From Macrostomum lignano (Eukaryota), in the NCBI GenBank assembly GCA_002269645.1, contig NIVC01001837.1:62001-126000 (forward strand): 64,000 nt of DNA, written 5' to 3'. The position numbers and the translations under genes were made by a program. Shown one piece after another: positions 1 to 64,000 of the stretch. The notes beneath the pieces were generated by a model that had not been told where the DNA came from, ran no database searches, and was given only the letters and a program-made list of their open reading frames with translations. Positions within the stretch are counted from its first letter, which is position 1; each line of letters opens with the position of its first letter.

Positions 1-212
1 GCAGACGCCGTCCTTGAACGCCGCAGCTGCACAGCCTGAGCTGCTGCACCGGAAAAGGCACTCAACGCTGCTGCGGATGCCCTGCAGAACTTCCACAGTC
101 TTGCAGCTGTTCGTCCCCTGCCCCACGGTAACGACCGAGCCAGTGAGCGACTGTGCCAGACGAAAAACTTCGCTTAAATTTGCCTCTTCGGCTGCTAACG
201 GGCAGACGAGAC
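1..212 (-). CDS. Probable exon (runs off window edge) encoding a PAN/apple-like Cys motif
   Basis: Minus frame is open from a TTCCAG acceptor at 213-218 to the window edge: LVCPLAAEEANLSEVFRLAQSLTGSVVTVGQGTNSCKTVEVLQGIRSSVECLFRCSSSGCAAAAFKDGVC. The S-x-x-EC-x3-C-x4-C-x-A-x-x-F-x3-C spacing resembles PAN modules. Not in the ORF track because it lacks a start. Confidence 0.4.
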
Positions 213-271
213 CTGGAAGTGTTTTTAGAGCAATGATACCGCTTTTGCAGAAATCATTCGTACGCTCGTAA

Positions 272-446
272 TGTTTTATTCCTTGCCTTAGAGGCAAACT
301 CGTAGATATTGCTGAATCATTGTCGCTTTAAATATAGGAATGTACATCTCGATCTATATGTACATTGATGTCAATAAATATATCGTTCGCTGCCCCGCAG
401 GGTTTTCGTGTTTTTGATCTCACACTGCCAAATACCGCGTGTCACA
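272..446 (+). repeat. 5' LTR (175 bp)
   Basis: TG...TGTCACA. Matches 2067-2233 except about 6 substitutions, an 8-bp insertion (CCCCGCAG) and differing bases just after the initial TG. Contains AATAAA. Confidence 0.85.
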
Positions 447-448
447 AG

Positions 449-459
449 TGGTAGCAGAG
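449..459 (+). promoter_or_regulatory. Primer-binding site complementary to the tRNA-iMet 3' end
   Basis: TGGTAGCAGAG two bases after the 5' LTR, the reverse complement of the initiator-Met tRNA end ...CUCUGCUACCA. Confidence 0.8.
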
Positions 460-465
460 CTCAGA

Positions 466-671
466 ATGGCAGAGGGCAGCCACCGCGCGATTCCAAGAAC
501 TTTTGGCGCTCTGGCAACTTTAATGAGTGGCTGCAGCGGTTTGAGCTGTGTGCAGCAGCCAACAAGTGGACAAATGACAAACACCTGCATCTGCCAACGT
601 TTCTGGATGGCGAGGCTCTGGTGGCCTTCCTTGAGCTCAGCGACAAGGACAGAGCGACTACAGTCAGGTGA
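466..671 (+). pseudogene. gag: Frameshifted, truncated gag N-terminus
   Basis: ATG at 466 (MAEGSHRAIPRTF), then after a frameshift SGNFNEWLQRFELCAAANKW...HLPTFLDGEALVAFLEL, a typical Gypsy gag N-terminal motif. Truncated at about 670. Confidence 0.7.
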
Positions 672-1948
672 CCAAAGACAGCACGACTCCGCCAAGATGG
701 TCCGACAACAGACTGCGACACCTCAGCCGCATCTGGCGGAAGTTGCGAATTCAAGACGGCCTTCTCTGCCCGGCCTTCAACGACGCTGCAAGACCGAGGG
801 AGGTTCCCGTGATTCCGGAGTTGCTGCGGCGCCAGTTCCTGACCGACATTCACGAGGGCATCGGCGGTCATTTCGGACCGGAGAAAATGGCCGACACGCT
901 GAAGCAGACCGCGAGTTTCTGCCAGGAGTGCCAGACCTGCCAGCTGAAAAAGGCGCAGCGCCGGCCCGCAGCCCCTCTCGGTGAGATGCCGATCGGCAAG
1001 CCCTGGCAGACGGTGGCGATCGATGTGCTGAAGGTGCCGACATCGGACCGAGGCAACAGCTACCTACTGGTGATGCAGGACCAGTTCTCCAAGTTCCTGA
1101 CCGCCGTGCCGATGCCAGATCCGACCGCCAAAACCATCGCGGACGCTGCAGTGAAAGTCTTCTCTCTGCTCGGAGTCCCGTCCGTCATCCACTCGGACCA
1201 GGGCGCGAACTTCGAGAGCGAGCTGTTCCAGGAGACGCTGAAAACACTGGGCATCAAGAAGATGCGCATTACGCCGTACCATCCGCAGGGAAATGGACTG
1301 GTGGAACGCGGCAACAAGTCGCTGCTGCAGCTGCTGAGGCTGTTCGCCGAGACTGAGTCCAGCTGGGAGGAGCAGCTGCTGCTGGTGGTCCTGTCCTACA
1401 ACTACAGGGTCCACAGCTCAACCAATGTGGCGCCGCTGACGGTGATGACCGGCCGCGACCCGCAGCTCTCGCCGGAGGTGCAGAGCAGCGAGCAGCAGTT
1501 CGACATCGGCACCTACTCAGCACTGCTGGAGCGGCGGCTGGCCCGGATCCGCGAGTTCATCGAGAAGAACCTGGTAGCCGCCGGGCAGCAGCAGAAGGCC
1601 GCTCACAACAAGAAGGCGGCGGACCTGCCGCAGTTCCCGCAAGGTGCCAAGGTGCTGCTCAGCATCGAAATGCGGCGCTCAAAGTCGGCGCCCTACTGGG
1701 AGCCGGGCTGGACGGTGCTTGAGCAGCGCGGTCACTCGGTGTGCATCCGCCGCGCCTTCGGCAGCCGGCCGGTCCGCTGGGTGCACGTGAACCGGCTGCG
1801 CAAGCGGTTCGCAGCCCAGCCCGACTCTGACCAGCTCCGCCAGCAGCCGGTGACCCACCAGGTCGCGCCGGAGACCAGCCAGACCGAGCGGCGGTACCCG
1901 GCCAGGCAGCGGCGGCCTCCGGACTTCTTTGGCGTGAGCACTGAGTGA
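668..1948 (+). CDS. Retroviral-type integrase (HHCC zinc-binding, DDE core, C-terminal domain)
   Basis: 426-codon open frame with IHEGIGGHFG...CQECQTC, PWQTVAID, HSDQGANFES, TPYHPQGNGLVERGN, VHVNRLRK. About 10 aa appear missing between HFGPEKMADTLKQ and CQEC. No ATG upstream of the HH residues. Confidence 0.85.
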   Translation: MTKDSTTPPRWSDNRLRHLSRIWRKLRIQDGLLCPAFNDAARPREVPVIPELLRRQFLTDIHEGIGGHFGPEKMADTLKQTASFCQECQTCQLKKAQRRPAAPLGEMPIGKPWQTVAIDVLKVPTSDRGNSYLLVMQDQFSKFLTAVPMPDPTAKTIADAAVKVFSLLGVPSVIHSDQGANFESELFQETLKTLGIKKMRITPYHPQGNGLVERGNKSLLQLLRLFAETESSWEEQLLLVVLSYNYRVHSSTNVAPLTVMTGRDPQLSPEVQSSEQQFDIGTYSALLERRLARIREFIEKNLVAAGQQQKAAHNKKAADLPQFPQGAKVLLSIEMRRSKSAPYWEPGWTVLEQRGHSVCIRRAFGSRPVRWVHVNRLRKRFAAQPDSDQLRQQPVTHQVAPETSQTERRYPARQRRPPDFFGVSTE

Positions 1949-2056
1949 GAGACAGAGACCGGTGTGGACTGTTCTTTTATTGCATCTGTTGTAGCTGGTT
2001 GTCTTTTTGTGCTACCGTTTGATTTTATTACCTCATTTGCTTTTACTCTTTTTGTT

Positions 2057-2066
2057 GGGGGGAAAA
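2057..2066 (+). promoter_or_regulatory. Polypurine tract
   Basis: GGGGGGAAAA immediately before the TG of the 3' LTR. Confidence 0.7.
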
Positions 2067-2233
2067 TGGGAAATTTCTTGCCTTAGAGGCAAACTCGTGG
2101 ATATTGCTGAATCATTGTCGCTTTGTATATAGGAATGTACATCTCGATTTATATGTACATTGATGCCAATAAATATATCGTTCGCTGGGTTTTCGTGTTT
2201 TTGATCTCACACTGCCAAATACCGCGTGTTACA
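2067..2233 (+). repeat. 3' LTR (167 bp)
   Basis: Direct repeat of 272-446, ending TGTTACA. Confidence 0.85.
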
Positions 2234-2980
2234 ATTATACGGTATTAAAATGAACTTACGGACAGCACTTTTTCTTGCTCTTTCTCATATTTTAAACAAA
2301 ATGTCAATCATGGATTTTGAGCTGTTCTATCAGAACCGTGACTTTTTGGTAGTATTCAGAATTCGCATTCTTACCTATCAGAAGCAGAGCGAGCACCAAA
2401 TTCAAGGCAGAATTCATACTCAATTGCTGCAGGTAAAAACGCTGGTGAAATCACTTGAGATAGGAGCAGACAGTCGCACATGTCGCTCATTTGCCCTCAG
2501 TTTTTAAAGGCGAGCTAGGCCTCTTAGGCCGAGCTAAAACTGGGGTGTTGGGAAGCTAATCGTTGCCATGCCAACCGATCGGGGCTCCAAACAACAGCTG
2601 ACTGGCTAAGAGGGCCGTTGGGGCAGAAACATGGAGGCCTCACCCCATTGACTCTGAGAGGGATCAACTCCTGGGAGTCGACATAGAAGCAACATAGTTT
2701 TCGAACAATTTTATATAGCATTTAACAAAATGCTTTCGTAAGCCACAACAATACACCAGAGACCAATGGGCGAGATTAAAAAACTAGAAATTCTTCTCAG
2801 CATGAGCTATTGTCAGATTGAATTTGAATTTTAATGATTTAAATCAGATTTATCGAACAATAAAAACAAAAATTTTCACGGTAACTTTCCGAAAATTGGG
2901 GCTTATAACAATATTTAGGTCGATTCACTGGGATTTAAAGTGTGAAGCTGAGCGCTTGATGCGCTACGGTATTGACCGGT

Positions 2981-5900
2981 GGCTGTCTATGGTAGCCTTC
3001 CGTGATAAACGGGTGTCTATGGTAGCTGTCCGTGACAAACGGGTGTCTATGGTAGCCTTCCGTGACAAACGGTTGTCTATGGTAGCCTTCCGTGACAAAC
3101 GGGTGTCTATGGTAGCCTTCCGTGACAAACGGGTGTCTATGGTAGCCTTCCGTGACAAACGGGTGTCTATGGTAGCTGTCCGTGACAAACGGGTGTCTAT
3201 GGTAGCCTTCCGTGACAAACGGTTGTCTATGGTAGCCTTCCGTGACAAACGGGTGTCTATGGTAGCTGTCCGTGACAAACGGGTGTCTATGGTAGCCTTC
3301 CGTGACAAACGGGTGTCTATGGTAGCCTTCCGTGACAAACGGGTGTCTATGGTAGCCTTCCGTGACAAACGGGTGTCTATGGTAGCCTTCCGTGATAAAC
3401 GGGTGTCTATGGTAGCCTTCCGTGACAAACGGGTGTCTATGGTAGCTGTCCGTGACAAACGGGTGTCTATGGTAGCCTTCCGTGACAAACGGTTGTCTAT
3501 GGTAGCCTTCCGTGACAAACGGGTGTCTATGGTAGCCTTCCGTGACAAACGGGTGTCTATGGTAGCCTTCCGTGACAAACGGGTGTCTATGGTAGCTGTC
3601 CGTGACAAACGGGTGTCTATGGTAGCCTTCCGTGACAAACGGTTGTCTATGGTAGCTGTCCGTGACAAACGGGTGTCTATGGTAGCTGTCCGTGACAAAC
3701 GGCTGTCTATGGTAGCCTTCCGTGACAAACGGGTGTCTATGGTAGCCTTCCGTGACAAACGGGTGTCTATGGTAGCCTTCCGTGATAAACGGGTGTCTAT
3801 GGTAGCCTTCCGTGACAAACGGGTGTCTATGGTAGCTGTCCGTGACAAACGGGTGTCTATGGTAGCCTTCCGTGATAAACGGGTGTCTATGGTAGCCTTC
3901 CGTGACAAACGGGTGTCTATGGTAGCTGTCCGTGACAAACGGGTGTCTATGGTAGCCTTCCGTGACAAACGGTTGTCTATGGTAGCCTTCCGTGACAAAC
4001 GGGTGTCTATGGTAGCCTTCCGTGACAAACGGGTGTTTATGGTAGCCTTCCGTGACAAACGGGTGTCTATGGTAGCTGTCCGTGACAAACGGGTGTCTAT
4101 GGTAGCCTTCCGTGACAAACGGTTGTCTATGGTAGCTGTCCGTGACAAACGGGTGTCTATGGTAGCTGTCCGTGACAAACGGCTGTCTATGGTAGCCTTC
4201 CGTGACAAACGGGTGTCTATGGTAGCCTTCCGTGACAAACGGGTGTCTATGGTAGCCTTCCGTGACAAACGAGTGTCTATGGTAGCCTTCCGTGACAAAC
4301 GGGTGTCTATGGTAGCCTTCCGTGACAAACGGGTGTCTATGGTAGCTGTCCGTGACAAACGGGTGTCTATGGTAGCCTTCCGTGACAAACGGGTGTCTAT
4401 GGTAGCCTTCCGTGACAAACGGGTGTCTATGGTAGCCTTCCGTGACAAACGGGTGTCTATGGTAGCCTTCCGTGACAAACGGGTGTCTATGGTAGCCTTC
4501 CGTGACAAACGGGTGTCTATGGTAGCCTTCCGTGACAAACGGTTGTCTATGGTAGCCTTCCGTGACAAACGGGTGTCTATGGTAGCCTTCCGTGACAAAC
4601 GGGTGTCTATGGTAGCTTTCCGTGACAAACGGGTGTCTATGGTAGCCTTCCGTGACAAACGGGTGTCTATGGTAGCCTTCCGTGACAAACGGGTGTCTAT
4701 GGTAGCCTTCCGTGACAAACGGGTGTCTATGGTAGCCTTCCGTGACAAACGGTTGTCTATGGTAGCCTTCCGTGACAAACGGGTGTCTATGGTAGCCTTC
4801 CGTGACAAACGGGTGTCTATGGTAGCCTTCCGTGACAAACGGGTGTCTATGGTAGCCTTCCGTGACAAACGGGTGTCTATGGTAGCCTTCCGTGACAAAC
4901 GGGTGTCTATGGTAGCTGTCCGTGACAAACGGGTGTCTATGGTAGCCTTCCGTGACAAACGGGTGTCTATGGTAGCTGTCCGTGACAAACGGGTGTCTAT
5001 GGTAGCTGTCCGTGACAAACGGCTGTCTATGGTAGCCTTCCGTGACAAACGGGTGTCTATGGTAGCCTTCCGTGACAAACGAGTGTCTATGGTAGCCTTC
5101 CGTGACAAACGAGTGTCTATGGTAGCCTTCCGTGACAAACGGTTGTCTATGGTAGCCTTCCGTGACAAACGGGTGTCTATGGTAGCTGTCCGTGACAAAC
5201 GGGTGTCTATGGTAGCCTTCCGTGACAAACGGGTGTCTATGGTAGCCTTCCGTGACAAACGGGTGTCTATGGTAGCCTTCCGTGACAAACGGGTGTCTAT
5301 GGTAGCCTTCCGTGACAAACGGGTGTCTATGGTAGCCTTCCGTGACAAACGGGTGTCTATGGTAGCCTTCCGTGACAAACGGGTGTCTATGGTAGCTGTC
5401 CGTGACAAACGGGTGTCTATGGTAGCCTTCCGTGACAAACGGTTGTCTATGGTAGCCTTCCGTGACAAACGGGTGTCTATGGTAGCCTTCCGTGACAAAC
5501 GGGTGTTTATGGTAGCCTTCCGTGACAAACGGGTGTCTATGGTAGCTGTCCGTGACAAACGGGTGTCTATGGTAGCCTTCCGTGACAAACGGTTGTCTAT
5601 GGTAGCTGTCCGTGACAAACGGGTGTCTATGGTAGCTGTCCGTGACAAACGGCTGTCTATGGTAGCCTTCCGTGACAAACGGGTGTCTATGGTAGCCTTC
5701 CGTGACAAACGGGTGTCTATGGTAGCCTTCCGTGACAAACGAGTGTCTATGGTAGCCTTCCGTGACAAACGGGTGTCTATGGTAGCCTTCCGTGACAAAC
5801 GGGTGTCTATGGTAGCTGTCCGTGACAAACGGGTGTCTATGGTAGCCTTCCGTGACAAACGGGTGTCTATGGTAGCCTTCCGTGACAAACGGGTGTCTAT

Positions 5901-8593
5901 GGTAGCCTTCCGTGACAAACGGGTGTCTATGGTAGCCTTCCGTGACAAACGGGTGTCTATGGTAGCCTTCCGTGACAAACGGGTGTCTATGGTAGCCTTC
6001 CGTGACAAACGGTTGTCTATGGTAGCCTTCCGTGACAAACGGGTGTCTATGGTAGCCTTCCGTGACAAACGGGTGTCTATGGTAGCTTTCCGTGACAAAC
6101 GGGTGTCTATGGTAGCCTTCCGTGACAAACGGGTGTCTATGGTAGCCTTCCGTGACAAACGGGTGTCTATGGTAGCCTTCCGTGACAAACGGGTGTCTAT
6201 GGTAGCCTTCCGTGACAAACGGTTGTCTATGGTAGCCTTCCGTGACAAACGGGTGTCTATGGTAGCCTTCCGTGACAAACGGGTGTCTATGGTAGCCTTC
6301 CGTGACAAACGGGTGTCTATGGTAGCCTTCCGTGACAAACGGGTGTCTATGGTAGCCTTCCGTGACAAACGGGTGTCTATGGTAGCTGTCCGTGACAAAC
6401 GGGTGTCTATGGTAGCCTTCCGTGACAAACGGGTGTCTATGGTAGCTGTCCGTGACAAACGGGTGTCTATGGTAGCTGTCCGTGACAAACGGCTGTCTAT
6501 GGTAGCCTTCCGTGACAAACGGGTGTCTATGGTAGCCTTCCGTGACAAACGAGTGTCTATGGTAGCCTTCCGTGACAAACGAGTGTCTATGGTAGCCTTC
6601 CGTGACAAACGGGTGTCTATGGTAGCCTTCCGTGACAAACGGGTGTCTATGGTAGCTGTCCGTGACAAACGGGTGTCTATGGTAGCCTTCCGTGACAAAC
6701 GGGTGTCTATGGTAGCCTTCCGTGACAAACGGGTGTCTATGGTAGCCTTCCGTGACAAACGGGTGTCTATGGTAGCCTTCCGTGACAAACGGGTGTCTAT
6801 GGTAGCCTTCCGTGACAAACGGGTGTCTATGGTAGCCTTCCGTGACAAACGGGTGTCTATGGTAGCCTTCCGTGACAAACGGGTGTCTATGGTAGCCTTC
6901 CGTGACAAACGGGTGTCTATGGTAGCCTTCCGTGACAAACGGGTGTCTATGGTAGCCTTCCGTGACAAACGGGTGTCTATGGTAGCCTTCCGTGACAAAC
7001 GGGTGTCTATGGTAGCCTTCCGTGACAAACGGGTGTCTATGGTAGCTTTCCGTGACAAACGGGTGTCTATGGTAGCCTTCCGTGACAAACGGGTGTCTAT
7101 GGTAGCCTTCCGTGACAAACGGTTGTCTATGGTAGCCTTCCGTGACAAACGGGTGTCTATGGTAGCCTTCCGTGACAAACGGGTGTCTATGGTAGCCTTC
7201 CGTGACAAACGGGTGTCTATGGTAGCCTTCCGTGACAAACGGTTGTCTATGGTAGCCTTCCGTGACAAACGGTTGTCTATGGTAGCCTTCCGTGACAAAC
7301 GGGTGTCTATGGTAGCCTTCCGTGACAAACGGGTGTCTATGGTAGCCTTCCGTGACAAACGGGTGTCTATGGTAGCCTTCCGTGACAAACGGGTGTCTAT
7401 GGTAGCCTTCCGTGACAAACGGGTGTCTATGGTAGCCTTCCGTGACAAACGGTTGTCTATGGTAGCCTTCCGTGACAAACGGGTGTCTATGGTAGCCTTC
7501 CGTGACAAACGGGTGTCTATGGTAGCCTTCCGTGACAAACGGGTGTCTATGGTAGCTTTCCGTGACAAACGAGTGTCTATGGTAGCCTTCCGTGACAAAC
7601 GGGTGTCTATGGTAGCCTTCCGTGACAAACGGTTGTCTATGGTAGCCTTCCGTGACAAACGGGTGTCTATGGTAGCCTTCCGTGACAAACGGGTGTCCAT
7701 GGTAGCCTTCCGTGACAAACGGTTGTCTATGGTAGCTGTCTGTGACAAACGGGTGTCTATGGTAGCCTTCCGTGACAAACGGTTGTCTATGGTAGCTGTC
7801 CGTGACAAACGGGTGTCTATGGTAGCCTTCCGTGACAAACGGGTGTCTATGGTAGCCTTCCGTGACAAACGGGTGTCCATGGTAGCCTTCCGTGACAAAC
7901 GGGTGTCTATGGTAGCTGTCTGTGACAAACGGTTGTCTATGGTAGCCTTCCGTGACAAACGGTTGCAAACGGTTGTCTATGGTAGCCTTCCGTGACAAAC
8001 GGTTGCAAACGGTTGTCTATGGTAGCCTTCCGTGACAAACGGGTGTCTATGGTAGCCTTCCGTGACAAACGGGTGTCTATGGTAGCTGTCTGTGACAAAC
8101 GGTTGTCTATGGTAGCCTTCCGTGACAAACGGTTGTCTATGGTAGCCTTCCGTGACAAACGGTTGTCTATGGTAGCTGTCTGTGACAAACGGTTGTCTAT
8201 GGTAGCCTTCCGTGACAAACGGTTGCAAACGGTTGTCTATGGTAGCCTTCCGTGACAAACGGTTGCAAACGGTTGTCTATGGTAGCCTTCCGTGACAAAC
8301 GGGTGTCTATGGTAGCCTTCCGTGACAAACGGGTGTCCATGGTAGCCTTCCGTGACAAACGGTTGCAAACGGTTGTCTATGGTAGCCTTCCGTGACAAAC
8401 GGTTGCAAACGGTTGTCTATGGTAGCCTTCCGTGACAAACGGGTGTCTATGGTAGCCTTCCGTGACAAACGGGTGTCCATGGTAGCCTTCCGTGACAAAC
8501 GGTTGCAAACGGTTGTCTATGGTAGCCTTCCGTGACAAACGGTTGCAAACGGGTGTCTATGGTAGCTGTCTGTGACAAACCTGTGTTTATGGT
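2981..8593. repeat. 30-bp tandem satellite, ~185 copies (CGTGACAAACGGGTGTCTATGGTAGCCTTC)
   Basis: Directly visible. Variants GCTGTC/GCCTTC and GGTTGT/GGCTGT/GAGTGT; 40-bp variants with an extra GGTTGCAAAC appear after 7960. Confidence 0.98.
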
Positions 8594-8645
8594 GTGTTCA
8601 ACTGTTTGGCTTAGGCGCAGGTAGAGTTCGTCAGCAGCTTTATTT

Positions 8646-9775
8646 TTACGCAGCCGTCGTTGCTGACAACGTTTGCTCCAGGGTTGGCTGAGCAGCCGAC
8701 GCCGGAGCAGAAGGAGCCGCGCCGCCGACAGCCTGAGAATACCAGCTACCGGCTCCGCCGCCGCTGAAGCCGCCGCCGTTGAAGCCGCCGCCGCTGAAGC
8801 CGCTGCCGCCTCTGGCAGCGCATTTATGATGGCCGCCGCCTTCGCCGAAGCCTTCGATGGCGCCCTTATTGCCGTGTCCGGCGACACCGCCGATCCAGCC
8901 TTCGTTGATGCCGCCTCCACGATCGCCGTAGCACGTGATGGTCCTGGCGTTGGGGACTCCCAGCCAGGCGGCTCCCAGGCCGCCCCTGCATGTCATTGTG
9001 GACGGTCCGTAGCTCCCGGACTGTCCGTTCGCACCGCCATAGCCGATTAATAAGGCGTTGCCGATGGAGTCGGTTCCGTTCAGACCAGCTGATCCGTTGA
9101 CACATGTACCAAGCACATCGTAATTAATGAGCTCAGATCACGCTTGTGGAGTGCCGTTTTTCACTTGTTTTAGAAATGATGCAAAAAGGGCCTGAATATA
9201 AGTTCCATGCCAGTCTTTCTCGTGAGCGCATGTGTTTGACTGGATTTTAATTTACCGCTTTCAAATATCATCTACGCGTTTTGAGTGGCGTCGCCGCCCC
9301 GCTGTCCGATCACCAGGCTGAGCTGCATTCCCGCCGTCAGGTTGAAGCTGCCTCCGATGCGGGCCCCGAATCCGCCGGTGTAGACGGGGCTGAAGGCCGG
9401 GTTGGTGCTGCCGCCTCTGGCTCCGAGCGCCTCCATGCGGTAGCAGCCGGTCTCGTTCACCGCAACGTAGATAATTTTGCCAGTTCTGCCCATGCCGGAG
9501 CCTGATGAATGGGTAGTTTAGTGGCACACGGGTTTCTTAGATGCTCAATCATCTGAGTAAGCAGCCACAGATATACTTGAGTATTCGTACTATAAATTAC
9601 AGTTGCGACACGGGCAGAAGCAACGGCGATCGTGTCTGCCATCAGTTCGGCCTGTAGAACTCGTTGATTTGCATTCGCAGCAAGTTCTCTGCTCCGCCAG
9701 CAGTCAGCCGCGGCCGAGGCAGCCGCAGGCAGAAGCCACAAGAGCTGGCAGTCCCCAACTGGCGGAGTTGTGCAT
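8646..9775 (-). pseudogene. ALK/LTK-type glycine-rich-domain secreted-protein gene, apparently disrupted
   Basis: Exon 9501-~9276 reads ETGCYRMEALGARGG...GGFGARIGGSFNLTAGMQLSLVIGQRGG, the hallmark start of the Gly-rich domain. 9116-8646 reads GFGEGGG...GGSGFSGGG...SGGGAGSW with AATAAA at 8644-8639 after the stop. Exon 1 (9775-9601, Cys-rich) has an in-frame TGA at 9706-9704, and I found no phase-compatible join from exon 2 to exon 3. Confidence 0.6.
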
Positions 9776-10690
9776 CAGAGCGTCCCAGCAGTTGGAGCAT
9801 CCAAAAAGCTTACCAAAAATCAAAATAATCATAAAAATCATTTAGAGCCTTCTGACTCCAAATAATTGTTAGTATGCTTCAGCTAGGCTCGCGTAATGGT
9901 TTCTATAATATTGCCACGGAAAAGCTACGGAAGATGCAACAGCTCAAACCTTCATGGAGCTGGCTGTCTTTATAGCAGAGAAATTCGCAGCTGTGGCCAG
10001 AACACACACAGCTCTGCAGCATACAGAGTAACCGAATATTGAAAACATGAAATCGCTCAAGAACGCTCAAGATTCCGACTTCAGCATTAGGTGTCTAGAA
10101 TGCGAAAGATGGAGAGCATCATCGAAGAGAAAAATTCACTCCCCTCCTCTGTGGAATAGATTTCTCGCGACTGGCAGCTGAGCGCTCAGGAACAATGCTC
10201 AGATGAGGCGAAACAGCTGCTGGAGCGAGCGTAGCATGAAGTTTGACTAGCTGAGCCCAGCTCACCCAACCGCAGCCAGCGTTGGAACATACTTCAAGAC
10301 TGGTTAGACAGTCTTTAACAGCATAGCAACCGACAGCAACCTACCTGTTAGTTAATGTCAATTTTCTGCTTTAGTTTCTGCTTCAGCGACTCTGCCAACA
10401 AGAGCAACTACCTGCTGAGAGATGCCTAGGTGAGTCTTGCAACCGTGAACCGTAACGCGATGCTGAGTAAGTTGAATGAGGCCAACTTATTGGAGAAATT
10501 TTTTTGTGAGTAGCGTCTGCCGGTCCGTGTCAGTTGGAAATGAATTAAAGCCTTCATGATTCCATTGAGACAAACCCATGCCGGATTTTAATTTTATTTA
10601 TTCTGTTATTATTACTATTGCTAGTCAAAAGAAACACAGCTCCTTTGCGGCAATGCTTGTAGAAACATCAGATCTAGACAATCTCAAGCA

Positions 10691-11620
10691 GGAAGATGAG
10701 GATGAGGATGAAGATGGGATGAGGATGAGAATGAAGATGAGGATGAGGATGAAGATGAGGATGAGGATGAAGATAAAGATGAGGATGAGATTGGGGATGA
10801 GGATGAGGATGAGGATGAGGATAAGAATGAGGATGAGGATAAAAATGAAGATGAGGATGAAGATGAGAATGAGAATGGGGATGAGAATAAGGATGAGGAT
10901 GAGGATAAAAATGAAGATGAGGATGAGGATGAGAATGAGAATGGGGATGAGAATAAGGATGAGGATGAGGATAAAAATGAAGATGAGGATGAGGATGAGG
11001 ATGAGGATGAGAATGAGAATGAGGATGAAAATGAAGATGAGGATGAGGATGAGGATGAGAATGGGGATGAGAATAGGATGAGGATGAGGATAAAAATGAA
11101 GATGAGGATGAGGATGAGGATGAGAATGGGGATGAGAATAAGGATGAGGATGAGGATAAAAATGAAGATGAGGATGAGGATGAGAATGAGAATGGGGATG
11201 AGAATAAGGATGAGGATGAGGATAAAAATGAAGATGAGGATGAGGATGAGGATGAGGATGAGAATGAGAATGAGGATGAAAATGAAGATGAGGATGAGGA
11301 TGAGGATGAGGATGAGAATGAGAATGAGGATGAAAATGAAGATGAGGATGAGGATGAGGATGAGAATGGGGATGAGAATAGGATGAGGATGAGGATAAAA
11401 ATGAAGATGAGGATGAGGATGAGGATGAGAATGGGGATGAGAATAAGGATGAGGATGAGGATAAAAATGAAGATGAGGATGAGGATGAGAATGAGAATGG
11501 GGATGAGAATAAGGATGAGGATGAGGATAAAAATGAAGATGAGGATGAGGATGAGGATGAGGATGAGAATGAGAATGAGGATGAAAATGAAGATGAAGAT
11601 GAGGATGAGAATGAGGATGG
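10691..11620. repeat. (GATGAG)n-type purine-rich microsatellite with internal ~305-bp duplication
   Basis: GAGGAT/GAAGAT/GAGAAT hexamers; the unique GAATAG marker recurs at 11071 and 11376. Confidence 0.95.
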
Positions 11621-11800
11621 AAAACGAAAAGACGAAAAAGCGCAACCAAACGACCATTAACTACTGGAGAAAAGTAATTAAGAAAGACAGGAGACGAGCC
11701 GGACAACATTGAACAGATAGCGCGGGACCGAAAATCATGGAAGTCAGTAATCAAGGCAAGAATGGACTACCTAAGAAAATGGGAAGGGTCGAAAGCTGCG
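11620..11800 (+). mobile_element. Degenerate non-LTR (RTE/L2-like) ORF2 3' fragment
   Basis: KRNQTTINYWRKVIK then, after a frameshift, GDEPDNIEQIARDRKSWKSVIKARM, resembling the A-x-DR-x2-W C-terminal motif of RTE-like LINEs. Confidence 0.5.
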
Positions 11801-11989
11801 GATAAGGGTGGTTGTCGACACAGCGGGGAGGCGAGGATCGCCCATTCCGCTAGCCCCTGGAGGCCCGCAGACAGGCAGAGGCGTGGGGCCGGTCAGGGTG
11901 GTCCGCCGGTCCGTCCGGCAGCGGGATCTTCCGTGGAGAAGAAAGTGGCTCGTCTTGTCGCCCGAAGGAACTGGATGAGATTAGATAGT

Positions 11990-12084
11990 TGCTCCGTCAA
12001 AAAATTGTCAGGGGGGGATTCCCCCCCCCCTTGGTAGGTTGACGGCAGAAAACTGAAAAATGGCTTGGTAGTCCTACTGTTATG
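11990..12084 (-). mobile_element. Isolated terminal fragment of the fold-back family found at 50388-51522
   Basis: Its reverse complement (CATAACAGTAGGACTACCAAGCCATTTTT...CCCCCTGACAATTTTTTGACGGAGC) aligns with 50388-50482. Confidence 0.65.
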
Positions 12085-13063
12085 CTATTGCATACCTACT
12101 AATAGGAGCATATACTGAACGAGTGCTCTACATTAAATTCGTGCCAGGTGGTAAAGGTTTAAACGAAATTGTTTAGTCTTATGGTTTGAATTTGTTGGCA
12201 CTGAACAGAAATTTCCCTATTGAATAGTATAGCATTTTCCACTAAGATCGTCAGGAAGCTTCCAGATCGGAATCAATTCCCGGGTCGGACGGGCAAGGCG
12301 AAGATTGGCCTAAAAAGTATTTGCTGTTTGTGAAAGCTTCTGTCTCGCAGTTCCTGACTCATTGCCGCGTTAGTTGCTACGGGAGGGGCAAAACTTGTCA
12401 GGAAAGCCCAGCGGAACTCAAAGCTTTGGCTCCCATATTCCTCGACAAGGCGTGACAGGCAGGCAGCTTTATCAATGCTGACTCCAAATTTCCCGTTTCA
12501 CCCCCAGTCTGGAAGCGCAGGATGTGGGACTCCAGTCGCAGACAAGGCACTTCAAACTTGCCATCCGGAAATGTGCAGCGTTTTCTCCTCCGTCACGGCG
12601 CGGGCGGGGCGGCAGGCCATGCAATATGCAGCAGCGGCGCAACGGGTCCAGCAAGGCCTGAAGAAGTGCTGGGCCTGAATTATTCACTGCAGCGGAAGCA
12701 GCAAGGACAGGGTGGCGACAGGGAGGGACATGAAGAGGAGGGGGGGGAGGAGCGAACCCCACTGACTGGTCAAAACAATGGAGGGGAATTGAGCTGCCTG
12801 GGGGATGGGGCTTAAAAAGCTTAAAAAGCTTCTGTAGAGATGCCCCTGGAAAACTAGGATTGCAGCGCCACAGAGGTGCAGCTAATGAGCAGTGGGAAGT
12901 TGTCCGGCCGCCGCCGACCTCCCCAAACTCTCTCCTTTCCAGCGCTTCTGTTAGCCCTTCACGGCCCCATCTATCCTGCTGGCCTGATATAAAACAGCTG
13001 TTTCCAGGGCCGACTGAGTTAGGAGCGACGCCCGTTTTCCGCTGCAGCTCCTCCGCTCTCAAA

Positions 13064-14215
13064 ATGTTTCCATCAGCGGACGGCGGCGGCGGCTTCACCC
13101 AGCAGCAGCAGATTCACCGCTACAGCTTGCAGCCGCCGCAGCCGCCGAGGCCGCTGAGCTACCGCGAGCAAAAGGCGGAGAAAACCAACCAGTCGGAGGG
13201 CCAGAGGCTGGAAACGCGGCTCAGGGTGATGGAGAAAGAGCGCGAGCACAAACGCCATGTCGGGTCAGTAGAGAAGCGGAAGGTGCTTCGTCAGGTAGAG
13301 GAGATTCACCGAACTACCGGCTACAGCCCGCTGGGCGTTCGACCGGAGCGCGGCGACCAGGTGCTGCGCGAGTCCGCCTACTTCACCTCGGGCCGGAAGC
13401 TGAGCGAGAAAGCGCTCGGGCGATGGAAGCTGCACGAGGCGTCGGCGGAGAGGGCGCTGCGCCTCACCGGGGCGGAGGTGCGCCAACGTCAGGACCAGCA
13501 GGATGCCCTCAACCACCTGCTGCTTGAGCTCGGCGTCATCGAGCGGCGCCGGCCAACGCTGGCCGCCTCCTCGGACGCGGCACCGTCCAGGCGTCTTCAC
13601 AGTCGGTCACAGTCGACGCCGCCTGTCACCGGGAGCGACAACAGCGGAAGCGGCATTGGCAACGGCGTTTGGCAGGCACGAGCGGCCGCCAGGGCGGAAG
13701 CCGCGGCAGCCTCGGCGGCTGTGGCGGCAGAGGCGCCCAGCAACAGCCGGATGGTCCGGGCGGACGCGGTGGCCGCGCTGAGCCGCCTGGCGGACAAGCA
13801 GAGCCGGATGTTCAACCAGAGCGGCGAGCTGCTGCGCAAGGCCACCATTGGCGCGGGCGGTCGCAGCGCCTCGGCGTCAGCTGCTGCGGCGCCTCTGCCT
13901 GCCGCATCGGCTGCCAAAAAGGATGCCGACAATGATTCCGACACTGTTCAGTCAGACGATGATGACAGCCAGGACCTCGCTGAAGGAGCCGACGAGGAGG
14001 ACGCTGCTGAGTCAGGTCCACAGTGGAAACGGCAGCTCAGATGCGAGGCGCCGCCTGGGTTGCACGAGCCGAGACGGCGGGCGGCCCGGGTGCAGCTGGC
14101 CGTGTCCCGGGCCAGCCTGAGGCAGCAGCTGCGGGACCTGGTGGCCAGCCAGAACCGCCCGGGTGACCTGAGGCTGCCGACCATGCGGGTGGTGCGCCGG
14201 TCCATGACAGAGTAG
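13064..14215 (+). CDS. Intronless uncharacterised protein (383 aa from AAAATG), N-terminal coiled coil, Ala-rich and acidic segments; weak CCDC190-like resemblance
   Basis: GC-rich open frame 12860-14215 with coding-like codon usage from ATG 13064. Helical NQSEGQRLETRLRVMEKERE...RKVLRQVEEI. CTGCAG acceptor-like site 16 nt upstream. Confidence 0.7.
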   Translation: MFPSADGGGGFTQQQQIHRYSLQPPQPPRPLSYREQKAEKTNQSEGQRLETRLRVMEKEREHKRHVGSVEKRKVLRQVEEIHRTTGYSPLGVRPERGDQVLRESAYFTSGRKLSEKALGRWKLHEASAERALRLTGAEVRQRQDQQDALNHLLLELGVIERRRPTLAASSDAAPSRRLHSRSQSTPPVTGSDNSGSGIGNGVWQARAAARAEAAAASAAVAAEAPSNSRMVRADAVAALSRLADKQSRMFNQSGELLRKATIGAGGRSASASAAAAPLPAASAAKKDADNDSDTVQSDDDDSQDLAEGADEEDAAESGPQWKRQLRCEAPPGLHEPRRRAARVQLAVSRASLRQQLRDLVASQNRPGDLRLPTMRVVRRSMTE

Positions 14216-14399
14216 CGCCCGGAATGTTGATAACTTAATTCTCAAATCTTGCACAAGCTGACAGTCTTTTATGCCCAGATTGTCCTTCAGATTGTCTTTG
14301 GCACTCCTCATTGCTCTTTTTCCCGGTTGCAGCTGCCTTACCAGCCAATTAGATTGTTTGAACTATTTACTTATCTAGGTTCCCCAAGCTCTTCAGATA

Positions 14400-14575
14400 C
14401 TTGATAACGTAACTGTCTCACTCCGCCATGCAGCCAATCAGATTGCTCACAAGATGCCTTAATGACGTCACTGTCTCAAGCACTCCGCCAGCCAATCAGA
14501 TTGTTCACAAGATGCCCTAATGACGTCACTGTCTCAAGCACTCCGCCAGCCAATCAGATTGTTCACAAGATGCCC
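14400..14575. repeat. ~58-bp tandem repeat x3 carrying CCAATCAG and TGACGTCA
   Basis: GCCAATCAGATTGTTCACAAGATGCCCTAATGACGTCACTGTCTCAAGCACTCCGCCA repeated. Confidence 0.85.
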
Positions 14576-15779
14576 CAGCATCCATGTTTTTGCCTGAGTG
14601 TAGACACCATTAGCATTTTCCTACTGTCGATGGTTGAAATTTGATACCCTCATACTGGTAAAGCCAGGTATTGACTGACCAATTAAGCCTTGTTTCACAA
14701 GAAGACACGGAATAATGCGTAACTGCCTAACAGAAACATTCTCCTTCTTGCTTTTGCCTTTGTCTACCTAAGAACCCTGCAAACGGACTCGCTGCTCACT
14801 GCACTTCCTTAATCCCGAGCTTACTTCAGATTTTGTACTTTGTTTACACTGAGACTGCCTTGCTCATGAAATAGAAGCACTCCAAGTGTGATTGCAATTA
14901 CTGGCAAGTTCGCTAGTCTCCATCGATCGGACAATCAAATCTGCTGTGAATTATTCAACTCAATTTTTGTGAGAGCAACTTCGCCTGATGGCAGTTTGAG
15001 TAGAAAAATCCCATAAACTTGCTTCAAGTTGAAGCCAAGAAGAGAAGACGGGCAGTTTTTGAGGATAAATTCCAAAAAACTTTCATGAAGTCAGTCCTTG
15101 AGATTTGAACTCATTTTTTAGCTATGTGGTTTATATTTCTCGGTCTCTCAATCGCTGGCTCAGATCCAGGACTACTGCTACAGGCTGGTGACGAACAGAG
15201 TTGGTGGTGGCCTGCCCAGCCTCGTTGACAGCTGCTGCAGCTGACGCTGCCTCTTTGGAACTCGCTGCCCGTGTTGCGGAGCTCGCCAGCTTCCCTGCCC
15301 CTGGCGTTGCTGCTGTTGATGCTTTTGTGAACTTTGTTGCTGCTGTTGCTGTTGAGAATGCTGCCCTTGTGGTGTTTTCTGCTGTTGTTTTTGAGCATGG
15401 TACTGTTTCTTTATCCCTGTTTGACAGCTCCCTGAGTCCAATCCATTAGGTGCAGTTGTCTCCGTTAAACACCTGCAGGAACGTGAAGTGAAGGCTAGAA
15501 AGTACATGATTTTAATGCAACCGACCTTTCACGCATCTATCGCCTTGCTAGCTTGGCCCGTCCAAGCGATCTATTGCGCTGTCAGGCAACTTATATAATA
15601 CAGTTTAATTGCTGAATCATGAGGCTGCAAAACACAGAACTACAGTTTTTTAAGCTAATAAAATAGGGGCCAAACAGGTAACACCGCTATACATGTATAC
15701 ACTTCTCAACCTATAGATATTTTCACTTCTCAGCCAGACGTTTGCCAGCCAAATGAAAATTGCACCCAATCATTATCGA

Positions 15780-18700
15780 TTAATCGTTGGTTTCTAACAT
15801 GTTCACTCGCGCCAGGGCGTGGACTGTGGAACCTTCTTCAGAACAGAGACAGTAAATGTATGCATGTACTTGCACTCGCCTTGTGCCGAACTGTTGCTGA
15901 AGGCTCCCGGCTGCAGAGCTGGCCTGAAATGTCGGGCTTGCAGGGCTGCATCCGCCCTTGCAGTTGCACCGGCGCTGGAGCAACTGGGCGAGCAGACCGG
16001 ACAGTCGGCGTTGGAGCTTCCCAGCCTCCGAGCTGAAGTAGCGCTGCTCCTCCATCAGAAGCAGTTCGTCCTGCTCACCAATGTTGTGCTCAACGAAATC
16101 GGCGCCCAGAATCTCCTCTCGTATCGACATGCGGACCCCCATGGTCACTTTCAGAAGCTGAAGGAGATGGGCGACCGTTGATTCTCAGCTAAGATCCTCA
16201 GCACTGAGACAAGATCCTCAGCCCTGAGACAAGATCCACAGCCCTGAGACAAGATCCTCAGCCCTGAGACAAGATCCACAGCACTGAGACAAGATCCACA
16301 GCCCTGAGACAAGATCCACAGCACTGAGACAAGATCCTCAGCCCTGAGACAAGATCCTCAGCCCTGAGACAAGATCCTCAGCCCTGAGACAAGATCCACA
16401 GCCCTGAGACAAGATCCTCAGCCCTGAGACAAGATCCTCAGCCCTGAGACAAGATCCTCAGCCCTGAGACAAGATCCACAGCCCTGAGACAAGATCCACA
16501 GCCCTGAGACAAGATCCTCAGCCCTGAGACAAGATCCACAGCACTGAGACAAGATCCTCAGCCCTGAGACAAGATCCACAGCCCTGAGACAAGATCCTCA
16601 GCCCTGAGACAAGATCCACAGCACTGAGACAAGATCCTCAGCCCTGAGACAAGATCCTCAGCCCTGAGACAAGATCCACAGCCCTGAGACAAGATCCACA
16701 GCCCTGAGACAAGATCCTCAGCCCTGAGACAAGATCCACAGCCCTTAACCCTAATGCTCAGCCGTCCTGCCAGACTGCCAGAAACCACAATCAGATAAAA
16801 GAATCCAAATTGACAGAAGCCGCTCACCCCCAGCGACAAGAAAGTGATGACGGCACTCCAGCACCCGATGCACAGGCAGGTGAGCAGCTGCACGCCCAGC
16901 AGTCTGAGTCCACCGCCGTGGAACAGGCCAATCTGCCCATTGTTCATGTTCTCCACTGTGTCAGTGTCTACAAACAGGCCGCAAGCCAGCATGCCCTGAC
17001 CAGGACAGATGGCATGGAGGCAACTTCTTGGACTCAAGGAAAGATAATTTAATTACTTACAGAAAACCCATCACACTGGCTGAACTCATATTCCCACTCA
17101 CTTCAATGAAGTACGTTGAATAGACAGAAAAAGTGTTACAGCCCATAACACAAGGCAAGAAAACGCACCAACTAAATCCACGGCAACACAACCCACAGCA
17201 GCAGCACAACCCACAGCAGCAGCACAACCCACAGCAGCAACACAGCCCACAGCAGCAACACAACCCACAGCAACAGCACAACCCACAGCAGCAACACAAC
17301 CCACAGCAGCAACACAACCCACAGCAACAGCACAACCCGCAGCAGCAGCACAACCCACAGCAGCAACACAACCCACAGCAGCAGCACAACCCACAGCAGC
17401 AGCACAACCCACAGCAGCAGCACAACCCACAGCAGCAGCACAGCCCACAGCAGCACAACCCACAGCAGCAACACAACCCACAGCAGCACAACCCACAGCA
17501 GCAGCACAACCCACAGCAGCACAACCCACAGCAGCAGCACAGCCCAACAGCAGCAGCACAACCCACAGCAGCACAACCCAACGCACCCACAGCCCGCCGA
17601 ATCCGTGCACCGGGATGGCCGCTACGGGGTCGTCCAAGCGGATTTTGTCCAACAGAGGCTCCGCTAGCACAACAATGAGGCCGCCTATCAGGCCGATGAT
17701 GAGGGCCTCCCAGGGCCGGACAATTGAGCAGCTTGCTGTAATTGTGACGATCGAACTCAACTGAGCAGGAGCAGAGTGGGGAAGCTTCTCAAATTACGGA
17801 GAAGATCACAGAACTCACCGGTGACGGAGACCAGCCCAGCCAGAACGGAGTTCACGATGTCGTTTATCTCGAACTTGCCTTTGTTCATGATAAACCTATT
17901 GTTGTGGGTTTAAACTTCTCGGCAATCAGATATACTAATGCATAAAAATGCCACCTAAAAAATCAAAACTGATCAACTTACGTGAAGCAGATTCCACTGA
18001 GTCCCCCACCCATGGAAGCATTTAGTGTGGTCACAGCGGCCCTACAATTAGGAGAAAGTTACTGGCACTTTACCAATCAGCAAGTTCACATCATACCGAC
18101 ACTTTACCAATCAGCAATGTCACATTATCACCGACACTTTACAATCAGCAATGTAACATCACTACCGACACTTTACCAATCAGCAATGTAACATCATTAC
18201 CGACACTTTACCAGTCAGCAATGTCACACCATTACCGACACTTTACCAATCAACAATGCTACACCATTACCGACACTTTACCAATCAACAATGTCACACC
18301 ATTACCGACACTTTACCAATCAGCAATGTCACTTAAACGGCACTTAAAAGTGGATAAAGTTCGTTATCGAGAGCATCACAATCAGTCTGGGTTACTGTTG
18401 AAAACCCAAGCCAAACTCACTTGGCAGCCAGCTTCCACTTGCCGTTGGAGATGCCGAACGTGCTGCCGCAGTTGAACGCCAGCCAGCCCCACCTGTTCAA
18501 GTTGAAAAATTGACCCAGCGGTGAATTTTTGGTGAATACGAATTTTAGTCCCTAGAGCCACTCACCACAGCATGAACATGCCAATCATGGCGTTTGTGGG
18601 ATCGCCGCTCTTGGGAAACTCGCGGCTCGAGTCGTAGCGCCCCAGCCGGGGCCCCAGCATCCAGGCGGCCACGGCGGCCGACACGGCGCCGAGAAAGTGC

Positions 18701-21161
18701 ACAGCCCCGGAGCCGGCGATATCAACGCAGCCGAGACGGTGCAGAAAGCCGCGCCGGTCCCAGACCCAGTGGGCCGGGATGCAGTACACCAGGGTGTTCA
18801 CGAAGGAGAACACGATGTACGAGTCCAGGCGAGCTCGCTCGGCCATCGCGCCGGACACTATGGTGGTGGCTGTGGTGGCAAAACTGCGGGGGCATGAGAA
18901 CATCATTTTGGGCGATTGACCTTTTCGGATGCTTGGCACTACGCGGTACTGGAGACCGTCTTGCTGTACAGCACGGAGAACTGGAGAGCCGATGTGGCAA
19001 TGCTGGAACAAAGCGATCGATTGTCAGGCGTCGTGACCAATGTCATCCTGGCCCGGTGACGGCGGCTGCCTGACTGGGCCAAGTCCCAGCGCGCGGTCCG
19101 GACGGAGCCTGTGTTGTTTACTCTCAGCTTTTTTTGCTGTTTCCTGCAGTTTTGCTGCTGCTGATGAGGACGATATCCTACTTGACTCAAAGACATGTAC
19201 TTTTCCTTCATCCATGGCAAGTACTTCATTCATCACTTCAAGAAGAGCAGCTCCTGCAAAGTTGCCTCCAGTTCGATGTAGCACCACATCCTTCTTTCAC
19301 CAGGCCCTGTAATCTCCTCTCGTTTTTGCAAAAACTAACCGATTTTTTATTATACTTTTGCACCCGAGGTGTACAGGCAGTGAACCTGTCTTACTACTAG
19401 TAAGCTCGTACAAGTAGTAGATAAGCATTGGATTACCGGGTTGGAATATTCGAATTTTAGAAGTATTCATATTTTCAGATTACAATAAATTTTCATCGTT
19501 TTCAATATTATCATATTCATAACTTTTGCTCAGTTTCGCGTTCCTCGTTCCAGACTTCACCGTCCACAACTTCCTCGAAAAACTTTCCTAATAAGCCCCG
19601 TCTTGAAGAGCAACCCGAGAGCCGCTACCTCAGCTGGAATACGAAGGTGGCGAAGCTCGTGCCCATGTCCGGGGCCCCGGGGCTCCGGTCTACGAAGAAA
19701 TCGCCCCAGCCGGAGAAGCCGCCCGCGTTGTCCTTGCCGAATGACAGCCCGTAGCCGAACATCCAGTAGGAGATGCCGCCGAACACCACGTCGACAACGT
19801 TCTTCACCATGATGTTTACCTGGTTCTTCAGTTGTACGTTGCCAGCCTCCAGCAGTCCGAAGCCTGCAGGAGAAAGTCAGCGGTGCAGCTTTTGTTCCTG
19901 ACGATATTATGTTATTCAATTGATGAAATACATATATTTATACGTAAAACTTTACAGCTAATGGCGAACTTTCCATCAGTATTTGCCATATCTATTCTAT
20001 CTGTCTCGCGCTGTCTTCGAGTAGACAAAAACGCTTTGCATAGCGGGAGTGTGAGGATGACAGCGATAGTCTATAGCCAGCACCATTACATAGCGATAGT
20101 CTATGGCCAGCCCCATTACATAGCGATAGTCTATGGCCAGCACCATTACATAGCGATAGTCTATGGCCGGTCCCATAACCACGCTGGCAGAAGCTGGACC
20201 TTTGCTTTTCGGCTTTAACTCGAAAAGTTTAAAATTAGGAAAATCTGAAGGCCCGAAATCCAAGTTCTGTTCCTGTAAATTCCGATTCCCGTGTATCGAG
20301 TCCCGATTCCCGTGGATCGAGTCCCGATTCCCGTGTATCGAGTCCCGATTCCCGTGGATCGAGTCCCGATTCCCGTGTATCGAGTCCCGATTCCCGTGTA
20401 TCGAGTCCCGATTCCCGTGTATCGAGTCCCGATTCCCGTGTGTCGAGTCCCGATTCCCGTGTATCGAGTCCCGATTCCCATATATCAAGTCCTAATTCTC
20501 GTGTATCGAGTCCCGATTCCCGTGTATCGAGTCCCGATTCCCGTGTGTCGAGTCCCGATTCCCGTGTATCGAGTCCCGATTCCCGTGTATCGAGTCCCGA
20601 TTCCCGTGTGTCGAGTCCCGATTCCCGTGTATCGAGTCCCGATTCCCGTGTATCGAGTCCCGATTCACGTGTGTCGAGTCCCGATTCCCGTAAATGGCAT
20701 CCCGATTCGCGAATTTCGAAATTCCCGAAATTGCATGTAAGAGTCTTAAATGTCTAATCCTTGATGTCTGCATCTAATCGCATATAACCGTGTCCGGATC
20801 TCAAAATGTCCTGAGTCTTAACTCCTGAATCTCAAAATGTCAAAAACCTCAGGGACGTGCCAGGATCATCCTTGATCTCAATCTATGGTCTGCCGACCTA
20901 CAACACAAGTCAATGTACTTGTAGAACCATAGTCTCAAATGCATGTATCATTCAATAATAACCCGTTTTAGGCGCTTTGGCTCTATAGCCTTCCCCAGGC
21001 TCACCGGACTGCATGGTGAAAATGATGAAGCTGCAGGCCAAAATCCAGGTGGCATCATCGTGAAGGACAACCTCGGTAGCAACAGTTGTTAGGGCCCGAT
21101 CAATCGTAGTTATATTAACCATTGCACCGCCACTGCCAGTTGTGCTGTCCAGGAATGACAT
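15780..21161 (-). CDS. amt: Ammonium transporter (Amt family), multi-exon
   Basis: Exons 21161-21005, 19863-19629, 18883-18566, 18492-18421, 18041-17982, 17895-17819, 17735-17587, 16995-16828, 16157-~15780, all GT-AG and phase-consistent. Motifs MQSGFGLLEAG, KNVVD, FQLSFATTATTIVSGAMAER, DIAGSGAVH, WWGWLAFN, DDPVAAIPVH, EEILGADFVEH. A further Q-rich terminal exon 15472-15178 is possible. Confidence 0.93.
16192..16742. repeat. 20-bp minisatellite (GCCCTGAGACAAGATCCTCA) ~27 copies, Amt intron 8
   Basis: Directly visible; fills most of the intron. Confidence 0.95.
17180..17580. repeat. 15/18-bp CAG-rich minisatellite (CACAACCCACAGCAGCAG), Amt intron 7
   Basis: Directly visible; starts immediately after the exon-7 donor. 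Confidence 0.95.
18060..18330. repeat. ~35-bp minisatellite (CCGACACTTTACCAATCAGCAATGT...), Amt intron 4
   Basis: About 7 imperfect copies. Confidence 0.9.
18915..19020 (+). mobile_element. Degenerate RTE-like LINE fragment in Amt intron 2
   Basis: Plus frame reads AVLETVLLYSTENW, matching the post-RT motif VLLYG(S/C)ETW of RTE-clade LINEs. Confidence 0.45.
20281..20700. repeat. 21-bp minisatellite (CCGATTCCCGTGTATCGAGTC) ~20 copies, Amt intron 1
   Basis: Directly visible. A short 30-bp repeat also lies at 20070-20170. Confidence 0.95.
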
Positions 21162-21169
21162 TGTGAGGT

Positions 21170-21735
21170 CTAGATATTCAGCTTGTAGATCCGGCCTGAA
21201 GAGGGTCTAGATCAGCTTGTAGATCCGTCTTGCGGAGGGTCTAGATCAGCTTGTAGATCCGTCTTGCGGAGGGTCTAGATCAGCTTGTAGATCTGGCTTG
21301 CGGAGGGTCTAGATCAGCTTGTAGATCTGGCTTGCGGAGGGTCTAGATCAGCTTGTAGATCTGGCTTGCGGAGGGTCTAGATCAGCTTGTAGATCCGGCT
21401 TGCGGAGGGTCCAGATCAGTTTGTAGATCCGGCTTGCGGAGGGTCAATATCAGTTTGTAGATCCGGCTTGCGGAGGGTCTAGATCAGCTTGTAGATCTGT
21501 CTTGCAGAGGCTCTAGATCAGCTTATAGATCCGGCTTGCAGATGGTCTAGATCAGCTTGTAGATCCGGCTTGCGGAGGGTCCAGATCAGCTTGTAGATCT
21601 GGCTTGCGGAGGGTCTAGATCAGCTTGTAGATCCGGCTTGCGGAGGGTCTAGATCAGCTTGTAGATCCGGCTTGCGGAGGGTCTAGATCAGTTTGTAGAT
21701 CCGGCTTGCGGAGGGTCTAGATCAGCTTGTAGATC
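21170..21735. repeat. 34-bp minisatellite (AGATCAGCTTGTAGATCCGGCTTGCGGAGGGTCT) ~16 copies just upstream of the Amt ATG
   Basis: Directly visible; begins about 10 nt upstream of ATG 21161. Confidence 0.95.
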
Positions 21736-22710
21736 CTTTTCCTGATGAAGCCAACACTGTATTAAAAGTACACCAGCCAGCTCATCGCTGAGCCCCGCCT
21801 TTTGAGCATGAGTCGACTTGTGCTCAAGCTGTGAGTGTGTAAAATTATAGGTAGTAATAATGGTAGAAACACGAGACGTCACGTACTTAGCAAGGTAATA
21901 TGACACCCTCCGCACTACTGCTTTAGGAGCAATGTACCTGTTTTAGGCTTAAGAATCCTAAACTAATGACAAGTCTCAAGATGGATAAACGATGATATCT
22001 GATACTAAGTGACAAACTTTTAACTGAATAACGAATCTCTTTTAAGTTCTGAAATCCCCATCTCAGAATCCGAAATATCATCTCCAAATCCGAAATCCCA
22101 ATCTCAAGTTCCGAAATCCAAATATTTTAAAGTTTCAAAATCCTAAAATCTTAAGTTCCAAGATCCCAATCACAAAAATCGAAATCCCAATCTCTGGCTT
22201 TGAAATCCCAATCTTAGGACATATGTAGCCATGAAGGCTTGGCAATTTTAATTTATTGCAGAAAAATTATTTTTTTGGATTTTAATAAATGAGACGGTTT
22301 ATTTATCAATAATAACGAAGTAATAAAACTCTAAGCATTGCTAAAAAGTGACAAATTTTGATTATTAAAGTACACCACAAGGCAAGCAAGCGGTACAATA
22401 GTTACGCATGTACATGTACCAGTACAGCAGACTTACAGTTCGACATGCCAATCTGAATCAGCGCGCGTGAAATTGGGGCAGAAAATGCAAGCAGAAAAAA
22501 AATAATATACTCGCATACAGCCTCAATATTTACAGGCTTCATTGCTTGTTGAGTTGCGGCACGAATACACGCGACCGAACTACTATTAGTAGTATTGTAG
22601 CGAGTTTCATTTCACTCCAGTTTATCTACAGTCTATGAAACGATCTCTAGAGAATTAATTATCCGCGCGTGTCGACAGCTGTTGACATCTGCGATTTGAA
22701 AGTCCAGGGT

Positions 22711-23694
22711 TCAGACAGTGGTCAGTTCAACAGTGTCGCTGCTGACGGCGGCGGTTGTGGCGGCAGCGGTGGCGGTGCCAGCGTCGTTGCTCTGCTGTCG
22801 GTGTCGTCGGCGCTTGTGCCGGTCGGCAACAGGCGCCAGTCGCCGGCACGCCTGCCAGGCGTCGGACTGGCCGGCCGCAACCAGCAGGCGGCGCAGTTCG
22901 CCAACTGTGGCGGCGGCGGCGGCGACGGATTCGGAGTAGCGACGCAGGAGGAGGCCGGCGGGGCTGGTGGAGTCAGCTCGGGCGCGGGACTCCAGCTCGG
23001 AGACGGCGTCAGCGTTGTTGCCTGAAGAGAGGTGGGTAGCGATGTATTTTATTGCGCTAGTGGGCAAACTACTCTACTGATAGTAGGAAGGGCCGCAAAT
23101 GCAATTATGATGCTTTCCATAGTATAGATAAAACTGAGCTGCAGTCCCTGCACTGCCCTGAGCTGCAGTCCCTGCACTGCCTGAGCTGCAGTCCCTGCAC
23201 TGCCTGAGCTGCAGTCCCTGCACTGCCTGAGCTGCAGTCCCTGCAGTGCCCTGTGCTGCAGTCCCAAAGACCGCCAGACTCACCCATCTCAGCTGCCAGA
23301 GCTTTCCAACCATTTCGACAGTCCAGCGCCAGCTCCAGACACCTCAGTCGCGAGTCGGGCAAGTCAGCCAGCGGCAGCGCATCGTCTGGAAAGTCGTCTT
23401 TGGCTTCGAAGTCGGGGACAGCAGCCTCGGTCAGCGGAGCGGTGACGTCGGCTGTGTGCGGCGAGTGCGACGGCGGCTGCAGCTTCGAGTCGCGGCCGCG
23501 GCTGCGCGCGTGCTTGAGCACAACCCAGAGCACCAGGCCGCAGATGAGGGCGCCAAGGAGGCCGCAGTACAGCGGGATCAGGTTGTTGGCGCCCGCGTTG
23601 GGCGCTCTGGACGGAAGAGGCTGCGCCAGCGGCTCTGTGTGATGGGGAACGGGGAGGGAACTGGCGTTGATAGATGCTGTCTCATTGGGGAGAT
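22711..23694 (-). CDS. p75NTR/TNFRSF16 (NGFR/NRADD)-like receptor: stalk, transmembrane helix and death domain (last two exons)
   Basis: Exon 23694-23284: P/S/T-rich stalk, NNLIPLYCGLLGALICGLVLWVVLK (cf. p75 DNLIPVYCSILAAVVVGLVAYIAFK), then LDCRNGWKALAAEMG. Exon 23021-22711: NNADAVSELE...SPAGLLLRRY...ATVGELRRLLVAAGQSDAWQAC (death-domain pattern). Phase-1 GT-AG join is consistent. Confidence 0.8.
23135..23265. repeat. 23-bp minisatellite (CTGAGCTGCAGTCCCTGCACTGC) in the death-domain intron
   Basis: 5-6 copies visible. Confidence 0.9.
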
Positions 23695-24419
23695 CTGGGA
23701 GAGTGGTTGGGGAAAGAAAAAGAAAAATTAGGCCAAAATCCACGCCTCATGAAAGCCAACCCCTAAACTGATTGACTGACTACAAGACTGATTACAAAGG
23801 CTTACAGATTACAGTTCTCTGTACAGAGTACAGTTTACAAAGTTGTCAAATGCACTCAGTGTCTGAGTTTTATCAACTGCCGATTCCACAGCCCTAAGGT
23901 CTTAGCGACAGACCGTCAACCTGGAGGAAAAAATGGACAGTTCAGAACACCTAGCAAAACAAGCATGGAGTTATCTAACTCATATTTCATAATCAACGGT
24001 TTCGATGACAGCACAGAATTCACGTAGAAGATTGAAAGCAACCCAAACAGACGGAACCCAGGCTCCTTATCGCGCCTCATCAATCAGTAGCTACCGGAGC
24101 GGCCCCCGGGATTCTCGGTGGGACAACAAATCGCTGCCTGTTACGCAATCGCATCGCGACTGACTCGGATGAACGCGAAACACCAGGCGCAGACAGTCGC
24201 AATATAGAAGTCAGCCACGAGTATACAAGCTACAGATAAGGAATCTGTTTGACTATCTCTTAGGACAAGGAAACAATTCACTTCAAGGAACAACCAACTC
24301 TTAGCCAAACCCACACTGCATACACAATGAGGCCGACTGCAGGTTTTCAGTTTCAGATTGGGGAGTTTTTCTGCGTCATGTTTTGCATTTGTAGAATAGC
24401 TAGCTTCTGAGTCTCAGTC

Positions 24420-24775
24420 CTCTCTTTTGAGTCTACTGTCTACTCTTTTGAGTCTACTGTCTACTCTTTTGATTCTACTGTCCTCTCTTCTGACTCTACT
24501 GTCCTCTCTTTTGAGTCTACTGTCTACTCTTTTGAGTCTACTGTCTACTCTTTTGAGTCTACTGTCCTCTCTTCTGACTCTACTGTCCTCTCTTCTGACT
24601 CTACTGTCCTCTCTTCTGACTCTACTGTCCTCTCTTCTGACTCTACTGTCCTCTCTTCTGAGTCTACTGTCCTCTCTTCTGACTCTACTGTCCTCTCTTT
24701 TGAGTCTACTGTCCTCTCTTCTGAGTCTTCTGTCCTCTCTTTTGAGTCTACTGTCCTCTTCTCTGAGTCTACTGT
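24420..24775. repeat. 21-bp minisatellite (CTACTGTCCTCTCTTCTGACT) ~17 copies
   Basis: Directly visible. Confidence 0.92.
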
Positions 24776-25369
24776 CTCCCCTCTCCGCTTTCCTACCTCA
24801 CTCCGCTAAAAGCGACACGTCGCGACCAAAAAGCCAGGGAACCCGGAGCATTTGGCCGGCACTGCAGCACAAAGCAAGCATCGAAAGCCATTCAGCAAAG
24901 AGATCGTGAGCGGGTTTGGCTGTTGCCTCAGGCATTCTTGTTGCCATAGTGGGGTCAGCCGAGGCTAACTGAAGCTACTGAACGATAAATCAGTGACCAG
25001 CCTTTGGCAGGCGGGCGGGCGGGCAGCACTGCAGCGGCCCATCTGCTGCAAGTCCTGCAGGGTCCGCCGTTTCTGTCCGAACTGAATATTCATTTCCTTT
25101 TAGCCCGCACCGCCATCCGCGCGCCTGACGCAAGGGCCCAGCCCAGCCCAGCCGGCTAAGACTGATGACGACGCCCAGAGGCTGGGCGACCAGGTTCTCC
25201 GATTGGGGATCGGAGGGCAACGGTGCATGGGCCGAGCTGGCTAGAGGCATGCGTGTGAAGCATTTCTGGAAAATGCAAAGCTGTTTAAGTACGCATGTAC
25301 TTTAATAAAAAATAAGCTCAAATAGTTGCACGCAGCATCAAAGGGACTTCCGGGATTCTCCGTAGCGCT

Positions 25370-25560
25370 TTTAAGGGATTTCAGGGGGTTCGCTCAGGGA
25401 CTTCGATGATTCTTCAAGGGGATTTCAGGGGATTCCTTCGGGGACTTCAGACATTATTCAAGGGGATTTCAGGGGATTCCTTCGGGGACTTCAGACATTA
25501 TTCAAGGGGATTTCAGGGGCTTCTCTGAGGGACTTCAGGGATTCTTCAAGGGGATTTCAC
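25370..25560. repeat. ~44-bp tandem repeat (TCAAGGGGATTTCAGGGG...) ~4 copies
   Basis: Directly visible. Confidence 0.85.
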
Positions 25561-27240
25561 CTTTAGTCTTTTGGGGATTCGGAATCAGGATTTGCAAGCT
25601 TGCTGCAATTCTGGACTCTGGATTAAAGGCAAGAAAAATCAGGGCCATAAACGGCAGCATCCCCCAGCAGAATGATTTGTTGCACCTGCCAGAAGTCCCC
25701 CCCACCCCGAGTAGCGCCATCCCAACTTTGATAAATAACAATAGCGGGCAATAACCTTCCTATGGTCTATGCTTGCGAACTGCTTAGCCATATATTAGCA
25801 TGCAGGCAACCCCCGGCCAGCGAACACCTTTTAAATTAGGCGGAGTGTAGTTGGAGTGGAGCGGGCGTATGTCGGTGTGTGTGTGTGTGTGTGGTTAAGA
25901 CCCAACCCGCACCCAGCGCCCGAACACAGTCAGAAATATATGGGGCTTGCGCAAGCGCGGTCCCTTTGTGGCGCCGCCCGCCGCTGCGCGGCTAAAGGGC
26001 TGATGGGGTTGGCGGCCGCCTCTGTGAGTCAAAAATAAGAGAGGCCAGCACCAGCCGCCCCAGGATTTTACAACCCGAAAAAAGTTTTTATTGCCAATCC
26101 TCCGTCCCGTTGGCCTGGGCTATCCAGAAAAATTAAGCAGCGAGTGAGAGAGAGATCAAAGGGGCCGCTAAAGAGAGAGCAGCCTTATTTAAAATGAACC
26201 AGACTGTGACTGTCTGTCTACCTGGGCCCGCGCCTCCCCAAGATCATATTAGCATTTTTTATCGTGATTTACTGCCACCTTGCGGCCTAGACTGGCTGGG
26301 AGGGAGAGAGAGAGTTTAGCATTCACTAGCTGCTATTATAGAACTGTTACAATCGCAGAACTGCAGGAAATTAACGGCGAAAATGGTATTAAAAATGAAT
26401 CAATTGGATATCATTTTTACCGATGAAGTTTTTAATAACAGAATTTTTTATTTATTATCCCCGGGGGAGGCAAACTGTCTGGGACTGACGGGCCCAGATT
26501 GGGGACACGGGAAGGGCCCAGATGTGGGACGGCGCTCGTCAACTCAGCTATTTTATATAAGTAGTCGCAGAGAGCCAATTAATTCTTTCAAAGCTTTCGT
26601 TTTCTGACGCAGAACAGCCTCTTGGAGGATGGAGAGGATGGCTGGGAATCTGGAGCAGTAAAAAGAAAGATGGAGAGAAAGACGAGACGAGAACAGGGGT
26701 AGAATGGCTGGTATATAGTGTTTCTAGGACCTACGAACTCTCGTAATTCTAAACAGAGGGGCGGGTTCCTCCCCAGCTAATGGCTCTACACTTTGATGAC
26801 GCCCCGGAAACTGCGCAACCGCCTCGTTTGTCAAGTGGAAAATTGAATGGTTTGCATTCTTAAAATACTCGTAATGCGAAATCAAGGGCAAGGCTGCTAA
26901 TCTGCTATGCTGTTAATGTAACTGTAGCTTGTGACACGATGTGGTGCACTTGCAGCCTATATGGGCCTTGATTTTCGTTGATTATTACATTCAATTTAAA
27001 TTCGTGCCAAAACGGACATCGTTAAAATCGTTCCGGTTATTCCCCAAAATACAATTAGGCTTAAGAGTAAGTGAATACTTTCAGGACTTCATAAATTAAA
27101 ATGTGTTTACTGTTTAAAGTTAGTTTTCAAGGCGTTCAATGATGATTAAAAAGTTAGTTTTTGGCGCGAATTTGAATTAAACAATCAAAACCATAAAGCA
27201 CTCTGTGACGTCAAAACGGCACAGCTATATAAACACGAAC

Positions 27241-27424
27241 CTTCAGTCGAGACAGCGGCGGTGAAGTTCTTCAGTCGATCTTGCACCAGGCCGTTGTCAA
27301 TCAGCACCTTCCAGTCCATCAGCGAGGAGCCGCCGCCGCCGCCGCCAGCATCAACCGATGACGCCTCGGACGAAGCAGCTGCACCGGCACTGCGTTCGCT
27401 GACTGATGCCGCTGCTGGTGGCAT
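27241..27424 (-). CDS. Candidate upstream exon of the p75-like gene
   Basis: GC-rich ORF MPPAAAS...SLMDWKVLIDNGLVQDRLKNFTAAVSTE ending at GAAG|GTTCGT, phase 1, compatible with the phase-1 acceptor at 23694. The linkage is unproven. Confidence 0.35.
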
Positions 27425-28034
27425 GGACGATCTGTCGCGAGCGTGGAATAATCTTCGAAATCTTGGTTGGGATTAATTGGTTCCTTGCAGAGTCTGTGTG
27501 GGCAATGGCTCTGTTGCTAGTGTCGGCTTTTTAAAAGCTTTTTTCTGGCCAATGACAGAAGAGCACTGACTAGTGACTTGCAGCTTTTGCCCCGACCATG
27601 GACCGCTAAAGAACTGGATTGGATATAGCCGAGAATCTTCCGTCTTCACACAGATTGCTGAATATTAGGAGCGCTGCGCAAATTCATTATACTTCTTAAT
27701 CTTGATGGATTTCAAGTAACGATATTCACACAGTAAAATTATATTAGCAAAATCAGTGAAGAGCTGAAGAACTCTGCAGGCTGAACGATTTTTCCTATCT
27801 CTGTATATTAGGCGCACGGGTCCGCTTCCAGTCCAGACATCTATAGAGGTCTCTGGCCCGACGGTGCAGGAAATGAAAATTCCCTTGTTAGCCAATGGCG
27901 AGCGAGCAGTTGGACAGCCTTCTGACAAACTTGGGAGACTATAAAACCAATAATTGTATTATAGATCCATTCGAAAACCGCATCATAAGTCTCAATAAAA
28001 TTACGATGTAACATGATACAGCTACTGAGCGTCT

Positions 28035-28555
28035 TTGGCGCCGAACTCGGCTCTGTTTGGAGCGCTATAAAATAAGTGTCATTGGCGCCGAACTCGGCTC
28101 TGTTTGGAGCGCTATAAAATAGGTGTCATTTGGCGCCGAACTCGGCTCTGTTTGGAGCGCTATAAAATAAGTGTCATTGGCGCCGAACTCGGCTCTGTTT
28201 GGAGCGCTATAAAATGGATGTCATTTGGCGCCGAACTCGGCTCTGTTTGGAGCGCTATAAAATAAGTGTCATTGGCGCCGAACTCGGCTCTGTTTGGAGC
28301 GCTATAAAATAGGTGTCATTTGGCGCCGAACTCGGCTCTGTTTGGAGCGCTATAAAATAGGTGTCATTTGGCGCCGAACTCGGCTCTGTTTGGAGCGCTA
28401 TAAAATAAGTGTCATTGGCGCCGAACTCGGCTCTGTTAGGAGCGCTATAAAATGGATGTCATTAGCGCCGAACTCGGCTCTGTTAGCTCGTAGGAGCGCT
28501 ATAAAATAGGTGTCATTAGCGCCGAACTCGGCTCTGTTAGCTCGTAGGAGCGCTA
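28035..28555. repeat. 47/48-bp minisatellite (GGCGCCGAACTCGGCTCTGTTTGGAGCGCTATAAAATAAGTGTCATT) ~11 copies
   Basis: Directly visible. Confidence 0.95.
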
Positions 28556-29189
28556 GAATCCTTTATTTGTTTTGTCAAAGCCAAAAAATAAAAAAGTCAA
28601 AATCGCAAACATAATTAGGTGGGAGGGGGTTTAAAGAGCTCACAGCTCGGCACCAACTCAATTCGAATCGAATAGAAGAGGGTCGTGACTATCAATACAT
28701 TTTAGTCAGTTTTATGACCCAGCCAGCCGGTTCAAAGCAGCTTGGGCGCGCAAGTGTACACAGCAATTTATCAGTACCCTTTTGCCCCAGGCCTATATAC
28801 GAGTGAGCACGACATGGGTTAACAGCCAGCGGTGTAGCTACGAGAGGCCAAGTATAGAACAGCCGGCCTTTTGAGTCACTCATCAGCTTTTTGATCTTAC
28901 CGCCCAAGATAAGAGGGAGAGGCGGGGGCGGAGTAGTATAGGGGTGGCGGTTTTTGTTTGAGCGCCCACTGCACAGCTATGGCGGCGGCTACCATGAAGC
29001 TGTGTGAGCAATGTTATAAGGATTTTCGGTCAATATTAATAATGAGGAGGATAATTATATCGAATGAGCCTGTCCAGAGACTCACAAATTCAGGATAAAC
29101 AGCAGAGCAGACTCCTTCCGGTTTAACAGTAAGCACCCAAGGCCGATTCTATGATGGTAGCTCTTGCATTCCATGTAACAATGGGCCGA

Positions 29190-29670
29190 AGTGCCAACAT
29201 CGTGGGGAGTCAGAGAGCGCCAACATCTCACGAAGTATCAGGATTAAGAAACGCCAACATCCTGGAGTGTCAGGGGCGCCAAAATCTTGGAGAGTCAGGA
29301 GGCGTCAACATCATGGTGTTAGGGGGCACCAAAATCTTGGAGAGTCAGTAGGCACCAAAATCTTGGAGAGTCAGGAGGCGCCAACATCATGGTGTTAGGG
29401 GGCGCCAAAATCTTGGAGAGTCAGTAGGCACCAAAATCTTGGAGAGTCAGGAGGCGTCAACATCATGGTGTTAGGGGGCACCAAAATCTTGGAGAGTCAG
29501 TAGGCACCAAAATCTTGGAGAGTCAGGAGGCGCCAACATCATGGTGTTAGGGGGCGCCAAAATCTTGGAGAGTCAGGAGGCGCCAACATCACAGTGTCAG
29601 GGGGCGCCGAAAACATGACGTGTCAGGAGGCGCCAACATCATGGTGAGTCAGGAGGCGCCAACATCGCGG
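29190..29670. repeat. Compound 24-26-bp minisatellite (GGCGCCAACATCATGGTGTTAGGG / GGCACCAAAATCTTGGAGAGTCAG)
   Basis: Alternating related subunits visible. Confidence 0.9.
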
Positions 29671-30079
29671 AGTGTCAGGGTGGGCCAGCATGCATTATTT
29701 ACGACATTTTCGCCACTTTAATAACGGCGGTGCACCCGATTTCGGACAGCACGGCCTCAAACGCAATTTAACTGTCTCATATTACCTCCAATTGAAGAGT
29801 GAATTTAGTAGTACAATCCAGTCCAACCAAGTATTTATTAATTATGAACAGGCAACCAGGATCTTAGCATCCGAGAAAAGGTACTCGTACATATCAGGGG
29901 ACAAGTTTATTTGTTTACAAATTAAAACCAAATTGAAACGAGCAAAGAAATGCAAATTTATAGAAGACATCAGCATCGTTTTACAAAAATACCATTTTAC
30001 CAACTTAGCTACTTAAAAGTAGCGTAGTAAGACTTTTTGAAAAATTGCTGCTATTTTGACTTAAAAAATTACTTATTCT

Positions 30080-32330
30080 CTAATTAGAATGCGACTTGGT
30101 CACCATTGCAGCGGACAGCTCAGTCTGGAAGGTGTCCACTGTCGCTGCCGCCACCTCAGCAGCCAGCCGATCACGCTGGCGCCGGTTGCAGAACCAGGTG
30201 AGAACAACTGGCTTAGGCAGGCCGAGGCGGCTGCTCAAAGCCGCCGAATCGGCTTTTGACAGATGCGGCGTGTGCAAATAGTGGCGCTCGAGCTGCGCCA
30301 ACTGGGCGCCAGACGGCTGGCAGCGGGGGCGCCGGGCGCGCCGCTGTCGGATCAGCCGAGTCGGCGGCCCGACGGTGCCAGTCTCAGCTGCGCTGGCCGC
30401 GGCGGCTACGATGGAGTCGGCGGCCTCGGGACCGAGCAGCTCGCGAGCCTCGAGGTCGGCCAGCCAGCGGCGCAGCAGCGGCCAGACGTCGGTCATGTTG
30501 TCCAGACTGAGGTCGGCCAGCTCAAAGCGGCTGAGCATGCCCTGGCTGATTGTGCACTTGTACAGCCGCTCCATTGCCAGACAGGCGTCCAGCTGCGAGT
30601 AGCCCAGCTCCTCCCGGCGCCGGCGAAACCGCTGGGCAAAGGCGGCCAGCTCCGCCATGCTGGCGCCGGAAGGTCCGGCTGCGTCGGCGGCAGCGCTGGC
30701 AGCCGACTGCTGACGGGCCGCGTTGGCTGGCAACTCGGCGATGCTGGCGCTCATCGAAGGCGCCAATAACTTGGTGTCGGCAGCATCGGCCGCGGCTTCG
30801 GCGCCGGCCCGCGGCAACAGCAGGAACTGCTGCCTATCCGGCGGGTACTGGCGGCAGCTCAGGCTGGGCGGCTGCTCAACTGGCACGGCATTCATGCGGC
30901 CGTCAATCAGGCTCTGGGCCAGGTGCTCCACCTGACGCTGGGTTACTAAGCCGCATAGAGGCACAAGAATGTCTGGCCTGTTAAATATGATTGTGCGATG
31001 TCAGTAATGATGGCCTCTTAGTCTCGATGCCGTATACTCTGTTTGGGGGTGGGTGCCACTCTATTTGAGGCGTGGGTGCCACTCTATTTGAGGGGTGGGT
31101 GCCATTCTATTTGAGGGGTGGGTGCCATTCTATTTGAGGGGTGGGTGCCATTCTATTTGAGGGGTGGGTGCCATTCTATTTGAGGGGTGGGTGCCATTCT
31201 ATTTGAAAGGGTGGGTGCCACTCTATTTGAGGGTTGGGTGCCATTCTATTTGAGGGGTGGGTGCCATTCTATTTGAGGGGTGGGTGCCATTCTATTTGAA
31301 AGGGTGGGTGCCACTCTATTTGAGGGTTGGGTGCCATTCTATTTGAGGGGTGGGTGCCATTCTATTTGAGTGGTGGGTGCCATTCTATTTGAGGGGTGGG
31401 TGCCATTCTATTTGAGGGGTGGGTGCCATTCTTTTTGAGTGGTGGGTGCCATTCTATTTGAGTGGTGGGTGCCATTCTATTTGAGGGGTGGGTGCCATTC
31501 TATTTGAGTGGTGGGTGCCATTCTATTTGAGGGGTGGGTGCCATTCTATTTGAGTGGTGGGTGCCATTCTATTTGAGGGGTGGGTGCCATTCTATTTGAG
31601 TGGTGGGTGCCATTCTATTTGAGGGGTGGGTGCCATTCTATTTGAGTGGTGGGTGCCATTCTATTTGAGTGGTGGGTGCCATTCTATTTGAGTGGTGGGT
31701 GCCATTCTATTTGAGGGGTGGGTGCCACTCTATTTGAGGGGTGGGTGCCATTCTATTTGAGGGGTGGGTGCCATTCTATTTGAGGGGTGGGTGCCACTCT
31801 ATTTGAGGGGTGGGTGCCATTCTATTTGAGGGGTGGGTGCCATTCTATTTGAGGGGTGGGTGCCATTCTATTTGAGGGGTGGGTGCCATTCTATTTGAGT
31901 GGTGGGTGCCATTCTATTTGAGTGGTGGGTGCCATTCTATTTGAGGGGTGGGTGCCACTCTATTTGAGGGGTGGGTGCCATTCTATTTGAGGGGTGGGTG
32001 CCATTCTATTTCGGGGGGGGGGGGGCACCAGCGCTTTAAACAAGAGGTCTTCAAAGATGGTATCAAGGGGGTGCCATATGCTTTTGCCAGTCAATTGGGT
32101 GACCTGTACTGCGTGGTTTGGAACAAAAATCTGGCACAATCTCTCTATCAAAATTGCATAGACACTGGATTTTACCTGTAGGTTCGACCAGAGAAGCGCA
32201 GGCGCACTAGGGTAGCACCAGCTGCATCAGCCAGGCCAAACTGCTCATTTCTGGGCACCTGTGCCAGTCTGAAACTGGACAGAACTTCTGCTGTTGAATT
32301 TGACTTCCTTTTGCTGGATTTAGAGTCCAT
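30080..32330 (-). CDS. Divergent POU-class homeobox transcription factor (~350 aa)
   Basis: Main exon 30977-30080 has a POU-specific domain (ELAAFAQRFRRRREELGYSQ...LY...ISQGMLSRFE...LSLDNM...PLLRRWL) and a homeodomain ending VVLTWFCNRRQR. Candidate exon 1 (32330-32176, AG|GTAAAA, phase 2) joins the TTAACAG acceptor in frame; exon 1 is less certain than the domains. Confidence 0.85.
31040..32010. repeat. 23-bp G-rich minisatellite (GAGGGGTGGGTGCCATTCTATTT) ~42 copies
   Basis: Directly visible; lies in the predicted POU intron. Confidence 0.96.
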
Positions 32331-33178
32331 TGGATTGAAATAGCTGAGGATTGTGAAAGGGGAGACTCTGTTGATGTTTACCAAAAGTATATATTGCATA
32401 TAATATGTTTTCTAGTCATAATTTTACAAAATATTAGTCTTCAGTGATTTAATTTAACAGAAAAGCACAATAAAATAAGCCTGGGTTCTTAAGTATCAGA
32501 ATTGCAGAGCCATTTGGTATCAATTGAAAATTTCAAAATTAAATATAATGCTATGGCTCATATGGGGAAATTGCTGAGATTCCAAGAGTCAATTGGGAGT
32601 TGTTGATAGGCCAAGCACCAAAGGGAGGCTTTGATGTCAAAGCTCAAAGTGGTGCTAATATGTAAGGCTAGATAGCTAGCTTTAGCATAGATGCTTTTTG
32701 AATTAAACATATTTTTCTTCAGTATATTAATAATAGTGAATATAAAAACCCAATAGCTATATTTAGTTTATTCAAAAAAATATCTAGTTTATTCCTTTTT
32801 TGTTGTCTACCTAATGCAGAGGATAAAAAAAAATCATTTTTAAGTGTTAACACTGTATATTTTTAGTGCCAACTTGAAAAGAATTTAACTAAGAAAAAAT
32901 GCATATAATAACTTCATCTTGATAATTATATTAATAATTATAATAATTTTAAAATAGGGCTGAACCAACTACATATTGATTTCAGCAAAACTGGACTCAC
33001 AAAGCTACTACTAGTAATTTTGAACTTGTGCTTTAATATTTCTTTTGGTTTCTTATTAAAGATGTGATTGCCAGCCAACTTGGCTAATCTAGCTTGCAAC
33101 AATGTAAGTTGCAAAAGGAATAAACAAAGTTATATTTTTGTCAAAACAAAGTTTTATGGTTGCTATAATTTCAGAGGT

Positions 33179-33228
<50 letters not shown>

Positions 33229-33989
33229 TCTGATTAAAGACTATGTGATATTTGCCTGATTGATTCTTTTTATAGCTTTTTGAAGTATTATAGATTAAAT
33301 TAATAGTATTATAGGCCTATTTGATCTTTCCTAAAGCAATCTTATCACTGGTCTATTACCACTAAGTTATAATAAGGCTTTGCTCTGCTGTTCTTATAAA
33401 ATCCTACTGCTTGTGCTAAGTTGTTGCAAATGCATTTTCTATTATGAAATATCCTTTTAGTTTTATTCCTATTCTATCATTAAACTGCTTATTAAACTAA
33501 AAAGACTATTGTTGGTACAATTTACTATTAGTAGTGCTAGTGCCCAAGTGGCAAAACACTACTAACTGATTCTATTTTCCAAAATTATTTTACTAATGAT
33601 TGATAGGTAAATTGATAGGCTTCTTTTAAGGAATTACAGTCTATCACAACTTATTAATGCATTATGTTAATATGTCTAAGCAACACACATATATTTCTTA
33701 GGGATTCTCAAATTTTTACCTAGCACTAGGCAATCTACCTTTTATACTCTTTATATATGTTTTATTTATTAGACACTTATTTTATAGGCAAAATACCTTT
33801 TTTGACCAAAACAGTCTTTGCTTTGCAATCACTACTTTAATTGGCATATGTACTAGGGGTATTCTACTATACCCCTAGTACTCTAACCAAACCAAACCTA
33901 GTACTCTAATCTAACCAAAACCCTCTCAGATCCTACTGCTGCCACCAAGTTGTACTAGGGGTAGAGATTATAATAAGATAAGAGATTAC

Positions 33990-34125
33990 AAAGATAAGAG
34001 GGGAGATGAGAGACAGAGGGGGAGAGAAGTTAGTTAGTGAGGAGAGAGGAAAGGAAAGAGGAGAATGGAGAAGGGAGAGAGTAGAGGAGAAGAGAGAGAG
34101 AGAGAGAGAGAGAGGGGGAGAGAGA

Positions 34126-34161
<36 letters not shown>

Positions 34162-34450
34162 CAGCTGAGAGAAATAAGAAGAGAAAAAAGAGAAGAGAAA
34201 AGAAGAGAGATGAAAGATAAGAGAGTATACACAAGAGAGAAGAGAGGTGAGGTAAGAGATCACAGAAGAAAGGGAGAAAGGAGAGAGAAGAGAAGAGATA
34301 AGAGAGATGAAAGAGGAGAGATGAGGGAAGGTATGGGAGAAGAAGGGAGAGAGGTGAGAGGAAAAAGGAGAAAAGGTAAGAGGAGAGAGGAGAGGAAAGA
34401 CAAGGGACAAGAGAGAAAAGAGGAAACAGAAGAGAAGATAGAAGTTGCAA
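33990..34450. repeat. (GA)n / purine-rich low-complexity tract
   Basis: Pure AG runs at 34093-34157 with purine-rich flanks. A (TA)n run lies at about 33180-33225. Confidence 0.9.
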
Positions 34451-35349
34451 AGGATTCAAGGGACATAGGGAGAGTCAGAGGCAGAGGCCAGAGTTTGCCA
34501 ATACATGAAATCCTAATTTTATACAATTGTAGGCCTACTCCATTTTATGTTTACCTTATCCTACTAACTATTAACAAGTTTTTGTTTAAGTATGGTCCCA
34601 AATACAATAATACATGCAAAAACAGTTCCACAGATTAGAATTCCCCAGGTTCAAAATCCACAGGTTTCAACAGCTTGTAATATGCAAAAGTGTATAGTAG
34701 TAGTAATAATAGTAGTTAAGTTTGGCTCAGGCAAGAAGCCTGTTTGGCCAGTATACATTAGTATATTTAATAAAAAATTCAAGAGTAGAAAGAAAACCCT
34801 ATGTATAAGTACAAGTTTTGCAATAATAGAGTATTTGAAAAAGTGCCTAAATTTTTCTGAAACTTCAAACAAGCTTTAACAATTAACAAAGCAAAAAATA
34901 TTTAAGTAAGGAATTAAAAAACAAGTATTGTATGAACTTGATGTATAGCAATTCAATTGATCCTGTAGGTGATAAAAATGAGTATGTAGGTATTAATCAG
35001 ATAAAAACAATTTTTTATTAAGTATGGTATTTGAATGTGTCTGGGATTTTTTTGTAGTAAATGTGATAATTTTAAATACAAGCAATTTAGACAAAAAGCA
35101 ATCTAGTGTGGCCCCCTTCGGGGCGCCCAATAAGAACGAAGCAAAAATAGTTTATGGAAATCAATGAAAAAGCACATTTTCTTAAAAACTAAGTCCTTCA
35201 TCACTTTTAAAAATCACCTTATTCATTTAAAATTGTCATGGACAATAATATTTGCTATGAATCTCTTTTTTTCTAAAATTAACAAACAGACAAGAAAATA
35301 TAGCTTTCACAAAGATCACAGTCATTACCCCTAAATAGAAAATATTCCC

Positions 35350-35900
35350 AAGACAGCAAGCATCCCCCCAGTAGCAAGCACCCTCCTCCAAAAGTAAACA
35401 ACCGCAGATAGCAAGCATCCCCTAATACTCCTAGCAAGTATCCACCCAGATAGCAAGCATCCCCTAATACTCCTAGCAAGTATCCACCTAGATAGCAAGC
35501 ATCCCCTAATACTCCTAGCAAGTATCCACCCAGATAGCAAGCATCCCCTAATACTCCTAGCAAGTATCCACCTAGATAGCAAGCATCCCCTAATACTCCT
35601 AGCAAGCATCCACCCAGATAGCAAGCATCTTGCAGATAGCAAGCATCCCCCAAATAGAAGCATCCCCCGGATAAAAGCATCCACCCAGATAGCAAGCATC
35701 CCCCAAATAATGTAGAAGCATCCTTTCAGATAGCAAGCATCCCCCAAATAATGTAGAAGCATCCTTTCAGATAGCAAGCATCCCCCAAATAATGTAGAAG
35801 CATCCTTTCAGATAGCAAGCATCCCCCAAATAATGTAGAAGCATCCTTCCAGATAGCAAGCATCCTGCACATAGCAAGAATTCCTAAATAGCAAGCATCC
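35350..35900. repeat. 41/42-bp minisatellites built on TAGCAAGCATCCCC
   Basis: Two adjacent sub-arrays visible. Confidence 0.9.
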
Positions 35901-35954
35901 CTGGATAGAAATAATCCTATACATGTAGCCAAGCTTATCAAGCGCAGTAATTCT

Positions 35955-36530
35955 TGGCTATGGAGTGAAGTAATCCTTGGTTTATTAAGACCAATAATCT
36001 TTGGCTTATCGAGTGCAGTAATCCTTGGTTTATTAATAGCAATAATCCTTGGCTTATCGAGTGCAGTAATCTTTGGTTTTCTAAGTGCAGTAATCCTTGG
36101 TTTATTAATAGCAATAATCCTTGGCTTATCGAGTGCAGTAATCTTTGGTTTTCTAAGTGCAGTAATCCTTGGTTTATTAATAGCTATAATACTTGGCTTA
36201 TCGAGTGCAGTAATCCTTGGTTTTCCAAGTGCAGTAATCCTTGGTTTATTAAGAGAAATAATCCTTGGCTTATTGAGTGCAGTAATCCTTGGTTTATTAA
36301 TAGCAATAATCCTTGGCTTCTCGAGTGCAGTAATCCTTTGTTTTCCAATTGCAGTAATCCTTGGTTTATAAAGAGCAATAATCCTTGGCTTATCGAGTGC
36401 AGTAATCCTTGGTTTATTAATAGCAATAATCCTTGGCTTCTCGAGTGCAGTAATCCTTTGTTTTCCAATTGCAGTAATCCTTGGTTTATAAAGAGCAATA
36501 ATCCTTGGCTTATCGAGTGCAGTAATCTAA
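35955..36530. repeat. ~24-bp-subunit compound minisatellite (GCAGTAATCCTTGG core)
   Basis: Directly visible. Confidence 0.9.
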
Positions 36531-37039
36531 GTTTTGTTTTATTAAAGGACTAAATGTTTTATTAAAGGACTAAATATTTAATAAAAGCTTTTAATAAAAA
36601 ATTTTACACTACTACTTTTAAACTACTTAGATTCGAAACCAGGTCGCTGCATTAGCAGTCTAGCTCTTCAGCTCTAGGCTAGCTCTCATCGAAGTTATCA
36701 GTGAATTTGTACCACTTATATAATTCAACACTCATACCAAGTCAGGTAGAGTAAAAAGTCACACAAAGCAGTTATGACATAATCAATTTCTTAGGCAAGT
36801 CAGTACCAGTGTCTATGAAAGTTAACAAATGGTTACGTAATATAAATTGGGTACTGCGCTATGCTTTTACACTCAAAGCTGTGATGAAATTCAATTGAGT
36901 GTCAAATTCAGCCAGTACACAGACGATAAATAAAGTGTAAATTGTGATGCAATCCATTTTAGAATTTAGAATTCAACTAGTCACTTTTTCTGCTAGCATT
37001 CTTACAATGCATTTCAAGTCGAAAGAGCTGCTTGACCTT

Positions 37040-37185
37040 TGCAAAAAAGCATGTTTTTCGAATATTTAATCCCTTTAGCATCAAGCAATTTCTTAGCAAC
37101 GATGCATGTACCATCACGGAAAAATTTCTGATCGAATGGTGCAAATTTGAAGAAAATCAGTTGAGCCGTTTTTGCTAAAATCGAT
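37040..37185 (+). mobile_element. Dispersed repeat, second copy at ~60395-60540; Helentron/DINE-like non-autonomous element suspected
   Basis: GCAAAAAAGCATGTTTTT...GCAATTTCTTAGC...ACCATCAC...ATGGTGCAA is shared by both loci. This copy is followed by a CA microsatellite, as in DINE/HINE elements. Family assignment is inference. Confidence 0.55.
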
Positions 37186-37729
37186 CACACACACACACAC
37201 ACACACAATCACGCACCGGGCACTTGTTGGTACGGTATACAATGGTGGGCACTTATTTTGCAATTTTTTTTGACACACGAAAACACACACATACACACAG
37301 TGCAATGACCTATTAAGTATTTTTAGCATTTAAATGATGAAAAAAAGCATACATTGAAATAAAAAAGCACGTCCCATACTAATAGTATGATCTATTGAAA
37401 GTGAAGTAATAGCGTAACATCGTGTAACTATATTGTCCTCAGTCCAGCGAATTCAGCATTACTTGAAATACAAAAGGCTTCGTTAAAGCCAATCCACATG
37501 AAGGAAAACTAGTTACAAGCAGTCTATTTACCTTTACCTTTACTAATACGCTATAATGCTGTACGCAATATGCCTGACTAATATGAATAAAAAATTCAAT
37601 TTCACTTGCGCTTAGAAAAAAACCTAAAATTGACAGTGAAACTGAAAAACTGAAACGCAGAGATTAGTTAAGCAGATTAAACAACAAATTCCGGTCGAGT
37701 GAGAAAACAGGAGTCTCGTTATTTAGAGC

Positions 37730-40700
37730 ACTCTGGCATTCAGCATTACGCTCGTAGTCTATTAGCTGCTCTCCTGAGTTCGAAGCTGACAGGTCAGTTG
37801 CAGTCGGAATCGATTGAGTCGACTGCCAATTTAGTCAATGGGTTTCGTTTCTTCTTTTCACTGGAACCTGTGGTGGGATTAGCAAAAGATCGATTTCGCA
37901 TATCGATTTAGTGATTTCAAGGACGACAAAATCATTCTTCTCTGCATGTCAGCTCCAGAAGATGCTAGTTTGCTTGCAGCTTTCTGTAGGAGCATTCTAC
38001 TTTAGTAAAGTGTACCCATTCTAAAATAAGCTGTTTTTAATATGTCCCAACAAGTCTCTGTGCAGTGTGTCATCCGTTTGCCCATCAATTTGTTCTGGAG
38101 CCCTTTATTAATTGAGTTCTTTAGGTGACTTAACAAATGCGGAAAAAACTAGACACACACACAGTGGCCCAACACTTCGTGTCCCAATAATTGCTAGGAA
38201 AAATGCACTGCAGTGTTTAAGCATCTCCTCTGAGGGGCCCTTGCATGCATAGCTATAGAATCTGCTAAGACCCGATCTGAGAGTTAAAAGTACAAAAAGT
38301 TATAACGCTTCTAGACACGAAAACGAATGCAGCCACAGCATGAACTAACCTTTCATTGAAGCTTCTGCTTAAGACTTTGATGCTGTGAAGCATTCTGGCA
38401 TCTAGCATTACTCTCGTAGTCGATTAGCTGCTCTCCTGAGTTCGAAGCTGACAGGTCAGTTGCAGTCGGAATCGATTGAGTCGACTGCCAATTTAGTCAA
38501 TGGGTTTCGTTTCTTCTTTTCACTGGAACCTGTGGTGGGATTAGCAAAAGATCGATTTCGCATATCGATTTAGTGATTTCAAGGACGACAAAATCATTCT
38601 TCTCTGCATGTCAGCTCCAGAAGATGCTAGTTTGCTTGCAGCTTTCTGTAGGAGCATTCTACTTTAGTAAAGTGTACCCATTCTAAAATAAGCTGTTTTT
38701 AATATGTCCCAACAAGTCTCTGTGCAGTGTGTCATCCGTTTGCCCATCAATTTGTTCTGGAGCCCTTTATTAATTGAGTTCTTTAGGTGACTTAACAAAT
38801 GCGGAAAAAACTAGACACACACACAGTGGCCCAACACTTCGTGTCCCAATAATTGCTAGGAAAAATGCACTGCAGTGTTTAAGCATCTCCTCTGAGAGGC
38901 CCTTGCATGCATAGCTATAGAATCTGCTAAGACCCGATCTGAGAGTTAAAAGTACAAAAAGTTATAACGCTTCTAGACACGAAAACGAATGCAGCCACAG
39001 CATGAACTAACCTTTCATTGAAGCTTCTGCTTAAGACTTTGATGCTGTGAAGCATTCTGGCATCTAGCATTACTCTCGTAGTCGATTAGCTGCTCTCCTG
39101 AGTTCGAAGCTGACAGGTCCGTTGCAGTCGGAATCGATTGAGTCGACTGCCAATTTAGTCAATGGGTTTCGTTTCTTCTTTTCACTGGAACCTGTGGTGG
39201 GATTAGCAAAAGATCGATTTCGCATATCTGTTTAGTGATTTCAAGGACGACAAAATCATTCTTCTCTGCATGTCAGCTCCAGAAGATGCTAGTTTGCTTG
39301 CAGCTTTCTGTAGGAGCATTCTACTTTAGTAAAGTGTACCCATTCTAAAATAAGCTGTTTTTAATATGTCCCAACAAGTCTCTGTGCAGTGTGTCATCCG
39401 TTTGCCCATCAATTTGTTCTGGAGCCCTTTATTAATTGAGTTCTTTAGGTGACTTAACAAATGCGGAAAAAACTAGACACACACACAGTGGCCCAACACT
39501 TCGTGTCCCAATAATTGCTAGGAAAAATGCACTGCAGTGTTTAAGCATCTCTTCTGAGGGGCCCTTGCATGCATAGCTATAGAATCTGCTAAGACCCGAT
39601 CTGAGAGTTAAAAGTACAAAAAGTTATAACGCTTCTAGACACGAAAACGAATGCAGCCACAGCATGAACTAACCTTTCATTGAAGCTTCTGCTTAAGACT
39701 TTGATGCTGTGAAGCATTCTGGCATCTAGCATTACTCTCGTAGTCGATTAGCTGCTCTCCTGAGTTCGAAGCTGACAGGTCAGTTGCAGTCGGAATCGAT
39801 TGAGTCGACTGCCAATTTAGTCAATGGGTTTCGTTTCTTCTTTTCACTGGAACCTGTGGTGGGATTAGCAAAAGATCGATTTCGCATATCGATTTAGTGA
39901 TTTCAAGGACGACAAAATCATTCTTCTCTGCATGTCAGCTCCAGAAGATGCTAGTTTGCTTGCAGCTTTCTGTAGGAGCATTCTACTTTAGTAAAGTGTA
40001 CCCATTCTAAAATAAGCTGTTTTTAATATGTCCCAACAAGTCTCTGTGCAGTGTGTCATCCGTTTGCCCATCAATTTGTTCTGGAGCCCTTTATTAATTG
40101 AGTTCTTTAGGTGACTTAACAAATGCGGAAAAAACTAGACACACACACAGTGGCCCAACACTTCGTGTCCCAATAATTGCTAGGAAAAATGCACTGCAGT
40201 GTTTAAGCATCTCCTCTGAGGGGCCCTTGCATGCATAGCTATAGAATCTGCTAAGACCCGATCTGAGAGTTAAAAGTACAAAAAGTTATAACGCTTCTAG
40301 ACACGAAAACGAATGCAGCCACAGCATGAACTAACCTTTCATTGAAGCTTCTGCTTAAGACTTTGATGCTGTGAAGCATTCTGGCATCTAGCATTACTCT
40401 CGTAGTCGATTAGCTGCTCTCCTGAGTTCGAAGCTGACAGGTCAGTTGCAGTCGGAATCGATTGAGTCGACTGCCAATTTAGTCAATGGGTTTCGTTTCT
40501 TCTTTTCACTGGAACCTGTGGTGGGATTAGCAAAAGATCGATTTCGCATATCGATTTAGTGATTTCAAGGACGACAAAATCATTCTTCTCTGCATGTCAG
40601 CTCCAGAAGATGCTAGTTTGCTTGCAGCTTTCTGTAGGAGCATTCTACTTTAGTAAAGTGTACCCATTCTAAAATAAGCTGTTTTTAATATGTCCCAACA

Positions 40701-41608
40701 AGTCTCTGTGCAGTGTGTCATCCGTTTGCCCATCAATTTGTTCTGGAGCCCTTTATTAATTGAGTTCTTTAGGTGACTTAACAAATGCGGAAAAAACTAG
40801 ACACACACACAGTGGCCCAACACTTCGTGTCCCAATAATTGCTAGGAAAAATGCACTGCAGTGTTTAAGCATCTCCTCTGAGGGGCCCTTGCATGCATAG
40901 CTATAGAATCTGCTAAGACCCGATCTGAGAGTTAAAAGTACAAAAAGTTATAACGCTTCTAGACACGAAAACGAATGCAGCCACAGCATGAACTAACCTT
41001 TCATTGAAGCTTCTGCTTAAGACTTTGATGCTGTGAAGCATTCTGGCATCTAGCATTACTCTCGTAGTCGATTAGCTGCTCTCCTGAGTTCGAAGCTGAC
41101 AGGTCAGTTGCAGTCGGAATCGATTGAGTCGACTGCCAATTTAGTCAATGGGTTTCGTTTCTTCTTTTCACTGGAACCTGTGGTGGGATTTGCAAAAGAT
41201 CGATTTCGCATATCGATTTAGTGATTTCAAGGACGACAAAATCATTCTTCTCTGCATGTCAGCTCCAGAAGATGCTAGTTTGCTTGCAGCTTTCTGTAGG
41301 AGCATTCTACTTTAGTAAAGTATACCCATTCTAAAATAAGCTGTTTTTAATATGTCCCAACAAGTCTCTGTGCAGTGTGTCATCCGTTTGCCCATCAATT
41401 TGTTCTGGAGCCCTTTATTAATTGAGTTCTTTAGGTGACTTAACAAATGCGGAAAAAACTAGACACACACACAGTGGCCCAACACTTCGTGTCCCAATAA
41501 TTGCTAGGAAAAATGCACTGCAGTGTTTAAGCATCTCTTCTGAGGGGCCCTTGCATGCATAGCTATAGAATCTGCTAAGACCCGATCTGAGAGTTAAAAG
41601 TACAAAAC
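37730..41608. repeat. Tandem array of a 662-bp unit, ~5.9 near-identical copies
   Basis: Marker CATTAC(T/G)CTCGTAGT at 37744, 38406, 39068, 39730, 40392 and 41054 (period exactly 662); only scattered single-base differences. Confidence 0.97.
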
Positions 41609-42802
41609 TTATAATTTTTGTGGTTGGACACGTAGGCTATTGAATGTCAATGGATTCAGACGAAATGTCAAGTTTTACTCAAAGCTTTTACAGCTTACCG
41701 GTTAAAGTCGACGGATCCTTTGGCAATTGCGCCACATGGCAGTTGATCAAAGGTGATATACCTGAAGTAAAGGTAGGTACTGCTTAGCAGGAGCAGTCTT
41801 TTTTATAGCATTTAAACATAAATGCTTCTTGTTTCCGACAAAGTTTTTTAATACCACTTACATGTTTATCGCTGTGCCATTCCATGCTGTTCTTTCCATA
41901 CCATGGTGACTCGGGTGCCATGGCAGAGGCAGAGTTGACCATTGATTTCAGCATGGCGAGTACATGCCAATTTTGTTTACCGTACGTTTGCGGGGTGGCG
42001 TCAATAATAGACCAAAATAAATGTACACTTAACTAGCAAGGGGACTCTGGTAAATTGGAGCCATGTACACAGGGGGGTAGGGCTTAGTCCTAACATGTAC
42101 GGGGTAAGTCCTAATATGAGTGGGCTTTTGTAAACGACACTCTAGCACACAGTTCCAACAATTTATAGAATATCGAATGCGCGCAGCAGTCAATAGCATG
42201 AGTCCTAACAAGAGTGGGCTGTTGTATTCAACACTGCAACACTGTCCTAACAATTTAGTTCGTGTAGAGTACTGATGCCCATCACAGTCAGAAGTAAATT
42301 TAAGCCCTTGTCATTTCTTTAGGTTTATCTCCATCCAAAACCATCCTTTGACAATAAAATACCCTTAAAAGTGTTTTGCTATGCTTTGCTTTGTATGTAT
42401 TTTAATGTATGCTATGTATTTACGTCTTAAAACAAAGACTGCAGCAAATGAATGCGCTTGAAATCTACTATTAGTAAAAATATGAGAAAAAACCAATAAA
42501 AATATGCGGGAGCAGATTAGCCATTTCAGTGTCCCAATAGTGATTTGGTCGAATTTTGTATCATTTTTCCTTATTGGGACGCCAGTTTTTGCTTATTTAT
42601 TGACACAGCAAGTAAAATTATTAAAAATGAGTTGCACCATCAAAAAGAGGCTGTCGAGCTGAATCCATAGAGTATTTTTTTGAGCTGCTGTGGTAACTTT
42701 TTTGGAAGTGTTGGACGGACTTGATGGGACAGTCCCAACATTTTTTTTGGCCCAACAGTGCGGGTCCCGTTGTAGGCGTATGGCCCAACAAATGCCCCGT
42801 GC

Positions 42803-42856
<54 letters not shown>

Positions 42857-45800
42857 ACCATTTTTAGTTTAGACAAAAAAACAAAATGTTGATTTAAAAG
42901 AAACATTTTCTATTGAAACAATCCTTATTAAGTAGTGAACATACAATAAAAGATGCATATTGAACATATAAAATAAAATAAAACTTGCATTATTTCATAT
43001 TTTTTTGTCATTTTATTTTCCATTGCAAAAAATACCAAATTGCTAGATTTCATCTTAAATATTTGGTTTCTTGTGGTTTTAATGGTAGTTTTTTATTTAA
43101 ATTGATGAAAGAATTGTTTTTTGCAAAATAATTACTTTATTCAAAAACTTTTTTTCTGTACTAAAACATCATGATCTTAATTTGAGAATTATCTATATAC
43201 CATTTTGGTATGCTGTATATATATACCTTGTATGCTAGAAGTTTTCTAGGTGTAAGAACTAAAGTTTTAAACCTTTATAGCACTCAAGTTTTAGCATATG
43301 GATTAGTCATAATAGTGCCTATAGTGGTACTGGTACCTCATAATAAGTCAATTTTTGTTATTAGGCCTAATTAAAATTAACTACTAGTCAATAACAATAC
43401 ATTAATTATTACATTATTTAACACAAATTTGTTAGGCCACAGCTGAGAAAGGGTCATCCCCTCCCCTCTCAACTGCGTCCGCCCTAGCTGCGTGGCAATG
43501 TTTGTTTGTAACTTACTGTAACAAGCTGTTTCTTTAATCTAGTTGGATTATCAGATTTCTTCGAAAAAGCATAACTTGAAATTTACTGGTATACTTATAA
43601 AGTATAACACGAGAAAAAATAAGAAAACACTCATCTTAGATAATAAAAGACCTGATAACTCTCTGAATCATTTTGTCTAGAAATTCTTACTGTTTTAATT
43701 AAGATCGTTCAAGAAAACATGGCAAAGTTTGTGATAAGTATGAACTATGAAGTTTTAAATCAAGGAAAATATCGTGAAAAATGGGCATGCATGCATGCAT
43801 ACCATGGTCAGGAAGGTGCAGCGTGTGCGCCGGAATAACATCCATCAAAATTTTTGTTGTGCGCCGCGTGCGCCGAGAAAAAAAATTACTTGTGCGCGCC
43901 ATGCGCCGAGAAAAATACACTTGAAAAAGCACCATCAAGTATTAAGTATCTAAATTGAATCAATACCAATGGAAGTTCAAGCAGTTGAATCATGGCTTCT
44001 ATTTGCAAAATATAAGCAAAAAGGCGCAACAAAAGCCGCAAAAGGCGCAAATTTGTTAAAATTTGCAATCGTTAAAAGCTACGATTAATGAAATTTGAAA
44101 TAGAAGCAACATTGGAAATACGACTATCGTATGGGTCGTTCTCAAAGCTAGGTCACAACTTTTTGTTATTGCAAAAAAAGTTTATACATCGACCAATAAT
44201 CGTACCAAAAAAATTATTTCGACAATTTCTGTAAGAAGCTGCTACTAAAACCACAAGAAAACTTGAAATTGAGAAGAAATCAAGGCTATTTGTTATTCTT
44301 TGTTGCGGAAAATAAACGACAAAAATATTAAAGAGAAAATAAAATTTTCTTCTATTTTTATTTTAAATATGCAGTTAAATTTATTTTGCAAAAATAAAAG
44401 AACAAGAAATTGACAAAGGAAATGTTTTTGAGCACAGCATTTTGTTACTCTGCTCTAAATCCCAGACATTTAAAATTATCGTGTGCGAAAAAGTGCGAAA
44501 TTATTATAGCATGCACTCGAAAGGACTTCGATCAGTTTAACTAATCACTGAATTAAGAAGTCTAAATAAGTCTTGAAAGGTTGAATTAAAAATCAAGTTT
44601 TCACTATGTATCTTTTCAAAGTCAAGATGATTCGACAAATAAAGAATGTTCATTTTTACGGTGAACAGAATTGTTCATTTTTACATTAAATATAATAAAA
44701 TCTAACTAATAATAGAAAAAGTCAGGGAACTATCCTTGAACACCAAAGAGCAAATTGTGGATTTAATATCAACTGCATGTTCCTTAATAAAGGAATTCGG
44801 ATACTAGTATATATTTTATTTTTTGTAGCATAATTTCTGAAAACTATAACTTGCTTGATTTTACTTTAAGTACTTATTACATTAATACTTATACCAAAGC
44901 TACATGTACTTAAAATAAAAAATTATAGTTACTTATTAGACATTTTACTCCAATTAACTTAAAATAATTCAAATTTATTTTAATTAATTCATTTTTTGAA
45001 ACTTTTTGGAAAATAGACAAGATTGAATTATTTAATTACCAAAAACCTACTAGCTTAACTAAAATAGCAATTTGTCTTTAAGAAAAGATTTCACTTGTTA
45101 ATTGAGAAAAATGAGGATGTGCGAGGTGTAAAAATGCGAAAGAGCATGCAGGAAACAGAGACAAACAAAAATGTAGGTAAAAGACACTGCACATGCACAT
45201 AATATGATAACCAGACATAATGCGCACACTGAAACACCAGTAGCAATGACGCCCAAGCTTTTGATGATCACAAGCGAAAAGGCAAAACCCAGCCATCAAT
45301 CAAAGAAGTAGACTTTAGCACGCATCTTGAGTGCATCACGCATTTTTTGCAGAGAAGCTCGAAAATTAACATTGTATTCTGTGCACAACCACCAACTGCG
45401 ACAGGGTCTGCCGGGGGATTTGTGGGCACGCAGTCGCGGATACAAATCGGAGGAGTCGCTGACCATTCTGAAATGACTAGCTAGTACATGTAATTTTGTG
45501 TATTAATATATTCAGTCCGCTTTATTTCTATGCTCTCGTCCGCCTCTCGTTAATGCATCCCCAGACTCTTGCAATAATAAAACCTATGATCGACCTATGC
45601 ATGGCTTCCGTCCCTCGCTTTGAATCTCTCACCTCCCCATAGTTCCATCAACCTTACCTTAGTGGCTTCCTATGCAAAAATCATCCCTCCGCATCTTACA
45701 CAGGCTACTTCAGGCTGTAGACTGTACTACACTTTTACTTCAGTAATTAGTTGCGCTATAAGGAATCTACATGTATTTTGCTCGCAGCGCAGCGCGCTGC

Positions 45801-48800
45801 TCAAAGAAGTTTAGTTCTATCTAGATATTCTAGTAATTTCAGGTTTGTCCATAGACTAGAGCTCATGAGATGAGAATTCCATTAACTAGTACATTTAATA
45901 TGAATGAACTGCGTGTGTGTGTGCTGTGCATTCATATGTATAATATACGAGTAGTTTATGGGCCAAATTATTGTGTGGCACAATTCTTGGCATCACTCAG
46001 CAGGCACAAGATGCAGTTAAGCAGCGCACGAAAATTCTACAAAAGAAATTGAGCCTGGTTGAGGTGATGCGAGGAGGCAGATCCACACAATCTCAGTGAA
46101 TACACCAGACTGCACCAGATACGAGTCCAGTCGAATGTGCGCACTGGTCTAAGCAGCACACGCATGTCCTTCTGACAATGACGGCACCTAGCTTCGTCCA
46201 AGCCTTTGCCAGCGTCACTGACAGCGTCAATACTACCATGCAGTGCCACCTGCAGCACCGACAACGGCAATTCCTCCAGTTAGCCCACTACAGTGGCTAA
46301 ACTGAGGGACAGGGAACCTACCCACAGAAGACACACACATACACACACAGCACCGGCAGCAGCACTCTGACAGCATAACCTAAAGCTCCATGAGCTCAGT
46401 TTTCAAGCATTGAAGAAGCAGAAGCAGTCATCTTGGATCCAGGGATCAGGAAGAGTGTTGCATGTCCGACATGTGCTGTTTCCGTGGCAAAAGGTGATGG
46501 AGCAAATTAATCAACACTTACTATCTAGCTCGTATTAAGACTAAAAAACTGAGGCAAGCTGGGATTAAACCAAAGAAAATTTTTTACTATACTTTTTTAC
46601 CATATACTTTTACTATACTTCTATAGTATAGTAGAGAGGAACTCTATTTAAATGCAGTAAGAAGTGAAACAAATTTATATATTTAATTATTAAATTAAAT
46701 TAATTCAAGGTAAATAACTAATTTAACCAATTTATTAGGAGTATTTATTATTATAATAAATTGATTTTTATACCTTACACGAAATAAGCTCTACATTCAT
46801 TTCTTAGCTTGGGGCCCATCTGTATAAGGTCAGTTTCTTCAAAATGCTGATTAATTAATTAAGGCCTGTTGTCTTTACTTAAATTTATAAGGGCATCTTA
46901 GAAGTTAATATTACTATATAATACATGTATAATAGTATTACTATATTATAGTAATATAGTTGCAATTTTAATGACTATTGAATAAGTTTAAATGCTTCCC
47001 CTATTGACTCTAAATATATGGTATCTTTCCCTTCAGAAAAAATTAGCATAGAATGACTTGATGAAAACAAAAAAAATCATTTCGAGATACACATTTGCTG
47101 ATCATTCAGGTCAAATTTCAAGGTCCAGTTTTGCACATGTTTCTCTGTAGCTTGGTTACAAGGATTTTAATAAAAATATAATAAATATGTCCAATGAACT
47201 AACTGATACATAGCCAAATTGTAGTATTTTCAAAAACAAAAAAAATCATTTGCTCAGTTTACTTTACTGGATATCTTTGTAAAATTTCAGCTCAAAAGGT
47301 GCTCCATGGAGAATGCTAGTGTGGTTACAGGATATTTATTTTGTGCTTCAAAGTAGGAGTTTATTGCGATGCATGGTTGCTTTTAATTATTTTTATCAAC
47401 AATAGTGCTCTATTTCATAACAATTTTTTACAAAAAGATAATAAGACATGTTTTTCTAATTATCTGCATCAAAATGTATCATTTTAAGCACGCATTCTAG
47501 ACGTCAGCCGAAAAATACATTTTGTGAGACGCAAAGAGGCTATCCCACCGGAAATGCTAGGCGTACAGTTAAAGCGTCTATAAAATCATTTGTAGTGCAG
47601 TTTATTGAGCTTTAAAAAATTCTTAAATTAAATTTATATAAGCTTTCATTTTAAATGTAATATAGCAAGGTTTCAACACAACAACAACTTTTTTTAGCTA
47701 CAGACATCTTGTAGTATCAAAAATTAACATCGGTGAAATGATTGAATTTGAATTTTTTCATCGCTAATTATCGCTTAATACCGCCAGATGATTAAAAACA
47801 CTTTTGTATGATAAAGTTCAACCCAAAAATTATCTTTATTGACAGATAAAAGTGTCCTATTATTTTTAATATCGCAGTAACAATAGTAAATGTTCGGAAA
47901 ATTGTTAAAATTTTTGCTCCTCCTAGAATTTGCGAACGACCCGTATTGACTATCGTTTATTCTATTGATTGATTGACATTTAATATACGTTTTTTTTATT
48001 ATTCATTATTATATTGTCACTTACACTGACGTACCTTGTGCACCATGCGCCGAGCCATGCACCGATGCACCGAGCCATGCGCCGATGCGCCGAGCCCATG
48101 CGCGCGGCGCAGTGAAGTGTGCGCCGTGCGCCGGCAAATTGCTGATTTGCGCCGGAAAATTCCGAGGATTCTACCGTCTTCCTGGCTGTGGCATGCATAG
48201 ATGCAAGTTCATTGTGATGTGTATGTGTATCTGGCTGAGCCTGGCTCTGACAGATAGGGACATTGTAGATTATTTCTCAAAGGTTTGATAGTGATATTCT
48301 CAAAAGGTTTTTTTGTTGATTTAAATTCAACACGACCAAGTGCTTTAAAATGAAAGCAGCAAAGCAATAAAAGAAAGCTTACAAACTCACGGGTCTCACG
48401 CATGAGTCACGCCTTTGAGCACTAAATTAACATTAACACGTAGTAGGGTGTAGACTAGGTAGTATGTCTAAACTAGTTGCAATGCAATGCCTCAAATTAA
48501 ATTAATCTCTAAAGTCTAGCACTTAGCTTTTCATGTTTGTTAAAAAGCAGAATGGCTTAATTTTACTTGTAGAAATAATTGATTTTGATACTGTACACTC
48601 TTATCAACCCCTGCCCGGTGCCCCGCCTCACTCCAATGTACACTCTTATCACAGTTTATTTAATAAATTTATATTTGAATTGCAATATTAATATTGTTTC
48701 TAAGCAGTATTTAAATTGCATGGTCTATTGTTTAAATTTAATGGATATTTGATTTAAAATATAATTATAATTAAATTATGTATAGTTATAGTATAGGCTA

Positions 48801-49833
48801 TAGCTACTAAAGTCTAGAACTAGATTTTAGATAAGTAAATTTTTGGCATCAATTTAGATCTAATAGATGGTAGCACTCAAATTGATTTCAGTTTAGTTCA
48901 TTCTTCAATATTATATAATTGATTAATAAATAATTTAGACTAGATACTAGAAAGAGCTTATATAAAAAACTAGGCCTAGGATATAATAAATCTAAATAGT
49001 ATGCATACTAGAACTAGATCACTTGACTTATTAATATCAAGAATTAAAACTTTTTATATTTTACTTTTAGAAAGTATATTTAAATAGACCTTACTAATTT
49101 TGCTTGTTTATTCTAGAGAAAATCTTGTTTATTACTCTAATATTAAGTTTATACATGTGTAACCTTGGAAATCACTTAGCCATTTCTATTGGCAACATAC
49201 ATGTAAGTTGCTATTGGCTGAGAATTGGTTAGTCTAGAAAAGACTACTATTCTATCCAATAGCAACTTATATTGCTTTTTGTTATTGCACTGTATGTTGC
49301 CAATAGAAACAACTAGGTGAATCCCTAGGTTGTGCCCAAATATGATTTAGTTTTTTATAAGTCTACCTTGAAATTTTTTTAAATACAACTTTTGAATTTA
49401 AATAAGTTATTAAATGACTGCACTTAGCCAATCATTATCACTACTTATGCTATTTTGTTTAGCTGAGGAATTCCCATATAATTGACTCTATATTAATATT
49501 GTGGCTGGGGCCAAATTATAACAAATAGCTCTTTAACTATGAGTATAGTAGACAAAATGCAAATATGCTAGAGAAAGCTAGTTCCCTAATCCCTTGTTAT
49601 GGACACTAGCTTTGGTATATTGGTATATGTTTTTTATCTATACTAAATGGCTATCAGCAAAAATATCATTTGGCTATAATTGGGCAAAAAACATGAAAAT
49701 ATTATAAGTGGGCTATGTCTAGGCATAGTTGGGATCTAGTAAACATTGAATGGGACTTCACTATTAATCGTGAGATGGACCAATATGACAGCTGATTTAA
49801 TTCCAGCTTGCTTTATCTGAACCTCTAAAGGCC

Positions 49834-51732
49834 ATGATTAAGGCGATCCTCATATTCAACAACCATGGCAAGCCGCGCCTCACCAAGTTCTACATGCACT
49901 ATGCGGAGGATGAGCAGCAGCAGGTGATTCGTGAAACCTTCCAACTAGTCTCTAAGCGCGACGACAATGTCTGCAATTTTCTTGAGGGAGGCACCCTGAT
50001 TGGTGGGCAAGACTATCGGCTCATCTATCGCCACTATGCCACGCTGTACTTTGTGTTCTGCGTGGACTCATCCGAGTCCGAGCTGGGCATCCTCGATCTT
50101 ATCCAGGTGTTTGTAGAGACGCTGGATAAGTGCTTCGAGAATGTGTGCGAGCTCGATCTGATCTTTCACATGGATAGGGTGCATTGCATACTGAATGAGC
50201 TGGTGATGGGCGGCATGGTGCTCGAGACCAATATGAACGAGATTGTGGCCAGGTAAGGGAGTCCTAGCATCTTTCAATAGTTGAACAACCAAAGTGGGGA
50301 AATTCTCCCATCAGACTGTCGGGTGCCATTTTCAAGGTGTCAAACCCAAGCAAACTAAAAGCAACAGAAACACTTGAATTTTTTTATGTTAACAGTAGGA
50401 ATACCATAGGAAGCCATTTTTCTGCCCGTCGAACTACCAGGGATCCCCCTGACAAATTTTTTGCTGCGACAGACGGAGCAATGCAGGTACACGAAATTTA
50501 AGACCGTTGCGCACCTTCTCAAACAAGAATCAGGTCGCCAGCCCTCCGGACCGTCGAGATATTCAACAATTCTGCCAGAAGGTCGGATTTTTTCCATTAA
50601 CGCTATGCGCCAATCAGCACTGCGCCTCAGTGCGGCCTTCCCAGGCCTCCAAATTTCATCACCACGTCGACCACATGTGTCTGCATCAGCTCTGACTTCG
50701 TTAGTCACTGGCCTTCACCCAGGCGGAGCTTCTGGACCTTTAACAGGTGGCACCAGGTGACTATAGAAACTTTATTGCGAATTTCTCTAATTTCTCTGAT
50801 CAAGCCTGGACGGTGAGCAAACCTCAACTGCTGAACAACCTCAGCTAGGCTCTCAAGCATTCCGTCACCATCGCGACGCCGTAGGCACCTTCAGCAGATG
50901 ACATCAGAGGATTATGAACAATTAAATAATTAAATTACAGTGAGTAGCAATACCTTAGTATCTATATTACGTTTATATAAGCCTAAGATTAATTATAGTC
51001 ATCTTTATCCGATTGCATTTGGATGACGAATAAATGTCTAAGTTGACTATTTGAGAACACCTAGCAGCTGAGGTTTGTCCACTGTTGAGGCTTGATTAGC
51101 GAGCGATTATAGAGAAGTTCGCAACAGGGTACATAGTCACCTGGTGCAATCTGTCGGATGTCCAGAAGCTCCCTCTGGGTGAAGACCAGTGATCAGCAAA
51201 GCCAGAGCTGATGCAGGCACATGTGGTCGGCGTGTTGATAAAATTTGGAGGCTTGGCAAGGCTGCACTGAGACGCAGTGCTGATTGGCGCACAGGGGTGT
51301 ACTGATACTGAATACAGTAGCGCTTATGGGAAAATCCGACCTTGTGGCAGAATCGTCAAATATCTCGACGTTCCGGAAGGCTGGCGACGTGATTTTTGTT
51401 TGAGAAGATGCGCAACAAAAAGTTAGTCCGTGTTCTCGAATTTCGCGTGTCTGCGTTGCTCTGTTCCGGCGCAGCAAAAAATATTTTCAAGGTAGTTCTA
51501 CCGCTAAAATCCTAGTGCTATGTCAGTGCATGCTGATGGTGAGCATCACAATATCGCCTTCCATCACCGGTCCCAAAGGTTCGAAGAGCAGCAGAAGTTG
51601 CAGAAGTCAGAATCCGGCTTCAGCGCGATGCCGAATCGAGCGGTCTCCACTGTTCGGGACATGAATCTGTCGCAGAAGCTGCGCGATATAAAGATACCCG
51701 ACATGCCGTCATTTTCTTCGCTGTACCAGTAG
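49834..51732 (+). CDS. AP3S: AP-3 complex subunit sigma (190 aa; exons 49834-50252 and 51579-51732)
   Basis: MIKAILIFNNHGKPRLTKFY...YRHYATLYFVFCVDSSESELGILDLIQVFVETLDKCFENVCELDLIFH...GGMVLETN. Donor AG|GTAAGG (phase 2) and AAG acceptor give ARFEEQQKLQKSE...; length matches sigma-3. Confidence 0.95.
50388..51522. mobile_element. Fold-back / long-TIR non-autonomous element in the AP3S intron
   Basis: About 50390-50840 is an imperfect reverse complement of about 51060-51520 (e.g. AGCTCTGA/TCAGAGCT-type blocks, CACCAGGTGACTAT vs ATAGTCACCTGGTG). The terminal motif is also present at 11990-12084. Confidence 0.75.
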
Positions 51733-53892
51733 TTGGCATTGAATGACTGAACCGTGTACCTTATGATGGTGTACCTACAAGAATCTATTTATAGTCTTCA
51801 GATTTTTCAATTCAATTTTAACAAAGGAGCAAAGTTGTAAATTCTGGGGCAAGTTTTTAGAACAACTCAGGACGTTCACTCGCGAATGGTGGAAATTCTA
51901 GGAAAGGCCGCTCGCGCCTGCTTTAGATATGTCTATGGCACTGAAGCCTTTCGATAAAGAAGCAAATGTTTTATATATGTGAAAAAATGACACCGAGGTC
52001 TCATTGCCATAGACATGGGTTACTTCGGGTAACTACAGTCTATGGACTATAGACTAGGGAAAGTTCAATACAAAATTCCAGTCATTGATTCTCTGAAAAA
52101 AAATGATTGTCAGTCAGTCAGTCTGGAAAAGACGGTGACAATTGGATGGATCGTGTTCCTATTTCTATTACAATAGCAGCAAACATTTGAATCAATCGAG
52201 CATGTATTTTTTCCAATAAATTTCTTGCCTCACACACAAAGTGTAGTTATATCAATATTTGGCAACGAGTTGGCTTGTCAATGCTTCAATTTTGCGCTCA
52301 ATGGATTCAATTGGTTGCTCACTTGCTTTGACACAGTTTTTACTAAGTGTAGACTAAATAGACAACAATTGTTTTTTATTTGCCTGCCCGTTCCGGCCTA
52401 CCCAACTTCTGCTCACAAATCTGAGAAGGCATGCCCAGAGCCAAAAAACACATTTGAAAATTTATCGAAGAACACATTTCTACATTTGTTTCGCAGCTGT
52501 TTGTACTTTGCATTACGAGTAGCGTACGAGAATAAAAGAGATATTTCTTGAATTGCTGGACAACATTCCGGAGGCTGTCATATTGACTGGATACGGAAAT
52601 CCCTTTTAAATTCAACAAGCCAATAAGGAAACGCTCGAGTTCGTTAATTTTACTCTTAACGGTATAATTGTTATGAATATAACAGACAGAAAACTGCTAA
52701 TAAACGCACATCGTAAAATTGTATTTTTTGCTGGTTTTATATAGCGCAGAGTTAAATAAGAATCATAGTAATGATATAATTAAAAACAATAATACAGTAC
52801 GTGCGAGGAAACTACGCAGGACCAATAAAAGCGGATGAGGGTGCTGAAGCAGCAAGCGAAGTTGAAAAAACAAAGAAAAAAGCAGACAAGACAAACAAAA
52901 GAACGGATTTCGGAATCTACACTCTCAGAGCAGCTTAGCAACAGATATGGAGAGGGAGGGGAGACAACAGAAAAGCAGCAAAGCAGAAGCCGGGACGGGG
53001 AGACGGACGTTAAGCAAAGCTGTTAGATGTATAGAAGTGTATATCTAATTTTTTTGAGGACGAATCTACAAAAACGTAACCTAGCGCAGTTGAGTAAATA
53101 AATGTAGATTAAATAAATATTGTGCATTTTTATGCTAAGCTGAAATGACCATGAAATCAATAAGAAATAATTTTAAACTTATATATAGAGAACAGATGGC
53201 AAAACACCAAAGCATGACGGAAACGAGGCTGTATTGTTGCCGAAATAAAAATTGTGCGAGTTCTAAACAAATAAGCAGTGTGTGACAATAGCGCCACACA
53301 AACAGCTTATATTAGTACGTGTATATGTACAAGCAGGTATATATGCATATATTATATCAACTATATATATATCAGTGGGATCGAATCAGCTGCCGCAGGC
53401 CCCGCTGCCCCGGAGGCGGGGAGGATATGGGGGAGTACATGTAGATGGAGTTAGCGAAAAATGATTTTAAAAAAGCAGACGAGCTCTGCGATGACAAAAT
53501 CACTAAAAAAGTCATTTGTATATATGTACAGGCTACATAACCGCACACGGTTTGACTAGGAACAGATCTGCTGTGCGAGTGATTTTGTGACAACAAACAA
53601 ACACTTTTTTATTACTGATAGTAATCGCGCACGAAACTAGCAATAAATTTATATATATAATAAAAAAATTGTTTTTATGCTAAAAAATTCTACAGGGGCT
53701 CCGCACCTCCTATTTACAGATAGTCTGAAGTCGACACCACAAACAGAATAGAAAGCGGAAACAAGTTGAAATTATTGGGGCAGCTAAGTGAACAATCCAG
53801 TTCTAAAGGAGCGTTATAAAGACTTGGGAGAGGCCGATTTGACTTCCTTCAACTGCCCAGTCAACGGCTATGTTAAGAGATTCTTATTACAG

Positions 53893-56800
53893 TCACAATG
53901 ATGTATAGGTCAGCTGCTGCTGCTGGCGATCGTGAGGCCCAGCGGAGGCGGCCGCAACGGTAGCGGAAGCGGAGGAGACCAGAGTAACGCCCGGCATTGA
54001 GGCGGCCAGCTGCGAAGAATCCAATAGCAGCAAATTAGCGAAGCCAAGCTGCTGCTGTTGCTGCTGAAGAAGCTGTTGCTGTTGCTGCGGCTGCATCTGC
54101 TGCTGCGGTTGGAGTTGCTGCGGCTGGAGCTGCTGTTGAGGCTGCAGCTGCTGAGGCTGCAGCTGCTGAGGCTGCAGCTGCTGAGGCTGCGGCTGCTGCT
54201 GGCCATCAGTAGCGGCTTCCGGTAAAAGAAACTGCGGCCTAAAATACGGACTCTGCTGATCGGTGGCCAGCTGGTAGTACACGGTAGGCTGGTAGATCTG
54301 CCACTCGTAGGGCTGGCCGGGCTGCTGAGTGAGCAGGGCGTATTGAGTTCCGCCAGGCCCGCCCAGCGCAATGCCACCCCCTGTTCCCGTTGTGACTGTA
54401 GGCTGCGCAGTGGAGTCCATTTTTACTGTTCTCAGCAGAGTAGTTCCCATCATTTGCTGCTGCTGCTGCTGTTGTTGTTGTTGAAGCTGCTGCTGCAATA
54501 ATTGCTGCTGCTGCAACTGCTGCTGTTGTTGCTGCTGTTGTTGCAGTTGCAGTTGCTGCTGTTGTTGTTGCTGTTGCTGCTGTTGCTGGGCTTTTGACCG
54601 GGACTTGCCTCCAGATTTTGTGGCGCGAGCCGGCGCTGCTGAATTAGCAACGGCAGCGGCTGGAGCAGTCGCCGGCGCCTCCCCGCCGCCCTGCCCATCG
54701 GCGGCGGCGGCTGCGGCTTCGGCCTTCCGTTTGCGTCGCCGTTCGGCTTTCCTGACGCTCTTGGGATCCGGCTGGGTGACCCGCATCTCCGTGTAGTCGG
54801 TGAACACCACCTCGGCGTCGTTCAGGGCGCAAATCGACAGGCCAACCACGTGGTCGCGGAGTTTCCTCAGCGCCAGATAGAATGGCAGCTTGTCGGCGGC
54901 GCGCGGCAACTGTGCGCAGCGGGCGCTAGACGAGGGCATAACAAACACCACAATGTCTGTGCCAGGCAGTCGCTCGGGCTGCTTGCCCATGTAGAAATTC
55001 TTGTTGCCAACAAATGCTTCATAGATGCCTGGCAAGTGAAAATGTGTGTTAGATTGATTTGCTGGGTCTTGGTTCTGAGTTTCAACGAGAGAGCCTAACT
55101 ACTAAAGAAGCCACAAGTTTAGCGTATCATTAAAAGTGCACTAGTACAGTAAAAGTACACCAGTACATTATAAGTACACCAGTGCATTAAAAGTACACCA
55201 GTACATTATAAGTACAACAGTACATTATAAGTACACCAGTATATTAAAAGTACATGTATCATAAATCGACAGCGCTTTTTAACGACCGGCACTAAAACTC
55301 CATTGTTTTTTTTAACTAAAATCATCCCACTTGACCCTAGCCTATATGATAGAACCATAAGTTATAATTTTTCATTTTTCTCGTATTCCTAGCCGTAGGT
55401 GATTAATTTCCCGTAACTTGCCACAACTTCTAATGGCGTCTCATGTATTGTAGAAGAATTCTGGAAATGCATTTACCTTAACTTTTGCCCCACCAGGCCA
55501 CCACCCCCACCCCAACCACAAACTCTCTGTTGTTTGGATTTAGGAGTCCTTCTCACAAGAGCTTTAAAATATGTGTTTCCGTAACCATATCCGTAACCAT
55601 AGCTACGGCGGAACTTAAACTATAACTAAAATAAGCATCATACCGTAATGCCAGCTCACCTTTGCCATTGAAGACGGCAATTTTCGGTTTGTAGCGCTTT
55701 AACTTCACCAGCAGGCTTTCAACGCCTTCCTTCATTTCTTTTCTGGAAATAGATTTCAATGCGATTGGTTGTAAGCGACTTGGAGGAATGACAAGTCAAA
55801 GAAAAGCATCACATCTAGTCTGATTTTAAAGCAAAAAACAAAATTTCTAACTGGGAAAATCTGGGAAGCCCAGTGGTGGCGGCCCAGGCTCGATTCCAAG
55901 TGCAGTCACATTAATTTGGGGCTAAATTGGAATCTCGGCTTGGCTCTGATTGGCGATTAACGGCCTTGAGGGCCAACCCCCAAGGCACAGTGAAGTTTAG
56001 ATGCCTAACAATAAATAAAGTTAGGGCCGCTGTACACTCCTGTGTGAGTGTGTGCCTGCGAACGTATCCGCGCGCTTGTGTGCCTGCTCAGGGGAGGCGG
56101 CGGAATGGGCAGTAATGCCTCTCGCCGGTTGTGCGACAATGTCGCTTAAAGTGCGCCAGAGTGCACACAGGCCCCTGTCTCTAACTAGCTCTGCGTACGG
56201 CTGTTCAGTCGAAAAACTGCGGGTTCGCCACACACAGCCTGTTATCCCAGCCAATGCTGGCACCCATTTTACAGCAGGGTGAACTGAAGCAATGCAGAGT
56301 TAAGTGTCTTACTCAAGGGCACGAGTGGGATCGGGAATCGAACCTCCGACCTTCAAGTCGCGAGTTCGACGCTCTGACCACTAGGCTACAAACCGGTATC
56401 TTACTGCGAAGACTCAATTCATTAATAAGTGTAAAATGTAGAAGATCAATCAATATGCAGACAGTGCTCCTCACCTAGTGAGCTCCGCAGCTCCCTTAGT
56501 CGGCCTGGTGCAAACATTGGTCAGACCGACGCCAAACTGCAGCATTCTGTCATCGTCGTGACACGTCATGGGCTCCGGAATGAGGCCGCTTTCGCTTACG
56601 CACGACCAGAAATGGTTGCCAGGCCCAGCGTAGTGATGGCCAACAAAGGCTGAGGTGATGCTGGGGTTGATGCCGATCTGTGGGTTGCCAGCATTGTGGA
56701 CTGTGAATTAGCGACCCCGAGGGCTCACATTTTTGGGTCAAAGAATCTCAGTGCTCACATTTTTGGGTCAAAGAATCTCAGTGCTCACATTTTTGGTCAG

Positions 56801-58486
56801 TGAATCTCAGGGCTCACATTTTTGGGTCAGTGAATCTTAGGGCTCACATTTTTGGGTCAGTGAATCTCAGGGCTCACAATTTTGGGTCAGTGAATCTGTG
56901 CTCACATTTTTGGGTCAGTGAATCTCAGGACTCACATTTTTGGGTCAGTGAATCTCAGGGCTCACATTTTTTCGGTCAGTGAATTTTAGTGCTCACAATT
57001 TTGGGTCAGTGAATTTAAGTGCTCACAATTTTGGGTCAGTGAATTTTAGTGCTCACAATTTTGGGTCAGTGAATTTTAGTGCTCACATTTTTGGGTAGGT
57101 GAATCTCAGGACTCACATTGTTGGGTGGATGAATCTTTCTTAGAATGCTAAAATTACTCGTCAGTGACTTCTATTGGCAAATATTGCAGCATATTTGGCT
57201 ATGAAGAAGTTCATAGCTGCCACCGGTGCAACAAAGGCAAAATACATGGTACGCACCACAATCATGTCCAGTCCTTCAGCCAGATACTCCGGCAAAGTGC
57301 TGGACCCCGGCACAAGCTCGCCATTCTCGTCTAAAGCCACCTGCTGTTTGAAGCGTTCGCACCTGGGACAGCTGCCAATTAAGGAGAGGTCGTGCCGCTG
57401 CCGCTTGGTCAGGGAGCTGAGAGGCGGGAATGGTGAAGATAAGTTAGAAAGAGAGTTTGAAATATTTTGTTAAAAAGGTAAAGAAGCTGAGATATTTTAA
57501 TGTTTTCCAATTTCTGAAATAATAATATAAACTAACAGGCTTAGCAGGCATCCATCGCTGAAGAAAACTGGATACTGTTTCGGCATCGGGTGTCTCTTTA
57601 TTTGTCACACAACCGGCGAGAGACATGACTGCCCATTCCGCCGACTCCCCTGAGCAGGCACACAAGCGCGCGGATACGTACGCAGTCATACGCACAGGCA
57701 CACACTCACCACAGGAGTGTACAGCTGCCCTAGCATGTACACTTCCCTGTGCCTTGGGGGTTTGGCCCTCAAGGCCGTTAATTGCACGAGCAGAGTCAAG
57801 CCGAAATTCCAATTTAGCCCAAAATTAATGTGACTGCACTTGGAATCGAGGATGGGCCGCTGGGCCACGGAGTACGGACCCCATAGGGTGCGTTCAGTCA
57901 TGCTTAATTTTTAGTAATTTTCATCTTTCGTTTTATATCTACGAGCTCGTATATTTTAATGATAAATTTTATACTTTTGCATCGCCCTACTGACAGTAGA
58001 GCAAATTGCGCATGCCAACCTTTCTAGCGGCCTGCCGACTGGCGGCTCAACAGAATCTGAGCCGGCCTGCGAGTGGCCCGCCGGTGCGGTGACCGACAAC
58101 ACAGCGGCGCTGCCGACTCCGCCACCGCCAGCTGCCGGTTTCACTAAGCCGATGGTGCCGCCGGCGGCGCCGCCAGCCGCAGACTGGCCGGAGGCAGACG
58201 AGGAGCAGGGCAGCGAGGACGGGCTGAGCAGCTGCGACTCGGCTAGGCCTCCTGGATCAGCTGCTGGAGCCTCTTCAACAGCGGGCATAGCAGCGGCGGC
58301 AGCAGCTCCTGCAGGGTCAGTCAGGCTGGCGAATACATCCGCATCATTCTCAATTGTTGGGTGCAGATTGTTCAAAGCGGCATCAACAACAGACGAGTCT
58401 GCTGTTGTTGGCGGCAGATTCTGTGCTGAGTAGCCGGGCAGAGCGGCCGCTGGGCCGTCGTGACCAACTGCCTGCCCAGCGCTCAT
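53893..58486 (-). CDS. TDG: G/T mismatch-specific thymine-DNA glycosylase (~697 aa) with long N-terminal and polyQ C-terminal extensions
   Basis: Exons 58486-57975, 57416-57257, 56677-56475, 55742-55660, 55028-53893, phase-consistent. Motifs LPEYLAEGLDMIVIGINPS (catalytic Asn), GHHYAGPGNHFW, GVGLTNVCTRPT, YKPKIAVFNGKGIYE, VMPSSSARCAQLPRA. Confidence 0.93.
56020..56390 (-). mobile_element. tRNA-derived SINE in TDG intron 3
   Basis: Minus strand: A box TAGCCTAGTGG, B box GGTTCGATTCC, then GTGCCCTTGAGTAAGACACTTAAC...GTAAAATGGGTGCC (resembling a conserved central SINE domain), ending in a TTTATTTATT tail near 56020. Confidence 0.75.
56394..56423 (+). other. Spliced-leader-like 30-mer (CGGTATCTTACTGCGAAGACTCAATTCATT)
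   Basis: 28/30 identical to the Macrostomum lignano SL as I recall it (CGGTCTCTTACTGCGAAGACTCAATTTATT-GCATG). Lacks the terminal GCATG and the GT donor. The recalled reference needs verification. Confidence 0.6.
56720..57125. repeat. ~30-bp minisatellite (CTCACATTTTTGGGTCAGTGAATCTCAGGG) ~14 copies, TDG intron 2
   Basis: Directly visible. A short 19-bp repeat also lies at 55135-55250. Confidence 0.92.
57604..57870 (+). repeat. Inverted copy of 55873-56137 in TDG intron 1
   Basis: CACAACCGGCGAGAG...CCCCTGAGCAGGCACACAAGCGCGCGGATACG...GTGACTGCACTTGGAATCGAG is the reverse complement of the intron-3 sequence. Confidence 0.9.
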
Positions 58487-61160
58487 GCTGCTCGGCCTGC
58501 TGCAGGTGCAGATTGGTGATTTGAGGTTATAAGAAAACAGGCTTTAAAATATATAAGACCTTGGGCCTACTTAATTTTTAATGAACCTTAAATTCAATTG
58601 GCTAAAAAGGCACCTGTTAAAACATAGAAACTCAATAAATGAGCATTTATCCTATTTAAGCAATTCCTGCTTCCTGAGACTATAAATAATTAAACTTGCC
58701 TCTTACTGATTTGTCTAACTTTGACCTCTTTTTATTGCTTACTAAGCTAGATTGGACATACAAAAAAGGTTTATTATATATTTTTTATTATCATTCAGAA
58801 GTTTATAATAGTTTTAGTATATATACTTAAGAAAAACATTATAATTTTTTTTTAATTTGCTTGCTTGACTTAGTAAGGCCCTAATCAATAGACACTAAAT
58901 TTTGAATAAAGAATTGTCACCAAAAAAGTGGTTACTAAAATATCTTGTTACCAAAATGTCTAAGAACCTATGGAGTTTTTTAGCCATTTTCATTGAAAGT
59001 TAATTCTTTTTATATTCTATTGTTCCAAGTATGCACTGTGCACAGGAGAATTTTTTTGATCTGCATGCTACATGCGGGAGGGTTGGATCAAATCTACCAA
59101 GTGTACACCAATGGGCCCTAGGAGAAGGGTTGCAAATTGAGATGCTGCAACAATAAATATTTTTTTGCATTGCAACAATAAAGGACCTTTTTGTATTGCA
59201 ACAATCAAGCCTTTTGGCTACCTACTTACATTTATTTGCTTTTTAGATACTAAATTATGTCTCTCATAACATTTATATACAATACTCAATTTCCATGTTT
59301 TTATAAGGTAACAATTTTTATTTTTAACAAAAATTTACTGTTTTGTTTTTGTTATTTATATATATGAAACACTATATTAATACTATTATTTTTTTAAATT
59401 TATCTAATTAAAATTACAAATCAAAATCATTAGTCTAGTATTACCTTTACAAAATTTACAATTTGAATCTTTGAATAAGGTAGGCCTAATGTTTGGTATA
59501 CACATCAGCCATTGGCCCCTAAACCAAAAAATTTGGTCATTTTTCCCGGGTATATATAGACTGTTCTGAACTATAGTAGCTTTGGTTATAGTACAATATA
59601 TCTTTTATTTTTTATATATTGCGCTGCCATGCAAAACAGGCTAAAAAACTTTATCAACTCCTTGATACATACCATAGTCTAGAAGATGGCCTTTATGCCA
59701 GAAAATTCTGGCATATTTTTGCTCTCGCTAACAATCTTGGCATACACTTGGCATATAGAATTTTTAGGTTCAACATAAAGTATACAATGTCAGTGTATAA
59801 GGCTAGCCAAGTTCAAGGCTAATATAAATGTGTAGTTAAATATCAACTAACAAAAGCTCTTTTTAAAATAATTGGAAACTAAAATAAAAAATTTCAATGC
59901 AATTTACAAGAAAAACAAAATAAAAACAAAGAATATCTGTTTCAGCAAAGAACAGCTATATTAAAGTTGAGTAAAGCTCTTTTATTTCTGATAATATACA
60001 TTCTTTAAAAAAATGGCATACAAACAATTCTAGGCTTGGCATAGAACTTCTTTCAAAATTTACATCAATGTAAAATTGAAAAAAAACATGAATTTTTATT
60101 CCAGCATGCTTGCCATGATCTAGACTATGGGATACACATTGTGCACACAGTACTAGACTGCCTGGGACCTTGCTGCACACAAGAATTTCCCCTAAATAAA
60201 AACACATCCTTGGGAATATAGTTTATATTGAATTTGAAAACTATTCAATTGCCTTCACAAAGTTAAAAAGTTTAAAACTGATTTATTAACTTTTACTATT
60301 TATTCCTACCTATTAAATCAAGTCTAATGATTTTTTCAATTTTTCAAGTTTATGCTAATAATAATATTAATAAGTTGAAAAATCTACTTGATCTCCGCAA
60401 AAAAAGCATGTTTTTTAAATTTTTAATCCTTTTAACATTGAGCAATTTCTTAGCCAAGACATATATACCATCACATAAAAATTTCCAATCAAATGGTGCA
60501 AGTTTCATGACAATTGGTTAAGTTGTTTTTTCTCTAATCAATTGCCCAGGGTCAGGATTGTGTACCAATATATGCTGGAACAAAAATTGTTTCCCTAGCT
60601 TTTATATGCCAATGTAAGCCAATGGACTTTTATTGCACACAAAAATATGCCAAAACAGTTTGAAGAATAATTTCTTATACTTTAGTAAAAATAATTTAAC
60701 AAATGGACCCTGACGATTGCCCTTAATTTTTATCTTTTTATTAGGCCTATAGTTTAAATATTATTACTAGGCCTGACTATATTAATAATAATAATAGGGC
60801 TAGGCCTATACTTTTATATAGTGTAGGCCTAAATCTTGTGTTATTATGTTATAGAAAACAAAGACTCATATCAACTGTTTTTAGCTTTTTAGTCATAGTG
60901 TAGAATGACAGACCTAGATCCCTGATTAGGCCTAATAAGGCCTACAATTTTCATTAGAATTAGAGATTAGGGTGTTGGTATTCACATAAATAACATTATT
61001 CCATTGACACGAAAACCTGTGTGTAAAATGAAAATTCAATGCGCAATAGCATGTATAAAAAATATAGCAAAGTGATTTCAAAGGCTGTTAATTCGAAGTT
61101 TAGTGACAACAAAAGACAACATGTAAACCACTTATGAAATTCCTGGAATTTGATCCATCT

Positions 61161-61553
61161 TCCGGAGGGTCTCCCTAAAACACGCACCGCACCGCCCCGA
61201 CCGCTACACATTATAACATTTTTGTCAATGCAGTATTTTGATTGCAAAGAAAACTATTTGTTGTAAGAGTAACAGAATAATTAACTTTAATTATTACCTA
61301 AAATATTATTATTATTTTTTATATTCTTGTTTGCATTATTAAATTATATTATTATTATTTTATTAATATTATTAATGGTATCACTTATTATACACCGAAT
61401 TTAATAATTCAAAGTAAAAAAAACTAAAATTTATAAAAGCTTAAAGCTTAACATAAAACGCATTTTGAAATGTCTTCAGTTATAGTCCAATTTGTTTTAA
61501 CGTGTAGCGCTGTGGGGCGGGGCGGTGCGTGTTTTAGGGAGACCCCTTCCGGA
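61161..61553. mobile_element. MITE-like element with ~50-bp inverted termini around an AT-rich core
   Basis: TCCGGAGGGTCTCCCTAAAACACGCACCGC...GCTACAC vs GTGTAGC...GCGGTGCGTGTTTTAGGGAGACCCCTTCCGGA. No clear TSD. Confidence 0.6.
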
Positions 61554-63209
61554 CTCGAAAACAAAAGACAAGGACGGTAAAACAAATAAAGTTAAAGTGT
61601 GCTCTCTTAAAATGTTTTTGAATAAAATTGATGATTTTAGGCCCTTTTTATATGTGTTATCCTTTTACTTAGTAGAAAAAAATTTTGGTAATAAAACGTG
61701 ATATTTTTTAATTTCGGTGTTCGAATTTCGTTCGTCCAACTTGAATCTGCAGAAAAATGCTAAACGTTTTTCGACGATCATCTAAGCTTGTTTAGCAAGT
61801 AAGTAGTTTTGTGTTATTGTCTAAAAGCAGTGTTGCTCCATATATCGGTATTTACTTGACTTGCTGCGTTTAGTATATGCAATAAACATAGTCGGTAGAT
61901 TTTATTTTTAAATACAATAATAGTACGTTTTATAAACAGAATTATTCCTAGCCATTTATTGTTGGTATATGCCATCTAATCGGCAATCTAGTCATCTTAA
62001 AAATATTAGAGAAGTAAGCTCATTCTCAGTTAAAAAGCGATTGAAATACGGTTTTATCTGTATCTTTTGGTATAGTTAGAATTTTACATGTAAGGACATT
62101 GCCCTCTGTTACTTTTTAAATTTGAGTGAGCTTTGCGTTTTTACTTGACGACTTCATGGTGACCTTTACTCTTAATAAAATCAGCGTAGGAGTACCGGTA
62201 TCTCAGCTGTAACTCATTTTTCCACGATTCACTGTCTAAACGCACAATTTACATGTAGTTCGCAGTTCTTTAACCCACAATTTCCACACAGCTATTTTTC
62301 ATCATGAGTCTGAGTAGAAACCTGGATTGCAACTTCGACTTAGACCAAGAAGTTCAGCAACACGGAATCCTGAGTATTCGAGGAGACATTCCAACAAAGT
62401 GGCAGAAAAGGTAAACTCATTAGTTGTTGCACGTATCTGCCGATCGTGCTTTCTTAATGACTAATGGTAAACTTTGCTTGCTTTTATATTCTGATTTAGC
62501 TGCACCGTACTCGTAGTTTTGGCCATTTAAATAGTTTCCGCACAAAAACCTCGATCCTTAACAATTACAAGGCGAAAATGCATGACATTACGACATTGAG
62601 TTCTTTTTATGCACTTCAGCTTGTATTAACAAACAGAAAATCGTGTTTTTAGCCTTCATAGTAGCAATTATTAGGCTAAAAAACTGAACTCATCGCGAAC
62701 ATTTTATCACTATGACATGCATTCAGAAGTTCCATACAAAACTTTTCCATTTTTAAATTCTATGAAGCCGTGTGTACATGCACAGCTGCTCCAATAAAAT
62801 TTTTGCTCATTTAAACCGAATTTACAAGAAAATGGTTGTTGACCTGTGCATAACTTGCAACTGCAAAATTCAGACATAGCTGGTGCATAGGTATGTAAAC
62901 AATCCCTCTATTAATCTGGGCCCTGTCAGATGAATCTATGCTTGAAGCAGTTTGCGCTTGAATTTGGCTAGCAGCACACTGCACTCGGCGGGTATTTCCG
63001 GTGGTCGAATGAAGGCCTCGCCTACTTCTTCTTTATCTTTTCTGCCTGTTCAAATTAATCATTTATTAAACTGCCGGCATAGCCAAGGCAGTTAACTACT
63101 GCTACAGCAGCCTACTCTTGTTTTATTGATGTCGCCTAATAATTGGGCTGACTACTTTCTTTTACCTAGGAAATTTCGAAAGCAAGCTGCTACATCTTGC
63201 CCAGTTCAT

Positions 63210-64000
63210 TCAGATGGCTGCTACCCCCCCCCCGGTTCATTAATTCAGATGGCTGCTACCTCATCCCCCCATATCATTCAGATGGCTGCTTACCCCATCC
63301 CCCATATCATTCAGATGGCTGCTTACCCCATCCCCCCATATCATTCAGATGGCTGCTACCCCATCCCCTCAGTTCATTCAGATGGCTGCTACCCCATCCC
63401 CCCATATCATTCAGATGGCTGCTACCCCATCCCCTCAGTTCATTCAGATGGCTGCTTACCCCATCCCCCCATATCATTCAGATGGCTGCTACCCCATCCC
63501 CTCAGTTCATTCAGATGGCTGCTACCCCATCCCCCCATATCATTCAGATGGCTGCTACCCCATCCCCTCAGTTCATTCAGATGGCTGCTACCCCATCCCC
63601 CATATCATTCAGATGGCTGCTACCCCATCCCCTCAGTTCATTCAGATGGCTGCTACTCCATCCCCCCATATCATTCAGATGGCTGCTACCCCATCCCCTC
63701 AGTTCATTCAGATGGCTGCTACCCCATCCCCTCAGTTCATTCAAATGGCTGCTTACCCCATCCCCCCATATCATTCAGATGGCTGCTACCCCATCCCCTC
63801 AGTTCATTCAGATGGCTGCTACCCCATCCCCTCAGTTCATTCAGATGGCTGCTACCCCATCCCCTCAGTTCATTCAGATGGCTGCTACCCCATCCCCCCA
63901 TATCATTCAGATGGCTGCTACCCCATCCCCTCAGTTCATTCAGATGGCTGCTACCCCATCCCCTCAGTTCATTCAAATGGCTGCTTACCCCATCCCCCCA
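63210..64000. repeat. 33-bp two-variant minisatellite (CATCCCC[CCATAT/TCAGTT]CATTCAGATGGCTGCTACCC), runs off the window
   Basis: Directly visible. Confidence 0.95.

Follow-up and report, generated by a model that had tools for sequence, protein, structure and literature searches.

A p75NTR/NRADD-type death-domain protein without cysteine-rich domains in the flatworm Macrostomum lignano, probably a lineage-specific paralogue of its full-length receptor

Within the 64-kb window analysed here (the whole stretch of 64,000 nucleotides), a minus-strand stretch at 22711-23694 codes for ...NAGANNLIPLYCGLLGALICGLVLWVVLKH... and, after it, for a death domain. The question raised by this locus is whether such a protein is a neurotrophin receptor of the p75NTR kind, as a preliminary description had proposed, or a relative that has kept only the membrane and intracellular parts. 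The gene is Mlig015487.g1 (PAA63506.1, 281 aa) of Macrostomum lignano, matched in the window at 100% (tblastn), which bears out the flatworm origin suggested at the outset. Its protein is already known as an uncharacterised entry in GenBank and UniProt, and a literature search found no mention of the gene ID Mlig015487. The gene lies on the minus strand in three exons, whose GT-AG junctions reproduce the 281-aa protein exactly, and is predicted to encode a single-pass membrane protein. Its parts are given below, with exon junctions in the sequence marked by a slash.

27241-27424, minus strand: exon 1, aa 1-61 plus 1 nt; 100% identity in tblastn of PAA63506.1; start codon ATG at 27424-27422
23635-27240, minus strand: intron 1, GT...AG, 3.6 kb, with 21-nt and 22/44-nt minisatellites
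23284-23634, minus strand: exon 2, aa 62-179; boundaries the same as those of exon 4 of the M. lignano paralogue
23022-23283, minus strand: intron 2, GTGAGT...CAG, splitting the death domain at the same position as in the paralogue (..ELG/..)
23134-23265: minisatellite in intron 2, 23-nt unit x 5.7
22711-23021, minus strand: exon 3, aa 179-281 and the TGA stop codon at 22711-22713
23635-23694, minus strand: 60-nt stretch, in frame, adding 20 aa, DLPNETASINASSLPVPHHT; preceded by a candidate acceptor, cccag/AT

Exon 1 encodes a non-hydrophobic Ala/Gly/Ser-rich N-terminus and then the stalk, LMDWKVLIDNG...NFT...STE, and exon 2 completes the stalk and continues through the transmembrane (TM) helix and a disordered juxtamembrane linker into the initial portion of the death domain. 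The extent originally proposed, 22711-23694, was right at one end, 22711 being where the stop codon ends, but the TM exon starts at 23634 and exon 1 had been missed. The intervening 60 nt lie outside the annotated model and are identical in all three copies of the gene. An acceptor at 23694 was considered as the main one and rejected, as both the annotated transcript-based model and the paralogue junction (..RTE/EPV..) agree with 23634 (..STE/EPL..); it may be a possible alternative in-frame acceptor for exon 2. The GenBank gene models of this assembly were built from transcripts (PMC5730564). No RNA-derived contig carrying the Mlig015487.g1 protein was found in the collections searched, and hence the 5' end of the gene rests on the published annotation.

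Both of the domains first noticed, the p75-type TM segment (NNLIPLYC) and the death domain, score above Pfam curated cut-offs and occur in the expected order, whether the spliced product or the full protein is scanned. The corresponding features are:

23507-23587, minus strand: p75NTR-type TM domain (TNFR_16_TM), aa 78-104, NNLIPLYCGLLGALICGLVLWVVLKHA
23564-23566, minus strand: codon of the intramembrane Cys85, an invariant alignment column, equivalent to Cys257 of p75NTR and Cys58 of p45/NRADD
23284-23356, minus strand: death domain, N-terminal part, aa 155-179, helices 1-2 with the invariant W171, L174, A175 and G179
22840-23021, minus strand: death domain, C-terminal part, aa 179-239
22714-22722, minus strand: C-terminal T-T-V, a class I PDZ-binding-type tail, in the end columns of the alignment

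The TM domain (PF18422) reaches 28.3-28.6 bits where the cut-off is 25.6 (E ~1e-6), and aa 80-102 form the sole hydrophobic segment of the protein. AF2 models a helix over 81-111, whose block-mean pLDDT is 89-96 for aa 81-100. Single-sequence phmmer matches the p75NTR TM chains 2mic and 5zgg in the PDB at 8e-4. Residues A90 and G94 (AxxxG) stand at +5 and +9 from Cys85, offsets that we take to be the same as in human p75NTR. The helix also contains a second cysteine, C93, and is flanked by a net charge of -3 on its N-side and by KHARSRGR on its C-side. The intramembrane Cys takes part in the disulfide heterodimers of p45/NRADD with p75 (PMC4122344).

For the death domain (PF00531) the score is 28.8-29.1 bits and the cut-off 22.6 (E ~1e-6), the Pfam match spanning aa 169-239, and AF2 models it as six helices with pLDDT of 87-96. 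The best Foldseek matches of this model are the p75NTR intracellular domain structures 4f42 and 4f44 (TM-score 0.80-0.84, rmsd 2.0-2.1 A), with weak E-values and with RIPK1, Pelle and ankyrin death domains scoring near p75NTR. When the death-domain sequence is used alone there is one PDB match, NRADD, at a marginal E = 0.099, and the domain by itself would assign the protein only marginally to the NRADD/p75 subtype. The juxtamembrane DSG motif kept in most relatives is missing, and Tyr takes the place of a conserved Trp in the death domain. At the C-terminus, the final Val is common to nearly all of the p75NTR/NRADD relatives recovered. The C-terminal SPV of p75NTR is an established PDZ ligand, and by analogy the T-T-V tail may serve as one too.

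Single-sequence phmmer against the PDB finds only NRADD (6hj7, 7e-7, the alignment covering TM and death domain) and the p75NTR TM chains. HMMER, run exhaustively over 1.84 billion representatives, returned 15 matches, which align across both TM and death domain, and the membrane motif I/F-P-x-Y-C is present in all 14 non-self sequences. Ten clusters were examined among these matches: in eight the name or model is p75NTR/TNFRSF16 or NRADD-like, and the remaining two are an unnamed Logan ORF (SRR22388065, a CRD-less transcript, that is, one lacking the cysteine-rich domains) and a record flagged UNVERIFIED_CONTAM. Word-indexed searches recovered only the protein itself when it was the sole query; an alignment query added a few molluscan TNFRSF16 proteins and a later one added none, and neither other flatworm relatives nor vertebrate NGFR were retrieved in this way. 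Two very large protein collections contained no close homologues outside M. lignano. The invariant or near-invariant columns of the family (I81, P82, Y84, C85, W171, L174, A175, G179 and D232) are kept. Judged by its TM signature, death domain, T-T-V tail and best matches, the protein is a member of the p75NTR/NRADD group, in line with the preliminary description; UNC5, FADD or ankyrin as best matches together with an insignificant TM match, which that description had named as the outcome that would overturn it, are not what the searches gave.

Membership of the group does not make this a neurotrophin receptor in the usual sense, and that part of the original proposal is not supported: the protein has none of the four ligand-binding CRDs, and none are detectable in the 64-kb window. 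The proposed relevance to regeneration likewise finds no support in these results. TNFR_c6 has no Pfam match in the 281-aa protein, whereas the full-length paralogue does match. No Cys-rich ORF occurs between or upstream of the exons (stop-free minus-strand segments, 23600-36000), a CRD-like ORF was looked for in intron 1 and not found, and tblastn of the paralogue CRDs against the whole window gave nothing significant. Weak tblastn matches were rejected at 41709-41840, which has an internal stop, and at 23117-23272, which is the intron-2 minisatellite translating as Cys-rich. By hydropathy there is no signal peptide (maximum 19-residue Kyte-Doolittle value of 0.44 for windows starting at aa 1-45). 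Two features mark the predicted ectodomain:

27290-27319, minus strand: stalk motif MDWKVLIDNG, aa 36-45; SDWKELIDNG in the paralogue, the BLASTP alignment with which begins here
27260-27268, minus strand: N-glycosylation sequon N53-F-T, the sole one in the predicted ectodomain (regex), aligning with N-L-T in the paralogue

Over 27290-27325 the stalk is 75% identical to that of the paralogue (tblastn). The protein would present a disordered N-out ectodomain of ~79 aa, perhaps glycosylated, with its C-terminus inside and no signal peptide (type III). Because it has no CRDs it is without the known ligand-binding module, and canonical neurotrophin or TNF binding would be very unlikely.

The origin of this architecture is best approached through the paralogue, Mlig018038.g1 (PAA89918.1, 513 aa, TNFRSF16-like, with CRDs), which is the best non-self match (E = 1e-18). 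The BLASTP alignment of the two proteins begins in the stalk and runs through the whole death domain (2e-26, 33% identity; 33-39% depending on the alignment). Exons 1, 2 and 3 in the window correspond to exons 3, 4 and 5 of Mlig018038 with the same junctions (..TE/EP.., ..LG/), and in both genes these encode in turn the stalk, the TM with half of the death domain, and the rest of the death domain. The stalk DWK-LIDNG, the N-x-T sequon and the TNFR_16_TM and Death domains are shared, while Mlig018038 differs in having two additional 5' exons, one of which encodes all of the CRDs (TNFR_c6), a DSG motif and a -C-Q-V end; in Mlig015487 the stalk exon comes first and carries a new 5' coding end. 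Two further models, Mlig009773.g1 and g2, are probably fragments of a full-length M. lignano p75NTR-like TNFR. A neighbour-joining (NJ) tree of 178 TM-to-death-domain columns places Mlig015487 with the M. lignano paralogue in 86% of bootstraps and with rodent NRADD in 4%; long-branch attraction could inflate the grouping of the two fast-evolving flatworm sequences. Vertebrate NGFR, NRH1 and other flatworm relatives are absent from the tree, NGFR and the flatworm relatives because the homologue searches retrieved none. We consider Mlig015487 to be probably a lineage-specific CRD-less paralogue of the full-length M. lignano receptor (Mlig018038/Mlig009773) that has converged on NRADD in architecture.

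Other readings of the locus have to be weighed against this one. A protein of an unrelated death-domain family (UNC5, ankyrin, FADD or MyD88-like) that happens to carry a p75NTR-like TM would fit the marginal PDB match of the death domain alone, and the weak Foldseek E-values with RIPK1, Pelle and ankyrin near p75NTR. Such a coincidence is effectively refuted by a TM match above the curated cut-off, by exhaustive-search matches covering TM and death domain whose named members are p75NTR/TNFRSF16 or NRADD, by NRADD being the sole PDB sequence match even for the death domain, and by an exon structure and stalk motif in common with a CRD-bearing TNFRSF16-like gene of the same species. It could also be argued that the gene is an ordinary full-length p75NTR/TNFR orthologue whose signal-peptide and CRD exons were missed, being either hidden in an assembly gap or situated a long way upstream. 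Long introns do occur in flatworms, intron 3 of the paralogue being ~7 kb, and the models of several CRD-less relatives (Ridgeia, Lottia, Mlig009773) are probably fragments. However, the window holds no CRD-like sequence other than the minisatellite and the internal-stop stretch; an in-frame TAA stands 48 nt upstream of the exon 1 ATG with no convincing acceptor between them; a POU gene on the same strand ends ~2.7 kb upstream, and each of the three gene copies has a POU gene 2-3 kb upstream; and the gene models are transcript-derived. We regard missed upstream exons as highly doubtful.

A different concern is that the locus is a transcribed but functionless duplicate of exons 3-5 of the receptor gene, drifting to a pseudogene. 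The three gene copies are 95-98% identical and differ in length by in-frame indels only, their divergence being 1.2-2.1% in coding sequence and 1.2-1.9% in introns, with dN/dS of 0.16-0.6 from only 10-18 differences; because the copies are so similar (1-2% divergence), this comparison of coding and intron constraint is without power. Equal coding and intron divergence, dN/dS values up to 0.6, the lost DSG motif, the Trp to Tyr change and the lack of close homologues beyond M. lignano in the two protein collections are what a decaying duplicate would be expected to show, and human NRADD is a precedent for decay in such genes (PMC7828832, PMC8686249). Yet at only 33-39% identity to its parent the ORF is intact in three of three copies, the invariant columns, AxxxG, stalk sequon and terminal Val are all kept, both Pfam domains lie above their cut-offs, and AF2 folds the death domain with pLDDT above 90. 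So large a divergence from the paralogue without disruption implies long-term purifying selection, and a drifting duplicate is in our view unlikely.

Taking Mlig015487 as a diverged, CRD-less paralogue, a mechanism can be proposed. A p75NTR-type receptor gene would have been duplicated and one duplicate would then have lost its signal-peptide and CRD exons. The product would insert N-out/C-in without a signal peptide and dimerise via the TM Cys and the death domain, as in NRADD/p45, its partner being either itself or the full-length receptor, and the outcome might be death-domain signalling that is tuned or diverted, or signalling that is independent of ligand. By analogy, its most likely role is to partner the full-length receptor in a dimer or to modulate it. 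The complete proposal, that an NRADD-like, ligand-blind partner for the worm's own p75NTR-type TNF receptor arose independently in this flatworm, is offered tentatively, as an idea with a reasonable chance of being right and a larger one of being wrong.

The locus is not a new kind of system. With it, the TNF/p75 pathway of M. lignano, an animal with endogenous TNF ligands (PMC7519573), gains a second component of different structure, and studies of TNF and apoptosis in this species that are unaware of Mlig015487 would knock down one of two likely interacting genes. It also suggests that the NRADD-type architecture (p75 TM and death domain, no ligand-binding domain) arose more than once, which is relevant to those modelling death-receptor evolution. 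If Cys85-linked heterodimers or constitutive death-domain release prove true, the truncated p75 partner would represent a recurrent, convergent tuning of death-receptor output, and M. lignano, for which transgenesis is available (PMC5730564), would be a tractable invertebrate for testing such partners in stem-cell-driven tissue turnover.

Compared with known systems, Mlig015487 is 22-29% identical to vertebrate p75NTR/NGFR/TNFRSF16 and its protostome orthologues (Lingula, Patella, Crassostrea, Priapulus, Daphnia, Platynereis), with which it has in common the TM signature (I/L)IP(V/L)YC, AxxxG and the terminal Val; its death-domain fold comes closest to that of the p75NTR intracellular domain. 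It differs from p75NTR proper, a type I membrane protein usually with four CRDs, in having no signal peptide, CRDs or canonical ligand-binding surface, and its chopper/juxtamembrane region is unconserved. The mouse s-p75NTR is an exon-skipping isoform from which most CRDs are removed, while the signal peptide, CRD1, TM and death domain are retained; it is an alternative transcript of one gene, whereas Mlig015487 is a separate, diverged gene.

The view in the preliminary description that platyhelminth p75-like genes have been poorly described requires some qualification, as Bertevello et al. (2020) catalogued one NGFR-like TNFR per flatworm species, that of M. lignano with a conserved death domain, and saw no diversification save one species-specific duplication in another species (PMC7519573). 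The catalogued M. lignano receptor is presumably the full-length paralogue and not Mlig015487. Receptors in that survey (PMC7519573) and in the PITA study were identified via their CRDs, and a CRD-less gene was therefore presumably invisible to the survey.

Mammalian NRADD/NRH2/p45/PLAIDD (6hj7, 2ib1), the best PDB sequence match, likewise combines a short CRD-less ectodomain, a p75NTR-type TM with its Cys, a linker and a death domain, and ends in the same kind of -x-V tail. It arose from a CRD-bearing p75-like gene whose N-terminal sequence was lost by deletion (PMC8686249), and its short ectodomain, without a neurotrophin-binding domain, accompanies heterodimerisation with p75 via TM cysteines and death domains (PMC4122344). 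Mlig015487 is ~27% identical to NRADD and differs in its longer ectodomain (~79 aa), its second TM cysteine (C93) and an unconserved juxtamembrane region. The NRADD ectodomain is N-glycosylated, and the predicted ectodomain of Mlig015487 has its one sequon as a candidate site. The tree, the stalk motif and the exon junctions favour the M. lignano paralogue as its nearest relation over descent from the vertebrate NGFR/NRH duplication, and on this comparison the likeness to NRADD is convergent, not orthologous.

This is eukaryotic DNA, and its minus-strand p75-like gene is that of PAA63506.1 (Mlig015487 g1, 281 aa) of Macrostomum lignano. The window encodes this protein at 100% identity across three exons, confirming the flatworm origin that had been thought probable. 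The gene and its surroundings comprise the following features, the three exons having exact GT-AG junctions that reproduce PAA63506.1.

668-1948, plus strand: retrotransposon integrase ORF (rve 3e-15, Integrase_H2C2), at the window's left end, which is GC-rich
2984-8502: satellite, 182 copies of a 30-nt unit (5.5 kb, 95% matches)
16558-19011, minus strand: ammonium transporter gene exons (Pfam Ammonium_transp, up to 8e-33)
21178-21736, 24404-24776, 28031-28538, 29252-29500: dense minisatellites with 34-, 21-, 47/95- and 26/76-nt units
22711-23021, minus strand: exon 3 of the p75-like gene
23134-23265: intron 2 minisatellite, 5.7 copies of the 23-nt unit CTGAGCTGCAGTCCCTGCACTGC
23284-23634, minus strand: exon 2 of the p75-like gene
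23540-23542, minus strand: codon of C93, a second transmembrane (TM) Cys, eight residues after C85
23635-23694, minus strand: 60-nt in-frame extension of exon 2, behind a candidate, plausible acceptor (cccag/AT)
27241-27424, minus strand: exon 1 of the p75-like gene
30080-30964, minus strand: large exon from the gene of a transcription factor with a POU-specific domain and a homeodomain (Pfam Pou 7e-20, Homeodomain 6e-15)
49834-50256, plus strand: 140-aa ORF matching the profile of the small (sigma) chain of clathrin adaptors over almost its whole length (Clat_adaptor_s, 3e-52)

The interval 22711-23694 of the preliminary description holds two exons; its TGA end was correct, exon 1 was overlooked, and the TM exon begins at 23634 in the annotated protein rather than at 23694, the extra 60 nt being missing from that protein and from the equivalent junction of the paralogue. 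If spliced in, this extension, which is identical across g1, g2 and g3, would add 20 aa and two further sequons (NET, NAS) to the stalk. Exon 1 starts at the first ATG past an in-frame TAA 48 nt upstream, with no pyrimidine-rich acceptor between the two; exon 2 ends with a GTGAGT donor (23284/23283), and exon 3 runs from a CAG acceptor (23021) to the TGA stop at 22711-22713. Spliced exons 2 and 3 encode NAGANNLIPLYCGLLGALICGLVLWVVLKHARSRGR, an acidic, Pro-rich linker of ~50 aa, the death domain GWKALAAEMGNNADAVSELE...TVGELRRLLVAAGQSDAW, and a basic low-complexity tail with the C-terminus VELTTV.

In the databases the gene has one close relative, a cluster made up of the three M. lignano proteins of Mlig015487 (g1, g2 and g3). 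The g2 and g3 loci (L001, L002) are collinear with the window, upstream POU-homeobox gene included; this gene lies 2-3 kb upstream on the same strand in all three genomic copies. Triplicated copies at least 95% identical are attributed to the duplicated chromosomes of the DV1 line, and the GenBank annotation was made from genome-guided and de novo transcript assemblies (PMC5730564). The minisatellites of the four listed unit classes flank and interrupt the p75-like gene, consistent with the 15% simple/tandem repeats reported for this genome. The 2984-8502 satellite is apt to mislead ORF-based gene callers, as several frames of both strands stay open over >1600 codons, and an 18-nt x 22 minisatellite (17183-17573), also open in several frames, adjoins or lengthens the ORF of one ammonium transporter exon.

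The proposed p75NTR-type TM plus death domain held up well. In Pfam searches with spliced exons 2 and 3, Death (PF00531) scored 29.1 bits against a cut-off of 22.6 and TNFR_16_TM (PF18422) 28.6 against 25.6, each with E ~1e-6, and both also pass in the complete protein. A phmmer search of all PDB chains with the single sequence returned NRADD, the mammalian p75 relative, at 7e-7 in an unbroken alignment from the TM to the death domain end, together with three p75NTR TM-domain chains and no other credible match. When 1.84 billion representative proteins were scanned exhaustively with HMMER, just 15 matched below 1e-3. Of the ten clusters examined, eight bear a TNFRSF16/p75NTR or NRADD-like name or model (M. 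lignano, Lingula, Patella, Crassostrea, Priapulus, Ruditapes, Ridgeia and rodent NRADD) and two do not, a Logan ORF without a name (P0011) and one record with the flag UNVERIFIED_CONTAM (P0007); the I/F-P-x-Y-C membrane motif occurs in 14/14 non-self sequences. The named relatives are thus TNFRSF16/NRADD-like and the TM match is significant, where UNC5, FADD or ankyrin had been named as families that might have matched better. Since the death domain by itself finds a single PDB match (the death domain of NRADD, E = 0.099), the subtype assignment is based on the TM, overall alignment and paralogy. We regard the gene as a member of the p75NTR/NRADD group whose NRADD-like architecture arose independently.

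AlphaFold2, run on a 21-sequence alignment, gave a whole-model mean pLDDT of 64, with a long TM helix at aa 81-111 (block means 89-96 over aa 81-100), a compact six-helix domain at aa 155-239 (87-96), and a disordered N-terminus, linker and tail. Foldseek against the PDB ranked the p75NTR intracellular domain (4f42, 4f44) first, with target-normalised TM-scores of 0.80-0.84 and rmsd of 2.0-2.1 A, ahead of death domains of RIPK1, Pelle/Tube, ankyrin and FADD; the weak E-values (0.06) are explained by disorder over two-thirds of the query. Family-invariant or near-invariant residues in the alignment of relatives are kept (I81, P82, Y84, C85, W171, L174, A175, G179, D232). A90 and G94 stand at +5 and +9 relative to C85, the offsets of the AxxxG motif in human p75NTR; a role for this motif is described with the p75 TM structures PDB 2mic and 2mjo. 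The protein ends T-T-V, the form of a class I PDZ ligand, and a terminal Val is found in nearly all relatives. The protein lacks the juxtamembrane (S)DSG(V/I) motif that most relatives have, the paralogue among them, and has Tyr in place of Trp in the ..LL..W.. helix. C93 occurs in all three copies and is absent from the full-length paralogue and every other aligned relative.

The preliminary description also inferred a neurotrophin/death-signalling receptor relevant to regeneration. None of the results connects the gene with neurons or regeneration, and it is not a neurotrophin receptor in the usual sense: the complete 281-aa protein has no TNFR_c6 match in Pfam, and tblastn with the paralogue's cysteine-rich, ligand-binding domains (CRDs) found no significant match in the whole 64 kb. 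Weak matches in intron 2 were rejected as TGC-rich minisatellite (23134-23265), whose minus-strand translation is Cys-rich, and one at 41709-41840 has a stop inside. Neither intron 1 nor the 2.7 kb separating exon 1 from the POU gene holds a Cys-rich open segment. With CRDs absent, we infer that the protein cannot bind ligands of the TNF or neurotrophin families by the known route. It has one TM (~aa 80-102) and no N-terminal hydrophobic segment. By the positive-inside rule the charge of TM flanks predicts membrane orientation; a net charge of -3 on the N side and KHARSRGR on the C side therefore predict an N-out/C-in topology without a signal peptide. AlphaFold2 models the predicted ectodomain, ~79 aa long with a single sequon (N53-F-T), as disordered (pLDDT <50).

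The closest non-self relative is the full-length M. lignano receptor Mlig018038.g1 (A0A1I8HNW7 / PAA89918.1, 513 aa; E = 1e-18; BLASTP 2e-26, 33% identity), which carries TNFR_c6, TNFR_16_TM and Death. Homology spans the stalk to the death domain end, the stalks reading LMDWKVLIDNG...NFT...STEEP in the window and LSDWKELIDNG...NLT...RTEEP in the paralogue. Mapped onto its own locus (L003), the paralogue divides as follows.

Exon 1: aa 1-16
Exon 2: aa 15-200, all CRDs
Exon 3: stalk
Exon 4: TM to the middle of the death domain
Exon 5: remainder

Its exons 3, 4 and 5 match window exons 1, 2 and 3, with identical junctions (..TE/EP.. and ..LG/..). A small tree built by neighbour joining alone (178 TM-to-death-domain columns, 500 bootstraps, vertebrate NGFR and NRH1 left out), in which both flatworm sequences have long branches, joined the window gene to Mlig018038.g1 in 86% of replicates and to rodent NRADD in 4%. 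The simplest reading would be that the flatworm p75-like gene duplicated and one copy lost its two 5' exons and acquired a new start within the stalk exon. Homologue searches of protein collections recovered no orthologues in other flatworms. Outside the window, P0018 and P0019 (Mlig009773.g1, g2) are models for further copies of the full-length p75-like gene that start right at the stalk exon (MAPTTSPD/ATELSP...) and end early; they could be fragments, or a sign of an internal start giving the parent gene a CRD-less isoform. An intronless, transcript-like Logan contig (L004, SRR22388065) encodes at 472-1179 the 235-aa p75-like TM and death-domain protein P0011. This protein lacks CRDs, its ORF is preceded by stops in all frames, and it groups weakly with the M. 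lignano sequences (52% bootstrap); it may be a further CRD-less p75-like gene.

Among g1, g2 and g3 the coding sequence has diverged as much as the introns (1.2-2.1% and 1.2-1.9%), with Nei-Gojobori dN/dS values of 0.16-0.6 from 10-18 differences, a result that is uninformative to mildly constrained. The deeper comparison with the parent gene tells more: drift as a pseudogene is hard to square with an ORF intact in all three copies, its indels all in-frame, at 33-39% identity to the parent (varying with alignment), with both Pfam domains above cut-offs, every family-invariant residue retained and a confidently folding death domain.

The protein already has a GenBank/UniProt entry, as an uncharacterised 'TNFR_16_TM domain-containing' or 'Death domain-containing' protein, and our literature search found no mention of Mlig015487. 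A flatworm TNFR survey reported one NGFR-like receptor per species (PMC7519573); as receptors were found through CRDs both there and in the PITA study, the CRD-less paralogue presumably fell outside both.

Because M. lignano has endogenous TNF ligands (PMC7519573), a module of ligand, full-length receptor and truncated partner is plausible. By analogy with p45/NRADD, the window protein would pair via C85, either with itself or with Mlig018038/Mlig009773, and would then either damp signalling through the death domain or redirect it. It may also signal independently of ligand or undergo intramembrane processing; the gamma-secretase susceptibility of NRADD itself is disputed, and in the mammalian NRADD lineage a deletion took away N-terminal structures still present in NRH1 (PMC8686249). 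The N-terminal loss in M. lignano is independent of that deletion, a comparable but separate event, and p45/NRADD is the closest functional model for the window protein.
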